Assembly: GCA_963932905.1 (NCBI GenBank)
Contig: CAWVRN010000013.1
Location: 32,001-96,000 of the forward strand
DNA: 64,000 nucleotides
Source of the DNA: an uncultured Bdellovibrio sp.
GTDB taxonomy: Bacteria > Bdellovibrionota > Bdellovibrionia > Bdellovibrionales > Bdellovibrionaceae
Direction of reading: 5' to 3'
Shown here: piece by piece, positions 1 through 64,000 of the stretch
How the letters are laid out: each line of letters begins with the position of its first letter
How positions within the stretch are numbered: the first letter of the stretch is position 1
Program-made: the position numbers and the translations under genes
Notes under the pieces: generated by a model
What the model saw: the letters and a program-made list of their open reading frames with translations, nothing else
Databases searched by the model: none
Told to the model about the DNA's origin: nothing

Positions 1-1187
1 TGTATTTAAATTCGTATCGTTATCGTCAGATGTATGGTGATTTTATTATTCAAAATCCGCTACTGCGAGCCAAAGAAGGTAAAGAAAATCCTTACAATTA
101 TTCCCTAACGCCAAAGCAACAAGAAATGGTCGATTCATTTATGAAATCTAGGTCACACGACGTTGTGGCTTCCGTGAAAAACCTAGAATTCGTGGGAACA
201 ATCAGTAACGGCCGCGTTTCCACAATATTTATTGCGCGCGCATTTCAACAGCAAGAAGGATTGAAACTGCGACGTCAACTTTGGTCTTGGAATGCTTTGT
301 ACGGAACACCTTTGCATTTGGGCGATCCTGGAAACAAAGTTCTTCTTGGGCAAGCACTAGCTCGCACATTAGGGTGCCGTCCTAAAGAAAGACAAAAAGT
401 TTTAACGCCAGCGGGTGGATTCAAACAAGGTTATCGTGAATTTAGCTGCGACATCGACGATATTATGCTTTCAGTTACAACAGCCACTGGCCAAGTGAAT
501 TCAATGGATTTTAAAGTATCGGGAATTACGGACGCCGGTTACCGCGATGTGGACGCGCGATTTGTGATGGCCGATTTCAACGACGCTCAAACGCTGATGC
601 ATACGGATCGTGTGGGTTATTACACCGTGTTGCTTGAAAACGATGTTTCACGAAGTCAGTTTCTTCGTGACTTTGAAGCCGCTGTCACTATGACAGATCA
701 CTCTATTAAAATTCAACGCTGGCAAGACCATCCCGTCGGCGACTTGTATAACAAAACAATGACCCTACTAGGAATTTTTCGTAATTTTGTAATTATTGTT
801 TTGGTTGCGATTTCTGGTTTATCCATCGCCACCACATTTTCTAAAAACGTAAAAGAACGGACCCGTGAAATCGGTTTACTATTAAGCCTTGGATTTTATC
901 GCCGTAAAGTTTTAGGCATTTTCCTTTATGAAAGTATTATTTTAAGTCTAGTGGGAATCGCGTTTGGTTTTGTCGGTGGCATTCTATTTTCACTTATTCT
1001 AAATGCTAGCCACATCTACTACAAAGCGGGATTACTTTCAGAGCCTGTCGTGTTTTACGTTATTCCAAATTGGTCATCATTGGCGTTTGGTGCCATTGGC
1101 TTGGTTATCCTTGCTATCGTTGCGTGCTACTTTAGCACACGATCAACTCTGAAAAAAAGTGTGGTGGAATGTCTTCAGCATTCTTAA
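1..1187 (+). CDS. ABC transporter permease, FtsX/LolE/MacB family (probably 5'-truncated by the window edge)
   Basis: C-terminal ERTREIGLLLSLGF...FLYES motif followed by TM helices; the frame is open from position 3 to the ORF-track ATG at 30. Confidence 0.85.
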   Translation, partial: YLNSYRYRQMYGDFIIQNPLLRAKEGKENPYNYSLTPKQQEMVDSFMKSRSHDVVASVKNLEFVGTISNGRVSTIFIARAFQQQEGLKLRRQLWSWNALYGTPLHLGDPGNKVLLGQALARTLGCRPKERQKVLTPAGGFKQGYREFSCDIDDIMLSVTTATGQVNSMDFKVSGITDAGYRDVDARFVMADFNDAQTLMHTDRVGYYTVLLENDVSRSQFLRDFEAAVTMTDHSIKIQRWQDHPVGDLYNKTMTLLGIFRNFVIIVLVAISGLSIATTFSKNVKERTREIGLLLSLGFYRRKVLGIFLYESIILSLVGIAFGFVGGILFSLILNASHIYYKAGLLSEPVVFYVIPNWSSLAFGAIGLVILAIVACYFSTRSTLKKSVVECLQHS

Positions 1188-2443
1188 CACACTTTTTTAC
1201 AGTTTTGATCACTTTGGTTTTCGGCTTTTTGCAGAATGCCTGGGGAAAGTTTGATTTTCGTTCTGAAAATTATTTTTCAGGTCGTCGTTATTCGTTAGAA
1301 TCCGTTCGGTTTGATCCCACTAATCGCATATTTAATCGTCCAGACTATCTTGGCAGCGTGGATATCAGACCAGAATTCAAACTGACAATTGAGATTCAAA
1401 AATTTATTCTGCGCCCCCGTTGGACGTACACGCACGAAAGCATTCATTACTCTGATACTAATACCGACCGGTCCATTAGTTCTGGGAAAATAGATTTGTC
1501 TGACGCCTATCTAGAATCTATTTGGTCCGAGGAAGTGCGCACGACTATTGGCCTTCAGGTCTATCAATGGGGACCCGCAGAATTTCTAAATGCCTCGAAT
1601 CCCATTTTCCATTTAAATACGCAGCAACGAAGCACCTTGTTTAAAGAAAAGGGCAAAGTACTACTTCGAATCAATATGGACTATAGCAAAAACTGGAATC
1701 AAGTATTCCTTTATGAACCCATCAGCAATGCTGAACGCCCTTGGATAGCCGATGAGACCTTTCAACCAAAAACCTTGGTAAAAACCGAATGGATCGGCGA
1801 ATCTGGAATCGATTCCTTCGGGTTTGTATTTGGTAAAGAAGAACGCGGCCAAGGTTTTTTTGGTGAGTACTTCAATTTTTCGCCGACAGAAGGATTTTCT
1901 TTTTATCTGGATTCAAAACATACCGAAACATCACCGGCATACTATCCCGATGCCAACGCTTATGGAACCGAGAGCCTAGTGTATAATAATAGAGTTCGCG
2001 GTGGCTGGGCAAGTTTCGGTGTCGCCGGTCTACGCAAAGAATGGAGCCATCTAGATTTTCGAGCAGAATATATCTACAATACGGGCGGCTGGACCACGGA
2101 ACAATTCCAAGATGCTAAAGTTATTCTGACTCAAAAAAATCCAGACACACCAAGCAACTATGCTCGATTTGCTAGCCCGGGCCTTGAGTTAATTGGACGT
2201 GGCTATGGTTATCTATCCATGCGGTTTTTCAATATTGGAAAGAAAGACAATCACAGCATTGCGTTTCGGTACTTGCTTTCGCAAGCCGACTCTTCGAGTA
2301 ATTTGACGATTACCTATGATTGGGATTTCAATAATTTCATCAATATATTTGCTGAATTCGCAGGTTCATTTGGGTCACAAGAAAGCGAACTTAATTTGTT
2401 ACAACAACAGTCTATGATGATCGGTTTTCGCTGGAGTTTGTAA
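1169..2443 (+). CDS. Putative outer-membrane beta-barrel protein associated with the ABC transporter
   Basis: Signal peptide, aromatic-rich amphipathic strands, C-terminal GFRWSL; overlaps the permease stop. Confidence 0.6.
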   Translation: MSSAFLTHFFTVLITLVFGFLQNAWGKFDFRSENYFSGRRYSLESVRFDPTNRIFNRPDYLGSVDIRPEFKLTIEIQKFILRPRWTYTHESIHYSDTNTDRSISSGKIDLSDAYLESIWSEEVRTTIGLQVYQWGPAEFLNASNPIFHLNTQQRSTLFKEKGKVLLRINMDYSKNWNQVFLYEPISNAERPWIADETFQPKTLVKTEWIGESGIDSFGFVFGKEERGQGFFGEYFNFSPTEGFSFYLDSKHTETSPAYYPDANAYGTESLVYNNRVRGGWASFGVAGLRKEWSHLDFRAEYIYNTGGWTTEQFQDAKVILTQKNPDTPSNYARFASPGLELIGRGYGYLSMRFFNIGKKDNHSIAFRYLLSQADSSSNLTITYDWDFNNFINIFAEFAGSFGSQESELNLLQQQSMMIGFRWSL

Positions 2444-2525
2444 CTAAAGTCTAGGTATTTTATAAACGAAAAACCAATCATCTCCTAACACCACACTAAC
2501 AAATTTTGAGCTAACATAGTTACAA

Positions 2526-3428
2526 ATGTTAAACACTATCGCGCTTGAAACATGGAAACGGGCTTCACAGAATCTGATCTCGCTCTATCAGCTTCGCTTG
2601 AATAGAGTTCTTAGCCAAAACGCGAAGCATTTAGTTTTTGCGAAGAGTGATCGCTATGAAATAGAAACTATTCAACGGTCGACCGATTTCTACGCCGCTC
2701 TGAAACTACGGCGCTCAATTGAAAAATCAAATCATAGTTTACGAGTCGGCTTATCGGACTTCGCTTTAACAGACGATTTTGATATCCAAGCCGATCACGT
2801 CATGATTCGCGATACAAAGACAGGAACTCTAGTTGGCGGATTTAGATTGCTTTCTTCGCACCATACACAAAGTTTTTCGAATGAAATAGTTTTTAATATC
2901 GATAGTATCAAAAACCAATCAGTGGCAATTTTAGAACTCAGCCGTTTGTTTTTACTTCCGGAACACAATCACAAAGGCATGATGGCCATTGCAGCTCGCT
3001 TTCTATCTCAGTACAGCCTTCTAGCTCAAACTGATGTTATCATCAGCAATCAAAGTATTAATTCGGGCGCCAGTCGTAGTGCTGCGTTGGTAAATCAATA
3101 TTTCAATTCAATCGGTTTGCATAATTCATTTTTTAAATGTCAGGTTCAAAATCACTTTCAAATTCCAAATTATCAGCATTGGACTAACTATTTCAAAAGT
3201 GGATTGAATGATGGTGAGCTTTGTGAAAGCGCAGCTCTGTTGCCGACTGTCTTCCGCGATAGTTTGAATATTGGTGCTACGATTGCCGCCCCTCCCGGCT
3301 TTGATCGAACTACAAATCGTATAGATTTCTTGACGATTTTACATAAAGAAGATTTAAATAGATCACTGTGGAAGCAATCATCACCCCTTTCCGAGTTATC
3401 TATCGCGTTTTCCTATTCCTCGCAGTAG
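2526..3428 (+). CDS. GNAT-family N-acyltransferase (OlsB-like)
   Basis: DDFDIQADHVMI...VGGFRLL...LELSR pattern; coupled to an acyltransferase. Confidence 0.65.
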   Translation: MLNTIALETWKRASQNLISLYQLRLNRVLSQNAKHLVFAKSDRYEIETIQRSTDFYAALKLRRSIEKSNHSLRVGLSDFALTDDFDIQADHVMIRDTKTGTLVGGFRLLSSHHTQSFSNEIVFNIDSIKNQSVAILELSRLFLLPEHNHKGMMAIAARFLSQYSLLAQTDVIISNQSINSGASRSAALVNQYFNSIGLHNSFFKCQVQNHFQIPNYQHWTNYFKSGLNDGELCESAALLPTVFRDSLNIGATIAAPPGFDRTTNRIDFLTILHKEDLNRSLWKQSSPLSELSIAFSYSSQ

Positions 3429-4156
3429 CGACGGTTTATTTCATTTCTGCATTTTATGTTCACTTGACAGTCAAAGGCGTGAATTCTCGTCGTCGTGCCT
3501 TTTCTGAAAATGCAGCTAAGTATACGAAACTGATTTGTCAGTTATATAATATTAAAATAGAGCTTCATAATTTTCCAAAAGGTAATGACCCTGGCCTAAT
3601 TGTAGGCAACCATTTAGGCTTTATCGATATTTTAGTTATGCATTCCTTAACCAAAGCACTATTTATTACTTCAGAAGAAATGCGCAAAACACCGTTGTTA
3701 GGCATCATCACTGAAATGGCTGGTTGCATGTATGTAGATCGCAAAAATCGATCTAACATCAAAGGCGAATTAGGCAGTATCGTCAGTACGCTAAAAGATG
3801 GTTTTCGCGTCACATTATATCCAGAAGCCACATCCCATAACGGCGAAGAAGTTCTGCCATTTAAGCGCACACTAATTAGCGCCGCGGCTCAGGCTGGCAC
3901 GGCGATATTTCCTTACTGCTTCAATTTTAAGTCGATAAACGGCGGTCCGTTCAACATGAAATATCGCGACTATGTTTGTTGGTATGGTGATATAACGTTT
4001 TTTACCTCGTTCATTCGATCATGTGCCCTAAAAGAAGTAGTTTGCGAGGTCATCTTTCTGGAACCTTACTACCCTAAACCAGATCAAGATCGCGGCGAAG
4101 TCGCCGACGAAATTCGCCGACGTATCGTTGAAAAATTTAAACCGGTACAAAAGTAA
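3368..4156 (+). CDS. Lysophospholipid acyltransferase (PlsC/OlsA-like)
   Basis: NHLGFID (HX4D) and YPEAT (FPEGT-like) motifs. Confidence 0.85.
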   Translation: MEAIITPFRVIYRVFLFLAVATVYFISAFYVHLTVKGVNSRRRAFSENAAKYTKLICQLYNIKIELHNFPKGNDPGLIVGNHLGFIDILVMHSLTKALFITSEEMRKTPLLGIITEMAGCMYVDRKNRSNIKGELGSIVSTLKDGFRVTLYPEATSHNGEEVLPFKRTLISAAAQAGTAIFPYCFNFKSINGGPFNMKYRDYVCWYGDITFFTSFIRSCALKEVVCEVIFLEPYYPKPDQDRGEVADEIRRRIVEKFKPVQK

Positions 4157-5137
4157 TTAAACTTTCTGAACTGTTTGGAAAATGCGCCCGAAGAGATTTT
4201 CGCCTTTTTCGTTCTTCATTAGAATTTCAATCGTATCGCCGACTTTCATAAACGGAGTTTCGGCTTTTTCTTTTTCAATCACTTCGATCGTCCGTTTTTC
4301 AACAAGGCAGCTAGAACCTTTCGTGTGGTCTTCGTTGGATACGGTGCCGCTGCCAATCAGGCTACCTGCAGCCAAGGGACGTGTTTTCGCAGCGTGTGCG
4401 ATCAGCTGACCAAAATGGAAATACATTTCACCGGCATTGGCATTACCAAAAAACTGACCATTTAAATTTACCGTCAATGGCAAATGCAAACGCCCCTCTT
4501 TCCAGGCTGATCCAAATTCGTCCACTGTTAAAGCTAACGGCGACAGCGCGGAGTTTGGTTTACTTTGAAAGAATCCAAATCCAGAAGCCAATTCTTCGGG
4601 AATCAACCCGCGCAAAGACACGTCATTGATTAAAACAACAAGCTTGATATGTTTTAAAGCGGCTTCCGCAGTCACACCAATTGGTACGTCATCAACTATC
4701 ACGCCCACTTCACCTTCGAAATCAGTTCCGTGCGAAAAGTCTACTTGAGGAATCGCTTCCGTGGGCGCAAGAAATCTTCCGGCTTCCCCTTGATACATCA
4801 ACGGAACCGTTTGCAATGTTTCCGGCAATGGCGCTTTCCGTGCCTTACGAACCAGTTTTACGTGATAGATAAATGAAGATCCATCTGCAAACAACCATGT
4901 TCGCGGCAAAGCCGCAGCCATTGTGGATTCTGAGTACGGCTTGATATCTTTAGCCACACCGTCAATTAATTCTTGATAACGGGTTTCTAATTTTGGCTCG
5001 ACTTGATTCCAATTTTCAACGGCACTTAAAAGCGATGGAGCAATGTCACTCGCATCGACATAATTTTTAAGATCCTTAGAAACAAGGACCAAACGACCAT
5101 CTTTATTTTTTGAATCTTTTAATGAGCCTAGTTTCAC
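4157..5137 (-). CDS. Fumarylacetoacetate hydrolase family protein
   Basis: DFEGEVGV, INDVSLR, FQSKP and GSGTVSN motifs. Confidence 0.9.
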   Translation of the reverse strand: MKLGSLKDSKNKDGRLVLVSKDLKNYVDASDIAPSLLSAVENWNQVEPKLETRYQELIDGVAKDIKPYSESTMAAALPRTWLFADGSSFIYHVKLVRKARKAPLPETLQTVPLMYQGEAGRFLAPTEAIPQVDFSHGTDFEGEVGVIVDDVPIGVTAEAALKHIKLVVLINDVSLRGLIPEELASGFGFFQSKPNSALSPLALTVDEFGSAWKEGRLHLPLTVNLNGQFFGNANAGEMYFHFGQLIAHAAKTRPLAAGSLIGSGTVSNEDHTKGSSCLVEKRTIEVIEKEKAETPFMKVGDTIEILMKNEKGENLFGRIFQTVQKV

Positions 5138-5139
5138 AA

Positions 5140-5691
5140 TTAATCCATTGTGAAAAGTAAGTTCGCGCCTACTGAACGATACGATTTCAAACCTTCAGCC
5201 ACATCGCCGAATTGTTCAAAGTACAGATTTAAACCCATTTCAGGCATAAATTTGAAAGTAACACCGAATTGAAACGGAACAACCATGGACTTCACATCTT
5301 GCAATTTAATAACGTTTGTATTGCTAGATGTTTTATCTAAATTAACAGACAAAGCCACACCGGCATAGGCTCCCATCCACTCTTCAAACTTCAGCATCAA
5401 GCCAACCGGAACATCAAAGTAAGTCATGTTTACATTTGAAGACTCTTTAGTTAAATCGCTCGTTACTTGCAAAGGACGTTGTGTGTACATTACACCGGAT
5501 CTAAAAGCCAATTTTTCTGAAATATCCATGTAACCAACGGCACCGAAGGTGTAACCAACTTGTGATGATGTTGAAAAACCCGTCGCTACATCACCTGACT
5601 GCTGACGGAATCCGCCTTCAACCCCAAAACCAATAGCCATCGAGTAAACAGAAATTAAAGACGTTAATGCAAAAACTTTTAGAAAATTCAT
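5140..5691 (-). CDS. Small outer-membrane beta-barrel protein
   Basis: Signal peptide and alternating beta-strand pattern (YFDVPVGLM, VPFQFGVTF). Confidence 0.65.
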   Translation of the reverse strand: MNFLKVFALTSLISVYSMAIGFGVEGGFRQQSGDVATGFSTSSQVGYTFGAVGYMDISEKLAFRSGVMYTQRPLQVTSDLTKESSNVNMTYFDVPVGLMLKFEEWMGAYAGVALSVNLDKTSSNTNVIKLQDVKSMVVPFQFGVTFKFMPEMGLNLYFEQFGDVAEGLKSYRSVGANLLFTMD

Positions 5692-5740
5692 GAGACACCT
5701 CTTTTGGGTTCATCCTAACGAATCACCCAAGGACCGTCTA

Positions 5741-6442
5741 TCAATTTCTGACTTTGTCGATCAGCCACAGCGGGTTATTGGAGAGGGTATTTATCAGTGG
5801 ATTCTTATGCCAAACCGAGTCTTCATAACGCAGATGGTGCTCACCGACTTTGCCTCGCGCCATAAGGGCAAGTAGCACAAAAAACAACACTTCCCGCTTA
5901 GGGTTTAATTTGTCAGAAAAATATTTCCATTGCGAAACAAGACTGAACAAAATGAGTAGCATAATTAAACTGCTGACGATTTGTAGAGGATGAAGAGTCG
6001 ATTGATAATCTAAATCCCAATAACAAACCCGACAGTCCAAGAAAAACAAACTGCGGTAGTCGGGCCAGTGCATCCAATAAGGAATATCAAACGGAGCATT
6101 CTTAGCTAAAAAGGGAATATTCAAATGCAATACCACAAAAATAGCAACCAGCACAAAAGCTTTATAAAGCTGAATGATGACCGAACAAATAGTGCGTAGT
6201 CTCTGATTGTAGGAAACTAGATACAATAAAAACACAGGAATCAAAAGAAATCCAATAACGCATAAATCAAATCGCAAGCCCCAAAACAACATCCGCAAAA
6301 AATCCCAAATAACAAACTCATTCGCGGCGAAAAAATAATTAAAATAAAAATAAAGTCGAATCACCAAAAATGGAATAAGAAATAGAAGAAAGAAAAATAC
6401 GGAATTTAGAAAGAAATTAGCTGGGTTCAATTTTGTTTGCAT
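5741..6442 (-). CDS. Membrane protein resembling the N-terminal TM part of LTA synthase/sulfatase-family proteins
   Basis: Multiple TM helices with WGLRFDL and late MARG motifs; no soluble sulfatase domain. Confidence 0.45.
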   Translation of the reverse strand: MQTKLNPANFFLNSVFFFLLFLIPFLVIRLYFYFNYFFAANEFVIWDFLRMLFWGLRFDLCVIGFLLIPVFLLYLVSYNQRLRTICSVIIQLYKAFVLVAIFVVLHLNIPFLAKNAPFDIPYWMHWPDYRSLFFLDCRVCYWDLDYQSTLHPLQIVSSLIMLLILFSLVSQWKYFSDKLNPKREVLFFVLLALMARGKVGEHHLRYEDSVWHKNPLINTLSNNPLWLIDKVRN

Positions 6443-6549
6443 ATAATAGAAATCGTTTTCATTGGACTCTTACCAGGCAAGGCTGTCAATAACTTACTTG
6501 ATTTATAGGGGTTTCCAGTTCTATTCTGCCTATCAAGGAGAACTCGACT

Positions 6550-7215
6550 ATGTCACAAGTTACACTTTACAATTATTTTCGAAGTTCAACTTCATACCGC
6601 GTTCGAATCGCTTTAAATTTAAAAAATATTGAATACAAATATTCTCCGGTTCACCTATTAAATAACGGCGGCGAACAATACAGCCAATCCTACAAAGCTA
6701 TCAATCCTATGTCGGAAGTTCCTACGCTTGAACACGATGGTTTAGTGGTCGGACAATCGATGGCGATTATTGAATATCTTGAAGAGCAATTTCCTAATCC
6801 AAGTTTGTTTCCCAGGGATTCTCAAAAACGCGCCAAGATTCGTCAATTCTGCGAAAATATAAATTCATTCATGCATCCACTTTCAAATTTGAAAGTTCTA
6901 AAATATTTAGAAGAAAACAACGGCTACGATCAAAGGCAAAAAGAAATTTGGATTAATCATTGGTATCAAAAGGGATTGACCGCTCTAGAAGCCTGGCTAC
7001 AAAAAAATATGGGCCAATACTCTTTTGCAGATCAAGTGACAGTCGCAGATTGTTTTTTAGTTCCGATGGTTTTTACGGCTGAACGCTTTAATGTCGACTT
7101 AAGTCCATATAAAAATGTTATGCTGGTGAATTCACACTGCCTTCAATTAGATGCATTTAAATCGGCGCATCCATTTAGACAGATAGATACACCCGCAGAA
7201 GTTAGAATTCCTTAG
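6550..7215 (+). CDS. maiA: Maleylacetoacetate isomerase (GST zeta)
   Basis: YFRSSTSYRVRIALNLK, VPTL and QSMAIIEYLEE motifs; AAGGAG RBS; FAH gene nearby. Confidence 0.92.
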   Translation: MSQVTLYNYFRSSTSYRVRIALNLKNIEYKYSPVHLLNNGGEQYSQSYKAINPMSEVPTLEHDGLVVGQSMAIIEYLEEQFPNPSLFPRDSQKRAKIRQFCENINSFMHPLSNLKVLKYLEENNGYDQRQKEIWINHWYQKGLTALEAWLQKNMGQYSFADQVTVADCFLVPMVFTAERFNVDLSPYKNVMLVNSHCLQLDAFKSAHPFRQIDTPAEVRIP

Positions 7216-7319
7216 CAGTTACACTACATAAAAAACGCGCGACCATCGTCGCACTTTTTCACTATCTATTTACCCTGAAAAACAGTGGCGTAGACTATGA
7301 GAATGAAAAAGGAGCTACT

Positions 7320-8324
7320 ATGAAATGGAAATTATTGATCATAGCTACATTAACTGTGGCCCTCTCATTCTCTTGCAAAAAGAAAGACGAAGAAGAAGCC
7401 GAAGACACTGACAACACAGCTTATATCATGACTGAATCGATGTCAGAAGCCAGTGGGCAAGCTAGTGCTTCAGAAGGTGGGACAGCAGCTGTTGGCGCTA
7501 GTTTTACCAGCGGACAACTAGATATTTTAGAGGAAGAAGTTCAGTTCGCTAAAAGTCAAGTGACACAAGCTAGCGGCGAAGTGAATCAAGCAGCGAATGA
7601 ATGTAAATATTCGTCTGTTAGAACGTGCTCGGCAACCGTCGGCACAATAGCGTGGAATAGTTGCAATATTTCTGGTCCTCGAATTACGACGACAATGACT
7701 GGTGGCTGGACAGAAACATGGTCAAACAGCGGAGACTGCTCTCTTGGTTATTTATCACAAGATCATACTGTAAGTCGCTCCTCTACCGGATCCACAATTA
7801 GTCTTCCAGCCGGCGGCAATATTACGACAGATACCAAAGGTGGAACCGCTTACGACGGAACAGTCTTCGTATCGGGTGCCATTCTAACAACGCGATCAAA
7901 CACAACAAATCGCGCCATAGGGATGTCTCCCACAAATTCAGCCATTCACAAAGTTTATTCTGGCCGCCGAGGCGCGACCATTTTTGACTACTATGTACAA
8001 CCGACCCTAACAATAACTGGCGCTAAATCAAACGGCGCCACCAGCGGACTAGGCACATCATCAGCCAACCGCGCTGTTTCTGGAACAGTGACGTTGTATC
8101 ACAATTTAGCCAAGTACACGGCAACAAACACATTTAATGCCGTTACATGGTCAAACAGTGCATGTTGCTTCCCAGTATCAGGATCAATCACCACAACATT
8201 CTCTGGTTCTGGCGCGCCCACTGGCCCAATAACATTAACATTCACATCAAGCTGTGGTTCAGCAACGTTAACAACGCCATCAGATACTGCGGGTAGCACT
8301 GTTGAACTGAACAACTGCCAGTAA
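7320..8324 (+). CDS. Ser/Thr/Gly-rich lipoprotein of unknown function
   Basis: Lipobox LSFSC followed by KKKDEEE; AAGGAG RBS; several Cys. Confidence 0.7.
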   Translation: MKWKLLIIATLTVALSFSCKKKDEEEAEDTDNTAYIMTESMSEASGQASASEGGTAAVGASFTSGQLDILEEEVQFAKSQVTQASGEVNQAANECKYSSVRTCSATVGTIAWNSCNISGPRITTTMTGGWTETWSNSGDCSLGYLSQDHTVSRSSTGSTISLPAGGNITTDTKGGTAYDGTVFVSGAILTTRSNTTNRAIGMSPTNSAIHKVYSGRRGATIFDYYVQPTLTITGAKSNGATSGLGTSSANRAVSGTVTLYHNLAKYTATNTFNAVTWSNSACCFPVSGSITTTFSGSGAPTGPITLTFTSSCGSATLTTPSDTAGSTVELNNCQ

Positions 8325-8347
8325 AATAAATTTAGATTTATAATCAT

Positions 8348-8378
8348 AAAGGCAAGGCGAACACCCTTGCCTTTTTTT
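8348..8378 (+). terminator. Rho-independent terminator
   Basis: aaaggcaagg-cgaacac-ccttgccttt hairpin with T-tract, just after the lipoprotein stop. Confidence 0.75.
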
Positions 8379-8443
8379 CCAAAAACGCAACCAGGCCTAG
8401 AACGACAAGTATCACCAAATAAAAATGGCTGCGGCTTGGGTAA

Positions 8444-8678
8444 TTTTTGTAAGTGATGATCCTTCTTTCTTCTTAAGCGCAAATCAAGCTCGGTCTTCCA
8501 TTGAAGAGAATATTTTTAAAAGACATGAAAAAAATGAGTTCCGCAGACAGGCGTTCAGCGCCGGCGAGGACTGCCGAGGCTTTTTTTATGTCTTTTAAAA
8601 ATATTCTCTTCAATGGAAGTCCCCGCTCGAACCCCTAAACGAAGCTTAAGAAGAAAGAAGGATCATCACTTACAAAAA
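8444..8678. repeat. Nested perfect inverted repeat (35-bp outer arms, 32-bp inner arms)
   Basis: 8444-8478 is the exact reverse complement of 8644-8678; 8495-8526 is the exact reverse complement of 8588-8619. Confidence 0.95.
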
Positions 8679-8688
8679 CGGGGGATTT

Positions 8689-9564
8689 TTAATTCGTATC
8701 GGTAAACAAGAAGTTCCACTTATCCAACGCAGGAACAATAAGGTAAATCAAAACACTAACGTTGATCCACATGAAGTACTTCAACCAACCCACTTGGCCT
8801 TTAGATTTAACAAACTTATACGTTTCAAATAAAAGTTTCGCCGAAGTTGGAATCACGAACAAAAGATAAAGCCATGAGGCCTTGTAAAAGGCCGGCGATA
8901 AAATCGCACAACCCACATACGCAAATGTGTACAAAGCCATTTGATACAAAGTACGCTCAAGCCCCAACGCTACTGGCAGAGTAGGGATTCCACCCTCGCG
9001 GTAATCATCTTTATAACGAATCGCTAGCGCCCAGAAGTGCGGCATCTGCCAAAGGAATAAAATCAAAAATAGGTAAATAGATTCCGGAGAAAGAAAATTA
9101 GAATTCACCGCCGTATAACCAATCGTCACCGGCAACGCGCCCGGAATAGCACCCGGAACCGCGGCGTAAATCCATTTAGGCTTCCACCAATAAGTGTAAA
9201 CGACATTGTACAGAACAACAGTCGCCAATCCAAAAACCAAAGCCAATGGCGAAACTAGATACAATAAATAGCATCCACCAAATAGAAATGAACACGCCAG
9301 AACCAAACCTGCCATCGGTGTGATTTGTCCCGCAGCAATTGGGCGCTTTGATGTTCTAGGCATCTGTGCATCTAATTTATATTCTTGAACTTGGTTCAGA
9401 GCCAGGCTGCCTGAACTTAAAAGAAATGTTCCACCGATTAATTTTAGAAAATGAATCGCATCAAAAACTCTTTCAGATTCAAAGCCGAGTGCGTACCCAG
9501 CAATAGCAGCTAGGACAACAAAGATCGTGATTCCTAGCTTGGTTAAATCAGAAAAGAGTTTCAC
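8689..9564 (-). CDS. ctaB: Protoheme IX farnesyltransferase (heme O synthase)
   Basis: DAQMPRTSKRP and LWQMPHFWALA motifs; last gene of the oxidase operon. Confidence 0.93.
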   Translation of the reverse strand: MKLFSDLTKLGITIFVVLAAIAGYALGFESERVFDAIHFLKLIGGTFLLSSGSLALNQVQEYKLDAQMPRTSKRPIAAGQITPMAGLVLACSFLFGGCYLLYLVSPLALVFGLATVVLYNVVYTYWWKPKWIYAAVPGAIPGALPVTIGYTAVNSNFLSPESIYLFLILFLWQMPHFWALAIRYKDDYREGGIPTLPVALGLERTLYQMALYTFAYVGCAILSPAFYKASWLYLLFVIPTSAKLLFETYKFVKSKGQVGWLKYFMWINVSVLIYLIVPALDKWNFLFTDTN

Positions 9565-9576
9565 TGGTTATAGACT

Positions 9577-9921
9577 TTACAGTGTGCTTGTTTCAGCAAC
9601 ACGTGTGTAGATATCTAGGACGCAAATGATGAATAACAAGGCCAAGAAGAAAAACCCCGTCGCAAAGATGGCGCGATTATCTGGCTTGTCATATTTTAGG
9701 CCCATGAAAAACATCAATACTAATGCTGCCTTAAACGCCGCAATTAGAAACGCGACCGGAGCCGCTAATACAGATCCATGCATTACATTGTGAAACAAGT
9801 AATGAAAACCAACAGTTAAAAGCGTGAACACGATCAGTGCCCACATTACCCGCGTGTAGATTTCTTTCGGGATAATGTGATGTGAATGATTTCCACCTGA
9901 ATGATTATTATTTGATCCCAT
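9577..9921 (-). CDS. Cytochrome c oxidase subunit IV family protein
   Basis: Three TM helices with KAALVLMFFMGLKYD motif; operon position. Confidence 0.85.
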   Translation of the reverse strand: MGSNNNHSGGNHSHHIIPKEIYTRVMWALIVFTLLTVGFHYLFHNVMHGSVLAAPVAFLIAAFKAALVLMFFMGLKYDKPDNRAIFATGFFFLALLFIICVLDIYTRVAETSTL

Positions 9922-9936
9922 GATTATCTCCTAAGT

Positions 9937-10599
9937 TTAGCCTACCAAATATAGTAACGGGAAAAGGAAGATCCAAATTAAGTCGACGATATGCCAAAAG
10001 ATACCAACGCCCTCAACCGGTGTGAAATAATCCGCACCGAAATCCCCACGTTGTGCTCTGATGGCTAACCAAACGATTAATCCCATACCAATCAATACGT
10101 GTAGACCGTGAAGACCCGTCATACAGAAATAGAAACCATAATACATACCAAGGTTGGCATGTTGAGCCTGTGCATGAGCTACGTCCAACAAATGACCCGG
10201 CAATAAACCGTGTGAAAATTTGGAGTAGTATTCAAAGGCCTTAATACCCATGAAAACCAAACCACAAATAACTGTAATCCAAAGTTTTGTGACAGCTTCT
10301 GATTTTTCATTTTTCTGTAAATGATGAATCGACATCGCCATTGTATATGAAGATACAATCAGAACTAGCGTATTAACGAAACCCAATCTCCAGTCCAAAT
10401 GACTAGCACCTTCTGAAAACATTTCTGGATAGATCGTGTGGAAAATCGCGTAACCTACGAACAAACCACCGAACATAAGGATCTCGGTAACCATGAATAG
10501 CCAGATACCTTGTTTAGCACTGTCGAATTCATGTTCAGCATCGCGAAAATGGTGAGCGACGTGATGTCCACTACCGTGAGAGTGATTACTTGTACTCAT
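9937..10599 (-). CDS. ctaE: Cytochrome c oxidase subunit III
   Basis: WLFMVTEILMFGGLF, TGLHGLHV and FWHIVDLIW motifs; start taken at MSTSN. Confidence 0.95.
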   Translation of the reverse strand: MSTSNHSHGSGHHVAHHFRDAEHEFDSAKQGIWLFMVTEILMFGGLFVGYAIFHTIYPEMFSEGASHLDWRLGFVNTLVLIVSSYTMAMSIHHLQKNEKSEAVTKLWITVICGLVFMGIKAFEYYSKFSHGLLPGHLLDVAHAQAQHANLGMYYGFYFCMTGLHGLHVLIGMGLIVWLAIRAQRGDFGADYFTPVEGVGIFWHIVDLIWIFLFPLLYLVG

Positions 10600-12184
10600 A
10601 AGGCCCCGCATTTACTGTTGGATCCACATCAAAGTTGAAATGAGGTGGAGGTGATGAAGTTTGCCATTCTAATGTTTTTGCGCCCCAAGGATTCGCAGAA
10701 GCTTTAGGACCTTTGCGAATACCCTCGATGAACACATATAAACCTAAGAAGAACCCGATACCAATTAGCCAAGATCCCATTGTCGAAATAGCATTCAGAG
10801 AATGGTAAGCCGGGATATAATCAAAATAACGTCGTGGCATACCCATCGCACCCAAAATGAATTGAGGGAAGAACGTTACGTTGAATCCAATAAAGATTAA
10901 AATGAATGTTAAACGGGCTAGTGTTTCATTGTACATTTTACCGAACATCTTCGGGAACCAATAGTACATACCCCCCATGATCGCCATCAAAGTACCACCC
11001 ACCATTACGTAGTGGAAATGGGCAACAACGAAATAGGTGTCATGGAAGTGAACGTCAATCGCCATAACTGCAAGCATAATGCCCGTTACACCACCGATAG
11101 CGAATAGGAACAAAAAGCCGAGCGCATATAACATTGGAGTCTCAAACGAGATATTACCTTTGTACAAAGTAGCCAACCAGTTGAACATTTTAATCGCCGT
11201 CGGCACACCCACAAGCATCGTCAGGAAAGAGAATACCACGCCAGCCACTTCTGATTGACCAGAAACAAACATGTGATGTCCCCAAACAAAGAACGAAACG
11301 GCCGCGATACCTAGCGAAGAGTAGGCAATGGCAGTATAACCAAAAATAGTTTTTCTTGCGAAGGCCGCGATAATTTCAGACACAATACCCATCGCAGGCA
11401 AGATCATGATGTAAACCGCAGGATGCGAATAGAACCAGAAGAAATGTTGGAATAGAACGGGATCGCCACCCAAAGTTGGATCAAAAATACCCACACCAAA
11501 AGTTCGCTCAACAGCAAGTAACAACAGAGTGATAGCAAGAACCGGAGTCGCTAAAACTTGAAGAATCGCTGTTGAATACAATGCCCAGATAAACAATGGA
11601 ATACGATGCATCGTCATACCCGGTGCACGTAATTTATGAGTTGTAACAATGAAGTTCAAACCCGTAAGGATTGACGACATCCCCATAACGAACGCTGCCA
11701 ATACCATAATGGTAGCTGCAGTTCCCGTTTTGATTGAGTAAGGAGTATAGAAAGTCCAACCCGTATCAATTTTACCCAAGAACAAAGTCGACATGGCGAT
11801 CAATGCACCCGCCATAAAAATATACCAGCTGGCTAAGTTAAGTCTCGGGAAGGCCACGTCTTTTGCACCGATTTGCAAAGGCAAAAAGAAGTTCCCCAAA
11901 ATCGCCGGAATACCCGGGACGATAACCATGAAAACCATGATGGCTCCATGATAAGTCATCACTTGGTTGTATTGATCTGGCGTTAAGAATTGAGAACCAG
12001 GCTTGAATAACTCTAAACGAATCAACAAAGCAAAGATTCCACCTAATAGGAAGAAAAAGAAAATCGAGCACATGTACAAGAGTCCGATTCTCTTGTGATC
12101 AAGGCTGGTAAACCAAGACTTAATACCTTTAAACTCTGTTATGTAGTTCACGTCGGGATTAGAACCATGAGTTGATGATGCCAT
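10586..12184 (-). CDS. ctaD: Cytochrome c oxidase subunit I (A2 type)
   Basis: DHKRIG, WFYSHPAVY, WGHHM and HFHY motifs. Confidence 0.97.
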   Translation of the reverse strand: MASSTHGSNPDVNYITEFKGIKSWFTSLDHKRIGLLYMCSIFFFFLLGGIFALLIRLELFKPGSQFLTPDQYNQVMTYHGAIMVFMVIVPGIPAILGNFFLPLQIGAKDVAFPRLNLASWYIFMAGALIAMSTLFLGKIDTGWTFYTPYSIKTGTAATIMVLAAFVMGMSSILTGLNFIVTTHKLRAPGMTMHRIPLFIWALYSTAILQVLATPVLAITLLLLAVERTFGVGIFDPTLGGDPVLFQHFFWFYSHPAVYIMILPAMGIVSEIIAAFARKTIFGYTAIAYSSLGIAAVSFFVWGHHMFVSGQSEVAGVVFSFLTMLVGVPTAIKMFNWLATLYKGNISFETPMLYALGFLFLFAIGGVTGIMLAVMAIDVHFHDTYFVVAHFHYVMVGGTLMAIMGGMYYWFPKMFGKMYNETLARLTFILIFIGFNVTFFPQFILGAMGMPRRYFDYIPAYHSLNAISTMGSWLIGIGFFLGLYVFIEGIRKGPKASANPWGAKTLEWQTSSPPPHFNFDVDPTVNAGPYEYK

Positions 12185-12197
12185 ATATATTCCTTAC

Positions 12198-13154
12198 CTA
12201 TTTAATCGTTTTCACGTATTCGATGAGCGCCGCTAACTCTTCTTCGCTAATTTGACCCTGGAACGTCGGCATAACACCAGCATTAAAGCCTTTTACAACT
12301 TTAGCGTTCGGAGCCAAAATAGATTCACGGATGTAAGATTCATCCACATTGGCTTTAGAACCGTCTGCCAATTCTTCTTCAGTTCCAAATTTCTGGTACA
12401 ATGATGGTCCCGCTTTAACAGATTTGTCTGCTACCGAGTGACAACCAGAGCACGCTTTAATCTGGAATAATTTTTCACCCTTTTGAGCCAATGGCAATGT
12501 GCTGAATTTCGATTCTTCTTCTAACCATTGATCATACTCTTCTTGAGAAACCACATGCAACTTACCAAGCATACCCGAGTGCTGAGTTCCGCAGTATTCT
12601 GTACAGAAAATGTGGAATTCACCAAACTTAGTCGCTTTGAACGATAAAGCCGTGTAGCGACCAGGAATCACGTCTTGCTTAATACGGAAACTTGGAACGT
12701 AAAAGCTATGAATAACATCCGTTGATGTCATGATTAGTTTTACATCTTTATTGATAGGAACTTTGATCAAATTTGCAGTTTTAACACCGCTTTTGTATTC
12801 CGCTTCCCATGCCCATTGTTTACCACGAACGTGGATTTCAAGAGCATCTTTCGGCATTGAACGCATATCGTGGAATATCAACCAACCCCATGCAAACACC
12901 GCCAAGAAAATTACGAGTGGAATAAATGACCACAAGAATTCAAGGAAAACGTTGTGAGTGATGTATGCTGATTTGGCGTTAACTGATCTTCTTTTGTATT
13001 TTTGAGCGAAGAAAATCATCCCACCAATTAAAATAGCACACGCCACGAAGCTAGTTATAAGCAAGAAGTTGTACAAACTATCTACTTGATACGCGATATC
13101 GGTCGCTGCTGTAGGCATCAACTTTTCCGCGTGGGCCGAACTGATCCAGAACAT
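12198..13154 (-). CDS. ctaC: Cytochrome c oxidase subunit II with fused C-terminal cytochrome c
   Basis: DVIHSF and CuA motif CTEYCGTQHSGM; CSGCH heme motif. Confidence 0.95.
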   Translation of the reverse strand: MFWISSAHAEKLMPTAATDIAYQVDSLYNFLLITSFVACAILIGGMIFFAQKYKRRSVNAKSAYITHNVFLEFLWSFIPLVIFLAVFAWGWLIFHDMRSMPKDALEIHVRGKQWAWEAEYKSGVKTANLIKVPINKDVKLIMTSTDVIHSFYVPSFRIKQDVIPGRYTALSFKATKFGEFHIFCTEYCGTQHSGMLGKLHVVSQEEYDQWLEEESKFSTLPLAQKGEKLFQIKACSGCHSVADKSVKAGPSLYQKFGTEEELADGSKANVDESYIRESILAPNAKVVKGFNAGVMPTFQGQISEEELAALIEYVKTIK

Positions 13155-13156
13155 GT

Positions 13157-14059
13157 CTATCTCCCCGTTGTTCCTTCGTGCTTACGTTTGCGAAGCCAGA
13201 AGGGTAAAAGCAATAACATTAAAATAATAACCATAGCGACCCCGCCCATTCTCACCAGATTAAATGCGGCAAGAGAGTACTTGTTTTCTTTTGGGTCGTA
13301 ATGAAAACAATAAAGTAACATTTTATCTACGAAGCTTCCGATTTTACCTTCGGTCGCCTCATTCAAAGCTAGCTTCAGGTCTTTTTGATCAAACATGATG
13401 CCGCCCAAATATCTTGAAATTACGCCTTTTGGAGTAGTAACGATGGCCGCAGAAGCATGTGCCCATTCTTTTTCTTTTTCATTCCATTTGGCTTTGAAGC
13501 CAACAGACGACATCATTTTGTCGATTGTTGCCTGATCACCGGTTAGAAAGTGCCAGCCATTTTCAGTTCCCGGACGGTCATAAACAGACATGTATGATTT
13601 CTTTTTATTTGCACCTAAATCGAATGTTTCTTTCGCATCGAAACTGATCGCAACGATCTGGAATTTTTCACCTGGATTCCAGTCTAATCCTTTAAGGCCT
13701 TCTGTTAATCCATTTAAATGAAAGTTACATAGTCCTGGGCACGAGTAATAAACTAACGAGATCACGACTGGGTGCTTACCGTCGTAAAAACTTCCCAATG
13801 TGACGTCTTCACCTTTTTCGTTTTTAAACGTTAAACCCATATCAACCGAAGAGCCTAATTTTTCTTCGATACCTACGCCGTCCAATTCAGTTGGACGCAC
13901 AGTTGATGTCTGAGGCGCGGGCTTGCCGTCATAGCCGCCATCCGGTTTGCCTTGATGTGAATACGATGCCACCGTGAACAACAACAAAAACAAAAATACG
14001 AAAACCATTTGGTTTTCGCATTTTGAAGATAAGTGTCTCAATCGGTCTGCAGTTGACAT
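13157..14059 (-). CDS. SCO1/SenC family copper chaperone
   Basis: CPGLC (CxxxC), WHFLTG and a conserved His (AHAS). Confidence 0.9.
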   Translation of the reverse strand: MSTADRLRHLSSKCENQMVFVFLFLLLFTVASYSHQGKPDGGYDGKPAPQTSTVRPTELDGVGIEEKLGSSVDMGLTFKNEKGEDVTLGSFYDGKHPVVISLVYYSCPGLCNFHLNGLTEGLKGLDWNPGEKFQIVAISFDAKETFDLGANKKKSYMSVYDRPGTENGWHFLTGDQATIDKMMSSVGFKAKWNEKEKEWAHASAAIVTTPKGVISRYLGGIMFDQKDLKLALNEATEGKIGSFVDKMLLYCFHYDPKENKYSLAAFNLVRMGGVAMVIILMLLLLPFWLRKRKHEGTTGR

Positions 14060-14074
14060 GATTTTCCTAAATTA

Positions 14075-14611
14075 CTATTGAGCCGTTTTCGCAAATTCAG
14101 CGACTTTAGCTGGATCGTCTTTAGATTTATTTTCAGTGATAGATTCGATGAAATGTAGAATGGCCCAACGGTCAGCAACTTTTAAATGTTTAAAAGCAGC
14201 CATAGAACTGTTTGGGATGCCATTGGCTACAACATTAAAGTGAGATATGAGACCGTTACCTTGAGTCCATTTACCTTCGACAAAGTTTCTTGGTTTTGGA
14301 GTCAAACCACCACCCGCAGGGCCATCACCCTTACCCGCGTCGCCATGACAAGTAGCGCAATTCATTTTGTACTGTTTGTGGCCGTACTCGACAAGTTCGG
14401 GAGTTGATACCCATGGTTCTTTAACGTCCGCGATTTTGAATGCGGGACCTGCCGCTTTATTTGAAGGCGCGTTTGGATCAACAACATTTTCACCAAGATC
14501 GACACCAGGATGTACAAAGGCAATGTATGCAAAAAAAGCAAACACAAAGATCATCGCAAAGATGAAGGCAGCAAATCCGCCTCTGTTATGGACATCAGAG
14601 GATTCAGACAT
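14075..14611 (-). CDS. Membrane-anchored cytochrome c
   Basis: N-terminal TM helix, CATCH motif and distal Met (SSMAAF). Confidence 0.9.
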   Translation of the reverse strand: MSESSDVHNRGGFAAFIFAMIFVFAFFAYIAFVHPGVDLGENVVDPNAPSNKAAGPAFKIADVKEPWVSTPELVEYGHKQYKMNCATCHGDAGKGDGPAGGGLTPKPRNFVEGKWTQGNGLISHFNVVANGIPNSSMAAFKHLKVADRWAILHFIESITENKSKDDPAKVAEFAKTAQ

Positions 14612-14778
14612 AGATTCTCCAATTTATTTTAAGGGAAACGTTTACAGTATGGTTTGATTAGTAGCGTAAAAGAAAAGCCTGAGCAATAAAAAGCTGTTAT
14701 GAATGTTAAAAATTTTTGTGTTATGCCGCAGAATGATTTTTGCTTATTTTTCTAGCAAATATGCCAATTCAAGAAACC

Positions 14779-15615
14779 TTAATCTTTTTTCGGAAATAGA
14801 AAATCCATCGTCTTTGTCCAAAACAGAGGCGGATCTTCCAGATTCGGGCAATGCCCTTTACCAGCAAGGATTTCACAGCGAGCGCCCATAATTTTTTCGG
14901 CTAATTCTACTGACCCTTTAAACGGCAGAATCTGATCGTCTTCACCGTGCAGGATTAAAACATCACTTTGGATTGAAGCCAATCGAGACTCGATATTAAA
15001 TTCTCCAAATGCCTGCGCGATTTTGAATCCAATATTTTGCGCCGCACGAAAGGCATCCGGCACAACCACGTTAGAAAAAAAGCGAGCATTGATATTCGGA
15101 GCCTTAATTGTAGATTTCATAACCTCAGCCACCAAGTCTTTGTCCGTCTTCATAGATTCAAAGGCCTGCATAACCGCCGGTTCAAACCTTCGCCCACGCG
15201 GTCCAACCGGATCTAGCAATAGCACTTTATCTAATAGCACAGTTAATTCGGTCGCAAGAACAGTTGCAATACTGCCGCCGGTAGAATGACCGACAAGGTT
15301 CAATGATTTCAAATTCAGCGACAGTAAGAAAGATTTAAACTCGCTCGCTAACGATTCAATAGTAATAGATTCCGATGATTCAACGCTTGAACTTTTTCCA
15401 CAACCGCGAATTTCCGCCATAACCAAATCCCCTGCCAACCCGGGGTTTGTTTTTAATTTTGCAAAATCTAAAGACGGGTACCACCAACGATTGGAAGACA
15501 AATTGCCATGAATAAAAACAGTGGTTTTTGGTAGCACATTACGAAGAATTTCAAAGTGAATGAAATTCTTTTTATCATCGGTGAGGTAAAACTTATGCGA
15601 CTCAAAAATAGTCAT
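14779..15615 (-). CDS. Alpha/beta hydrolase
   Basis: HGN oxyanion motif, GHSTG nucleophile, GEDD and GH motifs. Confidence 0.9.
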   Translation of the reverse strand: MTIFESHKFYLTDDKKNFIHFEILRNVLPKTTVFIHGNLSSNRWWYPSLDFAKLKTNPGLAGDLVMAEIRGCGKSSSVESSESITIESLASEFKSFLLSLNLKSLNLVGHSTGGSIATVLATELTVLLDKVLLLDPVGPRGRRFEPAVMQAFESMKTDKDLVAEVMKSTIKAPNINARFFSNVVVPDAFRAAQNIGFKIAQAFGEFNIESRLASIQSDVLILHGEDDQILPFKGSVELAEKIMGARCEILAGKGHCPNLEDPPLFWTKTMDFLFPKKD

Positions 15616-15641
15616 GTTACCTCACCGTATTTTATTTCAGA

Positions 15642-16391
15642 TTAAAGTACAATCCCGCCATCTACGCTGATCACAGTACCTGTGATGTAAGACGCTTGTT
15701 CAGAAGAAAGGAATAAACATGCATTAGCGATGTCATCCACTTCACCTAAACGTTGCAAAGGAACTTTAGCTGCCATGCCATCAAGAACCTCTTTAGGCAT
15801 TGCGTTTGTCATTGCTGTTTTGATGAAACCCGGAGCAATCGCGTTCACCGTGAAACCTTTACGACCTAATTCTTTAGCCAAAGTTTTTGTGAAACCGATA
15901 ACACCCGCTTTGGTCGCCGCGTAGTTCGCTTGACCAAAGTTACCATAAAGACCAACGACACTTGAAATGTTGATCACGCGTTTATGTGAAGATGCTGGAT
16001 TGAATTTTTCCAATAAGCCTTTTGTTACATTGTAGATACCAGTTAAGTTTGTATTGATAACTGCATCCCAATCAACATCCGTCATTTTAGCGAATGATTT
16101 ATCACGAGTGATACCGGCGTTGTTGACCAGAACGTCAACGGGAGCTGGCAATGCTTTGATGGCTGTTTCAACTGATGTCCTGTTGGTCACGTCGACTTGT
16201 TGAAAAGTAACTTGTGACGCGTATTTTGATAATTCTTTTTGTGCGTTGTTAAGTGCGTCTTGAGAGTAATCCCAAACAACAACTTTACCGCCCGCTTCTA
16301 AATAAGACGATGTTAATTTAAAACCGATCCCAGCAGCACCGCCAGTAACTAGTGCTAATTTGCCTGTAAAATTAAAATTCAAGTTGGCCAT
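15642..16391 (-). CDS. fabG: 3-oxoacyl-ACP/CoA reductase (SDR)
   Basis: TGGAAGIG, NNAGITRD and YAATK motifs. Confidence 0.85.
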   Translation of the reverse strand: MANLNFNFTGKLALVTGGAAGIGFKLTSSYLEAGGKVVVWDYSQDALNNAQKELSKYASQVTFQQVDVTNRTSVETAIKALPAPVDVLVNNAGITRDKSFAKMTDVDWDAVINTNLTGIYNVTKGLLEKFNPASSHKRVINISSVVGLYGNFGQANYAATKAGVIGFTKTLAKELGRKGFTVNAIAPGFIKTAMTNAMPKEVLDGMAAKVPLQRLGEVDDIANACLFLSSEQASYITGTVISVDGGIVL

Positions 16392-16623
16392 GAAAGTTCC
16401 TTTTCAAAAAAGTTTCCAATTTGTATTTCACATCGACTTAAAATTGACAATAACTCTTTGCAGGGTTTCTGGAAGGAAAATAGGGTTTTTGCTCTATAAA
16501 CTTTTACTGGACAAAGATGATTTTCCAGCGCTAGACCATCAGAACTAGAGTGAATAGTTAAACGAAAAAACGTAACCGATTTTTGGAAAAATATTAAGTC
16601 AAGATTGCGAAAGGAATATTTAG

Positions 16624-17625
16624 ATGAGAACAATTTCTATCACAGGCACAGGAATGTACGCACCAGAACGCGTAGTAAAAAATTCGTATTTTGATGAATT
16701 ATATAAAAAAGATATCGGAACATTTTTAAAAAATAGCCGCAACATTTCTGAGCGTCGCTGGATGGAACCGTCGCAAACTACAAGCGATTTGATCGTTCCC
16801 GCGGCTGAAGAAGCAATGAAAAATGCCGGCATCACTGCAAAAGATTTAGATTTAATAATCGTTGCAACTGACACACCTGACTATTTATCCCCTTCGACGG
16901 CATCCGTAGTTTCTCACAAGCTTCAAGCGTTGAAAGCCGGGACTTTTGATATCAACACAGCCTGTGCCGGTTTCGTGACAGCGCTTGAAGTTGGTCAAAA
17001 AATGATGAAGACCGACAATCAGTTTAAATATGTATTAGTTGTTGGCGCCTACGCGATGAGTAAATGGTTAAATTTTGACGATTATAAAATTGCGTCTTTA
17101 TTTGCGGATGGCGCGGGTGCTGCAATTTTGACAGACGCCCCAGTAGGCACTCAAGGGTTCTTAGCTTCTACCTTCTATACAGATGCCCAGTATCATGATT
17201 ATATGGGGATCTATGCTGGTGGTAGTTACAAACCAGTGACTCATGAAGTGATTGAAAAGAAAGAACATCTTCTAGCGTTTCCTAAACGTATTCCACCGGA
17301 AACAAACGGAATTCACTGGCCACGACTAACTAATATAATCTTGGATAAAATCCAAAAACGCCCTGAAGATATTAAACATTTCTTCATGACTCAGTTCAAC
17401 GTTCAAAGTATTTACGAAACTATGGATACATTAAAATTACCTCGTGAAAAAGCTCACTACATCATGGATCGTTATGGCTACACGGGTTCTGCGTCTATTG
17501 GTATGTGTATGGCCGATGCGGCTCGCCAACATAAAGTTAAAAAAGGCGATTTAGTTTTGATGTTAGGATCAGGCGGCGGTATGTCTATGGTCGCTATTGC
17601 TATGGAATGGGGATTTAATACGTAA
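16624..17625 (+). CDS. FabH/KAS III-like protein with atypical catalytic residues
   Basis: TACAGF catalytic Cys and LFADGAGA present; HQAN replaced by TQFN and GNT by GYT. Confidence 0.85.
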   Translation: MRTISITGTGMYAPERVVKNSYFDELYKKDIGTFLKNSRNISERRWMEPSQTTSDLIVPAAEEAMKNAGITAKDLDLIIVATDTPDYLSPSTASVVSHKLQALKAGTFDINTACAGFVTALEVGQKMMKTDNQFKYVLVVGAYAMSKWLNFDDYKIASLFADGAGAAILTDAPVGTQGFLASTFYTDAQYHDYMGIYAGGSYKPVTHEVIEKKEHLLAFPKRIPPETNGIHWPRLTNIILDKIQKRPEDIKHFFMTQFNVQSIYETMDTLKLPREKAHYIMDRYGYTGSASIGMCMADAARQHKVKKGDLVLMLGSGGGMSMVAIAMEWGFNT

Positions 17626-17646
17626 TTCGTCTTTTTAGGGGGGACT

Positions 17647-19173
17647 ATGATTGCGGAATTGGATTGGTTAAAAAAATGGAGCCAATACGCGCCGAAAACA
17701 ACCGCGGTTGTTGATGGTGACACAGGCAGAGAATTTACCTATCGCGAACTGTACGATATTTCGCAAAAAGGCGCGGCACTTCTGAGTGAAAAGTACAATG
17801 TCACTCGCGGAGACCGCGTTGCCATTATCTCTACGAACGAACTTGAATACATATTTTTATTATTTGCACTGAAACGATTGGGAGCTATCTTAGTTCCCAT
17901 CAATTTCCGTCTGACTCAACGAGAAGTCGAACATATCGTCAGTGACTGCGGACCGAAAGTAATCATTTATCAACAAACATACTCTAATATCATCGACGGT
18001 CTACCAGCTACCATTAAGCCCAAGCCCTATTCAATGGAGCAATGGACCCAAGATTTAGGAACACTGGGTCCGAAAAAAACTCACTATGCTGAAGGTGTTA
18101 AGCCTCGAGAATTTGTGAGCGATCCAGCAGATCCCGCGATGGTTATCTACACATCGGGAACAACGGGCTCACCTAAGGGCGCCATCATTTCACACGAAAT
18201 GTTGTTCTGGAATTCGATCAACACCAGCCTTCGTTTGAATATTTCACAAACCGATTCGACCGTTATCTTTTTACCATTTTTTCATACTGGTGGCTTGAAC
18301 GTTTTAACGACTCCATTTTTCCATCGCGGCGCTAAATTGATTTTTATCAAAAAATTTGATGGCGACCAAATTTTGAAACTTTCAGAGTCTCATAAAGCTA
18401 CCTTGTTGTTTGGAGTTCCAACGACGATGGATATGATGTCTCGGTCAAATATTTTTAAAACCGTGAATTTAAAAACTCTTCGTTATGCCATTGTAGGTGG
18501 CGAACCAATGCCAGTAGATTTAATCCATAAATGGAACGAAAAAGGCATTGCTATTCGCCAAGGTTATGGTTTGACTGAATTTGGACCTAACGTATTTTCC
18601 TTAAATGAAGAGGACGCAATCAGAAAGATTGGCTCGATTGGTTTTGCTAATTTCTATTCCGAAGCTAAAATCGTGGACGACGAGGGCAAGGAACTGGGTG
18701 CTGAACAGATTGGCGAACTCGTTTTAAAAGGCCCGATGTGCATGACGGGATACTGGAAAAACGAAAAGGCAACCAAAGAAACGATCAAGGATGGTTGGTT
18801 ACACACTGGTGATCTGGTCAAAAAAGACAGTGAAGGTTACTTTTATGTCGTGGGTCGCAAAAAAGACATGTATAAATCGGGTGGTGAAAATGTTTATCCT
18901 ACCGAACTGGAACAAGTTATGCGACACTTGCCAGGTGTACGCGAAGTGGCCGTCATTGGTGTTCCCGATTCTAAATGGGGTGAAGTTGGCAAAGCCTTCA
19001 TCGTTAAAGAATCAGCAACTACTGATTTAACGGTCGAAAAAATTAATGATTACTGCGCTAAAAATTTGGCCAAATTTAAGATTCCCAAGTACTTCCTCTT
19101 CGTATCTGACCTACCCAAAGGGGATTCCGGCAAAATCTTGAAGCGCAAACTTTTGGAATTGTATCCTAATTAA
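17647..19173 (+). CDS. Acyl-CoA synthetase (AMP-forming)
   Basis: YTSGTTGSPKG, GYGLTE, WLHTGD and SGKILK motifs. Confidence 0.92.
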   Translation: MIAELDWLKKWSQYAPKTTAVVDGDTGREFTYRELYDISQKGAALLSEKYNVTRGDRVAIISTNELEYIFLLFALKRLGAILVPINFRLTQREVEHIVSDCGPKVIIYQQTYSNIIDGLPATIKPKPYSMEQWTQDLGTLGPKKTHYAEGVKPREFVSDPADPAMVIYTSGTTGSPKGAIISHEMLFWNSINTSLRLNISQTDSTVIFLPFFHTGGLNVLTTPFFHRGAKLIFIKKFDGDQILKLSESHKATLLFGVPTTMDMMSRSNIFKTVNLKTLRYAIVGGEPMPVDLIHKWNEKGIAIRQGYGLTEFGPNVFSLNEEDAIRKIGSIGFANFYSEAKIVDDEGKELGAEQIGELVLKGPMCMTGYWKNEKATKETIKDGWLHTGDLVKKDSEGYFYVVGRKKDMYKSGGENVYPTELEQVMRHLPGVREVAVIGVPDSKWGEVGKAFIVKESATTDLTVEKINDYCAKNLAKFKIPKYFLFVSDLPKGDSGKILKRKLLELYPN

Positions 19174-19193
19174 GACTGCTTAGAGGTAATCAT

Positions 19194-19220
19194 TAAGTAG
19201 GGTACGGAAAAATCCGAAAC
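19194..19220 (+). promoter_or_regulatory. Possible sigma-28 (FliA)-like promoter
   Basis: TAAG-N15-TCCGAAAC upstream of the kinase, compared with consensus TAAA-N15-GCCGATAA; weak match. Confidence 0.25.
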
Positions 19221-19227
19221 GAGCTGA

Positions 19228-20697
19228 GTGAAAAATCTAAGTCTAACGCAAAGAATTTCCGTCTATTTATTTATAGTCGTCTGTGTATCGACGTTTATAT
19301 TAAATTCTGCTTTCTTTATCGTCTTACGTACTCAAAGTGAAGAGCAGTTCAAGATCCAAGCTAATGAAATTTTAAATAACGTTAGCCGTTATTACCAAAT
19401 TCCACTTTGGAATTTGGATTATAACGCGATCTCTGAGGTTACAAATACGTGGTTGCAAACTCGATCCGGTGTTGTGGCCATCAAAGTCACCGATGAAAAT
19501 GGCGGGTTGGTTATTGAGAAAACGAAAGACAATCAACTGCTAGCGACTTTGTTAAAAAAACCTTACACGCTTTTAAGAAAAGAAAAAATCATTCATGATG
19601 AACGACAGCACATCGGTTATATTGAAATTTTGTTTTCTAATGCCGAACGAGTCGAACAAAACAATCTGACATACATGAAGTCGATTTTATTTAGTTTGGT
19701 ATTTGCATTCGTCATCAGTCTTGTTTCAAATCATTTCTTGACGTTGTTCGTACATCGTCCCTTGAAAAATTTAATTGAAGGAACCCAATCAGCGCATAAT
19801 TCAAATTACACGATTCGTGTTCCTGAAAATGCTGCAGGCGAAATTGGTATTCTAGCAGCAGAATTCAACAAAACGATGAATCAAATCGAAGATCGGGATC
19901 GTCGTCTGCATAAACACAATGTCGCACTAGAAGAAGTTATTCGTGAACGTAACGTTGAGCTCGACAAGCAACGCGCGACGATGTTTAACTCGTCTCGATT
20001 AGCTGCGCTAGGTGAATTTTCTGCAGGAATGTCACATGAAATCAACAATCCTCTTTCAGTAATCATTGGTAAATCGTCTATCCTGCGAGGCTTCGTTTCC
20101 AAAGGAAAGATCGGACCGGAATTTGAAATTCATTTCATCAAGATTCACGAAATGTGTGATCGCATTTCAAAAATCATAAAAAATCTTCGGTCTTATGCTC
20201 GCGATGGTTCAAATGATCCATTTGATTTTTTCGAAATTGATCGATTCTTCACGGACATCGGCGAACTGACTCGGATCAAACTAGACAAACGCGGCGTTGC
20301 TTTTAAATTTGTAAATAATTCGAAGGCGACCCATCTTTACGGTAAAGAAATCCCACTTTCCCAAGTCATTATCAATTTAATAAACAACTCTGCTGACGCT
20401 GTGGAAAACCTGGAAGATAAAAAATGGGTTGAACTTAAGGTCGATGAAGATCCGCAAAATATCACGATTTCGGTCACTGATTCGGGAACAGGAATTCCAG
20501 AAGAAATTCAAAAGAGAATGCTAGTTCCTTTCTTCACTACAAAACCTATAGGTAAAGGCACTGGCCTAGGTCTAAGCATTTCGGCCACTATCATTGAAGA
20601 ACATGGCGGCAAACTTATTTACAATAAAGACTATCCAAATACTCAATTTATTGTCCACCTACCAAACAAACACCATCCAAATCGCAAACTGAGCTAA
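19228..20697 (+). CDS. Membrane sensor histidine kinase (HAMP-HisKA-HATPase)
   Basis: Two TM helices; SHEINNPL H-box, NLINNSADA, DSGTGI and GKGTGLGL motifs. Confidence 0.93.
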   Translation: MKNLSLTQRISVYLFIVVCVSTFILNSAFFIVLRTQSEEQFKIQANEILNNVSRYYQIPLWNLDYNAISEVTNTWLQTRSGVVAIKVTDENGGLVIEKTKDNQLLATLLKKPYTLLRKEKIIHDERQHIGYIEILFSNAERVEQNNLTYMKSILFSLVFAFVISLVSNHFLTLFVHRPLKNLIEGTQSAHNSNYTIRVPENAAGEIGILAAEFNKTMNQIEDRDRRLHKHNVALEEVIRERNVELDKQRATMFNSSRLAALGEFSAGMSHEINNPLSVIIGKSSILRGFVSKGKIGPEFEIHFIKIHEMCDRISKIIKNLRSYARDGSNDPFDFFEIDRFFTDIGELTRIKLDKRGVAFKFVNNSKATHLYGKEIPLSQVIINLINNSADAVENLEDKKWVELKVDEDPQNITISVTDSGTGIPEEIQKRMLVPFFTTKPIGKGTGLGLSISATIIEEHGGKLIYNKDYPNTQFIVHLPNKHHPNRKLS

Positions 20698-22571
20698 ATC
20701 TGTAGACAAGTTTTTGGTTGCGTTAAAAAAGCGACTTTGTTTAGAAATGGTTGTGTAGCTAACTCAAATAATTCGCGTACATTCTTGTCCTTAAAGATAG
20801 TCGAATGCTTAAGCGATAGCGTATTTATGAAATCATGGCATTCACCAGGTAAAACTTGACCCAAGCATTGCATTAATTCGCGATGATATAAAAAATAGAA
20901 CATATTAAAATAGGCTTCCAGTTTAATCGTCATACTTGGAACAAACGGATTATCAAAGTAGGAAAATTGATTTTTTGATTTACCAGCTATCACCAAAAAT
21001 ATTTGTTCTTTTACACTTTCAATAAGTTTAGCCGGCTCATCCGGCAAATAATCCAATGATTTCCAAACGAATTTGTAAAAATCGGCTGCCGAGATTGAAA
21101 ACTGTTTTTGAACATGTTTTCTAATTTCGGTAAAAAATCCAGACAATTCCATTGCCCTAGTTAAGTGATCCATAAAATACATCTCTGCCCAGTCTTGTTG
21201 AGAATAAGAAGCCGTCGAGGTGACGATGGCATATTGGCTTTGATGGACTAAATTAGTTAGTAAATGAGTTTCACCTTTATTATAAACTTGCGCTCTTAAA
21301 TCTCCACCGACATGGAACCGGATTTGGCTTGTTTTTATTTTATATTGTTCGATATAGCTTGGCTCGCTGGCTGGAGTACCAGGCAGCAAAGACCACGCAT
21401 ATCTCTCCGTTGTCCAATCATCAACTCTATCCAACAGACATAATTCATCATAAAACGACTTTAAATTGCTTTCTGGCAAACCCAAAACAATTTCAAACTT
21501 CAATCTAAGATTGTACTTATTTTTTATTTGTAATGCTTTAGTTAGCAAAACATCCAAAGGAATATTTTTTCTTTTTATAGCAGACAAAATTCGATCGTTT
21601 GTTCCGTTTATTGCCAGATGATACGAGTCTCTCTCAGTAAGGCCCGCCTCAATCAGCAACGTATCTATTTCTTCATTTACATCCCAATTATTTTTTGACT
21701 TACCAAATAGGTAAATTTGTTTCAAATTTCCTTTTTTTGAAATCTCTACCAACTGCTTAATTATGTTTAAATCACGCTCTTTAAAGATTCCAAAATTTGC
21801 ATCTGTAATTCTAACTTCGTTGATGCCCATCGCATCTATATAATCCAGTTCGTTTTTAATAATATGATCGGGTTTAGTAAGAACCTTGGTATTTGTTCCC
21901 CCACCCCATTCACAATAAGTACAACGATAAGGACAACCTCGAGTTGTTTCCCAATTGGTGGCCAAATAACTAGATTTTTTATAAATTTTCTGAAGGTCGA
22001 TATCAAAATCTTTAGCCTCGTTAAATATGTTTTCCGGCCAATTGAACACAGTTTTTTTTTCCACTAAAGATTTTTTAATTTTTCTATCTTTGGAATCGAG
22101 ATAAAGAGAGTAGGGAATTTTTTCGGGCGAAATCTTGTCTTCTGCGATTTGATCTAACAAGGAAGTGAAAAACTCTTCTCCCCGTCCGGGATACTGGCAA
22201 ACAATGTCTACAAAACTATTTTCAATAAACCAGTTTTCATTTTCATGTACCGTTAAGTCAGGCCCACCGAAAGCAATCAATACGCCAGGGAGACGTTTTT
22301 TCACTTCTTTTGCCAAATCAAAATTTAGCTGCCGATTCCAAATCAAACAACTGAACCCAATTACGTCTGGCTGTATACTGACAATATGTTTTATTAGATC
22401 ATGAAATCCAAAAAAGGAAATATCTTCCAATGGAGGCAACCAATCCCAACTATCAAAATTCGCCCCATTTTCACGATAATAGGACTTTAGCAAAAGATAC
22501 AAAAAAGGCAGTTCAATCGATTCTGAAGGAATCGTGGGGTTAACAAGTAAAATCCTCTTTTTTGTTTTCAT
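20694..22571 (-). CDS. Cobalamin-binding (class B) radical SAM protein
   Basis: B12-binding domain (PDVIGFSCLIWN...AFGGPD), TTRGCPYRCTYC and ITDANFG. Confidence 0.88.
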   Translation of the reverse strand: MKTKKRILLVNPTIPSESIELPFLYLLLKSYYRENGANFDSWDWLPPLEDISFFGFHDLIKHIVSIQPDVIGFSCLIWNRQLNFDLAKEVKKRLPGVLIAFGGPDLTVHENENWFIENSFVDIVCQYPGRGEEFFTSLLDQIAEDKISPEKIPYSLYLDSKDRKIKKSLVEKKTVFNWPENIFNEAKDFDIDLQKIYKKSSYLATNWETTRGCPYRCTYCEWGGGTNTKVLTKPDHIIKNELDYIDAMGINEVRITDANFGIFKERDLNIIKQLVEISKKGNLKQIYLFGKSKNNWDVNEEIDTLLIEAGLTERDSYHLAINGTNDRILSAIKRKNIPLDVLLTKALQIKNKYNLRLKFEIVLGLPESNLKSFYDELCLLDRVDDWTTERYAWSLLPGTPASEPSYIEQYKIKTSQIRFHVGGDLRAQVYNKGETHLLTNLVHQSQYAIVTSTASYSQQDWAEMYFMDHLTRAMELSGFFTEIRKHVQKQFSISAADFYKFVWKSLDYLPDEPAKLIESVKEQIFLVIAGKSKNQFSYFDNPFVPSMTIKLEAYFNMFYFLYHRELMQCLGQVLPGECHDFINTLSLKHSTIFKDKNVRELFELATQPFLNKVAFLTQPKTCLQI

Positions 22572-22640
22572 TGAATCAGTTTCAAAGAAAAACTACAATT
22601 TGACATCGATAAAACCAAGTCGACCAGGTGCGGCGGGTAA

Positions 22641-23501
22641 CTAGAAAATTGAAAGGGTCGACAAGTCCTCGATTTGCTTTTGATTGTAAAGATAAAAAAT
22701 GTGACGAAGCAATGCTGGGTTAGAAAAAGCGGTACATGAACTTAACGTAAAGTAGGCAAATGAAATCGGACAATTCATTTCACTTTCTAAATAGTCATCA
22801 ATCGAAATCTCGGAGTTAAAAAAATGACGTTCTGAAAATAATTTTAGAGAAAACCGTTTATACATTCTAGGAACTTCTTGATAAAATATATCCCTCAGTT
22901 CTTTCAAATTATATTTCGAAAGTATATATTTCTTCTGATTTCGATTAAACAGGGGATCGTGTAGAAAATTGTAACTTTGATTTAAATGTTGGTTACTTTG
23001 AACGATACGACTAGATAAATCGTCTTTCATTTCACAAAATAAATCTAAAGAAAACTCTACAACTGATTCACGAACTTTTTCAAGCAACAGCTGACTTACA
23101 GAAGTATTCAGCTGGTTACCCGTTAATTTACACGTTAAATAGGAGGCAACTAAAAATTCTAAATGCATTTCCATCATCGTCTCTTTTTCAAATCGGAGAT
23201 CATTACCAATGATCTCCGACGATTTAGAAAGATAACCATGCAAATATCTAAATTCTGACACGGAAATATTTCCTTCATAAAGCTTGGCATATAAGCGATT
23301 GCTGTAATGATTTATGTGCATAGATATAATTTTTTCTAAATGCTCCTCGGAAATATTTTTAAAATTTATTCTATACCAATTTTTTATACAGGATCGAAGC
23401 TGGGAAACACCATCTACTTTAAAATATAATTTGTTATGGCTAAAACCGTCCGCATTAGTTGAGTCAAATAACAGAAATGTTTTTTTTGAAAGTGAAATCA
23501 A
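22641..23501 (-). CDS. Hypothetical protein (island paralog family A)
   Basis: 286-aa ORF with 4-bp overlap to the upstream gene; shares DPLFN and terminal motifs with 23498-24571. Confidence 0.65.
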   Translation of the reverse strand: MISLSKKTFLLFDSTNADGFSHNKLYFKVDGVSQLRSCIKNWYRINFKNISEEHLEKIISMHINHYSNRLYAKLYEGNISVSEFRYLHGYLSKSSEIIGNDLRFEKETMMEMHLEFLVASYLTCKLTGNQLNTSVSQLLLEKVRESVVEFSLDLFCEMKDDLSSRIVQSNQHLNQSYNFLHDPLFNRNQKKYILSKYNLKELRDIFYQEVPRMYKRFSLKLFSERHFFNSEISIDDYLESEMNCPISFAYFTLSSCTAFSNPALLRHIFYLYNQKQIEDLSTLSIF

Positions 23502-24571
23502 TTGATACTCGCTCGGTGCATACTAAGTGCCCAATCCACAATAAAAGGATTAATCTGCCGATCATATTGAAATCGATTAAACAAGACTCGCGTAATTCCA
23601 GACTCTGCTTCGAATTTCAAAACGTCGCCAAATGAAAGATCTCTTTTGAACAGGCAAGATGAAATCCCTTTATAAACCTCGCCACTCGACATATCGGTCA
23701 AAGTTAAAAGGCTGTCCCGAACTGATACTAAATCATTTAAATCGTAATTGTTCCAAACATGACTAACGTTATCGGCATTAAAAAGCGGATCAGCCATCCA
23801 CAAGGGAAGATCGCCATTTCGTACGCGGTCGACAATATCACTCCAATTAAATTGGTTTTCATCCTTGAAGGTTATAATTTTTCCGTCTGAGATTCCTTGA
23901 ATTCTAAAATGATTTAAAGCTAAAACAGATCCAACTTCTCGAAGATAGTCCGTGATCAATTGCTTTTTAACAATATGCAAAGCTCGTTCTTCAAATTTCA
24001 AATTCTCATCACCACGGTCATTTTTTAACAGATGAAGCAATTGAAATTCAAAACCGATTTTGCTTTTTGGTAAGCTTTTAACCGAAGTTAGCTTAGACAA
24101 AACGTGTCTTACCTTTCCGTCTGAATGTCCATAGTACCCTATGTTTTTCACCCGTTCTTTCTCTACCTCTAAAAACTGTGCTGAATGCTTAATGTATAAT
24201 GTTGCTAGAACGCCTTGATCTTCTTCATTGAGGCCAAACAAAAAATAAAATAAACGTTTTAGAATCTTGAACGAGTCGTCCCAACTTGCAACGATAACGA
24301 AAACCGTTGTCTGATTTTGGCTAGTTTCTAACTGATGACTTAAATCAAGAAAAGTATTTGAGGAACTACCCTGATCCATATCGAACTCACCGATTTGATT
24401 TAAACCAGAGTCAATATTCTTAATAATATCTAAGACCGTGTTCTCACCCAGATAGGGATCCAATTCGTCTCTAAAATCTAAAACTGAAAATCGATGTATA
24501 CCAGGCGCCCTCGCTGAGCCTGTAATATTAGATTTTGGATAAAGAAACAGACCCTCTCGGAGAAAAATCAT
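23498..24571 (-). CDS. Hypothetical protein (island paralog family A)
   Basis: 357-aa ORF; MIFLREGLFL...DPLFN...INPFIVDW. Confidence 0.65.
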   Translation of the reverse strand: MIFLREGLFLYPKSNITGSARAPGIHRFSVLDFRDELDPYLGENTVLDIIKNIDSGLNQIGEFDMDQGSSSNTFLDLSHQLETSQNQTTVFVIVASWDDSFKILKRLFYFLFGLNEEDQGVLATLYIKHSAQFLEVEKERVKNIGYYGHSDGKVRHVLSKLTSVKSLPKSKIGFEFQLLHLLKNDRGDENLKFEERALHIVKKQLITDYLREVGSVLALNHFRIQGISDGKIITFKDENQFNWSDIVDRVRNGDLPLWMADPLFNADNVSHVWNNYDLNDLVSVRDSLLTLTDMSSGEVYKGISSCLFKRDLSFGDVLKFEAESGITRVLFNRFQYDRQINPFIVDWALSMHRASIN

Positions 24572-24672
24572 ACCTTAGGGTACTTTACGATTATGCAGAT
24601 CGCATTTCCCAACGCAGTGTGTATTGTTTGATTTCCAAGCAACTCAAATCTAGCGTGTTATTTATATTGGCT

Positions 24673-25512
24673 ATGTCTTCAAATATTTCTATTCAAAATT
24701 TCCTATCACAAAAATATATTTTTGAAGAAAGATATAACCTAAATAAACGCCCGGAACTAATTCGACATTATTCAACTTTAAAGAGTGAAGCCGATAAATT
24801 GTTTTTCAACCAAACTATAGATTTTTCAAGTCTTTCATTCTATGCAAATAGCCAAAATTCAGATATTTGCCAGTGGTTTCTAAAAAATATTTCGACTGAA
24901 GCTCACTATTATGACTTTTCAATTCCTATGAGCCCCATTACACCTCTCGATTTCTATTTCGACGTTAGTCCCATAAATCACCGCCCTTGGAAAATGATAT
25001 TGTTTATTTACAGTCCGTATACCTGCGACTCCCATGGACCTCTTACGCACCCTACTCATGTACAAAAATTTTTTCAGGAAAAAGAGGAAGAATACTTACC
25101 CAAATCTTTCTTTATTGAAGATCTCGAACTTGGTTGGATTTGCTATGATGATTTCGACACATTTACTTTTGTCCATCATATTCAACTGAAGGGGAAACTT
25201 AAAAGCCTGCTTAACAACTACGATTTGAAATGGTTTTACAGATTTATGGCGCGAAGCTTACCACATTTTTTCTCAAAAAAAACAAATCCCATCATTATCC
25301 CCACGGCTTCCATGTACGATAAACTGATGAAACGGGCTACCAAAAATTCTGGAATCTGTATTCAACCATACAGCGAACGAATACTGGGAAGTTCGGGTTT
25401 TAAAAAAATAGACAGTCAAATATTTGATCTTCATTTTCCCGGAGAGCTCAAAAAAATGATTTTAAATAAATATCTCACTCCAAGTGAAATTGAGTTTTGG
25501 AGATATCCTTAA
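24673..25512 (+). CDS. Hypothetical protein
   Basis: Long ORF; start moved to the ATG at 24673 to avoid overlap with the divergent gene. Confidence 0.55.
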   Translation: MSSNISIQNFLSQKYIFEERYNLNKRPELIRHYSTLKSEADKLFFNQTIDFSSLSFYANSQNSDICQWFLKNISTEAHYYDFSIPMSPITPLDFYFDVSPINHRPWKMILFIYSPYTCDSHGPLTHPTHVQKFFQEKEEEYLPKSFFIEDLELGWICYDDFDTFTFVHHIQLKGKLKSLLNNYDLKWFYRFMARSLPHFFSKKTNPIIIPTASMYDKLMKRATKNSGICIQPYSERILGSSGFKKIDSQIFDLHFPGELKKMILNKYLTPSEIEFWRYP

Positions 25513-25540
25513 GCCAAGAATCCAACTAAACTCTGCACGA

Positions 25541-26158
25541 TTAATCCAATATTCGAATTTTCTTATTTTGATGAAAATGACGTGCTTTAGTCATGAGTAC
25601 CGCGATTGTCATACGTGGTTGATCGCCAAAATACGGTCTCACAACGTGTGATAAAAACGCAGGAAAAATAGCCAATCTATTTTCTTTTGGCTTTACGTAT
25701 ACTATTCCATTTGGGTAGTCAGTCGCCGTCGAATTTTTATATACCGCCAATTCTCCTCCCAAATACCGATCATCTTTGGGCTCATCTATATTTAAATAAA
25801 ACGTGATGGCAAAATATCCCCCCTCGGCCTGGTCATGATGAGTGTGAGTAATATATTCATCTGCCATCGTCTCACCATAATGTAGGACTTGATGAACCTG
25901 AAAATGAATTATTTCAAATTGCGAGCTGTCTTCTCCTGCATTCTGACAATAGTTCGTGAATGCACTTAATAAAAAACGCCGAAACAAATCAACTTCGGTA
26001 GGTAACCGATCATGATCAAAATTAATCATGGGGAATTTTTTCTGTCTTTTAAACTCCTCGAACATGAAGTTCTTCAGCTTCGCAAATTCGATGTCTGGTA
26101 ATACGTTATCTTCTATTTGAATGTGTGTGGGCCAGAGGGTGTGAAAAGCCATGCTCAA
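25541..26158 (-). CDS. 2OG-Fe(II) oxygenase superfamily protein
   Basis: HHD (HxD), FYLN, GGEL, IFPAFLSHVV and RMTIA motifs. Confidence 0.85.
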   Translation of the reverse strand: MSMAFHTLWPTHIQIEDNVLPDIEFAKLKNFMFEEFKRQKKFPMINFDHDRLPTEVDLFRRFLLSAFTNYCQNAGEDSSQFEIIHFQVHQVLHYGETMADEYITHTHHDQAEGGYFAITFYLNIDEPKDDRYLGGELAVYKNSTATDYPNGIVYVKPKENRLAIFPAFLSHVVRPYFGDQPRMTIAVLMTKARHFHQNKKIRILD

Positions 26159-26286
26159 TAGTGTCCTGGCCTGACTATAAAATCAATTTTGTCCTAACTT
26201 GACGCAAGATGCGAAAATAGTGCCGATAGCGTGTTTTACTTTATATAATTTCTATTTCTTGTTCGAATAAATGTTAGATTAAATTT

Positions 26287-27231
26287 ATGAAAAAACTTAT
26301 AGTGAGCGTAAACCCATCCTATCTTTGCAACTTAAAATGCAAGTTCTGTTATTTGACGAAAGAGCAACTTAGCGACCCACATAAGTTAGATATAAAAACC
26401 CTTGAACACAAAATTAAAGATTTAGCTGATGTATTTGAAATTACCAAGTTTGACTTATATGGCGGGGAATTTGCCGTTTTACCGCTGTCCTATCAAAATG
26501 ATGTAGTTTCAGTGTTACAGCACTATGCGCGTGACAAAGTAAACATAATTACGAATTTGACTAAACTCAGCGATATTTTTTTTGATGAAGCGTTGGATAT
26601 AAGCGTGAGCTTTGACTTTTCTGCGAGAGAACAACATGAACTAGTTTTAAAAAATATTGGATTTCTAAATCGTCCTATTTCCATACTTATGCTAGCGTCA
26701 CCGGATTTGATGAAACTCGATCATGAAATGATGATTCAAACATTTAATATTTTTAGAAACATTATCAGTGTAGAAATTAAGCCTTACTCGACGAACCAAG
26801 CGAATGCCTTAAGTACTAAATTTAGCTCTTTTGAAGAATTCGTAAAAAAATGGATTTCTGCAAAAACAAAAAAAAACTTCTCGTTTGAAAATGAAAATCG
26901 CATTCAAAAAAGTTTAAAAAGATCTTACTCTGCTTTTTCCGATGATCATATTTACATCACTCCTTCTGGAAAATACGCAGTATTGGAATTTGACAAAGCC
27001 GACAACGAATTCTTTCTTGAGCTAAATTCCATTGAAGACTATTTAAATTGGTGCCAGCAGGAACCAAATAAACTGACTCCCATCTGTCAGTCTTGTGAAT
27101 ATTTGGGCAATTGTTTAACAGAGCATTATCGACAAGTAAAATCCTTGGAAAACAGCTGCAATGGTTTTAAATTCTTACTGGATTGGTATCGAAATGAAAA
27201 AATGGAAAATAAATCAGCAGATTTATCATAA
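26287..27231 (+). CDS. Radical SAM protein with C-terminal Cys cluster
   Basis: CNLKCKFC, YGGE and CQSCEYLGNC...CNG. Confidence 0.88.
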   Translation: MKKLIVSVNPSYLCNLKCKFCYLTKEQLSDPHKLDIKTLEHKIKDLADVFEITKFDLYGGEFAVLPLSYQNDVVSVLQHYARDKVNIITNLTKLSDIFFDEALDISVSFDFSAREQHELVLKNIGFLNRPISILMLASPDLMKLDHEMMIQTFNIFRNIISVEIKPYSTNQANALSTKFSSFEEFVKKWISAKTKKNFSFENENRIQKSLKRSYSAFSDDHIYITPSGKYAVLEFDKADNEFFLELNSIEDYLNWCQQEPNKLTPICQSCEYLGNCLTEHYRQVKSLENSCNGFKFLLDWYRNEKMENKSADLS

Positions 27232-27607
27232 ACTCACAGACAAACATTCGGACGACTTAAACACCTTAAGCATACGTTATGATAGCAATATTGCCAAATC
27301 GACGGTTTCCTATTTTCGAGGAAAAACGACGGGTCTAGTTTATCCCGCTAAAAGCTATTTCGTGGGAATTTGTTACGCCAAATGGATACAGCAAGACTTT
27401 GGAGATAGTTTTAAAGACAACCTAGACGATGCGGAGCTTTTATTCAAAAATGACCCTTACTTTAAACGGTATTCAGAAGCAAAAGATGTTTATGACCAGA
27501 TTCTTAGTATCGTTGGGCTTAACTTCGATGAATCGGTAGGTATTATTCCCGTGGTGCGACAATATTACCTAAATGAAATTCAACTCAAAGGATTTGATAA
27601 TCCATAA
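27194..27607 (+). CDS. Hypothetical protein coupled to the radical SAM gene
   Basis: Overlaps the end of the radical SAM gene; start taken at MKKWK. Confidence 0.6.
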   Translation: MKKWKINQQIYHKLTDKHSDDLNTLSIRYDSNIAKSTVSYFRGKTTGLVYPAKSYFVGICYAKWIQQDFGDSFKDNLDDAELLFKNDPYFKRYSEAKDVYDQILSIVGLNFDESVGIIPVVRQYYLNEIQLKGFDNP

Positions 27608-27672
27608 AACTTCTTTGTAGAAATACCGAAGTAAGTATTAATATAAATATAGATAGGAGCATCGGAGGAAGC

Positions 27673-28281
27673 TTGGAAATTCAAACTCAGTTTATCAATC
27701 CGTTTCCAGTTGAGTTACTTGTACGAGATTTCGAAATGCCTCCAAACTGGAATGAGAATTTGGATTTATTTATTCGCACCCAAGTTTTCAAAAACCAACA
27801 AATATATAATCCGAACAATCCTAGCATGTTTGATGAAATCAATATCTTTGCAAATGAATATGTTGATAAAAGTGAAGAACTGCAAATCCTCTATAAAATG
27901 TTTTACGACGGCTTTAAAGATCTTGCCCTACATAGTGACCCGAACATTTTACCTGAATCTATTTCTAAAATGGATTTTAAGGGAAAAGTCCCTTTCATGA
28001 AGTCTGGCGACTTTAAGAAAGTTCACAATCATGTTAAGGCGGATGCCTACGGAATTTTTTATTTGAATGAAATCGCACCCAAGTCTGGTGGCCAACTGAT
28101 CTTGCACCATCCTGTTTTTCACAATCAAGTATATTATACCGCTCCTGCAGAGTATCCTATTCCTCATAAAAAAAATCGCCTCATTGTTGGTCCTAGCTAT
28201 GTATGGCACGAAGTGAGCTATTATTCGGGTAAAACGGAACGGCAGGTTATATCTGCTGACTGCAACCTATTTTGGACATAA
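27673..28281 (+). CDS. 2OG-Fe(II) oxygenase-like protein
   Basis: HNH, FYLN, GGQL, PSYVWHEV and RQVIS motifs; GGAGG RBS before a TTG start. Confidence 0.8.
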   Translation: MEIQTQFINPFPVELLVRDFEMPPNWNENLDLFIRTQVFKNQQIYNPNNPSMFDEINIFANEYVDKSEELQILYKMFYDGFKDLALHSDPNILPESISKMDFKGKVPFMKSGDFKKVHNHVKADAYGIFYLNEIAPKSGGQLILHHPVFHNQVYYTAPAEYPIPHKKNRLIVGPSYVWHEVSYYSGKTERQVISADCNLFWT

Positions 28282-28293
28282 AATTTTACGCGA

Positions 28294-28845
28294 GTGAGTA
28301 TCACAATGATTACAAAAAAATATATTGGCGCCGGTGCCTATGAAGTTCAAGGTTTGGGTAATGAAATTCTTTTTCCCATTCAAAGCCTCATACCAGGGGA
28401 TGAAATTAAATTCGAACGCGAAAACGATCGCCTAATTACGGCTGCAGTTAGCCACTTACCTAGCTTATTGGGACTTTTTATCTTAAATTCTGATTACGCG
28501 CAGACCAACGTTGACCATAATCAACTTACCCGAGCCTGGGCCTGGGAGTGGCATAGTGACTCGGTAAATAACCCTCAAGTAGATTGTAAAGTAATACTCT
28601 ACTTCGTCAGTGAGGACCTTACGGAAGAAACTGGAAATCGAATTTGCTTTAGAAAAAAAACAGAAAATAATGAATACACTTACGATATAAAAAATAACTC
28701 ATTGATCGTCCAACGTTCAGATCCACACGGAGTGTATCAACACAAAAGGGAACCAAGTCGAAAACCTATCAAAAGCAGAATTATTTTGTCAATGAATTGC
28801 CTGGGCTTCGATACTTTTTTAAAAAGTGTCCCCGATGCCATATAG
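28294..28845 (+). CDS. 2OG-Fe(II) oxygenase-like protein
   Basis: WEWHSD (HxD), VILYF, distal YQH and RIILS. Confidence 0.6.
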   Translation: MSITMITKKYIGAGAYEVQGLGNEILFPIQSLIPGDEIKFERENDRLITAAVSHLPSLLGLFILNSDYAQTNVDHNQLTRAWAWEWHSDSVNNPQVDCKVILYFVSEDLTEETGNRICFRKKTENNEYTYDIKNNSLIVQRSDPHGVYQHKREPSRKPIKSRIILSMNCLGFDTFLKSVPDAI

Positions 28846-28856
28846 CACAAACTCTG

Positions 28857-29726
28857 ATGACACAATTTAAAGTCTTTATTTTTTCTATATTTTTCGGCTC
28901 TACTACGTTGTTCGCAACCGAGGAATTTCAGTTCTTTTTTCAAAATGATTTATTTATCAGAAAAAATTCTTGCGGTGAAAAAGAAATAGGATATCCAAAA
29001 GCCATAAGAATTGAAACACATTTACCCAAAAGTATTATAAAAAATAATTTGAAAATAACCGTCAAAGAGGCGAACTCCAATTTTAGCCAAACAATTATAT
29101 ACAATGGAAGTTCATTTTTTTATCCTGGGGTGTTTGGGGAAAAGGGACATTCTGAATACGGAATGCCTTTGTGTGAAGCTCATTTGGCTGGCTGTAGTTT
29201 TTTCTTTTTTGTATTCGACTTTGAAAAGCTGTCTTCTAGAAGTATTTGGAAACTTGATATCAGAATAGAAGAACTCGATTCAAAAAAAATTGTCATCGAA
29301 AAATCTAAAATTCTAGTTAAAAACGAGTTTTCAAAAAAAAAGGACGCCTATTTAATAAATGAAATCGATTTTATAGATGCCACCCCCAGCAAAAACGCGG
29401 TTGCTTTGGTTAGTCCCCAAAAAATAAAAAAAATATTAAAAGAAGGATATAATGTGGACTTCATTTTTTCGTGGAGAAGCACAGAGGAACAAATTGGCTA
29501 TTCGGAAAAATTTCATAATATAAAATTAGATAGTGAATGGATAAAACAAAATAACCCGAAATTTCCATTTAACGAAGATCCAACGAAGCCGAAAACCTAT
29601 TTGAGCTTTATGGTTTATTTGACAAAAAAAAATGTCGCTTTTGAAACAAAAATTGTTATTTTAGATAACAAGTACTCAGATTTTTTTTCTAAGTGCAAAA
29701 ACCCGACTTCATCAGGTGGAAAATGA
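28857..29726 (+). CDS. Secreted hypothetical protein (island paralog family B)
   Basis: Signal peptide from MTQFK; strong visible similarity to 43891-44733. Confidence 0.7.
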   Translation: MTQFKVFIFSIFFGSTTLFATEEFQFFFQNDLFIRKNSCGEKEIGYPKAIRIETHLPKSIIKNNLKITVKEANSNFSQTIIYNGSSFFYPGVFGEKGHSEYGMPLCEAHLAGCSFFFFVFDFEKLSSRSIWKLDIRIEELDSKKIVIEKSKILVKNEFSKKKDAYLINEIDFIDATPSKNAVALVSPQKIKKILKEGYNVDFIFSWRSTEEQIGYSEKFHNIKLDSEWIKQNNPKFPFNEDPTKPKTYLSFMVYLTKKNVAFETKIVILDNKYSDFFSKCKNPTSSGGK

Positions 29727-30646
29727 AAAAGCTATTTTTTGTATGTTTTTCGGTTGTTATAATGATACTTCTTATCTGGACATTAAGTCCAAACCCTAGC
29801 AATTTGGTTATAACGCAGCAACAGGTAAAGGAACTTTCACCTAACCAACCACCTCAGGTTGACCATGTCAGGTTTCACAATATTATCTTAACTGAGAAAA
29901 ATGAGTGCGGGCAAACCCGAGAAAGCACTATTAGGGTATTTGATTTAGTATTTTTTGCTCCTCTGGAATTGACTAGGGACAAATTGAGAATCATCGTCAC
30001 AGAAGAGGTATCGGGCAACCAGCAAGAGATTTTTTTTGATGGAAACTCATTTTTGTATAAAAAATTAAATGCCAATTCCGATGTCCAAGACTTTGGAGTT
30101 CCTGAAAAATGCATAAGCCGCGATCCGTGTCCATTTTTTGTCAAAGTAAAACCCGAATATTGGAAAAATTTGAAAAGGGAAGTTCGGTTTTCCGTGAATA
30201 TATTTAACTCAAACAACCAATCCGAACCTGCACTGGTAAAAAAATATGACACAGAAGAGAATCAATTTTTAACTTCTTTTGCCGCCCCTCGAAACGAAAT
30301 CAGTGTTTTGTCTTCATTTGATCCAAAGACAAAGACAGTTTACGCTTATTTACCTAAAACCCCCGTCATTGACCAATTGAATAAAAGTACTGAGCTGTAT
30401 TTGGTCATACAGACAAAGAACAAAGTAGAGCAAAATTTTCTAGATAAATTTGAGTTCGATGTAAACCTTTTTGGACTAGAAAAGCGCATACGTGGAGACA
30501 ATTTTGAATACAAGACTAAGATAAATTCATCAGACCCTGCTTACCTCAATACAAGCTTTTATATGATTAGAAAAAACTTGTCCGAGGCCCACAGCGTAAT
30601 TTCTATAAACAAATCTGATCCATTTTTCAATTGTTCACAACAGTAG
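29723..30646 (+). CDS. Membrane-anchored hypothetical protein (family B, divergent)
   Basis: ATGA overlap; N-terminal TM helix; KNECG and terminal FFNC motifs. Confidence 0.65.
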   Translation: MKKLFFVCFSVVIMILLIWTLSPNPSNLVITQQQVKELSPNQPPQVDHVRFHNIILTEKNECGQTRESTIRVFDLVFFAPLELTRDKLRIIVTEEVSGNQQEIFFDGNSFLYKKLNANSDVQDFGVPEKCISRDPCPFFVKVKPEYWKNLKREVRFSVNIFNSNNQSEPALVKKYDTEENQFLTSFAAPRNEISVLSSFDPKTKTVYAYLPKTPVIDQLNKSTELYLVIQTKNKVEQNFLDKFEFDVNLFGLEKRIRGDNFEYKTKINSSDPAYLNTSFYMIRKNLSEAHSVISINKSDPFFNCSQQ

Positions 30647-31667
30647 ATCGATCGATGTATGCAAAAGTTGCTTTAAACGGACAGTCCGCGGTGCTTGCGC
30701 GTTTTGTAAAGCTATGCTTTACAAAACAGCCCAAAGTGCATCGATTAAAATACTTACACTCTAGGCAATTGTATTTTTCCATAAAATTCATTTCCACAGC
30801 ACTGTTGTCATTTGATTCAATTACGACGTCAAATAGCGGCGATACAGATTTGTTTTGTAAAATCAAATTACCACATTTACATTCGGTTCCATCACCAAGT
30901 AAAAGTTTTGAACTACGACAAGACATCGTATTATAGGAATTTTCAATCCATTCCCTGATGGGATTTACTTTTGGAAAGTTATCTACAAGGTATTTAAAAA
31001 ATACAACCAAATCATCATCATTTGGCATCATTAGCTGGTAATCATCTGCCGGAGAATAATAGTCAAAATAGATATAAAAGTTTTTTTCGTACAAATATTC
31101 AAAATATCGATCGCCAGAGTTCAACATCAAACTTATAAGTGGCTTCGTAATAAGCATACTAATACAACTAATTTCGTCGGAAAAAAATTCGACGTTGCTT
31201 TTAAAAAGTTCAAAATTGCTGTGACTAAAGCGCCCCCTCGGATCATAAGATGTGACCAGGTTATATGCGATGTTATTCTTTTTAAGATCGGCGAAGAGAG
31301 CCCGTATTTGGCTCTGTCTATTATTTACTAAGTTTGAAACAAAATTGAAAACTACTTTTTTATTGTTCTTCCGAGTGAATCTATCGACTTCGTCGCAGAG
31401 GTAAAAATAGTCACTTTGCAAATTTTCGTCAAATAGGTCATCGGCAAAAATCTCGCCACCCATTATATTTATTGTAAATTCAAACCGCTCGTCTTTATCC
31501 AGCATTGCGATTAACTGTGGTACTTTATTTCTAACTTCGGCTACCCCTTTTAACGCAGAATGATCTTGCCAACAAAACTTACAGGCCAAGTTACACTTTT
31601 CAAATAGGTGCAAGGTGTACTCTTGATTGGGGCTTCGTTTGTTTTTCAAAACAAAATCGCTTATCAT
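30627..31667 (-). CDS. Radical SAM protein with SPASM/twitch-like C-terminus
   Basis: CNLACKFC, MGGE and CLECKYFNRCTLGC...CP. Confidence 0.88.
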   Translation of the reverse strand: MISDFVLKNKRSPNQEYTLHLFEKCNLACKFCWQDHSALKGVAEVRNKVPQLIAMLDKDERFEFTINIMGGEIFADDLFDENLQSDYFYLCDEVDRFTRKNNKKVVFNFVSNLVNNRQSQIRALFADLKKNNIAYNLVTSYDPRGRFSHSNFELFKSNVEFFSDEISCISMLITKPLISLMLNSGDRYFEYLYEKNFYIYFDYYSPADDYQLMMPNDDDLVVFFKYLVDNFPKVNPIREWIENSYNTMSCRSSKLLLGDGTECKCGNLILQNKSVSPLFDVVIESNDNSAVEMNFMEKYNCLECKYFNRCTLGCFVKHSFTKRASTADCPFKATFAYIDRSTVVNN

Positions 31668-32710
31668 AGTCGAACCTCAGGTTGTCTCTTTTTTACAAGA
31701 ACATTTCCGGCTTCTTTTTTATTTATTTCGATTACTTTTTTTGCTATCTCTTTCATTCCCGAACAGTGGCGTTCTATCGAGTCGTGTTGCTTCAGGTCGT
31801 GGATTGTTTTTTTACATCCGTTGCAAATATTAAACATCGGACATGTGTAACATTCAATTTTAAGTGCATTCAGTTCCGTCTGATTTAGAAGAGGTCGATG
31901 GACATTGACATCTGACATTTCCTGCTCAAAAGAAATGGGATAAAGTCGGTCATCCGCAAATGCCCCACAACTATAGTAGTCACCGGATGGCTGCAAACAT
32001 CGAATATTAGAATCGCAATTGCGATTCTGAGGGCACGTTTGATGACGTCCTGAAAATCTTTGCATCATCTGTTTAGTGTTGTATTCCCAGGGCCATAGTT
32101 CCATTTCATATATTTGCACATATATCTTATAGATTTTGGACAAAATATAGGGCTTTATTTGATCCCCGCTGGCCATCGCATAGTTCAGCTTACATTCGAC
32201 ACCCATCTGCTTAGCTAGTTCGACATTTTTAATTGCCGTGATATCGTTCTCATCGGTGATCACGGAAATGAAATCGGGTCGATAACCTACCTCATTTAAA
32301 AATAAGTCACTGACTCCCCAAAACATGGGTTCAGTATAAACTAAATCTTTTGTTATTCTGCGAGTGTCACCGAAATTAAAAGAGGTTGTAACTGAAACAC
32401 GATGATTTTTAAATAACGGAGCCCACCTAGACGGACTATTTTTAAAAGCCCACAGATTTGAGGTAAAACTTATTGAAGTCGACATTTTTTCCTGATCTAG
32501 AAATTCGATTATTTTCCAATAATAACCAGGATCTACCATCAGTGGATCTCCGCCATTAACAATTATGCTTCCCGTTTCTGGAAAACGTTTTAAAAAAGAA
32601 AATATCGTTTCTAAATCTAAGATTTTAGATTTTTCATCTGTAATATTTGTACTTGAGCAGAAAGTACATTTAAAATTGCATCGCTCAGTTGGTTTTATTA
32701 TTAATTCCAT
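31664..32710 (-). CDS. Radical SAM/SPASM protein
   Basis: IKPTERCNFKCTFC, NGGDPL, GDYYSC and CYTCPMFNICNGC. Confidence 0.9.
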   Translation of the reverse strand: MELIIKPTERCNFKCTFCSSTNITDEKSKILDLETIFSFLKRFPETGSIIVNGGDPLMVDPGYYWKIIEFLDQEKMSTSISFTSNLWAFKNSPSRWAPLFKNHRVSVTTSFNFGDTRRITKDLVYTEPMFWGVSDLFLNEVGYRPDFISVITDENDITAIKNVELAKQMGVECKLNYAMASGDQIKPYILSKIYKIYVQIYEMELWPWEYNTKQMMQRFSGRHQTCPQNRNCDSNIRCLQPSGDYYSCGAFADDRLYPISFEQEMSDVNVHRPLLNQTELNALKIECYTCPMFNICNGCKKTIHDLKQHDSIERHCSGMKEIAKKVIEINKKEAGNVLVKKRQPEVRL

Positions 32711-33804
32711 CAGTAGTTAAAGTTTCCGTATTTGTAAAAGTTGTCATTTACCGTTTTAAATCCTGCCCTAGGAGCCAGACAATCTTTATAGTCTAGTTTT
32801 TCCATCAAATAATGCATTCCCCGCCCCACACAGTTTGAGGCGTATTCGCACCCAGCACATTCTGTGGTTTTTTCAATGTATTTCAATGAATCAACCATCA
32901 TGCGATTCTCGAACTCTACAATTGTATTATAGTTCCATACGGTGTCAGCTCCCAAACCGGCATCGTCTTCATACACAATTAAAGGCTCTCCCAAAAATAC
33001 GGTAGAATATAAATTTCCATTTTTATAGACGTAATCTTTATCGTAGCCCTCATACCTTTTCCCGTAATTAAAGTTCACCTCTTGGCTCTTTTCTTCAATT
33101 ACCGCTTTTTCAAACAGCAGATTAAGATACTTGATTAGGTGGAGAACCTTTTTTTTATTCTCAGGTATCGTCAGAGGCAATCTACCTTCCGATATGACCA
33201 AATCAAGATGACCTTCTGGCCAAATTTGGTTAAAATACTTCGAAAAATCATGAAATTGATAAAGTGGATCATGCTCCTTCTGATATTCATGTAAATTTAC
33301 TATGTTGTACACGTGACCAAACTCACAGTTTGGAATAATACTTTCGAAGAGTTTAATTTTTTCTTTGATACCATTTAAATACTTTTCGTTCCTTAAGTGT
33401 TTGGGCTCTAACGGAACAGTCCATTTAACACGACGGCCAGATAAAATAGGCTTTAATTTATTCGCCCAGTATCTAACGACTTCATGATCTGCTAAAAAGG
33501 TAGAATTTAATACCAGGTTACGAAAATAATCCATCATAGGAATAATGTCTTTATTAAGAATTTCATCGGTATTGCGAGCACTCATAAAATCCGTGGCGCC
33601 AACAGCCAAATTTATCAAGACATGATTGTTATCCTTAAGATCCTGAAACAAATCCATAAGTCGTCTGAAATCATTTCCAATAAATCCGTTAGCGTCGTCT
33701 TTGTTGATACGACATCCTGTACACTTCCACTTACAACCGCTCAAAACCTCTAAATTTATATCAACTAAAAAGTGGGATTGGTAATTAGCCAAGATTTCCT
33801 CCAA
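32710..33804 (-). CDS. Divergent radical SAM-like protein
   Basis: CKWKCTGC and C-terminal CAGCEYASNC...CLAP; lacks the GGE motif. Confidence 0.72.
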   Translation of the reverse strand: MEEILANYQSHFLVDINLEVLSGCKWKCTGCRINKDDANGFIGNDFRRLMDLFQDLKDNNHVLINLAVGATDFMSARNTDEILNKDIIPMMDYFRNLVLNSTFLADHEVVRYWANKLKPILSGRRVKWTVPLEPKHLRNEKYLNGIKEKIKLFESIIPNCEFGHVYNIVNLHEYQKEHDPLYQFHDFSKYFNQIWPEGHLDLVISEGRLPLTIPENKKKVLHLIKYLNLLFEKAVIEEKSQEVNFNYGKRYEGYDKDYVYKNGNLYSTVFLGEPLIVYEDDAGLGADTVWNYNTIVEFENRMMVDSLKYIEKTTECAGCEYASNCVGRGMHYLMEKLDYKDCLAPRAGFKTVNDNFYKYGNFNY

Positions 33805-34855
33805 ACGCTCGATTAACTCGCGCTGAATGATAAAATTTTAATTCTTCCGGATTTTTAAAAAAAGTCGTCGTCGCAAAATCTATAAAATAGTTGTTCAAAG
33901 TTAGACCAAATTTAGATTGCCCTATGAAATTTCTAATTCGGCTATTTAAATCTAAATCTAAAATAGCGTCTATAGAAATATCGAAATTTAACTTTAACCA
34001 TTCAAAGGCAACGTCCAAAAGTGGATTCGGCAAGTACTGTCTTACCTTCGACAACTCCCGCTGAATATCTTTGATATCATAGTGAGACTCTAAAAAATTA
34101 TTTCGATTGACCGCCACCTGTCCATCCATCATAAACTTTAAAAAATTTTCGCTGTAACGTTCTGCATGTTTAGTCATCTCGTCTATGAAAGAGTAACTGG
34201 ACAGCAGTTCAGCTCGCAAATCTAAAAGTAATAAAACTTGTGTTTCTTGAAGATCTTTCGTCAGTTGCTTCTTTGTTCCTTCCGGGAGTGGCATTTTTGC
34301 AGAGATATAATCAACATAGGCATTCTCAAAAGGCAGAATATGCCAATAGTCAAACCGATCTCCGAAAATACCTCTGTTGGATTTTTTTATTGTTTTAGGC
34401 CGCGATGCCTGAACAAATTTATCTATTTTATGAGCCAAATCCTTAGTCAGATTCCCGGCTGCCGTTCGGCTCCTTAGCAGTCTATATTCATATCTATCTA
34501 GTACCATTTGAAATAAAAAGTTGGCCCGAGACTGATCGATATCCGGCATCATGCTAAACACCCAGTCACTGTATACAGCTATAAAATTCTCTACATCACA
34601 GTAGATGATCGTTTGACCTTCAGATTTAATCAAATTACTCCAAAATACACTTAATCCATCAGAGTTTGAACTAACAAAATCAATATAAGAATCTTGGCTG
34701 TAAACGACGTTACCAAAGATTAGTCCTGTTAAATTCTTTTCCTCTTCTGAAAAAACACTCCAGCGATTCCCCGCCTCACCAAAAAACACCAAGTTTTGAC
34801 TGTTTCGTATATCAAAATCAGGAGCCAGAAAAACGTTACCGACTAAGTTAATCAT
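33785..34855 (-). CDS. Hypothetical protein (island paralog family A)
   Basis: MINLVGNVFL...IIYCD...LNNYFIDF; overlaps both neighbours. Confidence 0.7.
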   Translation of the reverse strand: MINLVGNVFLAPDFDIRNSQNLVFFGEAGNRWSVFSEEEKNLTGLIFGNVVYSQDSYIDFVSSNSDGLSVFWSNLIKSEGQTIIYCDVENFIAVYSDWVFSMMPDIDQSRANFLFQMVLDRYEYRLLRSRTAAGNLTKDLAHKIDKFVQASRPKTIKKSNRGIFGDRFDYWHILPFENAYVDYISAKMPLPEGTKKQLTKDLQETQVLLLLDLRAELLSSYSFIDEMTKHAERYSENFLKFMMDGQVAVNRNNFLESHYDIKDIQRELSKVRQYLPNPLLDVAFEWLKLNFDISIDAILDLDLNSRIRNFIGQSKFGLTLNNYFIDFATTTFFKNPEELKFYHSARVNRAFGGNLG

Positions 34856-35930
34856 TCAGCGCCAACTCTGTTAATTCAAAGCCGATATTTTGCAACTCGG
34901 TAGCGGCGTTTTCCATTAAAAACAATAAATATGGATTCAAGTACTCGCGAACTCTTAACGATTTTAGAATTTTAGCTGAAGCTACTTTTTCTTTACTTTT
35001 GGTTAGAATTTCTAAAGTAAAAAATGGAGATGATCGATCAAGAAACACATTTTGAAAAATTGGCGCATATTCATTGTACTGCAATTCCAAGGCTTGCAGA
35101 TGGATTTTACTGTTATCAAATTCAAATAGCAGCTTATAAATTTCAGGGGCGAGCCTTGCAAGTTCATTACGTCGATTTTTCGACCAAGAAATCTGATCGA
35201 TTCCAATCATTTTCTCAATTCTATAATAAGAATCTATCAAAGGCAGCACAACGTCCTCTTCAAATTCTGTCAGACTTCCTACATTCAAAGTATTGAGTGT
35301 ATTCAAAAGCATACCTTGCGAAGGTTTAAAATCACCATTTGTATAGTAATTTACAAAAAACAAATCTAAATTAACTTGATCATACAGTTGCGTCTTGATC
35401 TTCTGATTTATTCTCCAAGCAAATGTATTTTCCCATATGAGTTTAATAAAACCAGCCGAAACGACCTGATGAATTTGATCGTGCAATTGTCCGCTAAAAC
35501 TATGGACAGATATTGACGATTGATTGCCGGCGTTTCCATCAATAAACTTTATCTTTTTTAAAAAAATGTTGATCAAAAAATCAAATGCTTCAAATCCCAT
35601 GTTAGGCAAAATTGTCTTAAACAATTTTGCTTTTAAATAAACCATATTTTCAATATCGCTGAAAATAAAAAGCAAATTGGGTTCTGAAGATTCAATCATC
35701 CATTCAACAAACGCGCTGTCGTCATTTTTGAATTTTTCTTCGACAAACGACCACAGCTGAGAACAACCAAATCGCTGCTTCGAATTGTCTAATTTTAGAC
35801 CGTTTAAGCCTCTGGAAGGGTCAAATCCACGTGCATAGGATTCGTATTCTTTAAAAATTCCTAAATGATTCGCGTTTACATCGAATTCAACAAAATTTTT
35901 TAAAAACACCTTACCAAACAATTGATACAT
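34848..35930 (-). CDS. Hypothetical protein (island paralog family A)
   Basis: MYQLFGKVFL...FIFSD...LNPYLLFL; operon-coupled. Confidence 0.7.
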   Translation of the reverse strand: MYQLFGKVFLKNFVEFDVNANHLGIFKEYESYARGFDPSRGLNGLKLDNSKQRFGCSQLWSFVEEKFKNDDSAFVEWMIESSEPNLLFIFSDIENMVYLKAKLFKTILPNMGFEAFDFLINIFLKKIKFIDGNAGNQSSISVHSFSGQLHDQIHQVVSAGFIKLIWENTFAWRINQKIKTQLYDQVNLDLFFVNYYTNGDFKPSQGMLLNTLNTLNVGSLTEFEEDVVLPLIDSYYRIEKMIGIDQISWSKNRRNELARLAPEIYKLLFEFDNSKIHLQALELQYNEYAPIFQNVFLDRSSPFFTLEILTKSKEKVASAKILKSLRVREYLNPYLLFLMENAATELQNIGFELTELALND

Positions 35931-35933
35931 AAA

Positions 35934-36710
35934 TTAGCTGACCGTAATGCGATCAAGCTCTTTACCTACCAGGTCTATTTGCTGTTCAGTGAACGCCTTT
36001 TTCAAAACTGCGCCTACGACAGCGTAGAGTTCGGGGCTTGATTGCATGGTTTCAGCAAACAAATTTTTTCCGTTATAAAAAAACTCTTCAAATTGAGGTT
36101 TAAAATAAAAAGCGGTCGTAGTTGAAAAAGTTCCGAAATAATTTATATAAAACATAGGCATTTTCAATAAATTCACGAAAGTAAAACCGGTGAATTCCAT
36201 ATCGTCAACAACGGAAAAATGAGCTTCCGGAGGTGAACCTAAATCTCGAAATTCTTTGGAGCAGGTGTATATAAAGGTAGGAATACTATCAAGAAGCACG
36301 ATAAGCCGAAGCATATTATTCATTCGATCTGCGTCTTCCAAATAGTCCCGAACTCGCTCTCTAGAGATTAATGAGTAGGTGTCTAAAATCTGTTGTTCCG
36401 CTTCAGACAACTCGATCCCTTTAATTTCAGCCAGAATTCGAACAATCGAAAATTTTATATTCACCAAATCTATTGTCGATTTAAACGTGACATAGCTATC
36501 AATTAAAGAGAAAAAATCATCTTCAATACTATTTGATTTTTCAAAATAAACATTCGCCACATTAATGTTGCTTAAATAAATCAACAGAGCGCGGTCTTTG
36601 ATTTGACATGCTTTATAATCACCAATGACTTTTAAATCAGGATTGGCGATAACTAATTTCAAGTCATCCATACTAAGCGGAAACTTAGTTCGTAATTCCA
36701 TTGTACTCAT
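35934..36710 (-). CDS. Hypothetical protein translationally coupled to the candidate substrate
   Basis: ATGA overlap with 36707-37354; 258 aa. Confidence 0.7.
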   Translation of the reverse strand: MSTMELRTKFPLSMDDLKLVIANPDLKVIGDYKACQIKDRALLIYLSNINVANVYFEKSNSIEDDFFSLIDSYVTFKSTIDLVNIKFSIVRILAEIKGIELSEAEQQILDTYSLISRERVRDYLEDADRMNNMLRLIVLLDSIPTFIYTCSKEFRDLGSPPEAHFSVVDDMEFTGFTFVNLLKMPMFYINYFGTFSTTTAFYFKPQFEEFFYNGKNLFAETMQSSPELYAVVGAVLKKAFTEQQIDLVGKELDRITVS

Positions 36711-37354
36711 CGGCGCCCCCTAGCGCCATGACAGCTGCCATGGCACGAAGAATGGCACCACGTCTCTACAAAAACTATCGGATTAGCGGCTCTATCATTT
36801 GCTAAATGCAAAGCTAGAGCATCGATGAAAGCAATAATCGGTTGAGATTCCACCCACGAACCAACCCCAGGAAAAGCAGGCCCGATCCCGGCATAATTGA
36901 CGACATCGAAATTCAAATGAATTTGCCCGGCCATAGGCCCATATTGATTAACCATAGTTCCAAAGTTATTATAATTTTTTTGAATTGTATAATTGCGATA
37001 ACGACTAAGCGTTGAGAATACAGTTCTAATAAAACCCGCCACACTGGCTACCGAAACTCGCTGAGCCACATCAACGCCAGCAGCCTGAATTTCCGCGCTC
37101 GTCACCGCAGTGCGAACGGTTTGACCTGCGCCTAACTGACTAGATCCATCTCCCGTCGCCACACCATTTCTAGTTGTGCTGCTATAACTACCAGAAATGG
37201 GCCTATTGTTTACAAAAGGATTGTTATTAGGATCACCGCCGGGACTTCCGCTGTGAGTTTTGCTTGCTGCATTTATAGCCGCCACAGTTATATTAAGTTG
37301 ATCGCGAATTTGATCTCTAAATACCGCATCAATTCTGGTTCCCCGAGCCCCCAC
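36707..37354 (-). CDS. Candidate radical SAM substrate/structural protein with C-terminal (CHxx)3-RGRR tail
   Basis: Gly/Ala/Ser/Asn-rich body; all three Cys lie in the tail WCHSSCHGSCHGARGRR; AGGAG RBS before GTG; lies among radical SAM genes. Confidence 0.7.
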   Translation of the reverse strand: MGARGTRIDAVFRDQIRDQLNITVAAINAASKTHSGSPGGDPNNNPFVNNRPISGSYSSTTRNGVATGDGSSQLGAGQTVRTAVTSAEIQAAGVDVAQRVSVASVAGFIRTVFSTLSRYRNYTIQKNYNNFGTMVNQYGPMAGQIHLNFDVVNYAGIGPAFPGVGSWVESQPIIAFIDALALHLANDRAANPIVFVETWCHSSCHGSCHGARGRR

Positions 37355-37363
37355 GCCAGTCTC

Positions 37364-38521
37364 CTATTCTTTGCCTACAAATTTATTCAGCATTTTTCTA
37401 TATAGGTTGATATCATTTTTTTCTTTTAATTCTTGCATTAACGTCTTGGGCGAGGCACACAGATCCCCCTGCCACGCTAATTGATGACAATCGCCATTAC
37501 ATACATCAAATACGTCACAGGAATAACATATCGGATTTCTTTGAACCTCACACAATATATTTTTCGAACGTCCCGGCGACGACAATAACTCAGGAATAGG
37601 CATAGATAGATGAGCATATGGCTGAGTTGCGGCTGAATTCGGACACCCACCAATGCTGCCGTCCGCGTTCAAAGTGAAAATTTTTTGTTCACAACCCCGA
37701 CATCTACACCCCGTATGGGCTCGATTAACCAAACTAGTTAAAATTGAATTAAAAAACAAATTTGTAAATTTTGTATAAGACTCTAGCTTTACCGTTGCCC
37801 GCCAAAGTTTCAAAAACCAATCGTCCAATTCTTTATTTGTTGGAATGACACCCTGATTAACAAGCGCATTACCATTTGGGGTAATTCTTTCTAGATGCAA
37901 ATACTGAACACCCAAGTCAGCAAACCATTTTAAAAAATCTTCGACATCCATTTGGATAACATCTTTGGACAAACTGATCATAACAGTGACTTCGTGGCCA
38001 TCCTGAAGAAGCGTATTAACATTTTTTCGCCAAAGAGTCTCTTGATGTTCTGACTGAAAACGAATGCCTCTATCCCAAGAGGTCGCAATACCTTGGGAAA
38101 ATGCCGTTTTCATAAACTGTCGTTTTTCATCATCAAGGTTATAAACCAAATTCGTGGTAGCCGACCACCAAACGTTTGGCCACAAATTGCGACAGCTATT
38201 CCATACTTTATACATAGAAGAAATTGGTGCCAAAAATGGCTCTCCTCCATGAAAGGCCACATGACCATTTTTCAAGTGTGGAACAACTTGGTGAAATCTA
38301 TGAAACCAATCAACCACAGCATCTGGGTCAAAAAAAATCTTTTTTCCGTTTTTGCCACTAGTGAAACAATGCGAACAGTTTAGCTGGCAGGTTTCCGTTG
38401 TCTTTAGATAGACCATCAAATCAGAGACCCTTAAAAACGAAGACAGGTTAAGGCCACGCTTAATTTGCGGATCAACAGAACGGTCATTAAAACTTGAGGA
38501 CGTATCTTTTAATTCTATCAT
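37364..38521 (-). CDS. Radical SAM/SPASM peptide- or protein-maturase-like enzyme
   Basis: LKTTETCQLNCSHC, FHGGEPFL, DGSIGGCP and CYSCDVFDVCNGDC...C. Confidence 0.92.
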   Translation of the reverse strand: MIELKDTSSSFNDRSVDPQIKRGLNLSSFLRVSDLMVYLKTTETCQLNCSHCFTSGKNGKKIFFDPDAVVDWFHRFHQVVPHLKNGHVAFHGGEPFLAPISSMYKVWNSCRNLWPNVWWSATTNLVYNLDDEKRQFMKTAFSQGIATSWDRGIRFQSEHQETLWRKNVNTLLQDGHEVTVMISLSKDVIQMDVEDFLKWFADLGVQYLHLERITPNGNALVNQGVIPTNKELDDWFLKLWRATVKLESYTKFTNLFFNSILTSLVNRAHTGCRCRGCEQKIFTLNADGSIGGCPNSAATQPYAHLSMPIPELLSSPGRSKNILCEVQRNPICYSCDVFDVCNGDCHQLAWQGDLCASPKTLMQELKEKNDINLYRKMLNKFVGKE

Positions 38522-38609
38522 CAGCTCTAATCATCGCTGTATGGGCCAAGATGTCAATCCGTTAGTCGCCCTTTCTGCTGCGCAAAGGGACCAGCATCAC
38601 ATAATATGA

Positions 38610-39578
38610 TTAGTTAGCATTTAATCGGCCTTCCAGAAGATTTATTTTTTTTATCAACTCTTGCCGTTTAATATAAACTTGCTTGTGATACTCCCATAGT
38701 ACCGGAATGACTGCTGAATAATTTAATGTAGAAATGCCAGTGGGATTTGACACGCCCGCATAGGGTAAATCCTTTAGAATCTCTTGAGCAATAAAGCCTA
38801 GATGCTGTCCTTTATAGTTTTTGAGCTTGTACCTGTAACCATGAATGGATTCAAAGGTCTGGCCACTGACCGCGATTTTTTTGATGTCAGTTTTCAGAGA
38901 CACGTCGGAAGCATTACCTAGGTGATTCACCCGCAAATTAGGTGCTGTGGCTGCCGGAAAAGCTTCATCAACCAGGACTTCTCCACCGATTTCCACATTG
39001 CCTTCGAAGGTTATGTCTCCTTGTTTAGTTTCAGCTCCATTTATGCGAATAAAGGAATTGCTTAGTACCATCGCGGTCGCACTACCACATGTTGTTACCC
39101 TGCCTAAGCCATCGATCGTGCCCTCAAGAGGTATATGCAGAGTCATTTGTCTGACTCCCTGGCCCTTATTGTATCCATACGTGACAGCGATATTAAACGT
39201 GACATTTGGCGCCGCAACAATAAGATCGGACACCTGCGCACCTATTACGTCCACCGTTCCGTTATTCAAGTCATTTAATGGAAAGGTCAACACCACACCA
39301 TTAGCACCATCACGGATAGTGGGAATATTTTGACCGTTAGCAAGAGCGCCCGCTGTCGCGTTAAACGTATTCAAACAACCCGTTTGTTGATTAAAAAGAC
39401 TGTCCATATTTAAATGCAAGGGCGCTATAAATCTTTCCGATCTAATTAACTGAAGCTCTTCCATAGTTGAAATGTAGAGCTGAGTTGTAGAAAAAATAAT
39501 TCCGGCCAAAAGAGCAACACCCACAAGCAGTTCTGTGAGCGAAATACCTCGCTGATTTCCAACAAATTTAATTTTCAA
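38610..39578 (-). CDS. Type IV prepilin-like protein fused to a C-terminal Peptidase S74-like intramolecular chaperone
   Basis: QRG|ISLTELLVG prepilin motif (TTG start at 39578); SDVSLK...GFIAQEI...LNYSAVIP plus coiled coil. Confidence 0.8.
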   Translation of the reverse strand: MKIKFVGNQRGISLTELLVGVALLAGIIFSTTQLYISTMEELQLIRSERFIAPLHLNMDSLFNQQTGCLNTFNATAGALANGQNIPTIRDGANGVVLTFPLNDLNNGTVDVIGAQVSDLIVAAPNVTFNIAVTYGYNKGQGVRQMTLHIPLEGTIDGLGRVTTCGSATAMVLSNSFIRINGAETKQGDITFEGNVEIGGEVLVDEAFPAATAPNLRVNHLGNASDVSLKTDIKKIAVSGQTFESIHGYRYKLKNYKGQHLGFIAQEILKDLPYAGVSNPTGISTLNYSAVIPVLWEYHKQVYIKRQELIKKINLLEGRLNAN

Positions 39579-39579
39579 T

Positions 39580-40191
39580 TTATTTAACTTTAACCCAGTG
39601 GCGGCCATTAACATCTACCTTCTTTTTTTCCGTTCCAAATATCGTATCGAATTCGGGTTTTTTATAAATAGCCAATAAGCGCTCAGGAAATTTTAACTTT
39701 TCTTCAGTCGTCATTTCACTCAAAATGCCCTCTTCATTGTTTGTCAGCGGTGTACCTGGCTCATATGTATTGTCTACATAGGCCAACACCCAACCACTGA
39801 CAGCGATTGGCACCTGCCGCTGACTCGGATAACGCCCTTGCCCGACAGCAAATCCAAAAGTATCCGAAGCAATTCCTATCGCACTTTTTTGACATCGTTG
39901 ATTGCATATTTTGGCGCCGTCAAATGTGTCATAATAACATTTTCCAAACACGATTTCATCACATACCAGCTGAAAATCTGCTATATCATTCCAGACAGCT
40001 CCCCAAACTTTTTCAGCGGCAAACTCTCCAGAAGCAGCACCACCAAGCGCTGTAGTGACAACTAAATCCACTCCCCCAGCAGCCACAGTTACGACTCCAG
40101 AGCCATCAATGTTACAGGTTTTAATAGTGGCCGCGGATTGAGCTTGCTGACCTATGAAAAGAGTGTGTATCAGTTGGGAAAGTTTTTGCAT
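39580..40191 (-). CDS. Phage tail-like protein with a peptidase G2-like autocleavage/chaperone domain
   Basis: KVWGAVWNDIADF...IGIASDTFGF...VPIAVSGWVLAY...GTPL...WVKVK. Confidence 0.55.
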   Translation of the reverse strand: MQKLSQLIHTLFIGQQAQSAATIKTCNIDGSGVVTVAAGGVDLVVTTALGGAASGEFAAEKVWGAVWNDIADFQLVCDEIVFGKCYYDTFDGAKICNQRCQKSAIGIASDTFGFAVGQGRYPSQRQVPIAVSGWVLAYVDNTYEPGTPLTNNEEGILSEMTTEEKLKFPERLLAIYKKPEFDTIFGTEKKKVDVNGRHWVKVK

Positions 40192-40200
40192 GCTGATCTC

Positions 40201-41241
40201 CTAGTTACTTTTAATCCTTAGTTTGGTTTCTATTTTGTCTAATCGTTTTTCTAACTTCCTATTTTCCTTTGACATATTTTTATAAGACTCATGAAGAATA
40301 GGTACAAATCCCGAATAATTGACCGTCTTTTTACCATCAGTTTTTCGAGCAGAAACAAGCTGAGGCAGAACTTTTTCAACATCCTGAGCAATGAAGCCAT
40401 AGTCTCGCCGTCCATCTTGTTTCCATGAAAACTCTTTCCCTTCAATTAAAGAAAAAACTTCATCGAAATTTACTAAAAGAGGTTTGATGTCCGATTTAAA
40501 ACGCCTATCCGACAAAGTGTAAACTCCACCATAGGATCGTATCGATCCAGACTGTGCTGGATTTCCACCACCACCAGCCCAAGCAACCACGTTCATATTT
40601 CCTTCTATTGTCAAACTACCCTGCTTGGCTGTGCTATCATAACGATCACGCTGCACATAAGCGTTCGGATCATATCCAAAACCTGCCGATGTCCCCGCAG
40701 TACAACGATGGTAAGTATTCTGATCTAGAGCATTGTAATCTGGTACCAAGCGCTGACCTACTGCCGTCGGCACCGTAGTTCTAATTGTAATCACTCGATC
40801 CATGTTTCGAGTCGTCCCGCCTGTTCCGATTGGCACGCGATAGCGAATATTTAAGTCAAAACTACCGGTGTAGGGCAATGGCGCACCCGCGGCCGGATTC
40901 TGCAGAAAATTAGTCGCACGCATCCGAGTAATCGAAATGTTTTGATAGTAAGGCCCACCAGCAGTCGCATACAGTACCGTGTTAAATGAGTTTCTTATGC
41001 TCGCAATATTTGTAAACAGTGCCGCACGATTAATCCCGGTAAAGGTATTGTAGCATCCATTAGGGTTGGTTAGGGCCAACAATATGTGAGCATGAAGTTC
41101 TTCAACATTTAAAGTTAACCGAGTTTCCAAGAAATGCTTCTGAGTCGCCATTAGTAATGCTGAAATTAGCAAAGTCACTAAGGCAAGCCCACCGACATAT
41201 ACAACAAACTCTATCAAGGTAAACCCACGCCTATTCATCAC
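40201..41241 (-). CDS. Type IV prepilin-like protein fused to a Peptidase S74-like chaperone
   Basis: RRG|FTLIEFVV; SDRRFKSDIKPL...FSWK...GFIAQDVEKVLPQLV...VNYSG plus coiled coil. Confidence 0.85.
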   Translation of the reverse strand: MMNRRGFTLIEFVVYVGGLALVTLLISALLMATQKHFLETRLTLNVEELHAHILLALTNPNGCYNTFTGINRAALFTNIASIRNSFNTVLYATAGGPYYQNISITRMRATNFLQNPAAGAPLPYTGSFDLNIRYRVPIGTGGTTRNMDRVITIRTTVPTAVGQRLVPDYNALDQNTYHRCTAGTSAGFGYDPNAYVQRDRYDSTAKQGSLTIEGNMNVVAWAGGGGNPAQSGSIRSYGGVYTLSDRRFKSDIKPLLVNFDEVFSLIEGKEFSWKQDGRRDYGFIAQDVEKVLPQLVSARKTDGKKTVNYSGFVPILHESYKNMSKENRKLEKRLDKIETKLRIKSN

Positions 41242-42352
41242 GTCCTCCGCTGGTCTTACCAGTGACAGGACCCAGTTTTCGGTCAGCTAAAGATTCGAGC
41301 TGCTGAATTTTTCTTTCTAACTTAATATTTTGCTGATCGATTGATTTAGTGGCCTCAAGTAAGATTGGCAATAGGGCCTGATAATCAACACGTTTAATTC
41401 CGGTGCCTTCATCAGACGAAACCACTTCTGGAAAAATAGATTCAACTTCCTGGGCGACAAAACCAATGTCTTTACGCTGTCCCTCTTTCCATTGAAATGA
41501 GTAGCCATTCAACGTCATTAGGTCTTTTGGTTTAATCACTAAAGGCTGCATATTTTGCTTAAGTTTTTTATCGGATATTGTAAAAACCCCACCCTGGACG
41601 CCTAAATCACCACCGACACTTAGGTTTCCTCCGGTCATTCTAAATACAAATCCTTGAGGTTCGTCAGCAGTGTTTCCCCTTGCATCTGTAGTCATTTTAG
41701 ATTTGGTGTCAATTCCTGTCTTAGAAAGATAATTGGCAGGATTAAAGCCAAACGAGGTGCCGTTTTCGGGAGCAGCATGACATCGCTCGGGCTGCTTCAC
41801 AACTGCGCTTCCTGCGGCCCAGGTGTTGGCCGGATTCGTTTCCGTTCGAACAATAAATCGACGAACTTTACTTATTGTCGAAGACGGCGAAACACGAACA
41901 AGATAATTTACTGTGACCCGAAAAAATCCTGTGAAAGGAGCCGGAACACCACCGCCAGCAGTAAATGTATCCGCAGTCATCGACGTAATCTGAATACTTC
42001 TATTGTAGAATGTATTAAGCACATAAACAGGGACTGGTACCGCAGGAGCTTGTGCGCCACTCATAATTTGATTAAAAGCAACCTGTCCTGGAGCAATAAC
42101 CATCCCGCTAAACGTATTGAAACAAGCATGCCTGTTCGACAAAGTAAAAACAATTTGAGCATGTAAATCGTCCACAAGAATATTACCACGAGTCTCGAAA
42201 AAAAAAGCTCGCGTAGATAAAATCGAATTGTTAATCGCTACGGAAACCACACCAAGAATTACCAAAGTAATCAAAATTTGAATAATGGAAAAACCCTTTG
42301 AATTGGATCTTTCAATAACTTTAAGAAGAATAAATTTAGACTTTTGTTTCAT
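41231..42352 (-). CDS. Type IV prepilin-like protein (Gln at +5) fused to a Peptidase S74-like chaperone
   Basis: SKG|FSIIQILITL; SDKKLKQNMQPL...FQWK...GFVAQEVESIFPEVV...VDYQAL plus coiled coil. Confidence 0.85.
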   Translation of the reverse strand: MKQKSKFILLKVIERSNSKGFSIIQILITLVILGVVSVAINNSILSTRAFFFETRGNILVDDLHAQIVFTLSNRHACFNTFSGMVIAPGQVAFNQIMSGAQAPAVPVPVYVLNTFYNRSIQITSMTADTFTAGGGVPAPFTGFFRVTVNYLVRVSPSSTISKVRRFIVRTETNPANTWAAGSAVVKQPERCHAAPENGTSFGFNPANYLSKTGIDTKSKMTTDARGNTADEPQGFVFRMTGGNLSVGGDLGVQGGVFTISDKKLKQNMQPLVIKPKDLMTLNGYSFQWKEGQRKDIGFVAQEVESIFPEVVSSDEGTGIKRVDYQALLPILLEATKSIDQQNIKLERKIQQLESLADRKLGPVTGKTSGGRDE

Positions 42353-42403
42353 TTGGAAATTAATTTTATTGTGCCCCTTTAAAGAGTATTATACAATACA
42401 ACT

Positions 42404-42751
42404 ATGGAAAGAAGATTTTTTTTTAAATTCCTATCCGGCCTTACGATGTTTTCTGGTCTAGCAAGTTTGAAACAAGATTCATCTCATATTGACCCGTCTC
42501 CAAACGAGAAAAGACACCAAGTTTTTTTAAAGCCAGGGTCGAAGTATTACCTACCTGAAAATCCCAACCACATGGACTTCATAGTTTTTAGACTAACTGA
42601 TAGTTTTCAAACTAACCCGACTCAAGTCCATGCACATAAGCATAAACTTATCGGCCAGAACGAACCCTTGTTAGTAGACTACGATACAGATTTTGGTCTT
42701 AGGTTTTTAGGCGACCAAACTGGATGGGTACTTGTTCGACTTGAGTCTTGA
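42404..42751 (+). CDS. Small protein with a twin-arginine-like signal and a phage baseplate/tail-connector-like domain
   Basis: MERRFFFK followed by a hydrophobic stretch; LPENP...D...F.TNP..V....LIG...L.F.....GW pattern. Confidence 0.5.
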   Translation: MERRFFFKFLSGLTMFSGLASLKQDSSHIDPSPNEKRHQVFLKPGSKYYLPENPNHMDFIVFRLTDSFQTNPTQVHAHKHKLIGQNEPLLVDYDTDFGLRFLGDQTGWVLVRLES

Positions 42752-42757
42752 TACCCC

Positions 42758-43879
42758 ATGAGTTCTTTCCTAAAAAGAAAATTTATTTTTCTTCTATTTT
42801 TTTTGATTTCGGTAGTTTTCGTCTTTTACTCAATAAAATTTAAAAAAAGCACTTCGGTTTCATCTCGACTGAATAGAACAGTTGTGGTGTCATACAACGA
42901 TTTAAACGAATCGTTACTCAACTCTAAATTGATTCAGATTATATCTTTAGGCGTGAAGGAAATTTACGTTCGGATTGAAAGCCAAATTCACATTACCTGC
43001 AGTTTTAAGGTCGAGGATCCGTGCCGCGTTGACAAATCACAAGTAAATTCTGTTGCTGCCTGGCAGAGTTTTTTAAAAGCGCTCGGTGAAAAAGGAATCA
43101 CCGCAAACTTAGTCTATGATCTGAATATCAATAATTTTTCATATAAGATGCACTCCTACAAGTCTGAAAGGGGCCGAATTGAAGGTCCAAGTAGCGTCGG
43201 CAATCTTAAAAGTAGATTCATTTTTCAAAATACTAAATTTATCGAAATTATTAAAAGTGATTTTAATATAATTTCGGGGCTAACAGATTTCAAAAGGGTT
43301 TTTTTTGGATCAGATCTGGATTTGTTTTTTTCTCAATTGCCAGATATCACTATAATCCAAAGCGAAGTGCAGGGATTCTGGAAGCTCATTAAGCAATTAA
43401 AAGAGATAAATCCAAACAAGTCATTATCTTCGTGTTTTAACTACGAACACTTGAAGGGTTCACTTTTCTGGGGCGCTATGGACAAAACTCAAATGCGCAA
43501 GCAAGACGAATTTTGTTTTTCCTCGTTTCCAACTCAAATTAAATGGGCTAAAAAATTTGGTATTGAAAAACAATTTGTTCTTCTTGATTCCCCAAAGGAC
43601 GATTTCACCTCCGACTACTATGACAGTCTAGTAACAATTGGCCTAACAGAAAAACCTATTCATATTGTCGGATTTGCCTACCCTTTGCTACCAGAAGAAA
43701 AGGACTTGCAGGCAAAAGTCTTGAATACAGTTTTGTATGCGCTTCCACGATATATAGCTTCAGTAGCCTGGGAAAACCGGCTTTCCCTTAACGATCAAAA
43801 AAATCTAGCCGAGTCTATGAGTATTTGGCATGAACAGGATTTTAATTTGAATAGTTCTGGTAGTATGTTTTTCGAATGA
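42758..43879 (+). CDS. Membrane-anchored hypothetical protein, possibly a degenerate glycoside-hydrolase-like barrel
   Basis: N-terminal TM helix; FFGSD, FSSFP and GFAYP strand motifs. Confidence 0.4.
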   Translation: MSSFLKRKFIFLLFFLISVVFVFYSIKFKKSTSVSSRLNRTVVVSYNDLNESLLNSKLIQIISLGVKEIYVRIESQIHITCSFKVEDPCRVDKSQVNSVAAWQSFLKALGEKGITANLVYDLNINNFSYKMHSYKSERGRIEGPSSVGNLKSRFIFQNTKFIEIIKSDFNIISGLTDFKRVFFGSDLDLFFSQLPDITIIQSEVQGFWKLIKQLKEINPNKSLSSCFNYEHLKGSLFWGAMDKTQMRKQDEFCFSSFPTQIKWAKKFGIEKQFVLLDSPKDDFTSDYYDSLVTIGLTEKPIHIVGFAYPLLPEEKDLQAKVLNTVLYALPRYIASVAWENRLSLNDQKNLAESMSIWHEQDFNLNSSGSMFFE

Positions 43880-43890
43880 GATCGAAATAA

Positions 43891-44733
43891 TTATTCACAT
43901 CGCTGGAAAAAATCGGTCGAGTCGGTTTTGTCTAACACCACGATCTTTGATTCAAATGCCAAATTTTTACGTGAAACATGGACCATAAAACTTAGGTAGG
44001 TGAACGGCTCTACCAATTTTTTTTTCATCGGAAACTCACGGCTTCGCCTACTAAGCCATTCATGATTAAGTTGGATTCGCTCAGTTTCGTCCGAATATGA
44101 AATCTGCTTTAAAGAATTTCGCCAAGAAAACACAAACTCAACTTCAAAACCTTCTTGCAAGACAGATTTTATTTTTTCCTGATTTACGTAGGCCACAACA
44201 GCGTTCGTTTTTTTATTCACCTTAAGATCCAGATCCCCAAATAGATATTTACCAGCATTCGTGTGGAAGTCATTGCGAACAGAAATATTTTTTTCTTGAA
44301 ACACCGATACTGAATTTTCTTGTCTAGATATCTGTATTGAAATGTCCCAAATTTTAAGAGGAAACAGTGCCCCTAAATCAAAAACAAAAAAACCAAGCCT
44401 GCATTTTTTTAACATCGCTACGCAATTTGGCATTTCATATTCATGGTGCCCATTAGGTCCAAACAACTTGGGATAATAGAAAGTCTTTCCATTATAAATA
44501 ATTCTCTGGTTAAACTGACTATACTTTTCGGCGAAATTTATTTCTAGATTTTTGGTTAATTCAGGTGTTGGCAAGTCGGTTTCCAACCTTAATGCATTTG
44601 GATAATACACTTGAACATCACCACATTGATTCTTTCGAATAAAAACGTCGTGTTGAAAAAAAAAGTCGAGTTTGCTTTCGGCGAACAAGTTTACTGACAA
44701 CAAAAGTAGCCAAAAAACTAAATTGAAATTCAT
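43891..44733 (-). CDS. Secreted hypothetical protein (island paralog family B)
   Basis: Signal peptide; near-colinear with 28857-29726. Confidence 0.7.
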   Translation of the reverse strand: MNFNLVFWLLLLSVNLFAESKLDFFFQHDVFIRKNQCGDVQVYYPNALRLETDLPTPELTKNLEINFAEKYSQFNQRIIYNGKTFYYPKLFGPNGHHEYEMPNCVAMLKKCRLGFFVFDLGALFPLKIWDISIQISRQENSVSVFQEKNISVRNDFHTNAGKYLFGDLDLKVNKKTNAVVAYVNQEKIKSVLQEGFEVEFVFSWRNSLKQISYSDETERIQLNHEWLSRRSREFPMKKKLVEPFTYLSFMVHVSRKNLAFESKIVVLDKTDSTDFFQRCE

Positions 44734-45683
44734 TTAGATTCTCGCCGTAAAGAGTGTATAGGAATTAACGCGAATAAAAATACTAACCAGAAAAATGTGA
44801 CAAAGTAGGTCGATTTCGAGAAATAACCAAGATTTAAATTCCAAGTCATATTTACATAATCATGTTCAAAAATTTCGATATATGTTCCATCTACCAATTT
44901 TTTAACTATATATATGCCTCTTAGATTATTCGTTTCTAAAATGGAGATTTCGATCTTCTTCTCTAAATATTTCGACATGTCGGCAAGAATTTTACTTCCC
45001 TCGTCTTTTAAATCAAAATATGGATCAGTTAACAATTCAGGACCAGTTTGACTGACGACACGGCATCGGGCATTGATGTGAATACAAAACTCACGCAAAC
45101 CCGTTTTACTGTAAATCTCAACACCGTTTAGAAATTTTTCTCTCTCTTTCAAAGTCGATGACATAATTCCCGAAGGAAACGAACTATGATTTAAATAAAT
45201 CGCAGAACCGACAACCCCAATAAATACAATTCTCAGCGACCTTAGAACCCGTTTCGGTTTAAAAAACAGAAAAAACCCTAAATTTAGAACGAGGCCAGGA
45301 ACCATTAAAACAATTTTGCTGTACTGAGGATTCAATCCAAATTTTTCGGCCCCGATTAAGGCATAGAACCCTGAGGAAATAAAATACGGGTGAACAATGT
45401 CGTCGAAAAACATAACTTTCTGAAGAAAGTATCCACCCAAAAATGAAATCCAAAGTGATCGATAGTCACTTATTTTAGAAATCAAAGTCAGATATGAAAA
45501 TAGTATTGTACCTTGAAATAATGCCTGCTGTAAAACAACCCAGTCTTCGGCTACTTGTTCAACGGGATATGAAAGTAACGAGCCTGCAATCAGAGAATAC
45601 CCGACCAATACAATTGCAAAAATGAATATATCTAAAAAAAATATCTTTTCTTTGATTACACGGCACAACCTACTCATAGCCAA
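44730..45683 (-). CDS. Polytopic membrane hypothetical protein
   Basis: Several hydrophobic helices; ATGA overlap with the downstream gene. Confidence 0.6.
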   Translation of the reverse strand: MAMSRLCRVIKEKIFFLDIFIFAIVLVGYSLIAGSLLSYPVEQVAEDWVVLQQALFQGTILFSYLTLISKISDYRSLWISFLGGYFLQKVMFFDDIVHPYFISSGFYALIGAEKFGLNPQYSKIVLMVPGLVLNLGFFLFFKPKRVLRSLRIVFIGVVGSAIYLNHSSFPSGIMSSTLKEREKFLNGVEIYSKTGLREFCIHINARCRVVSQTGPELLTDPYFDLKDEGSKILADMSKYLEKKIEISILETNNLRGIYIVKKLVDGTYIEIFEHDYVNMTWNLNLGYFSKSTYFVTFFWLVFLFALIPIHSLRRESK

Positions 45684-45920
45684 TTATTGCGCCTTTATAC
45701 CATATTGTAAACAAACCACTTTCAAAGTATCGAATAGTATTTTTAGGTTACGTAAAAAATTTCTGGGCCAATTGAACCATTTTTTTGGCGATCAAATGAC
45801 TCCGGTTATCAGCTTTTAAACTAAAACAGACTACTTATGGGAAAAGTGTAGTTTTTAAAGTAAAAATAGTTTCTGATATAAACTAAAGTAATTCTATATT
45901 TTAATGAAGGATAAAGACTA

Positions 45921-46853
45921 GTGGATAAAAAGAAAACTTTGTATTTTCTTTGTTTGGCTGTATCACTGGTATTTTACCTCGTATTTGGTTATATTAAAAA
46001 TTTTGACGAAGCCCATAGTTCTTTAACTGATGACGACGATATCGATAGAAAATCTTATTTGGTTTGGTCCCGAAGTATTTACGAAGAATCGACTACCTGT
46101 GGATATAGCAAGACTCAACATGATTACCTGAGTTTTAAATTTGTGAATATACCAATCGACGTAGTAAAAGAAATGGAAACTTTCGAAATAACTGCCGACT
46201 ATGTTGTCCAAACGTCAGGAAGGTTTTTTAACATTTTGGCTTCTATTGCATTAACCGAATTCAGTCCGAATTCAGTCAACGGAGCAAAATATAGTTATTC
46301 AAATACGTTTGGCGGCGGCTCATATAGCGGAAGCTCAACAACTAATCTTAAGCTATTTTGTACGAAATCGGTCTGTAACTTTACCCTAATTCTTCATCAC
46401 GATCAGTTCGGCTTTCCACCTATAAAAGAAAATGCAAAATACAGGGTGCAGTTTTACAATCAAAAAAAGAAAATATATAGCGTCGAAATGCCTGATATAC
46501 CTCGTATTATGGCCAATAAAGCCGAACTTTACCCCGATATAACCGCAAAAATAGGTGAAGGAAAAATATACGTCGAATCTTTTATTCCTGTCCCGAACGT
46601 ATCAGGAGCCGCCAGAATTACTTGGCAGGAAAATAATAAACAAAGTGAAGAAGTATTTTTATTCGACAGCAGTACAAAAGATATGAATTTTGAAAACAGT
46701 GTTAGTTTTTCGAAAGAGCTGCAGTATGCAGCCGGACTAATCCATATTCAGTTGCCAAACAATAACTCTTTTGAAAAAAAATTAGTAATAAAGAAAACCA
46801 CTCCCGACGGAGCAAATTGTGACCAGCTTCCCTTAACTCGAGCCAGAAAGTAA
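45921..46853 (+). CDS. Membrane-anchored hypothetical protein (possibly family B, distant)
   Basis: N-terminal TM helix; TTCG, central C-x4-C and a Cys near the C-terminus. Confidence 0.55.
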   Translation: MDKKKTLYFLCLAVSLVFYLVFGYIKNFDEAHSSLTDDDDIDRKSYLVWSRSIYEESTTCGYSKTQHDYLSFKFVNIPIDVVKEMETFEITADYVVQTSGRFFNILASIALTEFSPNSVNGAKYSYSNTFGGGSYSGSSTTNLKLFCTKSVCNFTLILHHDQFGFPPIKENAKYRVQFYNQKKKIYSVEMPDIPRIMANKAELYPDITAKIGEGKIYVESFIPVPNVSGAARITWQENNKQSEEVFLFDSSTKDMNFENSVSFSKELQYAAGLIHIQLPNNNSFEKKLVIKKTTPDGANCDQLPLTRARK

Positions 46854-47029
46854 CATAGTCTGGTCAACGAAAGGGGACAGGTCACAGGCAATTAGCCCTA
46901 CTTAACCCAAGAACAATAGATTAGTTATAAAAATACCAAATTGATACACCCTGGTTTCTCATTATAAGGCAGTTTCAAATTTACTTTTATTTGTCTCGCG
47001 GAAGCCGATACAATTTATGTGAGGGATCA

Positions 47030-47473
47030 ATGAAATTACTATTATTTTTTTCTCTAAGCCTTTTCTTAATCTCCTGCCAAACCAATATGGCTAAGCAATT
47101 CGAGCGTATTAATATCGGTGCCGATAAAGATTCCGTTCTTGATCGTTTAGGCAATCCTCGTGGTATTACGCGTATGAACGGTGAAGATCGTTGGTACTAT
47201 TTGTATTACCAAGATGAAATTCGCCAACAAAAAGAAATTCATTTCAAAGATGGCCTGGTGATTTATGTTGGGGATAAAAAGAAACCAACACCGGAGATCG
47301 ACCCCGTGGCCATCGATACCAAAAACGCCGAAGTAAATAAAAATTTTGAAGAGGAAGCCGAACGTAAACAGCAAGACTCAAAAAATGCGTATACGAACTA
47401 TATCAAATACCAAAAGAAAATCAAAAAAGAAGACGAAGTACAGTATCTTCCAGAATTTGAACCCGTCGAATAG
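47030..47473 (+). CDS. bamE: Outer membrane protein assembly factor BamE/SmpA-like lipoprotein
   Basis: Lipobox LISC; IGADKDSVLDRLGNP...WYY...IHF motif. Confidence 0.65.
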   Translation: MKLLLFFSLSLFLISCQTNMAKQFERINIGADKDSVLDRLGNPRGITRMNGEDRWYYLYYQDEIRQQKEIHFKDGLVIYVGDKKKPTPEIDPVAIDTKNAEVNKNFEEEAERKQQDSKNAYTNYIKYQKKIKKEDEVQYLPEFEPVE

Positions 47474-47480
47474 CGATAGA

Positions 47481-48071
47481 TTATTTCTTTAAAATTTTAG
47501 GTTGAGCCAAGTTATTGTTATCAATGCTTGGCTTTTTTTCTACGTCGGCCACCGGTTTCTTTTCTTCTTTTACACCGTAGTGAGTTTTCACTTTGGCCAC
47601 TGTCTTCTTCACTTGGCCTTCGATCGTTTGCGCATCCTCGTAGTCATCAATACTTTTGATTTCTATTTTCTCATACTTACGTTTCTCTGTAATACCCACA
47701 TCAGGGTAACGATATCTCAAAAGCTGCGCACTTTGATTGTAGTCCTCTAACAACTTCGTAAGTTCTTTGTGTTCTCGCAATAATTCGCCCACCAAGGCTT
47801 CCGCTTCGGCTTTGTTTTTGGCGCTGTTTTTATGATGAATGATTTCTTTAATAGTTTCTTCTTTAGATTTAATCTTAGTTTTTAGAGCACTTAATGAAGT
47901 GACTACCTCCATCCACTCTTTTGTGCGTTCCTGCTGCTGCTTTTCTTCAAACGGAATTTTTTCCGCCGTTGCCGCTGGCGCACCACTGTGTTCGCCGCCA
48001 CCTTCATTAGCATCAGCAACGGCAGCTACTAAACAAAAACATAAAACTACGACACTACTGAGTCGAAACAT
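47481..48071 (-). CDS. Secreted coiled-coil hypothetical protein
   Basis: Signal peptide and Lys/Glu-rich helices. Confidence 0.65.
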   Translation of the reverse strand: MFRLSSVVVLCFCLVAAVADANEGGGEHSGAPAATAEKIPFEEKQQQERTKEWMEVVTSLSALKTKIKSKEETIKEIIHHKNSAKNKAEAEALVGELLREHKELTKLLEDYNQSAQLLRYRYPDVGITEKRKYEKIEIKSIDDYEDAQTIEGQVKKTVAKVKTHYGVKEEKKPVADVEKKPSIDNNNLAQPKILKK

Positions 48072-48774
48072 GATGCCTCCAGCTTAGAACTAAACCCAAT
48101 GCTGTAATCCGCTTTACCAGGACAATAATTTTAGGAGCCGACACATTGGAAATCGTCAGCTTCCCGTCTTTCATATTCTGCGTAAGATCTTCGATGTTCC
48201 AACCAAAACGCTTATCTTCAAGCGCCTCTATCAAATCCCGTTTTGTTTCACCCAGATCAATTCCCGAAATTTCGATATCAAATGATAACAAACCTGTTTC
48301 AGAAACATCGTTTCCAAAGTTTTGCACATCATCAGCAAAGTTTTTAAATGCATTGGTCGTGGGTCGCGGGATCTGTTCAGCCAAAGGTTCTTCTGGCAAA
48401 GAATTCATTTCCGGCATCGCATTCATTTCCGGTTGCTGCTCCTGATTGCCTTGAATATTAAACAGGTCATTCGACTGCGGTTGATCCTGCTGCTGTTGAG
48501 CATACGGATCGTTTTCAGGCGAACCATAATCCAAAGACATTCCCCCCTCTACAGGCGGCAACATCTGATTGGCGATTGGTTCTTCTGGTTGAATTACTGG
48601 TTCTTCATTGGTTGGCTCGGCAGTTAAATCCGAAGCCAGTGGTTCTTTAGAGTTTTCGGGAACACCGTCAAAGCCGATGAAAAATTCGGCTTTGCAGTGT
48701 TCGCAACGAAATAACGTTCCGAAGTTATCATCGGTGATAGCAATTGGTTTAGAACAATTCGGACATTGAGCCAT
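48055..48774 (-). CDS. Zinc-ribbon domain protein with an acidic/Pro-rich linker
   Basis: CPNC...CEHC at the N-terminus. Confidence 0.7.
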   Translation of the reverse strand: MAQCPNCSKPIAITDDNFGTLFRCEHCKAEFFIGFDGVPENSKEPLASDLTAEPTNEEPVIQPEEPIANQMLPPVEGGMSLDYGSPENDPYAQQQQDQPQSNDLFNIQGNQEQQPEMNAMPEMNSLPEEPLAEQIPRPTTNAFKNFADDVQNFGNDVSETGLLSFDIEISGIDLGETKRDLIEALEDKRFGWNIEDLTQNMKDGKLTISNVSAPKIIVLVKRITALGLVLSWRHHVSTQ

Positions 48775-48782
48775 TAGCTCAA

Positions 48783-51443
48783 TTATCTTCTTTTATTATC
48801 CTTTTGTAAACGGCGACGCTGTTCACGGTTCATTTTACCGTCGTCAGCTGGGCCACTACTGTAGGTCATTTTGTTTCTTGGCTTGGTTTCTGGAGCCTCT
48901 AAACCACGACCAATGTCCTGCTCTTGCGGCGACTGATAATTTAATTCACTCAAATCCTGCTCTTCGGGCATGAACGACTCTAGCGCCTCTTGCGCTTGCT
49001 GAGCTACGATTTTAACTTTCATCAATTTTTCAGCGACCTCTTGGCGGATTGACGCATTCAATTGTTCGAACGCCATGAAGGCTTCTTTTTTGTATTCGAT
49101 CAAAGGATCTTTCTGAGCATAACCGCGCAAACCAATACCCTCTTTTAATTTATCGATAACAAGTAAATGTTCTTTCCATTTTGTATCGATACTTTGAAGA
49201 AGAATCATTTTTTGAACTTGATCAAAATACTGACCCATTTCTGTTTTCTGAGTTTCATAAACATGCTTGATCGCAGCTTTTATAGCTTCTGTAATCTGAT
49301 CCGCTGTACCTGCATAGATAGACGGATCTAAACGAATTCCAAAATTTTGTGACAATGATACCGTTAAGCCTTCGACGTTCCACTGATCTCGAGGTGCTCC
49401 TTCTGGCATATTCACATCTAGAACATTAGATGTTACATCACCTAACATTTCTAAAATCGTGGTACCAATCTCGTTTCCTTCTAGAACATTACGACGCATT
49501 TGATAGATCGCATTTCTTTGAATATTCATTACATTGTCGTAGTCGAACAAGTTTTTACGAACATCAAAGTGATGTCCTTCCACTTTCCTTTGTGCGCCTT
49601 CAATTTGTGACGTTACCATTTTAGCTTCGATCGGTTCGTTCTCGTCGATTTTTAGGAATGTCATGGCTTTTTGGATTTTCTCGCCATTGAAAATTCTTAA
49701 TAAGTTATCTTCAAGTGACAAATAGAACCGTGATTCACCCGGATCGCCTTGACGACCAGAACGACCACGCAGCTGATTATCAATACGACGAGATTCATGT
49801 CGTTCTGTACCAATAATATATAAGCCACCGGCGGCAACCACTTCTTTCTTTTCAGCTTCACATTGCGCTTTGTATTTCTTTAGTGCTGCTTCAAACTCAG
49901 GTCCTTCTTCCGCATTCACTTCACGGCGAGCTAAACCTTCCGCATTACCACCCAGTACGATGTCGGTACCACGACCAGCCATGTTCGTTGCGATCGTCAC
50001 AGAACCTTTGCGGCCTGCTTGCGCGACGATTTCAGCTTCGCGTTCGTGATGTTTCGCATTTAGGACTTGGTGACGTACGCCTTCTTTTTTCAAGAATTGG
50101 CTTAATAATTCAGAACGCTCGATACTGATTGTACCGACAAGAATGGGCTGACCATTGTGTTGACGTGACTTGATATCTTCCACAATCGCGCGGAATTTGG
50201 CCATTTCTGTTTTATAAATCACATCGTTCTTATCTTGGCGGGCAATCGGTCGGTGCGTAGGAATAACAGAAACTTCTAAATCATAGATCTTTTTGAACTC
50301 AACCGCTTCTGTATCCGCCGTACCGGTCATACCGGCCAACTTAGAATACATTTTGAAATAATTTTGGAACGTGATCGATGCCAGCGTTTGATTTTCATTT
50401 TTGATTTCAACGCCTTCTTTAGCTTCGATCGCTTGATGAATACCATCGCTCCAGCGACGACCTGGCATTAAACGACCCGTGAATTCATCGACAATAACGA
50501 TTTCGCCATTTTGGATCATGTAGTCCACATCCAGACGATACATGTGATGAGCTTTCAATGCTTGAATCACGTGATGCAGAATCTCGATGTTTTCAGCATC
50601 GTATAGATTGCCTAAGCCTAACAACTGCTCGACTTTTTTATTACCTTCATCGGTTAAAGAAACCGATTTCGATTTTTCTTCCGTTGTGAAGTGTTCTTTA
50701 TCTTTTAACTGAGGAATAATTTTATTAATGATTACGTATTTGTCTGTCGAAGCTTCGGCAGGGCCAGAAATAATCAGCGGCGTACGCGCTTCATCGACCA
50801 AAATGGAATCGCACTCATCCACGATTGCAAAATTATGAGCTTTTTGAACGTAATCATTCAAATCAAATTTCATGTTGTCGCGAAGGTAATCAAAACCAAG
50901 TTCGTTATTTGTCGCGTACGTAATATCGCTAGCGTAAGAAACTTTTCTTTCTTCATCTGTTAAACCGTGCACGATAATTCCGATGGATAAACCCAACCAG
51001 TTGTACAGGCGACCCATCCATTCAGCGTCACGTTTTACTAGGTAATCGTTCACGGAAACAACGTGAACGCCTTTGCCGCTGAGGGCATTTAGATACACTG
51101 GCAACGTCGCCACTAATGTTTTACCTTCACCCGTTCTCATTTCTGAAATACGGCCTTTGTGTAAGCAGTAACCACCGATTAACTGAACGTCGTAGTGGCG
51201 CATACCTAAGCAACGAAGCGAAGCTTCGCGGCAAACCGCAAAGGCTTCTGGCAAAATATCATCTAATGTTTCGCCTTTAGTTAATCTGTCTTTAAACTCA
51301 GGAGTTTTAGCTTTGAGTTGGTCATCCGTTAGAGCCTTGATTTTAGGTTCCCAAGCATTGATCTTATCAACGACAGGTTGGATGGTTTTCATTTCGCGAT
51401 CGTGTTTGGTACCAAAAATGGATTTTAATAAGTTTGCAATCAT
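48783..51443 (-). CDS. secA: Preprotein translocase subunit SecA
   Basis: [23 protein letters not shown] and [13 protein letters not shown] motifs. Confidence 0.99.
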
Positions 51444-51480
51444 GTGAATTAGGATAGACTCCTTAAGTTAAAACAGCAAC

Positions 51481-51942
51481 TTAGATCTGTTTGTACTTAA
51501 TCTGACGGAGCGCCTCGTAGACAGAAACAGCCACTGCCGTCGCCATATTTAGACTTCTGACTAGACCGGGTGTTGGAATGAAAACACTTGTTTCTTCGTT
51601 ATCACGAATGATTTCTGGATTCAGGCCTTTGGATTCTTTGCCAAATACTAAAAAATCGCCTTTTTGAAAGGAAAAATCATAAATTGAGTTTTTGGCGTGG
51701 GCGGAAAAATAAACTTTTCGCCCGTGCGGCAACTGGGACAAAGAATCCAGTGTCGTCCACTGCAAATGTTGCCAATAATCCAAACCGGCGCGTTTTAATT
51801 TCGCGTCGGTGATTTCAAATCCCATAGGTTTTATCAATGTTAAAGACGTCTCGGTGGCCACACAGGTGCGGCCTACGTTGCCGGTATTATTAGGTATTTC
51901 CGGCTCGACAAGAACAATATGAAGAAGTGGATTATAAGTAAC
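51481..51942 (-). CDS. trmL: tRNA (cytidine/uridine 34-2'-O)-methyltransferase; start uncertain
   Basis: LHIVLVEPEIPNNTGNVGRTC is in frame upstream of the ORF-track start; KRAGLDYW, FGKES and RSLN motifs. Confidence 0.9.
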   Translation of the reverse strand, partial: VTYNPLLHIVLVEPEIPNNTGNVGRTCVATETSLTLIKPMGFEITDAKLKRAGLDYWQHLQWTTLDSLSQLPHGRKVYFSAHAKNSIYDFSFQKGDFLVFGKESKGLNPEIIRDNEETSVFIPTPGLVRSLNMATAVAVSVYEALRQIKYKQI

Positions 51943-52525
51943 GGTAAACTTCCTGACCTAATTTAGTAAGCGCAATTCGGCGACCTTTATCGATCACCAG
52001 TTCCAAGTTCATCAATTCACGATAAAGAGCTAAATCAATAGGCACAATATCGCGGCCCGAACTTTTGCCTAATTTTTGGATATAATTACGCTGTCGTTCG
52101 TTCAATTTTTTTGGGATCGGTGGCTTTTCTGAAAGGGCCTTTTGCCAGTCACCATTTTCGATATATTTTACATCCGAGCTTAATTTTTCTGGATTCAGAA
52201 AATAAACGTGAGCGTCGACGGAACCTGACTCTGCTTGAACCGACACTAACTCTTTAAGAGTCAGCCCCTGAGCCGGATTCTGAGCAAAATAGCCCATTAA
52301 TTCATCAACTAAATGCGCCGTTAGATCGGTCGTATTCAAACGCACTAAGGTACCCTGAACAACATCAGCCCCTTGCTTTACAAGCACAGGAAAGCCGATT
52401 TTTGAGCGATAAACAGCCGCCTGAATCGTTGCCGATTCAGTTGAAACAATAAGATTTTGTATTTTACCTAAGAAGAAATCCCCATCTGCCAAAGAAGTGC
52501 ACAGAAATATAGAATTTGTAGACAT
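51932..52525 (-). CDS. Gamma-glutamylcyclotransferase-like protein
   Basis: GFPVLV...VQGTL...AHVYFLN...IENGDW pattern. Confidence 0.6.
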   Translation of the reverse strand: MSTNSIFLCTSLADGDFFLGKIQNLIVSTESATIQAAVYRSKIGFPVLVKQGADVVQGTLVRLNTTDLTAHLVDELMGYFAQNPAQGLTLKELVSVQAESGSVDAHVYFLNPEKLSSDVKYIENGDWQKALSEKPPIPKKLNERQRNYIQKLGKSSGRDIVPIDLALYRELMNLELVIDKGRRIALTKLGQEVYRYL

Positions 52526-52686
52526 AATTCCCCTCCAATTATTACTCCAAATTGCGAAGGCTGGTAGATACCAAAGACCTTCAGAATGCGCAAGCGACGA
52601 GAATTATCGTTTTGCGTTATGTGAAATATTTCTTAGTCTAAGACAAAAATTGTTTGCTATTACTTTGAGTACTTAACGGGGTAATT

Positions 52687-53085
52687 ATGAGTGAAGATAC
52701 AATAGATTTTATGGGTTATATGTGGATCCAAAAAGAAGACGGCGTCGTGACCGTTGGGATTAACGAAGAAGGCCTACAAGACTTCGACGAAATCACATCT
52801 ATTGAACTTCCTTCAGAAAATGACAAAGTCGAAGCCGATACTGTGATCGGTACAATCGAAACCGATGACGGTCCACTGGACATTTATTCACCTGTTGACG
52901 GCACTATTTTAGAAATCAATCCTCAAGTTCTTGAAAACCCATCATTAATCCAAGATGACCCGTTTGAAGAAGGCTGGTTATTGCGTATCGAAACAACAGA
53001 CGACATCGATGAAGATGACGAAGATTTTGACGATGAAGACGAAGATGATGAGGACGACGAGGATTCTGAAGAGGAAGAAGAATAG
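52687..53085 (+). CDS. Glycine cleavage H-like protein lacking the lipoyl-Lys, with an acidic tail
   Basis: VTVGI, IELP, IETDDGPLDIYSPVDG and NP...DPFEEGWL. Confidence 0.8.
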   Translation: MSEDTIDFMGYMWIQKEDGVVTVGINEEGLQDFDEITSIELPSENDKVEADTVIGTIETDDGPLDIYSPVDGTILEINPQVLENPSLIQDDPFEEGWLLRIETTDDIDEDDEDFDDEDEDDEDDEDSEEEEE

Positions 53086-53095
53086 TTAGTTCTTC

Positions 53096-53998
53096 GTGAC
53101 ACCGTCTAGATCGTCCGCTCAAAATATTTTCCTATTCGCACTGTGTTCTTTGATTTGGGGATCCACCTATTTTGTTATCACTATACAAATTAGCCAGGCA
53201 CCTCCACTGGTCACCGTTTTTTGGCGATTCGTAGTTTCTACGATCATTATGTTCACCTACCTGAAATGGTCTAAGCAAAATTTAAAATTTAGTCCCAAAA
53301 CGCATTTTTGGTTTTTCCTTCAAGGTATTTTTAATTTTTCTATCAATTACATGCTTACCTATAACGCCGAAACATTTATTAAGTCCGGCGTTCTGGCTAT
53401 CGCTTTTACCACGATGGTTTATTTTAATATTATTTTCTCGTGGGTGTTTTTCAAGAAATCAGTTTCGATGAAAGTTGTTGCGGGATCGGTCCTTGGTGGT
53501 CTTGGAATTTTACTGATTTTCAAAGACGATTTATTTATTTCCTCTTCGACTAACGAAATTTTGGGAATGGGCCTAGGTTTGTGTGCTGCCTTATCCGCAT
53601 CTACTGGAAATATGATTTCCGTAAGAAATATTCAAAAAGGTGTCAGCATCAGTACGGCGAACACGTTTAGCCTGTTGTATGGAACTTTGTTTACGGGTTT
53701 AGTTGTCTTAATCACTGGCTTATCTTGGTCCGTTCCTTTGAATCCGAGTTTCATCGGCAGTTTATTTTACTTAAGTATTTTGGGCACTGTCGTGGCATTC
53801 GCGGCTTACAATACGCTGCTAAAAACTTTAGGCGCCGATAAAGCCGCCTACACCACGATTATTTCGCCGATTCTAGCGATTTTATTATCGTATGCATTTG
53901 AAGGTTTGAAATTAGGACCGACGATGCTATTTGGAATCGGTCTTTGTTTAGCGGGAAATATTTTGGTTCTGTATAAACCAAAAATCGCTGCCGCCTAG
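53096..53998 (+). CDS. DMT/EamA family transporter
   Basis: IWGST motif and about 10 TM helices. Confidence 0.9.
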   Translation: MTPSRSSAQNIFLFALCSLIWGSTYFVITIQISQAPPLVTVFWRFVVSTIIMFTYLKWSKQNLKFSPKTHFWFFLQGIFNFSINYMLTYNAETFIKSGVLAIAFTTMVYFNIIFSWVFFKKSVSMKVVAGSVLGGLGILLIFKDDLFISSSTNEILGMGLGLCAALSASTGNMISVRNIQKGVSISTANTFSLLYGTLFTGLVVLITGLSWSVPLNPSFIGSLFYLSILGTVVAFAAYNTLLKTLGADKAAYTTIISPILAILLSYAFEGLKLGPTMLFGIGLCLAGNILVLYKPKIAAA

Positions 53999-53999
53999 T

Positions 54000-55856
54000 T
54001 TAATCTAGGCCCATTCGTTTTCGAAACGAATCAATCGGTTTCGAGGACATTTTGTCGACATACGTGGTACCAAGAAATAAATAGTCCGATAACGAGCAGT
54101 AGCCGTATAAGTTATCTTCGCAGCCTTTATGTAGTTGCAACCGATCTGAGGCATTCGTTACAAATCGCCTATCGCTGTATGATAATTTACCGAAGCCTTC
54201 AGTCACCTCTTTATGTGCTGTGCGCAGACTGGCATCCATAGTGGACGTTGAAAGCTTTGTTATGTCTGGTGAAAGTGGATCACATATTGGTTTCACGCCG
54301 TCACCGCAGATTCGAATAGCGTTGTTAACGATTTCGATTCGATAGCGCCAAACGAATAAAAAGAAAGACGCTTTCAACAAAACTGATTGCCGAGTATTTA
54401 AATTTTCTAATCCCCAGCGCTGCTCGAACGAAACACTTGGGTCCGATGACATACGATCAGAAATTCCGTTCGCGTTAAAAATATAATCCGCAGCAGTTAC
54501 AGGCACACCGTTTCTTCCCACAAACAGGTCAGTCTTGAACGTAGAAATTAGATCGGATTGTTCGTACGGAGTCAGATAATCAAACAATCGCAACAGTTGA
54601 TCCCGTTTTTCACGAAAACGTTTATCTTTACTGGGTGTGGAGTATTGATCAAATACGGCGCCTTGAGGATCACAGAATTGATAGTAGCAAAAAATAGTCC
54701 CTTGCGCGGTGATCGACATTCGATCATTTAAATCATGGGATAGTGAATTTGCCAGTGAGTATGCTTTTTTGTAAGGCTCAACTTTGAATCCCAGTGATTC
54801 ATATACGTAATTGTTGAACTCATCGAACGACATCCCGGATTGGCCGTATTGTTCCAGCGAATAACCTGGCATGCTGGTCTTTGGCGTTAATTGCCACTTG
54901 CCGTTTTTTAATAGCGGCCAGCGCCATCTTAAAAAACCACCACCTGCTGGTTCATGATAACGAATATCGGCTTGAGTTTTATACGCGTACTCACGCGACG
55001 GTTCGTTGCCGTACAATACCGAAATACATTCAGCACCGCAGTAGTTTTGCATCCCCACATCATAGACGACTTGCGTGTGGCCTGTGTTTCCCGATCGTAA
55101 AGTCAGAATGATAGCACCTGGAGTTACATAGTCTTTGCTGATTTTGGTCGGGTACAAATCGTTAAAAATACTATGCGTGTAGGTAGAATCAAAAAGATAG
55201 CGCATGGCTGCTTTGAATCGCTCGTCCTTTTTCCAATCTTCATTCGTGGGTAAATTACTCCAATTTTTAGATTCGCTGAAGTGGCCAAATAATTTTCCTG
55301 AGCCCGCAAGGGACGTCATCATTGGTAGTTTATTATCGTGAGCATAGATCCAGCGACCCAGTAACCCAAAATCGGCACAATCAAATTCCAGGCCCGCACC
55401 GACGGCCATTGTCGTCGACGCATTTTTTTTAAACCAGGCTGCAAATTTATTTTCGTCGACTTCGGTCCAATCATTTTTTACCGGCACCCACAATGGTGTC
55501 GGAGTCTTGTTTAATTTCACCTCATTTTCTTGAGCACGATAATAAGAACTGGATCTGGTCTTTAGGTCTTTTAAGTAGCGGAAATAATTTACTTTCGTCT
55601 GAATTTGTCCTGCAGTTAGATTTACCAAAGTCGATTTCTCAACGACCACTTGAGTCGTCAATCTCTGTGACACATCTTTCATAGGATTTTCGACAACCAG
55701 CAAGGTTGCGCGTTTGTCTTGCTCTTCAAGGATAATCCAACGTTGCCATTTATTTCCTTGAGGATCGGTGTATTGAGTTTGAAATTGTTTAGCAAAAGCA
55801 GGAGAAATAAATAAACAAGCGGATAGAACGAAAAATACAATAGCGCGATTTATCAT
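54000..55856 (-). CDS. Secreted hypothetical protein
   Basis: Signal peptide ending AFA; 618 aa; DCAD and GHT motifs. Confidence 0.7.
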   Translation of the reverse strand: MINRAIVFFVLSACLFISPAFAKQFQTQYTDPQGNKWQRWIILEEQDKRATLLVVENPMKDVSQRLTTQVVVEKSTLVNLTAGQIQTKVNYFRYLKDLKTRSSSYYRAQENEVKLNKTPTPLWVPVKNDWTEVDENKFAAWFKKNASTTMAVGAGLEFDCADFGLLGRWIYAHDNKLPMMTSLAGSGKLFGHFSESKNWSNLPTNEDWKKDERFKAAMRYLFDSTYTHSIFNDLYPTKISKDYVTPGAIILTLRSGNTGHTQVVYDVGMQNYCGAECISVLYGNEPSREYAYKTQADIRYHEPAGGGFLRWRWPLLKNGKWQLTPKTSMPGYSLEQYGQSGMSFDEFNNYVYESLGFKVEPYKKAYSLANSLSHDLNDRMSITAQGTIFCYYQFCDPQGAVFDQYSTPSKDKRFREKRDQLLRLFDYLTPYEQSDLISTFKTDLFVGRNGVPVTAADYIFNANGISDRMSSDPSVSFEQRWGLENLNTRQSVLLKASFFLFVWRYRIEIVNNAIRICGDGVKPICDPLSPDITKLSTSTMDASLRTAHKEVTEGFGKLSYSDRRFVTNASDRLQLHKGCEDNLYGYCSLSDYLFLGTTYVDKMSSKPIDSFRKRMGLD

Positions 55857-56140
55857 AAATTTTTCCTTAGCAATAATAAAACTCTTCGGTTTTCCGTTAG
55901 TTAACTGCTGAGGACCGGTACTTTTTTTAGACTTTAAAATAGAAGCGTTATGTTACTTATTTTTGTTCTTTGAAAACAGAAAGTCCTAGACCTAGCCAAT
56001 CTCCTTAATACGCGGTCGTGGCTAGTTAAATTCTATGTAAAATAGAGAAAAACATTTTTTTTCTCGCGAGTTGCTAATTCAATGTCGGCGCGGTAAAAAA
56101 AAATGTTCCTAAACTAATTTTTTCAAAAGGTTGGCGTTTT

Positions 56141-58657
56141 TTGGAAAACTTCCTCGACTCAAATTTTTCAAATGAGTTATTTTCAAAAGCTGGGGCGAAC
56201 TATAGCCAAAATGCCATCCATCATTTAGCTGACTCACTGCCATTGATTGTGTGGATGGCCGATGATCAAGGCAATATCGACTATGTTAATAAGGCATACC
56301 TAAATTTTACCGGCATCCACTCGTCGCCGACGACACAGTCTTTCTGGATTAATACTATTCACGAAAATGACCGCATCGAATCGTACTCGCACTGGACAAA
56401 ATCGGTGGCCAACGGTGAATCGTTTGAAAAAGAATTCCGTATCAAACGCTTTGATGGCACTTACGTTTGGTTTTTGTGGCGAGCCTCTGCCACGTTAGAT
56501 TCCGCTGGTAATATTTCAAGATGGATTGGAACTGCCACGGAAATTGAAAAACAAAAACAGCTACTAAATAGCCTGCAACGTTCCCAACATCAGCTAGAAG
56601 TTATTTTAGAAGGAGTCACTGATGGCGTGACTGTATTTGATCGTGACGGCAAATGCATCTATGCCAATTCAATCGGTGCGAAAATGTGTGGCTTCACATC
56701 CGCAGAAGAAATGCTGACGACTCCGACGGACGGTATTTCTGATCTCTATTTTATTTTTGACGAACAGGGACAACCTTTCCCTGCGGAACGTTTGCCAGGA
56801 CGATTAGCATTAAAAGGCGTAAAAAATCCTCCAGAGGCCGTGTTACAAATTGAATTGAAGTCGTCGGGGAAAAAAACCTGGTCCATCGTGAGTGCGGCAC
56901 CTGTATTTGATGACAACGGCGAAGTTCTGTACGCCGTTTCTATTTTCCGCGATTTTACAGTCCACAAAGAAAATGAAAACTCGCTTAAGAGCCGCGAATC
57001 TGCATTTCGTCTGATTGCTGAAACAGGAATAATTTTAAATTCATCTTTGGATTATTTGGTCACGCTTCGAAAACTGTGCGAACTGATTGTACCACTGATG
57101 GCAGATTGGTGCCTGATCGATATTATTGCTGATCCAAAAAAACCTAAAACAATTATCTGGCACTGGAGCCCCGACAAACGCAGCTGGGCAGACTCTTACC
57201 TGGAAAAATACCGCTCGGACTGGCGTTCATCTGCGGGTACGACTCGAGTAATTAGTACCGGCAAATCGGAACTGCATGAATCGATTTCTAACGAAGTGCT
57301 AGAAGCGTCGATAAACAATCGCGAGCAACTAAAAGAGTTAAAAAAACTCGGCATGAGTTCCGTCATGGTTGTCCCCCTTGCCGCCAACGACACGATTTTG
57401 GGTGCCATATCTTTTGTCGCATCAGAATCAAAACGAAGGTTTACGTCGTTTGATTTAACATTGGCAGAAGATATCGGTCGCCGTGCCGGGCTGGCCATCG
57501 ATAAATCTCTTTTGTATGAACGTGAAAAATATGCGCGTGAGCAGGCCGAGAATGCAAATAATTCAAAATCGACGTTCTTAGCGAATATGTCCCATGAAAT
57601 TCGCACACCGCTGAATGCATTAATAGGGTTTAACGAATTGTTGCGATCTAATTCGCTAAATCAATATGAACGCGCTGAATACCATAATATCATTCAGCGT
57701 AATGGTGAATTGCTCCTGCATTTGATCGACGACATTTTAGATTTGTCCAAAGTGGAAGCCGGCCACTTGGCTCTGGAAACAGTGCAAATCTCTTTGATGG
57801 ACTTGTTGAGCGAGATGAAATCGTTCAAAACCGCGAAAGCCTCAGCCAAAGGCTTGAAGTTCATCATGGACGTCGCAGAAAATGTTCCTGATAAATTCGT
57901 TACCGATCCCCTTCGATTAAAACAAATCTTAAACAATATCATTGGCAATGCGATTAAGTTCACAATGGAAGGCCACGTGAAAGTGAGCGTAAAATTGAAC
58001 GAAAGCCAGCAACGGCTGATAATTAGTGTTTCAGACACCGGAATCGGTATTGCACCAGAAGATCGTGAAAAACTATTTCAACCCTTCAGCCAAGCCGATG
58101 CCTCAGTCACTCGGAAATATGGTGGCACCGGTTTAGGATTGATTCTTTCTAAACGTTTAGCCCAGCGATTAGGCGGCGATTTGGTTTTAAAAGACACCAA
58201 TGCCTCAGAAGGAGCAACTTTTATTATAGAAATTGCCTCTAACTTGACGGCTAATTCAACTGTGGAATCTGTGGTGACCTTGCCAGAAAAATCGATCGAA
58301 AATATTAAAATCCTAGTGGTGGATGATTCTGTTGATAACCAAGTATTGATGGAACACATTCTAAAATCGCGCGGCGCTATAGTCGATACGGCCGACAACG
58401 GTAAATCGGGAATGAATAAGGCGCTAGCGAATGAATATGACATTGTCCTGATGGACGTGCAGATGCCAGTGCTGGATGGACACTCGGCGACTCGCATTTT
58501 GCGCGAGAGAGGCTACACCCGCCCAATTATTGGTCTTACGGCGCATGCCATGCAAGATGACCGTCGTCGCTGTCTAGAAGCTGGCTGCACCGACTATTTA
58601 ACTAAACCGATTCGCACAGATATGTTGATTCAAACGATTAGTCGTCATATCAATTAA
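56141..58657 (+). CDS. Cytoplasmic hybrid histidine kinase (PAS-PAS-GAF-HisKA-HATPase-REC)
   Basis: FLANMSHEIRTPL, GGTGLGL, VVDD, LMDVQMP and LTKP motifs. Confidence 0.95.
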   Translation: MENFLDSNFSNELFSKAGANYSQNAIHHLADSLPLIVWMADDQGNIDYVNKAYLNFTGIHSSPTTQSFWINTIHENDRIESYSHWTKSVANGESFEKEFRIKRFDGTYVWFLWRASATLDSAGNISRWIGTATEIEKQKQLLNSLQRSQHQLEVILEGVTDGVTVFDRDGKCIYANSIGAKMCGFTSAEEMLTTPTDGISDLYFIFDEQGQPFPAERLPGRLALKGVKNPPEAVLQIELKSSGKKTWSIVSAAPVFDDNGEVLYAVSIFRDFTVHKENENSLKSRESAFRLIAETGIILNSSLDYLVTLRKLCELIVPLMADWCLIDIIADPKKPKTIIWHWSPDKRSWADSYLEKYRSDWRSSAGTTRVISTGKSELHESISNEVLEASINNREQLKELKKLGMSSVMVVPLAANDTILGAISFVASESKRRFTSFDLTLAEDIGRRAGLAIDKSLLYEREKYAREQAENANNSKSTFLANMSHEIRTPLNALIGFNELLRSNSLNQYERAEYHNIIQRNGELLLHLIDDILDLSKVEAGHLALETVQISLMDLLSEMKSFKTAKASAKGLKFIMDVAENVPDKFVTDPLRLKQILNNIIGNAIKFTMEGHVKVSVKLNESQQRLIISVSDTGIGIAPEDREKLFQPFSQADASVTRKYGGTGLGLILSKRLAQRLGGDLVLKDTNASEGATFIIEIASNLTANSTVESVVTLPEKSIENIKILVVDDSVDNQVLMEHILKSRGAIVDTADNGKSGMNKALANEYDIVLMDVQMPVLDGHSATRILRERGYTRPIIGLTAHAMQDDRRRCLEAGCTDYLTKPIRTDMLIQTISRHIN

Positions 58658-58659
58658 GA

Positions 58660-59562
58660 ATGGGCGGAAATCATCATCATCATCATGGACATTCCCACGG
58701 ATCAGCAAGTTCACGTATGGGCGTTGCCTTTTTCCTGAACCTTGCATTTGCTATAATTGAACTTGTCGGCGGACTTTACACAAATAGTTTAGCTATTTTA
58801 TCTGATGCCTTTCACGATTTAGGCGACGCTTTAGCGATTGCACTAGCGTGGTTTTTAGAAAAAAAATCGCGCAAAGGTAGTACACTAGAATTTTCCTACG
58901 GCTATCGCCGTTTAAGCGTGCTAGGTGCGTTGATTACGGGACTAATCTTGATGAGCGGTTCTGGAATTATTTTGGCACGGGCGGTTCCACGATTATTTAG
59001 TCCGGAGACTACTAACGTTAAAGGGATGCTTTTGTTAGCGATTCTTGGTTTATCCGTAAACGGATTCGCAGCCTTTCGTATGTCAAAAGGAACATCGCTA
59101 AACGAAAAGATGATTCTGTGGCATTTGCTTGAAGACGTCATGGGTTGGCTGGCCATTTTTGCTGGTTCAATCGTAATGATGTTCTATGATTTACCGATTT
59201 TAGATCCCATCATGGCGATTGGGATCGCAATTTGGGTACTGTGGAATGTGTTTAAAAATTTAAAGACAACGTTGAATGTATTCCTACAAGCAACTCCCGA
59301 TAATGTTCAAATTGAAGCCGTCACTGAAAAAATTAAACAAACACCGCCAGTGAAAAGTGTGCACCATTTGCATTTATGGTCAATGGACGGTGATCATCAT
59401 ATATTAACGACTCATTTGGTAGTGGATGAAAATACGACTCGCGATGAGGTTCATCAATTAAAGATAGATTTGAAAAAAACGTTGATGAAAGAGTTTCATA
59501 TCACAGAAGCCACCATCGAAGTCGAATGGCCGAATCAGTCGTGCACGGATCCAATACACTAA
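58660..59562 (+). CDS. Cation diffusion facilitator (CzcD/ZitB-like)
   Basis: His-rich N-terminus; LSDAFHD, SYGYRR and HLLED motifs. Confidence 0.93.
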   Translation: MGGNHHHHHGHSHGSASSRMGVAFFLNLAFAIIELVGGLYTNSLAILSDAFHDLGDALAIALAWFLEKKSRKGSTLEFSYGYRRLSVLGALITGLILMSGSGIILARAVPRLFSPETTNVKGMLLLAILGLSVNGFAAFRMSKGTSLNEKMILWHLLEDVMGWLAIFAGSIVMMFYDLPILDPIMAIGIAIWVLWNVFKNLKTTLNVFLQATPDNVQIEAVTEKIKQTPPVKSVHHLHLWSMDGDHHILTTHLVVDENTTRDEVHQLKIDLKKTLMKEFHITEATIEVEWPNQSCTDPIH

Positions 59563-59712
59563 CCACGAACTATTCTAAATTACGAATAAATCCTTCTAGA
59601 GTTTCTTGAAACTCGTAAAACGGACAAAGGCCAGAAAGACTTTGTAACGAAGTTTATCGCTGTTAAGAAAGTTACTAGGTCACGAAATGACCCTAAAATG
59701 CAGTTCTCATAA

Positions 59713-60081
59713 CTACATCTTGGGCGGTATTTTTTTTAAAACTAACTTAAATTTATGTTTTCTTATCACGGAGATTACGAAAAACGTGATTAACATCAAA
59801 AACAAATAAGCACCCAATAGACCTATTTTCAAAAATGATTCTATCATATTCTCAATTTCATAAGAAATGCCACACACGTCACCGACTGAATCTGTTCCTC
59901 GGTATTCAAAAACTAGTACCACGTAAATAGCATAAGCAACAGTAACCAAACCTAAATAGAAAAATCCCTCAGAGGTTTCAGTCTTGAAAGTTTCATGGGG
60001 CACTTTTCTATCCTGGATAGGTTTCCATAGAAAATAGAAAATCTGAACCACAAGGCCGGCGGCAAATAGAATTCCAAGCAT
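59713..60081 (-). CDS. Small membrane hypothetical protein
   Basis: Three hydrophobic segments. Confidence 0.45.
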   Translation of the reverse strand: MLGILFAAGLVVQIFYFLWKPIQDRKVPHETFKTETSEGFFYLGLVTVAYAIYVVLVFEYRGTDSVGDVCGISYEIENMIESFLKIGLLGAYLFLMLITFFVISVIRKHKFKLVLKKIPPKM

Positions 60082-60201
60082 AAGTGCTTATTCGGCTTTT
60101 CCGACTTTTTAATTAATAGGACTATGTCTCAAAATAAGAATTCCAGCCACGCCCGAGGTGTTTCCACCCAGGGTTTCGTTAAGTTCTATTATATTCTAAA
60201 A

Positions 60202-62217
60202 TTACCAGATAACGATACGGTCTTTATCCGATAATACCATCGGTGATCCGGCCTTGCAGCTGAAGGCTTCCTGGAAACCTGGCTGATGTTTTACTTGTTC
60301 ATTGATACGCGCCCAACCTAATGCGTGCGGATCTGTTTTCAATTGTTTTTCTTTGTAACCATCGCGTTTAACTTCGCACCATGTTCTTGCGTAGGACACG
60401 AAGAATTTTTGTTTGTCTTCTTTAGTCGCTTGCTTATCCTTGAATGCTGCTTTGTAGGCGAAGCTTAAACCAACTAGATCGGCTACGTTTTCACCTAGAG
60501 TTAATTTTCCGTTGTGGCCGGCTTTATCGAACTGAGCTACCATGCGTTCGCCTCGTTTTTGGAATTCAGCTAGATCTGCCATCGACATCCACACTCTTAA
60601 GCTGCCCTTGTCATCAAAACGTGAACCTTGATCGTCAATGCCATGGCCCAATTCATGACCCATGACCGCGCCGACCGCGCCTAAGTTTTCTTCCAAAGTG
60701 TTTTTGTCATCAAAGAATGGGTATTGCAAGATCCCCATTGGCATTACGAATTTGTTTTCACTTGGTGAAAAATACGCATTCACCGTTAAAGGTCCCATTC
60801 CCCAGGCATCTTTGTTTACTGGTTCGTACATTTCTTTGATTGTCTTTTTAATCAATGCCACTCGTAATTTTTGAGCATTTTTGATTGGCTCAGTTGCCGA
60901 GTACTTTTGAATTGGATTAAAATTCCATTCGCGATCTGTTTGTGGTGCTACGACTTGTAATCGGCAGCTTGTGATTTTCTTTTTCGCTACCTCTTTAGCA
61001 TCTTTAGATAACCACGTGCTGTTGTTGATACCGTCTAAGATAGAACCACGGATTTTTTCTGAAATTTCCACAACTTTTTGTTTTGGGAAATTTGGAAACA
61101 TTCTTTGCATTAGAACTTCATCGACTTCTTTTTCGAATTCGTTCATCATGCGCATTGTACAACGCTCTTGACGAACGGGACGACTGTCCGGCCCACCTAA
61201 ATGTTTTTTATTGAACGCAAATTTCTTAGCAAAGAAATCTGGGTAACCATCGTCCATTAAGCCAGACGCAGTTCTATACAGATAGACGTCTTTGATAGTT
61301 TCTAGGTTTTTCTGAGTTAAATATTCACTGTAGAACTTAAAGCCTTCAGGAATATTTACACGAACCGCCAACTTTTTTGGAAGTTTCTTGAAATAGACTT
61401 CGGTACCCAAATTTGGATAATCTTTCAAAAATTGCGCCTGAGGAATATCACGCTTTTCACCCCAACGTTGACGACGTTCCGCTGCCTTTGGATAGCGCTG
61501 AACGAATTCGGCTTCAAGGTTGTACATTCTTTCTACACGGCCTTTGATATCTTCCGCTGTAAGTTTTGGATCTACCGTTTTGAAGAATTCAGTCAACAAC
61601 GCTTTATAGTCTGCCACCAATTCTGGTTTTTCATAATAACCATGATCCGGTAAGTTCATGAAACTAACAGCCATGTAGGCATCATAAACATCAGGATTCT
61701 CTGCATTCGCGGAACTATCAAATACAACCAAATTTGATTTACCGGCAAAGAAATTATCTGAATCTAATTTCAAGAAATCTTTTACAGTTTTAACTTTTGA
61801 AATGGCTTTCAGGCGATCGGCCACTGTTGATTTTTCTTCTTTTGCACCGGCGCTTTCATTCATACAGGCAAGGTAGAAATTTTTAATTTGCATTGCACGC
61901 GGGCTTAATTTCTTTTCGTTTTCGATGTTAGCGAAAAATTCTTTCTTCTTGTTCAAGATTCTTTCAAAAGAATCGCTGAATGCAAATGTATGAGAACTAC
62001 GATCTGGACGAAGCTCAAAAGAATTTTCTACGTCGTTACAAACGTAATCATGGAAATTGTCACAAGCCGATACCGTTGAGCTTAAAGGGAAAGTCCTGCG
62101 TTCAGGAATCTCACTTGATTTTTTGCTCATTGGTAGCGTTTTTGTGTCTGTGTTTTGATTTGCAAAAGCCGTTGATAAAGCTAAAGCAGATAGACCCGCT
62201 AACAAAATGGATTTCAT
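60202..62217 (-). CDS. M13 family (neprilysin/PepO-like) metallopeptidase, secreted
   Basis: VNAYF, HELGH, GENVAD and DPH motifs; signal peptide. Confidence 0.95.
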   Translation of the reverse strand: MKSILLAGLSALALSTAFANQNTDTKTLPMSKKSSEIPERRTFPLSSTVSACDNFHDYVCNDVENSFELRPDRSSHTFAFSDSFERILNKKKEFFANIENEKKLSPRAMQIKNFYLACMNESAGAKEEKSTVADRLKAISKVKTVKDFLKLDSDNFFAGKSNLVVFDSSANAENPDVYDAYMAVSFMNLPDHGYYEKPELVADYKALLTEFFKTVDPKLTAEDIKGRVERMYNLEAEFVQRYPKAAERRQRWGEKRDIPQAQFLKDYPNLGTEVYFKKLPKKLAVRVNIPEGFKFYSEYLTQKNLETIKDVYLYRTASGLMDDGYPDFFAKKFAFNKKHLGGPDSRPVRQERCTMRMMNEFEKEVDEVLMQRMFPNFPKQKVVEISEKIRGSILDGINNSTWLSKDAKEVAKKKITSCRLQVVAPQTDREWNFNPIQKYSATEPIKNAQKLRVALIKKTIKEMYEPVNKDAWGMGPLTVNAYFSPSENKFVMPMGILQYPFFDDKNTLEENLGAVGAVMGHELGHGIDDQGSRFDDKGSLRVWMSMADLAEFQKRGERMVAQFDKAGHNGKLTLGENVADLVGLSFAYKAAFKDKQATKEDKQKFFVSYARTWCEVKRDGYKEKQLKTDPHALGWARINEQVKHQPGFQEAFSCKAGSPMVLSDKDRIVIW

Positions 62218-62286
62218 ATTTTCTTCCTTCTATTTTGATTTAGAAAATGACTTTTTTAATGCTAAGGCGATGCTATATCAATGTCA

Positions 62287-63183
62287 TTACATTATATCAG
62301 TCATGATATCTCGCAAAAAATGGTCGCGATAATTATACGGCAATGAATAATGACCCTCGCCATCAAACGTTTGAAAGCGCACATTCGTTAGTTGCTCTTT
62401 CATAAAACGCGACCAAATGGGATGAACGACATCGTCAGCGTTTCCGTGATATAAATAGTACGGCACTTTGATATCTTTAATTTCAAATCCCCACGGTTTA
62501 GAGTAGATACGCATATCAGACAAAAGTCCATATGGCCCATTCTTCACAGAAAATTTGAAGGTTTCTAACAAAAATGGTCCTGTTTCTGGATCATCTAAAA
62601 CTTTGCGATCATGAGGACCAATGTCCTCAAAATCCGACGTCAATATTTGATCAATTTTATCCGCATTTCTATTGTAGAGCTGCTCGATTAAAAATTGAAT
62701 GGCTGGTCTAGGCAATAGCTTGTTCAATAAATACATTTTCTTTTGAGCCTGATTTAAGAAAGGAAATTTCTTCAGCTCCATTGGAGCAATGCCATTAATT
62801 GATGTTGTCGCCTGAACACGATCTCCTAAAAAATACGAAACTGCCGCGGCATAAGGGCCACCGCCACTGACACTAATAACTACAAATTTATTGTAACCCA
62901 GAAGGTCCATCAGTTCTTCTGTGTTTTCGGCAAATCTTTTTAAGGTGAAATCAGATTCATACTCTGACGTTCCATAACCAGGTCGGTCCATTCCTATCAT
63001 GAAAAAATCTTTCTCATATACGCTGCCCTTTAAAAGCATTTGTCCTTGTTTCCCTGTCCCAGGAAATCCGTGTATGAAAAAAATTGGTTTCGCTTTGGAA
63101 CTACCATAAGTATAGTAGTGTACTTTTTTGCCAGATTTAGATGTGAAAAAATTTGATTGCATTTCCATAGGTGTATTCACCAC
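62287..63183 (-). CDS. Alpha/beta hydrolase
   Basis: HGFPG, DRPGYG, SVSGG, HGNADD and EGH motifs. Confidence 0.9.
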   Translation of the reverse strand: MVNTPMEMQSNFFTSKSGKKVHYYTYGSSKAKPIFFIHGFPGTGKQGQMLLKGSVYEKDFFMIGMDRPGYGTSEYESDFTLKRFAENTEELMDLLGYNKFVVISVSGGGPYAAAVSYFLGDRVQATTSINGIAPMELKKFPFLNQAQKKMYLLNKLLPRPAIQFLIEQLYNRNADKIDQILTSDFEDIGPHDRKVLDDPETGPFLLETFKFSVKNGPYGLLSDMRIYSKPWGFEIKDIKVPYYLYHGNADDVVHPIWSRFMKEQLTNVRFQTFDGEGHYSLPYNYRDHFLRDIMTDIM

Positions 63184-63284
63184 TGTAAAACGAGTGTTTA
63201 AAAATTACAAATCTTAAGAGTAAAAGACTGTTCTATGAGCCAGATCTGGCTTGAACTCTATCGAAATCGGCATAATCTTGAATT

Positions 63285-64000
63285 ATGAATTTAATAGACA
63301 TTTCAATTAAACGCCCCGTATTTGCCTGGATTTTAATGAGTGCGCTGATCATATTTGGCGCCGTCTGCCTGAATCGTATGGGAGTCAGTCAGTTGCCCGA
63401 TGTGGATTTTCCAATTTTAGATATTTCTGTAAACTACGAAGGCGCTGCTCCCGAACTAATTGAAACAGAAATTTTAGATCCGATCGAACAACGCTTGCTC
63501 AGCGTCGAGGGGATTAAAGAAATGAAGTCGTCGGCACGTCAGGGTACTGGTAGCGTGCGCCTTGAATTCGATATCAACAGAAATATTGATGTAGCCCTTC
63601 AAGAAGTTCAATCCAACTTATCGCAATTAGTTCTGCCAAAAGAAATAGACCCACCAGTCATTAAAAAATCAAATCCCGAAGAAGATCCCATCATGATGCT
63701 TGGAGTTTATTCGGGGGACACGAAACTAAATATGATCAAATGGTTAGATAACTACTTTCTAGATCAAATTCAGTTTATTCCCAATGTTGGCGAAGTTTCT
63801 ATCGCCGGTTTTTCTGTACGAAATTTACGTGTGTGGGTAGACCCCGTTAAACTACGAAGAAATGATCTAACGATTGTCGATGTTCTAGAGGCCATTTCTA
63901 CTCAACATATCGAATCCGCAGCAGGTCAGTTTGTGCATATGTCACAAGAACTGCGCGTGAAATGGCAAGGCGAACTTTTAAATATCAAAGAATTTGGTGA
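63285..64000 (+). CDS. RND efflux permease (AcrB/AcrD/AcrF family), 3'-truncated by the window edge
   Basis: My translation from the ATG at 63285 reads MNLIDISIKRPVFAWILM...QLPDVDFP...YEGAAPELIE; absent from the ORF track because there is no stop in the window. Confidence 0.92.
   Translation, partial: MNLIDISIKRPVFAWILMSALIIFGAVCLNRMGVSQLPDVDFPILDISVNYEGAAPELIETEILDPIEQRLLSVEGIKEMKSSARQGTGSVRLEFDINRNIDVALQEVQSNLSQLVLPKEIDPPVIKKSNPEEDPIMMLGVYSGDTKLNMIKWLDNYFLDQIQFIPNVGEVSIAGFSVRNLRVWVDPVKLRRNDLTIVDVLEAISTQHIESAAGQFVHMSQELRVKWQGELLNIKEFG

Follow-up and report, generated by a model that had tools for sequence, protein, structure and literature searches.

Several jumbo phages (Atu_ph07, gp165-172; Ralstonia RSF1/RSL2, ORF069-085; Burkholderia FLC6/S13) carry a cassette whose genes are homologous to, and in the same order as, genes of the locus described here. 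In the available portions of the jumbo-phage papers, its enzymes are given as annotations only, without function, and its tail protein is unmentioned. Maturation of a whole protein by radical SAM (rSAM) enzymes is described for the anti-phage system HXS (HxsA-D): according to the available text of Li et al. 2026 (PMC13128918), it affects a short His/Ser repeat near basic residues, with a modification of +8 Da on SHRSS. The MAT fibres of Bdellovibrio bacteriovorus (Caulton et al. 2024, PMC10769870) are, like the fibre proteins considered here, predator-encoded, phage-like and, in the available text, trimeric, with an S74 chaperone containing SDxxxK at their end. In phage phi29, the pre-neck appendage protein gp12 carries a C-terminal autochaperone (MEROPS G2; PDB 3GQH, 3SUC). 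Finally, in the type IVb minor pilins CofB/TcpB and the R64 PilV shufflon adhesins, as in the pilin-like proteins below, beta-rich domains lie C-terminal to a pilin head. CofB/TcpB trimerise at the tip of the pilus, and we know of no rSAM genes associated with CofB, TcpB or PilV.

The window, that is the whole stretch analysed, covers 64,000 nucleotides from an uncultured Bdellovibrio sp. Our preferred reading, to which we give a probability of about one half, is that it contains one island made of two phage-tail-derived parts, a fibre module and an rSAM cassette maturing the protein g6, which travel together in Bdellovibrionota.

Layout and extent of the island

The original prediction placed a candidate system of 12 minus-strand genes at 30627-42352. 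The ORF listing bears out these coordinates and the tight packing: adjacent genes share 1-35 bp or are separated by 3-9 bp, and the sole larger gap among the 12 genes is 88 bp (Table 1). However, the island is larger than this span, extending over about 20.7-46.9 kb, because cassette genes also lie at 20694-28281 and beyond g1, where a conserved divergent pair is also found. Pfam Radical_SAM matches number 23 in the whole genome (4.55 Mb), and since four of them fall inside the island, against a background of about 19 per 4.5 Mb outside it, their clustering exceeds chance.

Many genes of this low-GC island, which is flanked by core genes, match phage families only, as would be expected if it were the remains of a prophage in decay that no longer serves a function. 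This is nevertheless hardly credible, since all 12 ORFs are intact and closely packed, and neither capsid, terminase nor integrase was seen by Pfam or PHROGs in 19-52 kb. Furthermore, the module is kept at the same chromosomal site in 7 of the 10 species of the genus, as well as in other families, and g3 is 50-98% identical over at least 394 homologues.

Table 1. Features of the island (window coordinates)
Feature	Coordinates	Strand	Description
g1	41231-42352	-	373 aa, pilin-like N-terminus, head with two Cys, S74 chaperone
g2	40201-41241	-	346 aa, pilin-like N-terminus, S74 chaperone
g3	39580-40191	-	203 aa, short N-terminal piece, phi29-gp12-type (G2-like) beta-tulip autochaperone
g4	38610-39614	-	334 aa, pilin-like N-terminus, S74 chaperone
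Gap	38522-38609	-	88 bp between fibre module and rSAM block
g5	37364-38521	-	385 aa, rSAM/SPASM enzyme
g6	36707-37354	-	215 aa, CH-tail protein, likely rSAM substrate
g7	35934-36710	-	258 aa, conserved accessory protein, phrog_20767
g8	34848-35930	-	Unknown
g9	33785-34855	-	Unknown
g10	32710-33804	-	364 aa, divergent rSAM-type protein, phrog_31457
g11	31664-32710	-	348 aa, rSAM enzyme
g12	30627-31667	-	346 aa, rSAM/SPASM-type enzyme
Divergent pair	42404-43879	+	115 aa and 373 aa (translations), conserved with fibre module
Two unknowns	43891-45683	-	280 aa and 317 aa, cassette companions in relatives
B12-binding rSAM	20694-22571	-	Pfam/PHROGs
2OG-Fe(II) oxygenase	25541-26158	-	Pfam/PHROGs
rSAM	26287-27231	+	phrog_1802 (Pfam/PHROGs)
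phrog_20737 protein	27161-27607	+	Pfam/PHROGs
2OG-Fe(II) oxygenase	27673-28281	+	Pfam/PHROGs

The fibre module

The HMM check confirmed the S74 domain in three proteins, which exceed the Pfam Peptidase_S74 cut-off of 22 bits (g1, 45.1 bits, E 1.2e-11; g2, 49.7 bits, E 4.5e-13; g4, 40.2 bits, E 4.1e-10) and whose translations all contain SDxxxK (SDKKLK in g1, SDRRFK in g2, SDVSLK in g4). As for the prepilin motifs attributed to them, a class III signal motif is legible in the translations (RRG/FTLIE in g2, QRG/ISLTE in g4 and SKG/FSIIQ in g1, where the +5 residue is Q, not E), but Pfam N_methyl stays under its cut-off of 21.2 bits in g1 (16.9 bits, E 0.0048) and g2 (16.0 bits) and does not match g4. 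Language-model neighbours, which are a lead only, include N_methyl, Shufflon_N and CofB pilin clusters for g2 (scores 0.82-0.86) and CofB/TcpB/PilV-type domain clusters for its residues 1-235 (0.82-0.84). Besides, g2 has full-length homologues in six of the nine other species of the genus, g1 matches PHROG tail-fibre C-termini, and the genome has a single prepilin peptidase gene.

For g3, no match was obtained in Pfam, Peptidase_G2 included, NCBIfam or PHROG. Among solved structures, its AF2 model (pLDDT 79.8) best resembles the C-terminal autochaperone of phi29 gp12 (3gqh_A; Z 11.1, rmsd 3.3 Å over 110 aa, model residues 69-203 on chain residues 692-854), a fold also common to capsid cement proteins (Z 7-10.8). 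Since gp12 was moreover alone in being matched when the g3 family profile was compared with PDB sequences (E 0.032 and 0.25), the initial description of g3 as G2-like stands. An invariant W67-N68-D69-x-A-D72-F marks the domain junction of g3, and W-[SN]-D-x-A-[ED]-[FY] is aligned between g3 and gp12 at the gp12 domain boundary; we take the cleavage position of gp12 to be S691/D692. All g3 homologues with a named source belong to Bdellovibrionota, and a search of 20 further genomes from the same family, outside the genus, yielded none. The two proteins of the divergent pair, one of 115 aa whose N-terminus is Tat-like (ERRFFFKF) and one of 373 aa with a hydrophobic segment at its N-terminus, have homologues adjoining the fibre module in relatives, that of the 115-aa protein being present in 18 of 37 g3 loci.

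Judging from these sequence features, the S74 and G2-like chaperones would promote trimerisation, after which they would be released by self-cleavage, the site being SDxxxK for the pilin proteins and W-N/D-x-A-D-F for g3. The prepilin-type N-terminus would be cleaved by the single prepilin peptidase, so that the trimer becomes anchored in a type IV pilus-like filament or at its tip. The island probably builds a chemically modified surface structure, which may be the modified pilus tip originally put forward. No signal peptide could be recognised in g3 or g6, while the pilin proteins have to be inserted into the membrane, which makes a physical meeting harder to account for.

The rSAM cassette and its candidate substrate

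Gene for gene, the rSAM block matches the jumbo-phage cassette of Atu_ph07 and Ralstonia RSF1/RSL2, and the order g5-g6-g7-g10-g12-g11-rSAM26287-phrog20737 is found in Atu_ph07, RSF1 and five congeners. A related cassette, with the CH-tail protein and a g5-type rSAM, occurs in 60 uncultured viral contigs; these loci encode g5-like proteins (59), g11 (42), g12 (36) and g7 (27), and none of the 60 encodes g3. The genes at 20694-28281 are collinear with the cassette of relatives and of RSF1/Atu_ph07, and are present in 17-30 of the 60 viral loci. In each of the four annotated viral contigs, the cassette comes after genes for a phrog_358 protein of great length and a protein resembling tail fibres, with a baseplate-wedge gene upstream in two and an S74 tail fibre downstream in one. 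These data support a phage origin of the island parts, and the original prediction was right that large phages have similar rSAM-plus-CHxxCH gene blocks in the vicinity of tail genes. Since phages have g6 and the enzymes without g3 or pilin heads, the cassette can do without the fibre module.

Translations of g5, g10, g11 and g12 contain Cx3Cx2C, and g11 alone among the 12 genes passes Pfam Radical_SAM (33.3 versus 29.5 bits). Matches to phrog_1802 were obtained for g5 (1e-62), g11 (4e-53) and g12 (2e-39). A SPASM-type CX2CX5CX3C is legible in g5 (motifs CQLNCSHC and CYSCDVFDVCNGDC) and g12 (CNLACKFC and CLECKYFNRCTLGC), while g10, with the motif CKWKCTGC, has homologues in RSF1 and relatives. 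Identity reaches 55% between g5 and Atu_ph07 gp171, 54-55% between g11 and phage homologues (54% for Atu_ph07) and 39% between g12 and its Atu_ph07 homologue. The g7 protein (8e-26 with its PHROG family) has phage homologues and directly follows the CH-tail gene in phages and bacteria alike; in several viral loci, its ORF begins 3 bp past the point where the CH-tail match ends. Between g8 and g9, presented as paralogues, similarity is weak (E 0.004, with 22% identity across 138 aa), and homologues were found in the closest relative only. In this same relative, a homologue of the 280- and 317-aa unknowns adjoins g12, and both unknowns sit within the cassettes of two other loci. Since they travel with the rSAM cassette elsewhere, cassette genes lie on both sides of the fibre module.

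The g6 protein ends with CHSSCHGSCHGARGRR. Its tail, C-H-x-x-C-H-x-S-C-H-x-x-R-x-R-R, is invariant in the eight sequences compared, two of them from phage, while identity outside the tail is 25-50% among 10 aligned homologues; a profile search retrieved 564 representative proteins at E<=1e-3. The g6 body is predicted to fold as a domain (pTM 0.72), for which the PDB gave no fold match and BFVD only uncharacterised phage proteins, including one of Atu_ph07. The Atu_ph07 homologue of g6, gp170, was detected by mass spectrometry in purified virions (8 unique peptides, 35% coverage), and gp165-169, 171 and 172 are absent from the virion list (PMC6102473 Supplementary Table S5). In the same table, gp170 was most abundant in the top gel band, although this position, taken from a single lane of a single study, may be due to aggregation. 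Its 31.89 kDa equals the computed mass of the Atu_ph07 locus protein. Because g6 is the constant member of the cassette, has an invariant tail and has a homologue in virions, where the neighbouring enzymes are not, g6 rather than the pilins is the likely rSAM substrate. In phages, matured g6 homologues are probably tail or baseplate components of the virion.

The cassette enzymes are the rSAMs g5, g10, g11 and g12 and, in their vicinity, two further rSAMs and two 2OG-Fe(II) oxygenases. With g7 and the phrog_20737 protein, they would act in the cytoplasm on g6, with the invariant C-terminal CHxxCHxSCHxxRxRR as modification site. If they work like the analogous enzymes of ranthipeptide, cyclophane and HXS pathways, the products are most likely Cys-derived thioether and/or His-Ser-type cross-links. 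In the bacterium, matured g6 would keep this structural or adhesive role next to the pilin-anchored fibres, and both may plausibly serve contact with prey or surfaces.

Alternatively, g6 could be a RiPP-type precursor with a long leader, whose last 16 residues would be cross-linked by the rSAMs and freed as a small metal-binding or antibiotic peptide for predation or phage host manipulation. Indeed, the C-terminal core of g6 is conserved whereas its body varies, the accessory oxygenases and B12-rSAM are typical tailoring enzymes, and the rSAMs resemble XyeB, HxsC and the peptide maturases DarE, DynA and PapB (the last three weakly matched by g5), though with scores far under the cut-offs. This is improbable, however, since Pfam, NCBIfam and PHROGs revealed neither a protease nor an exporter in the block, the g6 body is predicted to fold, its homologue is retained in the Atu_ph07 virion and the phage cassette sits amid baseplate and fibre genes. 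Slightly less probable again is a role in defence or counter-defence, in which the matured, basic and His/Ser-rich g6 tail would bind periplasmic nucleic acid and block foreign DNA, or protect or guide phage DNA. HxsB and HxsC, in the available text of PMC13128918, mature a whole protein with basic HxS repeats; the g6 tail bears CHxS units and terminates with RxRR, g11 matches HxsC at 1.6e-8 and the B12-rSAM matches the PADLOC candidate PDC-M51A at 3.5e-18. However, the block reaches 15-34 bits with the HxsB/HxsC models, whose cut-offs are 268-370, neither HxsA nor HxsD is matched in the block and the only other PADLOC matches are weak viperin-core ones. Moreover, g6 has neither signal peptide nor peptidoglycan-binding domain, and its family is mainly viral, beside tail genes.

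Linkage of the two modules and comparison with known systems

A gene-neighbourhood comparison had been proposed as a check of the co-occurrence of pilin genes and rSAM block. Among 37 g3 loci across Bdellovibrionota, which were picked by g3, include close relatives and therefore do not give independent counts, and whose ORFs were called by a crude script, 31 encode pilin-S74 proteins, 32 rSAM-type proteins and 28 both, in several families and with differing orders and orientations. Six loci have no pilin-S74 gene and five no rSAM within the locus DNA examined, one of the latter having its cassette on another short contig of the same genome; in two loci apparently without rSAM, a Pfam check found rSAMs. 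In Halobacteriovorax, six very divergent but Pfam-supported rSAMs and a Cys-rich-tail protein come directly after g3. The co-occurrence is thus supported, and the link between fibres and enzymes is real.

Two unrelated modules with separate functions could still share a variable island through a common insertion hot spot: the pilin-S74/g3 genes would make a pilus or surface fibre, and the rSAM cassette would have been acquired separately from phage, with a substrate and purpose of its own. Phage cassettes lacking g3 or pilins fit this scenario, as do the varying order and orientation in relatives, the 5-7 kb with other genes that separate the modules in three genomes (they are adjacent in the present one), and the GC content of 0.40-0.44 across 36-42 kb versus 0.34-0.36 in the remaining island. 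The 88-bp gap also contains a promoter-like TTGACA-16-GATGAT (38557-38530), from a scan that was overall not above chance (32 sites versus 36 expected); no terminator-like site was found in it. We consider this scenario rather unlikely, since the two modules are again found together, in rearranged layouts, in distant families, and in Halobacteriovorax even very divergent rSAM sets come straight after g3. Besides, the fibre module has cassette genes on either side in the present genome, and some phages also have S74 fibres near the cassette.

A single island of two phage-tail-derived parts would represent a previously undescribed variant of rSAM protein maturation and a surface structure studied by nobody. 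The gp170/ORF071 tail of jumbo phages has the same invariant pattern as g6, but these phages differ by a cupin-like gene upstream and by having neither g3 nor pilin-headed proteins. CofB/TcpB and PilV differ by lacking an S74 domain, and no sequence-level homology to the island pilins was seen. In contrast to gp12, g3 is free-standing, with about 68 residues before the domain. Membership of HXS was considered and rejected, HxsB/HxsC being far under cut-off and HxsA and HxsD absent. Compared with HXS, the repeat is CHxS, present three times at the extreme C-terminus, and enzymes are many more; besides, the HXS protein is, in the available text, a periplasmic host effector, whereas the g6-type protein is a virion component in a phage. 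Lastly, MAT proteins, in the available text of PMC10769870, form long fibres and possess a conserved N-domain of 130 aa as well as a Sec signal peptide, whereas the island proteins are 334-373 aa long and have a prepilin-type N-terminus.

Gene block and extent of the island

The original prediction described twelve consecutive minus-strand genes (g1 to g12) running from 42352 to 30627, and this block was confirmed: the ORFs overlap by 1-35 bp or are spaced by 3-9 bp, the sole larger spacing being the 88 bp (38522-38609) that separate the fibre module (g1-g4) from the radical SAM (rSAM) block (g5-g12). A promoter and terminator scan of the sequence gave a site count that was not above chance. 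The genes g8 and g9 had been proposed to be paralogous, and the likeness between their products turned out to be marginal only.

The island is wider than first reported. It covers about 20.7-46.9 kb and is bordered by a histidine kinase gene on one side and by BamE/SecA on the other side. Furthermore, two genes located at 43891-45683 are found inside or beside the cassette (the rSAM block and its partner genes) in other genomes. The fibre genes thus have cassette genes on either side. The GC content of the island is 0.34-0.36, and 0.40-0.44 across 36-42 kb. The stretch covering g1-g6 (36000-42000) thereby resembles the flanking core genome, unlike the rest of 20000-47000; this contrast may reflect a different residence time or merely the Gly/Ala-rich nature of the products.

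Features of the island, and homologues counted in 60 viral loci (IMG/VR contigs carrying a CH-tail protein)
Feature	Position	Strand	Assignment	Viral loci
B12-binding rSAM, 625 aa, at island edge	20694-22571	-	Pfam/PHROGs	17/60
2OG-Fe(II) oxygenase	25541-26158		Pfam/PHROGs	
rSAM of phrog_1802	26287-27231		Pfam/PHROGs	30/60
phrog_20737 protein	27161-27607		Pfam/PHROGs	27/60
2OG-Fe(II) oxygenase	27673-28281		Pfam/PHROGs	
183-aa protein	28294-28845			
g12, rSAM block	30627-31667	-		36/60
g11, rSAM block	31664-32710	-		42/60
g10, rSAM block	32710-33804	-		
g9, rSAM block	33785-34855	-		
g8, rSAM block	34848-35930	-		
g7, rSAM block	35934-36710	-		27/60
g6, CH-tail protein	36707-37354	-		
g5 (g5-like rSAM)	37364-38521	-		59/60
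g3, gp12-type protein, 203 aa	39580-40191	-		0/60
115-aa protein of the divergent pair	42404-42751	+		
373-aa protein of the divergent pair	42758-43879	+		

PADLOC matched the B12-binding rSAM to the candidate defence family PDC-M51A (3.5e-18); its other matches were weak viperin-core scores for rSAMs only. Relatives have homologues of this B12-binding rSAM along with the cassette, as does part of the viral loci (table). The 183-aa protein was considered as the counterpart of a cupin-like gene found upstream of g5 in phages and was rejected, no significant similarity being detected.

Pilin-headed fibre proteins and their linkage to the cassette

The products of g1, g2 and g4 exceed the Pfam cut-off for Peptidase_S74 (PF13884; 45.1, 49.7 and 40.2 bits versus 22) and carry the catalytic SDxxxK motif as SDKKLK, SDRRFK and SDVSLK, respectively. 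This motif is carried by 49/49 homologous ORFs. At the other end of the proteins, class III prepilin signals (G at -1 before a hydrophobic +1 residue, E at +5 and a hydrophobic stretch of about 20 residues) were read in the translations of g2 (RRG|FTLIEFVV...) and g4 (QRG|ISLTELLV...); the N-terminus of g1 (SKG|FSIIQ) has Q, not E, at +5. The strict pattern fits 32 of the 49 homologous ORFs (31 loci), several of the other 17 being near-matches by eye, uncounted. The Pfam N_methyl model (PF07963) stays below its gathering score of 21.2 bits for g1 (16.9) and g2 (16.0) and does not match g4. The genome encodes a single Peptidase_A24 (prepilin peptidase). The fourth S74 domain of this genome is located elsewhere (contig C31, 43146-43310), inside a 731-aa ORF; its product may be a MAT-type fibre, as known from B. 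bacteriovorus.

The small protein g3 had been labelled 'G2-like'. Its AlphaFold model (pLDDT 79.8) has as top match the C-terminal autochaperone of phi29 gp12 (3gqh_A; Z 11.1, rmsd 3.3 Å over 110 aa, 20% identity, model residues 69-203 versus chain residues 692-854), followed by trimeric capsid cement proteins with the same beta-tulip fold (Z 7-10.8). In addition, gp12 gave the sole sequence matches of the g3 family profile against the PDB, both weak (E 0.032 and 0.25), and the invariant W-N-D-x-A-D-F of g3 aligns to the gp12 W-S-D-F-A-E-Y at the domain boundary, where gp12 cleaves itself. The label is therefore tentatively supported by the fold match and the aligned motif, but by no curated sequence model: g3 has no Pfam match at E<=0.01, hence none to Peptidase_G2. 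It has at least 394 homologues (50-98% identity), those named in their source being all hypothetical proteins of Bdellovibrionota devoid of Pfam domains. A tblastn search of the phage collection with g3 gave no match.

The six-gene fibre module, composed of the divergent pair (42404/42758) followed by pilin-S74, pilin-S74, g3 and pilin-S74, was found in 6 of the 9 other species of the genus. The g5 cassette was found in five of these nine species and in 0/51 further genomes from the same family and order, and all five carriers harbor the fibre module. Where contigs permit, module and cassette share the same region with a variable layout: they are adjacent in the window, 5-7 kb apart with a B12-binding rSAM between them in three relatives (G002, G005 and G009), and in G008 a cassette-type oxygenase starts 19 bp after the fibre module. 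For comparison, 19 rSAMs are encoded outside the island in the 4.5 Mb of this genome. One relative (G003) was considered as carrying a fibre module without rSAMs; this was rejected since Pfam shows two rSAMs 4-8 kb upstream.

A scan of the phylum detected g3 in 8/200 other genomes, belonging to two other families. Several genes with a Cx3Cx2C motif lie beside g3 in all eight loci, and in five of these loci its neighbours also include pilin-S74 genes as well as cassette homologues that can be recognised, CH-tail proteins among them. A search of 20 further genomes of the same family, outside this genus, did not detect g3, and on this basis the model strain B. bacteriovorus HD100 appears to be devoid of these cassette-linked pilin-headed S74 fibres. 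A wider scan covered 37 loci picked by g3, which included congeners as well as at least four from the eight of the phylum scan; in this set of partly non-independent relatives, with ORFs called by a simple script, a pilin-S74 gene is present in 31 loci, an rSAM-type gene of any kind in 32 (BLAST homologues of the window rSAMs in 29) and both in 28. A CH-tail protein was found in 10/37, within the DNA examined per locus. A homologue of the 115-aa protein adjoins g3 in 18/37; in the window, this protein is encoded divergently from the fibre module and has a twin-arginine-like N-terminus (ERRFFFKF). One of the 37 loci (contig CAXPDR010000038.1) holds both a pilin-S74 gene and the cassette and belongs to a MAG that bears the label Flavobacteriaceae, the other 36 being from Bdellovibrionota; this case may reflect a binning error or a transfer.

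The g3 locus of Halobacteriovorax was also a candidate for lacking rSAMs and was discarded, as Pfam shows six of them directly after g3. The cassette of Halobacteriovorax sp. is very divergent and includes another 183-aa protein (L132:12964-13515), which contains 12 Cys and 8 His, has successive CxC/CxxxC units at its C-terminus and may be an alternative type of substrate.

The CH-tail protein and the cassette enzymes in phages

The Cx3Cx2C cluster motif is present in g5, g10, g11 and g12. Only g11 exceeds the cut-off of Pfam PF04055, g5 (22.8 bits) and g12 (17.3 bits) falling below, and g5, g11 and g12 all match phrog_1802 (1e-62 to 2e-39). Both g5 and g12 have a CX2CX5CX3C auxiliary-cluster (SPASM-type) motif; the score of the NCBIfam SPASM domain is 19.5 bits versus a cut-off of 27. 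For g7, the ESM Atlas search gave no usable match, and three predictions of its complex with g6 were mutually discordant (scores 0.00, 0.43 and 0.00).

The g6 protein ends in CHSSCHGSCHGARGRR. The pattern C-H-x-x-C-H-x-S-C-H-x-x-R-x-R-R at the extreme C-terminus is invariant in the 8/8 sequences compared, and the body outside the tail shows 25-50% identity among 10 aligned homologues (two phage proteins excluded). A profile of this family retrieved at least 564 representative proteins at E<=1e-3, and the family is tied to 3-7 rSAM enzymes. Word-index searches returned only 5 matches for g6 and 13 for g2, because both evolve too fast for that index. The g6 model had no fold match in the PDB at E<=0.001, and tblastn of g6 against the phage collection found none.

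In the same collection, g5 matched 15 records and g7 14, all of them jumbo phages: Atu_ph07, Sinorhizobium Phosso, Ralstonia RSF1/RSL2 and relatives, Burkholderia FLC6/FLC8/S13 and one Pseudomonas phage. Atu_ph07 gp172-165 and RSF1 ORF069-085 have a gene order matching the one seen in the window and in five congeners. Furthermore, the protein that follows the first rSAM in Atu_ph07 and RSF1 has the same C-terminal tail as g6; phage relatives of g6 were identified through synteny, tail pattern and fold only. The 60 viral loci in which homologues of the window genes were counted (table) come from a pattern scan of IMG/VR. Four of these contigs were annotated with PHROGs, and all have a 1,500-2,100-aa phrog_358 protein, with a tail-fibre-like protein directly after it, upstream of the cassette. 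A small phrog_8014/phrog_4992 protein lies between the fibre-like protein and the first rSAM in three of the four, a baseplate-wedge gene is found upstream in two, and an S74 tail fibre with a fibre-assembly-like gene lies just downstream in one. In Atu_ph07, gp180, a 13-kb gene annotated as virion structural protein, is located about 5 kb upstream of the cassette with several small genes between.

The virion list of Atu_ph07 includes Gp170, the CH-tail protein of this phage, at 31.89 kDa; 8 unique peptides covered 35% of it (Attai et al. 2018, PMC6102473, Supplementary Table S5). Its identity is secure since the protein translated from the locus also weighs 31.89 kDa. In that list, gp165-169, 171 and 172 are absent, and the presence of Gp170 without its neighbour enzymes agrees with a structural protein being the substrate of these enzymes. 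Gp170 was recovered from gel bands 1-9, with the highest abundance in band 1 (PMC6102473), which hints, from one lane of one study, at an SDS-stable high-mass form. No CH-tail homologue was found in phages RP12 and RP31, and their proteomics hence provides no second virion data point. The accessible text of the jumbo-phage papers treats the cassette enzymes as annotations only, and a search of the open-access literature, with subscription journals largely outside its scope, found no paper on the CH-tail protein, the function of the cassette or the pilin link.

Proposed function and comparison with known systems

The evidence is consistent with the uptake, by Bdellovibrionota, of a baseplate/fibre-plus-maturase module from phages. 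Since g6 is the sole non-enzyme that is always present and has an invariant short tail, it is likely to be the rSAM substrate of the cassette. The enzymes would install thioether and/or His-Ser-type cross-links on g6, a chemistry that we infer from ranthipeptide, cyclophane and HXS enzymes (for HXS, PMC13128918). Our full proposal is that many myoviruses, from jumbo to marine T4-like phages, cross-link a tail- or baseplate-associated protein via CHxxCHxSCHxxRxRR with rSAMs and oxygenases, and that predatory Bdellovibrionota acquired the entire fibre-plus-maturase module and joined its S74 fibres to heads of type IV pilins, giving a trimeric, chemically reinforced prey adhesin at the pilus tip. 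Taken jointly, these parts form a tentative reading, to which we give about three chances in ten. A point against a physical association is that g3 and g6 would be cytoplasmic and the pilins inserted in the membrane.

The cassette differs from the maturation systems that have a name. The best scores in the block for the HXS models HxsC (33.8 bits versus 267.9) and HxsB (19.8 versus 370) are both under the cut-off, and NCBIfam found no HxsA or HxsD in the block. Likewise, the models of DarE, DynA, PapB, CXXX-repeat and anaerobic sulfatase maturases score 16-48 bits here versus cut-offs of 340-650. To our knowledge, rSAM maturation of a whole protein is known in few cases (HXS, quinohaemoprotein amine dehydrogenase and sulfatases). 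If the proposal is true, no virion protein before the CH-tail protein would have been known to be matured by radical SAM enzymes. The fixed Cys/His tail, the rSAM enzymes, the phage tail-gene setting and the one virion member together make a testable case for enzymatic cross-linking in phage tail assembly.

Moreover, the link of the same cassette with pilin-headed S74 fibres in predatory bacteria provides a new candidate for the recognition or holding of prey. These fibres would also exemplify how phage receptor-binding hardware can be grafted in nature onto a type IV pilus. CofB-type tip pilins came up for them as a weak language-model lead only. For the pilin-headed S74 proteins, the most likely form is a trimer held in place by the prepilin helices, and CofB, a trimeric tip pilin, is a precedent for such pilin-headed trimers.

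What the first reader, a model, noticed from the sequence alone, without database searches (positions are those of the whole stretch)
36707..37354. 215-aa protein ending in WCHSSCHGSCHGARGRR: probable substrate of the radical SAM enzymes
Seen: the only three Cys of the protein form a period-4 repeat (CHSS, CHGS, CHGA) at 36707-36760, followed by a basic RGRR end. The gene lies 9 bp downstream of a SPASM enzyme. Known: His-Xaa-Ser repeats mark the HxsA-type rSAM substrates; aromatic-X-X motifs are cyclised by triceptide maturases; Cys residues are used for sacti/ranthipeptide thioethers. Inference: the tail is a RiPP-like core carried on an unusually long, structural-looking body rather than on a short leader. 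Alternatively it is a Cys/His metal site in an oligomeric fibre tip.
Basis: partly seen in the sequence, partly recalled or inferred. Interest (0 to 1): 0.88.

Follow-up and report, generated by a model that had tools for sequence, protein, structure and literature searches.

The report
Radical-SAM-tailored fibre protein in predatory bacterium
A bacterium that looks like a predator of other bacteria carries a phage-type gene kit whose iron-sulfur enzymes probably cross-link the histidine/cysteine tail of a small structural protein that goes with phage-like surface fibres; this chemistry has not been tested in any virus or predator.

Summary
The protein has a folded body and belongs to a family whose near-constant feature is a 16-residue C-terminal tag: 99 of 123 viral pattern hits, and 16 of 401 genomes of this phylum. 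All 71 loci with flanks carry related radical SAM enzymes; 67 carry a dedicated partner. The homolog gp170 of phage Atu_ph07 is a virion protein that peaks in the top gel band at 32 kDa (non-reducing gel possible). His-x-Ser/Asn is more constant than Cys, and glycine never occupies the acceptor position, which favours His-to-C-beta cross-links. It is a structural subunit with a modification tag, not a classic RiPP precursor and not an HxsA. In this phylum the kit sits beside pilin-anchored S74 fibres, a G2-like fibre gene and a twin-arginine protein. A different Cys-repeat kit fills the same slot in 7 genomes. Modification is inferred, not shown. This scan noted the same cassette earlier on other, phage DNA.

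The parts
36707..37354 (-). Tag-bearing structural protein, 215 aa. Folded alpha/beta body (about 1-200) plus C-terminal tag; no signal peptide or membrane helix
   Evidence: (pLDDT 75.7; tag region about 52); phrog_35144 match limited to residues 195-215, E 6.5e-4; 69 of 75 family members match phrog_35144
36710..36757 (-). 16-residue tag (C-H-x-S/N/A)x3 + R-x-R-R, the putative modification site
37364..38521 (-). Radical SAM enzyme A with SPASM-like Cys motif; candidate first maturase
   Evidence: phrog_1802 E 1e-61; 55% identical to Atu_ph07 gp171, 39-44% to RSL2/RSF1/FLC/DT01 enzymes; below all NCBIfam cut-offs
35934..36710 (-). Dedicated partner 'P258', 258 aa, translationally coupled to the tag gene; candidate chaperone or scaffold
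   Evidence: phrog_20767 E 8e-26; 67 of 71 loci; 16 of 16 tag genomes; model pLDDT 91.6
33785..35930 (-). Two partner proteins (33785-34855, 34848-35930) of a family found in 47 of 71 loci
   Evidence: profile E 2e-17 and 5e-7
32710..33804 (-). Divergent radical SAM enzyme B with intact CxxxCxxC
   Evidence: phrog_31457 E 8e-24; motif
30627..32710 (-). Radical SAM enzymes C (31664-32710) and D (30627-31667)
   Evidence: phrog_1802 E 4e-53 and 2e-39; motifs
26287..27607 (+). Radical SAM enzyme E (26287-27231) and small conserved partner (27161-27607)
   Evidence: phrog_1802 E 2e-35, phrog_20737 E 2e-39; both recur in the phage cassettes
25541..28845 (.). Three 2OG-Fe(II) oxygenase-like genes: 25541-26158 (-), 27673-28281 (+), 28294-28845 (+)
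   Evidence: Pfam; same families in phage cassettes
20694..22571 (-). B12-binding radical SAM enzyme (methyltransferase-like); optional member of the cassette
   Evidence: Pfam and NCBIfam; family in 15 of 82 clustered loci
22641..25512 (.). Three unknown proteins (22641-23501 -, 23498-24571 -, 24535-25512 +) with homologs in related cassettes
   Evidence: clustered with L001 and L031 genes; no Pfam or NCBIfam hit
38610..42352 (-). Three fibre genes (38610-39614, 40201-41241, 41231-42352): pilin-like hydrophobic N-terminus and C-terminal S74 chaperone
   Evidence: Peptidase_S74 above cut-off, N_methyl weak and below cut-off; tail-fibre PHROGs; hydrophobicity
39580..40191 (-). 203-aa Peptidase_G2/IMC-like fibre or chaperone protein; marker of the fibre module in this phylum
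   Evidence: ESM Atlas viral clusters, feature score 0.95, TM 0.66-0.80; 22 of 401 genomes
42404..42751 (+). 115-aa protein with a conserved twin-arginine (RRxF) N-terminus; candidate export adaptor
   Evidence: RR invariant in 11 of 11 aligned; 17 of 395 genomes, each within 3 kb of the G2-like gene

Best explanation
The 215-aa protein is a structural subunit of a fibre or appendage. Its folded body is the building block, and its last 16 residues are a tag rebuilt in the cytoplasm by the co-encoded radical SAM enzymes, with P258 and the helical partners as helpers and the oxygenases and B12 enzyme as optional tailoring. The most likely core reaction is H-abstraction at the C-beta of the Ser/Asn/Ala two residues after each His, followed by a His-to-C-beta cross-link as in His-type triceptides. 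Cys thioethers, possibly between subunits, are likely further steps. In phages the product is built into the particle. In this lineage the kit was taken from phages and coupled to pilin-anchored S74 fibres, a G2-like fibre protein and a twin-arginine protein, probably to make a hardened or metal-loaded surface adhesin. Shown: sequence, conservation, gene linkage, predicted fold, virion presence of one homolog. Inferred: that the tag is modified (about 0.85), that the protein stays whole and structural (about 0.75), His-directed chemistry (about 0.5), export by Tat piggy-backing (about 0.3), a role in prey adhesion (about 0.4).
For: Tag fixed while the body drifts: mean column identity 14%, invariant columns only C200, H201, C204, H205, H209. 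32 of 34 phmmer hits end in the tag; the other two are long multi-stretch matches. 4 of 4 non-self hits of a body-only profile carry it. Radical SAM genes lie in 71 of 71 flanked loci and P258 in 67 of 71; the four without end shortly downstream. Tag and P258 share 16 of 16 genomes; the 17th P258 genome holds a short degenerate tag gene in the same slot. Gly at His+2: 0 of 361 (pattern-found) and 0 of 135 (homology-found); Gly at His+1: 65 and 39. 7 of 32 homologs lack the third Cys but keep three His, and G327 keeps one Cys with four His-x-Ser. Triceptide synthases link His C2 to the C-beta of residue +2 (PMC11499958). HxsB/C-dependent +8 Da on SHRSS shows that a protein's His-x-Ser can be radical-SAM-matured (PMC13128918). 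Atu_ph07 gp170 (homolog: BLAST E 1e-6; a 296-aa Atu_ph07 model matches by fold, E 5e-3, probability 0.94) is in the virion with 8 peptides, most abundant in band 1 at 31.9 kDa, while the cassette's enzymes are not listed. The cassette directly follows fibre or baseplate genes in phages. Some homologs are fused to a glycine-rich PF21722 domain. 14 of 16 tag genomes hold the G2-like gene, 13 of them on the same contig within 16 kb.
Against: No modification has been measured. The Atu_ph07 loading buffer as printed has no reductant, so disulfides or an SDS-stable oligomer could explain band 1; two other 32-36 kDa proteins with 1-2 peptides also peak there. FLC6's annotated virion list does not include the gene after its enzyme gp71 (annotation by similarity). 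Six radical SAM enzymes and three oxygenases are many for 16 residues, so some may act on something else. G141's tag has a single C-H-x-N and a short body, so three His are not essential. The pattern scan forced CHx3 and two Arg, kin are not independent, the neighbourhood profiles were built from the same loci, and the body-only hits are close kin of aligned members. Three 504-660 aa Myoviridae proteins match the body by fold (E < 1e-3), and I could not read their C-termini. The protein has no signal peptide. 2 of 16 tag genomes gave no G2-like match (fragmented assemblies).
Confidence: 0.62

Rival explanations
1. The enzymes do act on the tag, but to build a metal site (Cys/His converted to a chelating heterocycle or cofactor), not to staple it; the fibre then carries Cu, Zn or Fe.
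For: Three Cys-His pairs in 12 residues. Oxygenases and a cupin are frequent in the cassette (cupin 47 of 71). Weak match of enzyme A to the thio(seleno)oxazole maturase SbtM model (32 vs 350 bits).
Against: Cys can be lost (7 of 32 lack the third; G327 keeps one). The strict exclusion of Gly at His+2 is predicted by C-beta chemistry and not by metal binding. The window has no cupin match.
Confidence: 0.13
2. HXS-like role: the matured basic tag (His-x-Ser repeats plus RxRR) binds DNA or blocks a competing phage, giving superinfection exclusion in phages and defence in the bacteria.
For: HxsA uses basic HxS repeats, matured by two radical SAM enzymes and a small partner, to bind DNA and stop phage entry (PMC13128918). 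The cassette is patchy (16 of 401) and mobile, as defence systems are.
Against: HxsB/HxsC models are far below cut-off (best 19.8 of 370 and 33.8 of 267.9 bits). No peptidoglycan-binding domain or signal. The homolog is a virion protein, and the genes sit in fibre modules.
Confidence: 0.1
3. Classical RiPP: the body is an oversized leader and the 16-residue core is cut off and released as a peptide.
For: C-terminal core, many tailoring enzymes, tandem copies in some loci, and one short-bodied variant.
Against: No protease or transporter family recurs in the cassette. The body has a conserved fold and displays variable inserts or fused domains. The body is found in virions.
Confidence: 0.08
4. 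The tag is an unmodified Cys/His metal or disulfide clamp in a fibre oligomer, and the enzymes work on another substrate (a sugar, cofactor or nucleotide).
For: Non-reducing gel possible. Earlier scan notes read other phage/Bdellovibrionota radical SAM islands as sugar-tailoring (unchecked).
Against: The tag was not seen without the enzymes (71 of 71). The gene is coupled between enzyme A and P258. The best NCBIfam matches of enzymes A, C, D and E are mostly peptide maturases. No glycosyltransferase family recurs in this cassette.
Confidence: 0.07

Closest known systems
HXS antiphage system (HxsA, HxsB TIGR03978, HxsC TIGR03977, HxsD; Li et al. 2026, PMC13128918)
   Same: A folded protein of about 200 aa, not a short peptide, with His-x-Ser repeats and basic residues, encoded with radical SAM enzymes and a small partner; modification maps to a His-x-Ser.
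   Different: Here the repeats are at the extreme C-terminus, mostly preceded by Cys. The enzymes are another family (phrog_1802), five or six in number, with oxygenases. No peptidoglycan-binding domain or signal. Context is phage fibre modules, and a homolog is in virions.
His-type triceptide synthases HaaB (HAA), YhhB (HNR), HtkB (HTK) (PMC11499958)
   Same: His-x-X motif with a C-beta-bearing residue at +2, and SPASM-type enzymes.
   Different: Substrate is a 126-541 aa folded protein with no leader. Enzymes are far below the YhhB, AmcB, XyeB, FxsB and GrrM cut-offs. Cys precedes His.
CXXX-repeat radical SAM system (TIGR04115 maturase)
   Same: Cys every fourth residue beside radical SAM genes.
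   Different: Enzyme A scores 18.1 of 350 bits; the tag protein hits no NCBIfam target model; His-x-Ser/Asn is more constant than Cys.
Bdellovibrio MAT fibres, S74 subgroup (Caulton et al. 2024, PMC10769870)
   Same: Phage-tail-fibre-like proteins ending in an S74 chaperone in a (probably) predatory bacterium.
   Different: The neighbours here are 334-373 aa with a pilin-like N-terminus, not about 1,000 aa with a signal peptide and a 130-aa beta domain. No radical SAM link was seen in the passages read.
PHROG families phrog_35144, 1802, 20767, 31457, 20737; Atu_ph07 gp165-172, RSL2 ORF066-081, pPa_SNUABM_DT01 PA10_00054-67
   Same: Same cassette and similar gene order; these are true homologs.
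   Different: Annotated only as hypothetical, radical SAM or oxygenase. Here the cassette is chromosomal, lacks the cupin and follows pilin-anchored fibres.

Membership tests
HXS system | HxsB (TIGR03978) and HxsC (TIGR03977) maturases above cut-off | tested here: not met
   Best scores among the window enzymes: 19.8 of 370 and 33.8 of 267.9 bits
HXS system | Effector with His-x-Ser repeats | tested here: met
   H-S-S, H-G-S, H-G-A in the tag; Ser at His+2 in 292 of 361 and 103 of 135
HXS system | Peptidoglycan-binding domain and periplasmic export of the effector | tested here: not met
   No Pfam or NCBIfam hit; no hydrophobic N-terminus, maximum 0.63
HXS system | Antiphage activity; +8 Da modification | not testable with these tools
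   Needs bench work
Triceptide (three-residue cyclophane) RiPPs | Aromatic-x-X motif with C-beta at position 3 | tested here: met
   His+2 is never Gly: 0 of 361, 0 of 135
Triceptide RiPPs | Maturase of a characterised cyclophane-forming family | tested here: not met
   Enzyme A: YhhB 23.9 of 445, AmcB 21.6 of 425, FxsB 20.2 of 370, GrrM 16.1 of 310 bits
Triceptide RiPPs | Short leader-core precursor released by protease | tested here: not met
   Lengths 126-434 aa in 92 distinct full-length members; folded body; no recurring protease family
Triceptide RiPPs | Aromatic-to-C-beta cross-link in the product | not testable with these tools
   Needs MS/NMR
CXXX-repeat radical SAM system | TIGR04115 maturase and NCBIfam CXXX target models | tested here: not met
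   18.1 of 350 bits; no NCBIfam hit for the tag protein at E 0.05
Sacti/ranthipeptides | PapB- or SCIFF-type maturase above cut-off | tested here: not met
   PapB 34.4 of 340 bits for enzyme A
phrog_35144 (unknown function) | Profile match | tested here: met
   69 of 75 aligned members match; the window protein itself only weakly, over residues 195-215
TssK / baseplate fibre-attachment folds | Structural match of the body | tested here: inconclusive
   Top rows IglD Z 4.9 (rmsd 4.5, 104 aligned), Milano baseplate Z 4.7, TssK Z 4.4; all below the range the tool calls meaningful
MAT fibres (neighbours 38610-42352) | C-terminal S74 domain with SDxxxK | tested here: met
   Peptidase_S74 above cut-off in 3 of 3; SDxxxK present in the sequences
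MAT fibres (neighbours 38610-42352) | Signal peptide followed by the conserved 130-aa beta-rich domain | not tested
   No MAT profile was built; the N-termini look pilin-like instead
Peptidase_G2/IMC (39580-40191) | Pfam PF11962 match | tested here: inconclusive
   No Pfam hit; Atlas feature score 0.95 and TM 0.66 to G2 clusters; phi29 pre-neck appendage E 0.14

The most novel reading that the evidence does not exclude
Radical SAM enzymes polymerise or staple a structural protein through His/Cys cross-links between subunits, making a covalent fibre part in giant phages. Predatory Bdellovibrionota have repeatedly captured such kits into one fibre module (G2-like fibre, twin-arginine adaptor, pilin-anchored S74 fibres) that accepts at least two unrelated kits, export the pre-modified signal-less subunits by Tat piggy-backing, and use them as chemically tailored prey adhesins.
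Probability: 0.25. Interest if true: 0.93.

Novelty: new variant of a known kind. Interest (0 to 1): 0.77.

Why it matters
Radical SAM peptide maturases are known for small natural products and a few protein effectors such as HxsA. If true, this extends them to building structural parts of virus particles and bacterial surfaces. It also gives a function to several widespread unknown phage families and offers five or six new enzymes acting on a portable 16-residue tag. It is directly testable: Atu_ph07 virion spectra can be re-searched, and the tag can be co-expressed in E. coli. For predator biology, it adds a second route, besides MAT fibres, by which phage adhesion hardware was domesticated, this time with its maturation chemistry and in interchangeable versions.

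Tried and rejected
Prophage: rejected. The flanks are housekeeping genes (cytochrome c oxidase, FabG/FabH-like, SecA, BamE); none of the 33 flank ORFs scanned gave a phage Pfam family, and the same flanks occur in same-genus G400 at 59-96% identity. Trp-based cyclophane: rejected. Fold identity of the body: Foldseek PDB gave no match at E <= 0.001, the VIA wide search had best Z 4.9, the PDB sequence profile gave nothing under E 0.29, and the Atlas gave no usable hit; this shows neither a new nor a known fold. P258 likewise: none at E <= 0.001, best Z 4.1. Trimer prediction: no verdict, score 0.00, not evidence either way. RNA runs: none was listed. Homology of the 203-aa protein to the C-terminal domain of the phage fibre upstream of the cassette (Atu_ph07 gp176 family): not established (BLAST n.s., hhalign probability 45%); no tblastn match in phage records or viral contigs. 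A phage origin for the twin-arginine protein's mature domain is recalled only; no hit in PHROGs, Pfam, NCBIfam or my viral loci. Cultured relatives of two marine-type tag proteins: none. A body-only scan of viral contigs could not run. The promoter/terminator scan was at chance level. The Thermus 'rSAM module' (bioRxiv 10.1101/2024.08.14.607894) is a different three-gene DUF483 kit. The tree is the quick tree only; the careful search did not finish. Not in print as far as searched: ten full-text searches found no paper that describes the tag or the cassette's function. Subscription papers, including the original RSL2/RSF1 proteomics (recalled, not seen), and bioRxiv supplements were out of reach.
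Full report
1. Observation. The ORF 36707-37354 (-) encodes 215 aa ending in WCHSSCHGSCHGARGRR, with its only three Cys in the tag. It starts 9 bp after the stop of a radical SAM gene (37364-38521), and its stop overlaps the start of a 258-aa gene (35934-36710). The coding pattern for CHxxCHxxCH occurs once in the window and in 0 of 100 shuffles. It is the only such tag in the genome.

2. Setting. The window is chromosomal: cytochrome c oxidase, FabG/FabH-like, SecA and BamE genes flank a low-G+C island (35-36% against 41-42%). The closest cassette is in Bdellovibrionaceae bacterium UBA2351 (enzyme 75% identical), so I infer Bdellovibrionota; this rests on a mobile gene set and on the S74 fibres. 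The island holds five related radical SAM enzymes with intact CxxxCxxC, a B12 radical SAM enzyme, three 2OG-Fe(II) oxygenase-like genes and several unknown partners. Upstream on the same strand lie three fibre genes with pilin-like N-termini and S74 chaperones, and a 203-aa Peptidase_G2-like gene. A 115-aa twin-arginine protein is encoded divergently. None of the enzymes reaches an NCBIfam cut-off; they fall in phage families phrog_1802 and phrog_31457, and the partners in phrog_20767 and phrog_20737.

3. The family. tblastn found the enzyme in 15 of 50,697 phage records: Atu_ph07, Phosso, the RSL2/RSF1/FLC group and DT01. In Atu_ph07, RSL2 and DT01 the next gene ends in the same tag. In 99 of the 123 the match is a C-terminal tag; the other 24 are simple repeats or off-frame and were dropped. 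Of the 99, 64 had long flanks; the other 35 had about 300 bases and were not tested for neighbours. With L001-L007 this gives 71 loci, a few of them duplicates of one contig or phage. All 71 hold a radical SAM gene; 67 hold P258 (the other four end shortly downstream), 47 a cupin, 47 the helical partner and 45 an upstream fibre-like gene of the Atu_ph07 gp176 family. The profiles were built from these loci and kin are not independent. Independently of the pattern, 32 of 34 phmmer hits end in the tag, as do 4 of 4 non-self hits of a body-only profile, though these are close kin of aligned members. The body drifts (14% mean column identity; 126-434 aa) but models as one alpha/beta domain (pLDDT 75.7, tag poorly defined). 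It matches other phage models by fold, among them a 296-aa Atu_ph07 protein, and it tolerates large inserts and an N-terminal glycine-rich PF21722 domain. No solved fold matched convincingly.

4. What in the tag is constant. His-x-Ser/Asn/Ala is the most stable unit. Gly is absent at His+2 (0 of 361 pattern-found and 0 of 135 homology-found His) but common at His+1 (65 and 39). Seven of 32 homologs lack the third Cys and keep three His, and G327 keeps one Cys. Three of 32 lack RxRR. The residue before the first Cys is Trp in only 13 of 159. Against strict His invariance, G141 has a short tag gene with a single C-H-S-N. Triceptide synthases join His C2 to the C-beta of residue +2 on HAA, HNR and HTK motifs (PMC11499958, passages), which needs a non-Gly residue there. 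The same residue is also Cys+3, so a thioether acceptor is not excluded.

5. Where the protein goes. In the Atu_ph07 virion proteome (PMC6102473: passages; part 3 of 3 of its supplement), gp170, the tag protein, has 8 peptides and 35% coverage. It is most abundant in band 1 although it weighs 31.9 kDa; proteins of that size mostly peak in bands 7-8, and band 1 otherwise holds mainly 76-139 kDa proteins (I infer from these masses that band 1 is the top). The upstream gp176 is in the virion too; gp165-169, gp171 and gp172 are not listed. Caveats: the printed buffer has no reductant, and two weakly covered 32-36 kDa proteins also peak in band 1. FLC6's similarity-based virion list omits the corresponding gene (PMC8066314, passages). 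The FLC6 and S13 papers only list the enzymes (PMC11898562, passages). A jumbo-phage survey has no occurrence of 'radical SAM' (PMC7824862, passages).

6. The bacterial version. Among 401 genomes of the phylum, 16 match the tag family, 17 P258 and 22 the G2-like gene. All 16 tag genomes have P258, and the 17th holds the degenerate tag gene. Fourteen of the 16 have the G2-like gene, 13 of them on the same contig within 16 kb. The twin-arginine gene occurs in 17 of 395 genomes, each within 3 kb of the G2-like gene; 9 of these supplied rows of the profile and 8 did not. Of the 8 G2 genomes without the tag, 7 (three genera) have an unrelated multi-radical-SAM kit with a Cys-repeat target beside the G2 gene; in the eighth the contig ends there. 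Same-genus G400 has the same site and fibre operon but a reordered cassette at 24-60% identity, while G349 shows none beside BamE. In the quick tree of enzyme A, the 12 bacterial copies need 4 changes, at least 2 forced by strong branches, and the two same-genus copies do not group. This fits repeated exchange with phages; the careful tree did not finish, so direction and number of transfers are not shown. The link to MAT fibres (PMC10769870, passages) is the shared S74 domain; membership was not established.

7. Mechanism. Most likely (0.62), the protein is a structural subunit whose C-terminal tag is cross-linked in the cytoplasm by enzyme A and its relatives, helped by P258. The likeliest first step is His to the C-beta of the +2 residue, perhaps followed by Cys thioethers between subunits, with optional hydroxylation or methylation. 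The product joins a phage fibre module or, here, a pilin-anchored fibre assembly. Because the tag protein has no signal peptide and iron-sulfur chemistry is cytoplasmic (established knowledge), co-export with the twin-arginine protein is my proposal for the route; it is untested. Rivals: enzyme-built metal site (0.13), HXS-like DNA-binding defence (0.10), released RiPP (0.08), unmodified clamp with another substrate (0.07).

8. Comparison. It works most like HXS, where two radical SAM enzymes and a small partner mature a His-x-Ser-repeat protein with +8 Da on SHRSS (PMC13128918: abstract, sections 9 and 11). It fails membership there on enzymes, domain and export. It also fails the triceptide, CXXX-repeat and ranthipeptide maturase cut-offs. 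A His-Xaa-Ser motif with unrelated enzymes has been noted before in another cluster (PMC9062424, passages). The Thermus phage 'rSAM module' is a different kit (bioRxiv 10.1101/2024.08.14.607894, passages; supplements not seen). Ten full-text searches found no description of this tag or cassette; subscription papers are not covered. Earlier notes of this scan describe the same cassette on phage DNA and mention predatory bacteria. They are unchecked notes, seen after I had reached this reading, and are not independent support.

9. Verdict. The feature is real and conserved, and the function is untested. It is a new variant of a known kind (radical SAM maturation of a His-x-Ser protein), applied to a structural protein of phages and captured into a swappable fibre module of this bacterial lineage. 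Interest 0.77; the boldest reading (covalent fibre polymer, domesticated as a prey adhesin) has probability 0.25 and interest 0.93.

Noticed in passing
L190, L191, L194, L197, L198, L199, L200 (G243, G273, G095, G351, G315, G058, G194): In 7 of the 8 genomes that have the G2-like gene but no CHxx tag, the adjacent slot holds a different multi-radical-SAM kit with a 150-190 aa protein ending in a Cys-x-Cys-Asn repeat; 5 of the 7 are one genus. The eighth (G354) has its contig end beside the gene.
   Followed up: partly
L169 and L195 (G400, same genus): Same chromosomal site and same fibre operon as the window, but the cassette has another gene order and only 24-60% identity, against mostly 82-96% for housekeeping flanks. 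Its enzyme A groups with G083 of another family. G349 (same genus, 99% complete) shows no cassette beside BamE.
   Followed up: yes
L193:about 10290-10610 (-) (G141): Short degenerate tag gene (about 105 aa) between enzyme A and P258, with one C-H-S-N and a final RSRR; missed by the family profile.
   Followed up: partly
L185/L202 (G327), L192 (G146), L187/L203 (G348): Natural tag variants: one Cys with four His-x-Ser; an extra Cys-Ser insertion; an interrupted repeat.
   Followed up: partly
P0036-P0041; P0006, P0020: Family members with an N-terminal glycine-rich PF21722 domain or large internal inserts, suggesting that the body displays variable binding domains.
   Followed up: partly
L005-L007, P0012, P0014, P0019: A clade ends in ...CHGSL/I without RxRR, yet (L005-L007) keeps the enzyme and P258.
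   Followed up: partly
window 28797-30646 (+) and 43891-46853: Unknown, probably exported proteins; 28797-29726 and 43891-44733 are paralogs, and homologs of 43891-45683 flank the cassette in G250 and L001.
   Followed up: no
window 20694-36710 and 42404-46853: G+C 35-36% against 41-42% in the flanks; the tag gene itself is 47%.
   Followed up: yes
G000 contig C31:41373-43568 (+): A fourth S74-bearing protein (about 730 aa, signal-peptide-like start) elsewhere in the genome, more like a classical MAT fibre.
   Followed up: no
L030, L068: Two 'viral' contigs whose enzyme A nests among the bacterial copies; they may be phages of these predators or misfiled bacterial DNA.
   Followed up: no
BFVD A0A8S5USJ7, A0A8S5USV2, A0A8S5USJ8 (Myoviridae sp. 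ctijX18): Three 504-660 aa proteins of one phage match the body by fold; their C-termini were not readable here.
   Followed up: no

Follow-up and report, generated by a model that had tools for sequence, protein, structure and literature searches.

A four-gene cassette in the window (the whole stretch of DNA analysed, 64,000 nucleotides from an uncultured Bdellovibrio sp.) encodes three proteins, A, B and C, each of which starts with a class III (prepilin) leader and continues with a predicted pilin module (two conserved cysteines), a tail-fibre-like stub of roughly 40-55 aa and a C-terminal Peptidase_S74 domain. The reading to which we lean, with modest confidence, is that the S74 domain folds the short stub into a trimer in the periplasm and then cuts itself off, leaving a pilin trimer which primes or caps a type IV filament as an adhesin. 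The original prediction described the interval as three proteins; A, B and C are indeed present there, and a fourth gene, D, was overlooked. Start and stop codons of the cassette genes overlap or sit 9 nt apart (Table 1).

Table 1. The cassette and neighbouring genes (positions are those of the window).
Feature	Position	Strand	Length	Details
Gene A, first pilin-S74 gene	41231..42352	-	373 aa	leader 1-20; pilin module ~21-195; stub ~196-259; S74 chaperone Ser260 to end
Gene B, second pilin-S74 gene	40201..41241	-	346 aa	leader MMNRRG↓FTLIE; helix 9-58; sheet 81-155; stub 185-239; S74 chaperone Ser244-346
Gene D, non-pilin, between B and C	39580..40191	-	203 aa	
Gene C, third pilin-S74 gene	38610..39614	-	334 aa	S74 chaperone Ser236 to end; start probably at the third codon (39608), from orthologue comparison
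Small divergent gene	42404..42751	+	115 aa	twin-arginine (Tat-like) N-terminus; conserved beside cassette
Gene with N-terminal hydrophobic anchor	42758..43879	+	373 aa	conserved next to cassette in genus, 25-38% identity
Same-strand genes downstream of cassette	30627..38521	-		
Radical SAM/SPASM enzymes (three)	37364-38521; 31664-32710; 30627-31667	-		
Protein ending CHSSCHGSCHGARGRR	36707-37354	-	215 aa	
Four further proteins	within 30627..38521	-		no assigned function

The C-termini of A, B and C are S74 chaperones, as the motif had suggested; family and fold matches agree. The Pfam model Peptidase_S74 (PF13884/IPR030392, intramolecular chaperone auto-processing domain; cut-off 22 bits) scores the three proteins at 45.1, 49.7 and 40.2 bits and matches 56 of 56 family members, and PHROG tail-fibre families match the same regions with E values down to 3e-25. 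The domain has pLDDT above 90 in an AF2 model of B. It resembles the ICA domain of MyRF (7dc3_A; Z 9.4, rmsd 2.2 Å over 122 residues) and phage chaperones, including those of K1F endosialidase (3gw6_A; Z 7.1) and T5 (4uw8_A; Z 6.2) as well as 3gud_B (Z 6.0); Foldseek also recovers 7dc3_B (E 4.5e-4, prob 1.00). A BFVD search returns 279 viral matches at E <= 0.001. All named proteins among the 50 matches listed are tail-fibre, baseplate, neck-appendage or S74/chaperone proteins.

The Ser/Lys dyad is intact in all three proteins: SDKKLK at A260-265 (Ser260/Lys265), SDRRFK at B244-249 (Ser244/Lys249) and SDVSLK at C236-241 (Ser236/Lys241). The S-D-x-x-x-K motif is named for S74 domains in a study of Bdellovibrio fibres (PMC10769870). 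S244, D245 and K249 of this motif (B numbering) are invariant in 56 of 56 members, as is G282; A285 and Q286 are nearly so. GF(I/V)AQ and a C-terminal helix follow the dyad in A, B and C, also as predicted. The stub before the domain has pLDDT under 50 in the monomer model of B (residues 185-239); that it folds as a trimer is an assumption based on its place ahead of S74 and on PHROG tail-fibre matches which extend upstream of the domain. Since the mature part, from leader Gly to catalytic Ser, is only 212-239 aa, a long fibre is absent from A, B and C.

The N-termini were predicted to be prepilins, and this holds for the motif and the modelled fold; at the family level, the scores of the window proteins are below cut-off. 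A G↓(F/I)xxx(E/Q) cleavage site followed by a hydrophobic helix is found in each protein. The predicted site lies between Gly20 and Phe21 in A (SKG↓FSIIQ), after G6 in B and after G23 in C (NQRG↓ISLTE). B and C have a polar leader ending in Gly, a hydrophobic segment of about 20 residues and Glu at +5; A has the same arrangement with Gln at +5. Of the 6054 genome ORFs with 80 aa or more, 13 have the strict prepilin pattern, or 14 when Gln is accepted at +5, and the pattern occurs on three of the genome's four S74-bearing frames; its presence on S74 proteins is therefore not due to chance. The type IV pilin model N_methyl (PF07963/IPR012902; gathering cut-off 21.2 bits) scores A, B and C at 16.9, 16.0 and 15.5 bits (E 0.005-0.013). 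It matches 34 of 56 family members at E <= 0.05 and exceeds the cut-off in some of them over the same alignment columns (L033, 23.4; L028, 24.4; P0005, 21.8; P0036, 21.7 bits), the Peredibacter orthologue, with 23.4 bits, being an example. Many members carry a non-canonical residue at +5, namely Q, M, L, S, A or G.

The three proteins share an LH-x12-C-x-NTF core (C77 in A, C63 in B, C80 in C), followed by a second cysteine (C191, C180 and C176, respectively); both features had been noted from the sequence. In the 56-member alignment C63 is invariant and C180 nearly so (B numbering). A pilin module with the C-x-NTF core is matched by only 21 representatives among 1.84 billion; the nearest relatives without S74, 6 of the 21 matches, are N_methyl pilins of the ordinary kind that end in different modules. 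In the AF2 model of B (overall pLDDT 81.7), a helix of about 50 residues is packed on the sheet with pLDDT of about 90. Pilins and pseudopilins make up 16 of the best 50 rows in a wide fold search with this model (Z 3.6-5.1), among them XcpV/W (5bw0; Z 5.1), Streptococcus sanguinis PilB (7b7p; Z 5.0), GspI (3ci0; Z 4.8) and PilV (5v23; Z 4.8); taken one by one, these matches are weak, with Z no higher than about 5, and chains of unrelated fold reach similar scores. No pilin is among the 50 matches listed when the model is compared with the PDB by Foldseek.

Systems for processing and assembly are encoded elsewhere in the genome, unlinked to the cassette. There is one prepilin peptidase, together with eight T2SSE ATPases above cut-off, four secretins and T2SSF platform proteins. 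A, B and C may be modular minor pilins of a type IV filament, either a type IV pilus or a type II-secretion pseudopilus. The class III signal would direct insertion into the inner membrane, and the genome's prepilin peptidase would remove the leader after Gly. In the periplasm, the C-terminal S74 domain would join three chains and fold the stub into a stable trimer; it would then cut itself off at the conserved Ser via the Ser/Lys dyad. The product would be three pilin modules tied at their C-termini. Such a trimer may start filament assembly and stay at the tip, like CofB and TcpB, where the exposed stub and the variable pilin surface could serve as an adhesin, plausibly for prey surfaces. 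The Tat-signal protein and D, putatively a self-cleaving mini-fibre of another kind, would be conserved accessory parts.

Gene D probably encodes a free-standing relative of the self-cleaving chaperone of the phi29 gp12 type (Peptidase_G2-like). The motif W67-N68-D69-x-x-D72-F73 aligns to W690-S691-D692-x-x-E695-Y696 of gp12, and W-N-D-x-x-D-F is invariant in seven of seven orthologues. A profile of these orthologues matches residues 647-746 of 6qz9_A across the cleavage motif (E 0.0065). The Atlas feature score between D and viral clusters is 0.95, and in one of these clusters 69% of the members carry PF11962; no Pfam family matches D at E <= 0.1.

The cassette is conserved as a unit. The order A-B-D-C, with the divergent Tat-signal gene upstream, is kept in six of nine sister species. 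Of 30 loci, 29 of which are titled as Bdellovibrionota, 24 hold D along with one or more pilin-S74 genes. D is the most conserved cassette gene (60-83% identity within the genus), while between most species the identity of the pilin-S74 genes is as low as 30-37%; this pattern is expected for exposed binding proteins. Of 401 genomes sampled from the phylum, 22 have the D marker; none of 26 genomes of genus g9 has it. The cassette is patchy and is therefore not a core part of predation.

It is possible, though doubtful, that A, B and C form one heterotrimeric tip complex (A:B:C) rather than three homotrimers, with the Glu5-less product of the first gene on top and three S74 domains co-folding the stub. 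The trio keeps its order in eight genomes, seven from a single genus plus another Bdellovibrionales MAG, and Glu is found at +5 in 0/8 first-position, 8/8 second-position and 8/8 third-position genes; however, these eight genomes are close kin and are not independent counts. In a tree that was built by a quick search and has SH-aLRT values as its sole support, the third-position genes group together (7/7, SH-aLRT 100) and the first- and second-position genes make up another clade (96); the triplication is therefore old, with every copy retained. The tight spacing of start and stop codons and the likeness to GspK atop GspI-GspJ also fit a heterotrimer. In contrast, all matched solved S74 assemblies are homotrimers of one chain. 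Most Bacteriovoracia loci have a single pilin-S74 gene adjoining D, so a homotrimer must suffice there.

An unlikely alternative is that the trimer is membrane-anchored or secreted rather than a filament subunit. The pilin-like N-terminus would then act only as a signal-anchor or mark the protein for export through a type IV or type II machine, and the trimer would reside in the inner membrane or periplasm or be released. This would fit the lack of any pilus assembly gene among the window ORFs and among 59 ORFs scanned in five related loci; the sub-threshold N_methyl scores, the non-canonical +5 residues and a trimer symmetry poorly suited to a filament point the same way. However, the full pilin module (helix, sheet and Cys pair) is conserved across the 56 members, and the nearest S74-less relatives are ordinary pilins. 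The tip-pilin reading has difficulties of its own. A C3 trimer would need flexible linkers to fit the helical symmetry of a pilus, the window proteins are below the N_methyl cut-off, and first-position genes do not have Glu5; in addition, the assembly genes are unlinked, the stub is not confidently modelled, the pilin fold matches are weak and the cassette is patchy.

The genes around the cassette bring in phage-like features. The downstream set that includes the radical SAM enzymes is syntenic with gp164-gp171 of jumbo phage Atu_ph07. It is linked to D and pilin-S74 genes in many Bacteriovoracia loci, and is not within 10 kb of the cassette in three sister species. On the other side, the fold of the Tat-like gene product resembles small viral tail-fibre/baseplate proteins, which is a lead only; no family is found for the product of the adjacent anchor gene. 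A more elaborate form of the tip complex, which we consider improbable, would be a phage-type apparatus for receptor binding that predatory Bdellovibrionota have rebuilt at the tip of a type IV filament. Here, a self-cleaved A:B:C heterotrimer would have the Glu5-less subunit uppermost, D and a gp9/10-like adaptor exported by Tat would complete the tip, the jumbo-phage-type radical SAM enzymes would perhaps modify it, and prey recognition would evolve fast.

It is very improbable that the cassette is phage-derived cargo, that is, part of a degraded prophage or a phage-like particle with its fibres on a viral baseplate. Each of the S74, D and Tat-signal proteins looks like a part of a viral tail fibre, the adjacent radical SAM set has the phage synteny described above, the flanks have low GC, and one related contig (L051) is filed in IMG/VR. 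However, no capsid, terminase, portal, sheath, tube or integrase family is found among the window ORFs (11 + 52 compared with Pfam, 12 + 19 with PHROGs), and no tRNA is present. A tblastn search of 50,697 phage records finds no match to D, and the D-like domain of true viral contigs sits at the C-terminal end of proteins of 630 aa. Class III and Tat export signals would also be senseless for virion parts assembled in the cytoplasm. It is scarcely credible that S74 is a working peptidase displayed on pili to cut other substrates, the reading of the 2021 survey, which files the architecture under 'peptidase activity' (Raynaud et al. 2021; PMC8179133): those S74 domains that have been characterised cleave a single time, in cis, and then come free (e.g. 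Bd3182; PMC10769870), and a cleaved domain is no longer attached to the pilin.

The pilin-S74 architecture is not new, and calling it unusual was an overstatement; trimeric tip pilins, CofB and TcpB, are also known. The modular pilin survey of Raynaud et al. (PNAS 2021) already lists 29 IPR012902-IPR030392 proteins in Dataset S1, with the same two signatures as A, B and C, and four with a further domain (PMC8179133). This catalogue gives a count only, and its sole comment is the peptidase label. Unlike the catalogue entry, the present clade has its own C-x-NTF pilin module, the partner gene D and, in one genus, a fixed trio. PilV/Shufflon_N-type pilins that end in S74 are also found (P0008, P0009, P0015).

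CofB (ETEC CFA/III) and TcpB (Vibrio cholerae TCP), both type IVb, are trimeric tip minor pilins and proposed assembly initiators; they resemble A, B and C in joining a pilin module to a trimerising C-terminal extension. The survey also argues that modular pilins are tip-exposed, and notes that CofB docks a separately encoded secreted protein, CofJ (PMC8179133). D could play a CofJ-like part. In contrast to A, B and C, CofB and TcpB have no S74 chaperone and no self-cleavage, and their genes lie inside pilus operons. Neither is among the 50 matches listed in the wide fold search, which is no evidence against a likeness.

The MAT fibres of Bdellovibrio bacteriovorus are likewise predator-encoded, exported, S74-terminated trimeric adhesins, of which Bd3182 self-cleaves at S782 and is blocked by S782A (Caulton et al., Nat Microbiol 2024; PMC10769870). 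They differ in having a Sec signal peptide, a conserved, beta-rich N-domain that spans about 130 aa and fibres of great length; the word 'pilin' is absent from that paper (PMC10769870). Membership of A, B and C in the MAT family is ruled out by their class III signal, pilin module and mature part of 212-239 aa. The genome carries one MAT-like Sec-signal S74 protein, on contig C31.

GspK is not known to have Glu5. The trio is like GspK-GspI-GspJ in consisting of three different tandem minor (pseudo)pilins of which one, here the product of the first gene, has no Glu5, and GspI (3ci0_I) is among the fold matches of B. In contrast to the trio, the Gsp proteins have no trimerising extension or chaperone and are encoded in a secretion operon, whereas the cassette lies outside any secretion or pilus operon. 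The GspK-I-J heterotrimer is named in the modular pilin survey (PMC8179133).

Phage chaperones of K1F (3gw6), T5 pb1 (4uw8), S16 gp37 (6f45) and GA-1 (3gud) are of the S74 type, as in A, B and C; the phi29 gp12 autochaperone is the type that D resembles across the cleavage motif. In phages, both types end long fibres assembled in the cytoplasm. Here, they follow a pilin (A, B and C) or, in D, a stub of some 65 aa, and the proteins carry export signals.

Four minus-strand genes lie close together in the interval 38610-42352. The original prediction had placed three proteins here, each joining a type IV prepilin to an S74-like tail-fibre chaperone; the three pilin-S74 genes (A, B and C) are present, but the total of three does not stand, as a fourth gene (D) lies between B and C. 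Neighbouring genes overlap by 11 nt (stop of A, start of B) and by about 30 nt (D and C), or are separated by 9 nt (B and D). A, B and C are paralogues; B and C are 32% and 21% identical to A, respectively. All of the predicted features are found, both N-terminal (G↓(F/I)xxx(E/Q) with a hydrophobic stretch, an LH-x12-C-x-NTF core and a second Cys) and C-terminal (S-D-x-x-x-K, GF(I/V)AQ and a C-terminal helix). There is no tRNA in the window. Scans of 30000-43000 for promoters (32 found, 36.0 expected from shuffles) and terminators (13 found, 10.0 expected) are at shuffle level. A sigma-70-like match, TTGACA-16-GATGAT (10/12), lies at 38530-38557 (-) in the 88-nt gap between C and the radical SAM gene rSAM1; it comes from a scan that is at shuffle level as a whole, and may divide the pilin cassette from the radical SAM genes.

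Genes of the pilin-S74 cassette and its surroundings (positions in the window, except the last row)
Feature	Position	Strand	Description
up373	42758-43879	+	divergent from A
up115	42404-42751	+	small Tat-like gene, divergent from A
A	41231-42352	-	pilin-S74, 373 aa
B	40201-41241	-	pilin-S74, 346 aa
D	39580-40191	-	gp12-type chaperone relative, 203 aa
C	38610-39614	-	pilin-S74, 334 aa
rSAM1	37364-38521	-	55% identical to Atu_ph07 gp171
215-aa protein	36707-37354	-	counterpart of Atu_ph07 gp170
p258	35934-36710	-	radical SAM/SPASM set
p364	32710-33804	-	radical SAM/SPASM set
rSAM2	31664-32710	-	radical SAM/SPASM set
rSAM3	30627-31667	-	radical SAM/SPASM set
Two 2OG-Fe(II) oxygenases	25541-26158, 27673-28281		low-GC island
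phrog_20737 protein	27161-27607		low-GC island
phrog_1802 radical SAM (another)	26287-27231		low-GC island
B12-binding radical SAM	20694-22571		low-GC island
Upstream genes of Peredibacter locus L033	119-4336 (L033)		DegT aminotransferase, PIG-L deacetylase, epimerase, polysaccharide deacetylase, radical SAM

The C-terminal half of A, B and C is a true S74 intramolecular chaperone by domain and fold. Pfam Peptidase_S74 scores 45.1, 49.7 and 40.2 bits, respectively (cut-off 22), and the last 100-150 residues match PHROG tail-fibre families with E-values down to 3e-25; the sole PDB sequence match is the long tail fibre of phage S16 (6f45, E 1.2e-6). An AF2 model of B, built on an alignment of 56 relatives (mean pLDDT 81.7), has pLDDT >90 over residues 244-346. 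It replaced an earlier model of A from a six-row alignment (pLDDT 50.4), with which Foldseek found no match at E <= 0.001. The S74 part of the B model matches the MyRF ICA domain (Z 9.4, rmsd 2.2 Å over 122 residues), the K1F endosialidase chaperone 3gw6 (Z 7.1), T5 pb1 4uw8 (Z 6.2) and GA-1 3gud (Z 6.0). Foldseek agrees with an S74 fold (7dc3_B, E 4.5e-4); the 50 PDB matches listed are S74 chaperones alone, with no pilin among them, and BFVD gives 279 viral matches at E <= 0.001. Ser, Asp and Lys of S-D-x-x-x-K are invariant in 56/56 family members; the chemistry is therefore under selection.

A pilin module makes up the N-terminal half. Pfam N_methyl stays below its cut-off of 21.2 bits in A (16.9), B (16.0) and C (15.5); it exceeds the cut-off in several relatives (Peredibacter 23.4, a Bacteriovorax MAG 24.4, P0005 21.8, P0036 21.7) and is detected at E <= 0.05 in 34 of 56 aligned relatives. 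A strict prepilin pattern occurs in only 13 of the genome's 6054 ORFs, or 14 of 6054 with Gln permitted at +5, and three of the four S74-bearing frames carry it. The two Cys of the module are invariant or nearly so in the 56-member alignment. The model of B places a 50-residue helix at 9-58, together with a further short helix and a sheet at 81-155, all with pLDDT around 90. In a wide VIA fold search, which is independent of Foldseek, 16 of the 50 matches listed are pilins or pseudopilins, aligned over residues ~30-190 of this model, e.g. XcpV/W (Z 5.1), S. sanguinis PilB (Z 5.0), TTHA1218 (Z 4.9), GspI (Z 4.8) and PilV (Z 4.8); these values are low, and unrelated folds reach similar scores. 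CofB and TcpB are absent from the 50 VIA matches listed. Between the second Cys and the dyad Ser lies a stub of ~40-55 residues with a tail-fibre-like K-x-G-x-(L/I)-T-x-x-G, which is unconfident in the AF2 monomer model of B. The predicted mature product, from leader Gly to dyad Ser, is 212-239 aa; it is therefore a pilin with a short stub and not a long fibre. Pfam, PHROG, the fold matches and the conserved dyad thus support the predicted combination of pilin and S74 chaperone.

No Pfam or PHROG family was found for D. The protein atlas groups D with viral clusters at 0.95; in one of these clusters, 69% of the members carry Peptidase_G2. A profile of seven D orthologues matches phi29 gp12 (6qz9_A, 647-746) with E 0.0065, and its invariant motif W67-N68-D69-x-x-D72-F73 aligns with W690-S691-D692-x-x-E695-Y696 of gp12; Ser691/Asp692 is the autocleavage site of gp12. 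On true viral contigs, the D-like domain forms the C-terminal end of 630-aa proteins. D has a candidate Sec signal, with a conserved A-x-A near residue 19 and a weak hydrophobic core (Kyte-Doolittle 1.3-1.7 over 11 residues). The divergent gene up115 has a twin-arginine N-terminus in 17/17 orthologues. Its atlas entry begins at residue 15, and public gene calls may therefore miss the Tat-like signal. The atlas model of up115 resembles small viral tail-fibre or T4 gp9/10-N-like proteins; this model-based likeness is a lead only.

The pilin module is rare. Residues 1-243 of B retrieve only 21 representatives among 1.84 billion: 14 carry S74, six are N_methyl pilins that end in other modules, often rich in Cys, and one is a low-complexity artefact. 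Within the genus, the module is present in six of nine other genomes. The gene order is identical in all six, with up115 and then up373 running divergently from pilin-S74, pilin-S74, D and pilin-S74. Identity between species is 60-83% for D and mostly 30-37% for the pilin-S74 genes (56-64% in the closest species).

A scan for D with one genome per species yields 30 loci, 29 of them titled Bdellovibrionota and the remaining one from an unclassified MAG. Carriers include Pseudobdellovibrionaceae or Bdellovibrionaceae MAGs, Bacteriovoracaceae, Peredibacter sp. HCB2-198, Halobacteriovorax and Bacteriovorax. At least one pilin-S74 gene lies within 6 kb of D in 24/30 loci; the others are L026, L039, L040, L041, L044 and L045, and in L026 and L041 the contig stops <1.3 kb downstream of D. 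The trio is present in seven of the 30 loci, most Bacteriovoracia loci have a single pilin-S74 gene, and 16 of the 30 have an up115 homologue. The D profile matches 22 of 401 sampled genomes of the phylum and 0/26 in genus g9, mostly single-contig genomes; the cassette is therefore accessory and patchily distributed. By tblastn, D has no match in 50,697 phage records. A 13.7-kb IMG/VR contig filed as viral (L051) holds D, the pilin-S74 protein P0036, a Tat-signal gene and two of the radical SAM genes; either a Bacteriovoracia fragment was filed wrongly here, or the contig is a mobile or viral element that carries the cassette. In Peredibacter sp. HCB2-198, the genes immediately upstream of up115, pilin-S74 and D are sugar-modifying and may link the cassette to glycosylation.

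The neighbourhood of the cassette is phage-like. Downstream on the same strand lies a radical SAM/SPASM set (30627-38521), which is syntenic with gp164-gp171 of jumbo phage Atu_ph07. The synteny includes a protein with C-terminal CHSSCHxSCHxxRxRR; the 215-aa protein ends in WCHSSCHGSCHGARGRR, and Atu_ph07 gp170 ends in ...CHSSCHASCHNSRSRR. Since this protein directly follows a radical SAM/SPASM maturase, it is a likely substrate, with a C-x3-C repeat tail. A radical SAM set is found near D in many Bacteriovoracia loci. It is not an obligatory part of the cassette, as three sister species (L014-L016) lack it within ~10 kb on the downstream side. The remainder of the low-GC island (0.34-0.36) spans 20694-30646, where several ORFs have no family found.

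What is observed here are the domain identities, the cassette and the conservation of residues, both catalytic and structural; from these a mechanism can be proposed. A, B and C would be inserted in the membrane and their leader then removed; S74 would trimerise the stub in the periplasm and then cleave itself off at Ser; the pilin trimer would prime or cap a type IV filament and bind a target, plausibly prey. Elsewhere in the genome there are a single prepilin peptidase (contig C35), eight T2SSE ATPases that score over cut-off, four secretins, and T2SSF platform proteins. Several points stand against a filament role: scans of the window and related loci found no linked assembly genes, the N_methyl scores of A, B and C are sub-threshold, and the symmetry of a trimer does not match that of a helix. 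PilX_N (PF14341) was not found in five genomes of the genus, cassette carriers or not; the blank result for PilY1 (PF05567) in the same five is uninformative, as the control matched 0/14 control genomes.

In trio genomes, an alternative, by analogy with GspK-I-J, is that the three form one A:B:C heterotrimer topped by the subunit that lacks Glu5. The trio is old and differentiated. In a quick IQ-TREE of 56 members (SH-aLRT support), the third-position genes of the genus all fall in one clade (7/7, support 100), first- and second-position genes together make up another (96), and five of seven first-position genes share a clade (100). The +5 residue is Glu in 8/8 second-position and 8/8 third-position genes and in 0/8 first-position genes (Q, Q, Q, Q, L, M, Q, S); the eight genomes are close kin, so these counts are not independent. 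An uncontrolled complex prediction of the soluble modules (A 49-195, B 35-184, C 52-180), for which separate orthologue alignments were supplied, gave 0.00 and 0.00 against a mark of 0.32, a result that carries no weight either way. If heterotrimeric, the trio would be the first S74-driven hetero-assembly.

The preferred reading is a trimeric tip pilin. Its precedents are the minor pilins CofB and TcpB, which trimerise via C-terminal extensions and sit at the tips of type IVb pili; CofB in addition docks a partner that is secreted (PMC8179133). None of A, B and C is a Bdellovibrio bacteriovorus S74-ended fibre adhesin (MAT). MATs differ in their Sec signal, their conserved ~130-aa N-domain and the length of their fibres, which are long; the available parts of the MAT study make no mention of pilins (PMC10769870). 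The fourth S74 protein of the genome (C31:41373-43568 (+), a 731-aa frame) has an ordinary Sec-type signal (MKKEKTKLLVFPLLLVAMVFLFGSLSMA...) and is predicted to be a conventional MAT-like fibre in the same organism.

The original prediction considered the architecture unusual. The fusion itself is real but not unprecedented: Dataset S1 of Raynaud et al. 2021 lists IPR012902-IPR030392 in 29 proteins, plus four with a further domain (PMC8179133). Full-text literature searches found no paper joining pilins with Peptidase_S74 or chaperone of endosialidase, and none joining modular pilins with Bdellovibrio; 'modular pilin' with S74 returned Raynaud et al. only (PMC8179133). Pilin-S74 fusion is thus a catalogued yet uncharacterised architecture, and trimeric tip pilins are already known. 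Examples with a PilV/Shufflon_N module (P0008, P0009 and P0015) suggest that the fusion arose independently at least twice. What is new is the predator-specific pilin-S74 clade, a fixed trio whose first member lacks Glu5, the phage-like surroundings and a conserved four-gene cassette with a putative second type of self-cleaving chaperone. These bear on the make-up of type IV pilus tips, on how pili acquire binding specificity and on prey recognition by Bdellovibrio-like predators, and offer a testable case of phage fibre-folding chemistry (S74 and gp12-type) transferred to pilins and the periplasm. Peredibacter sp. HCB2-198, with the single-gene version, is cultured and has a complete genome, so genetics is possible. 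In the available text of Raynaud et al. 2021, the sole comment on the architecture is 'peptidase activity' (PMC8179133). A trimerise-and-leave mechanism would correct this, and would also tie the pilin-S74 architecture to the trimeric tip pilins CofB and TcpB.
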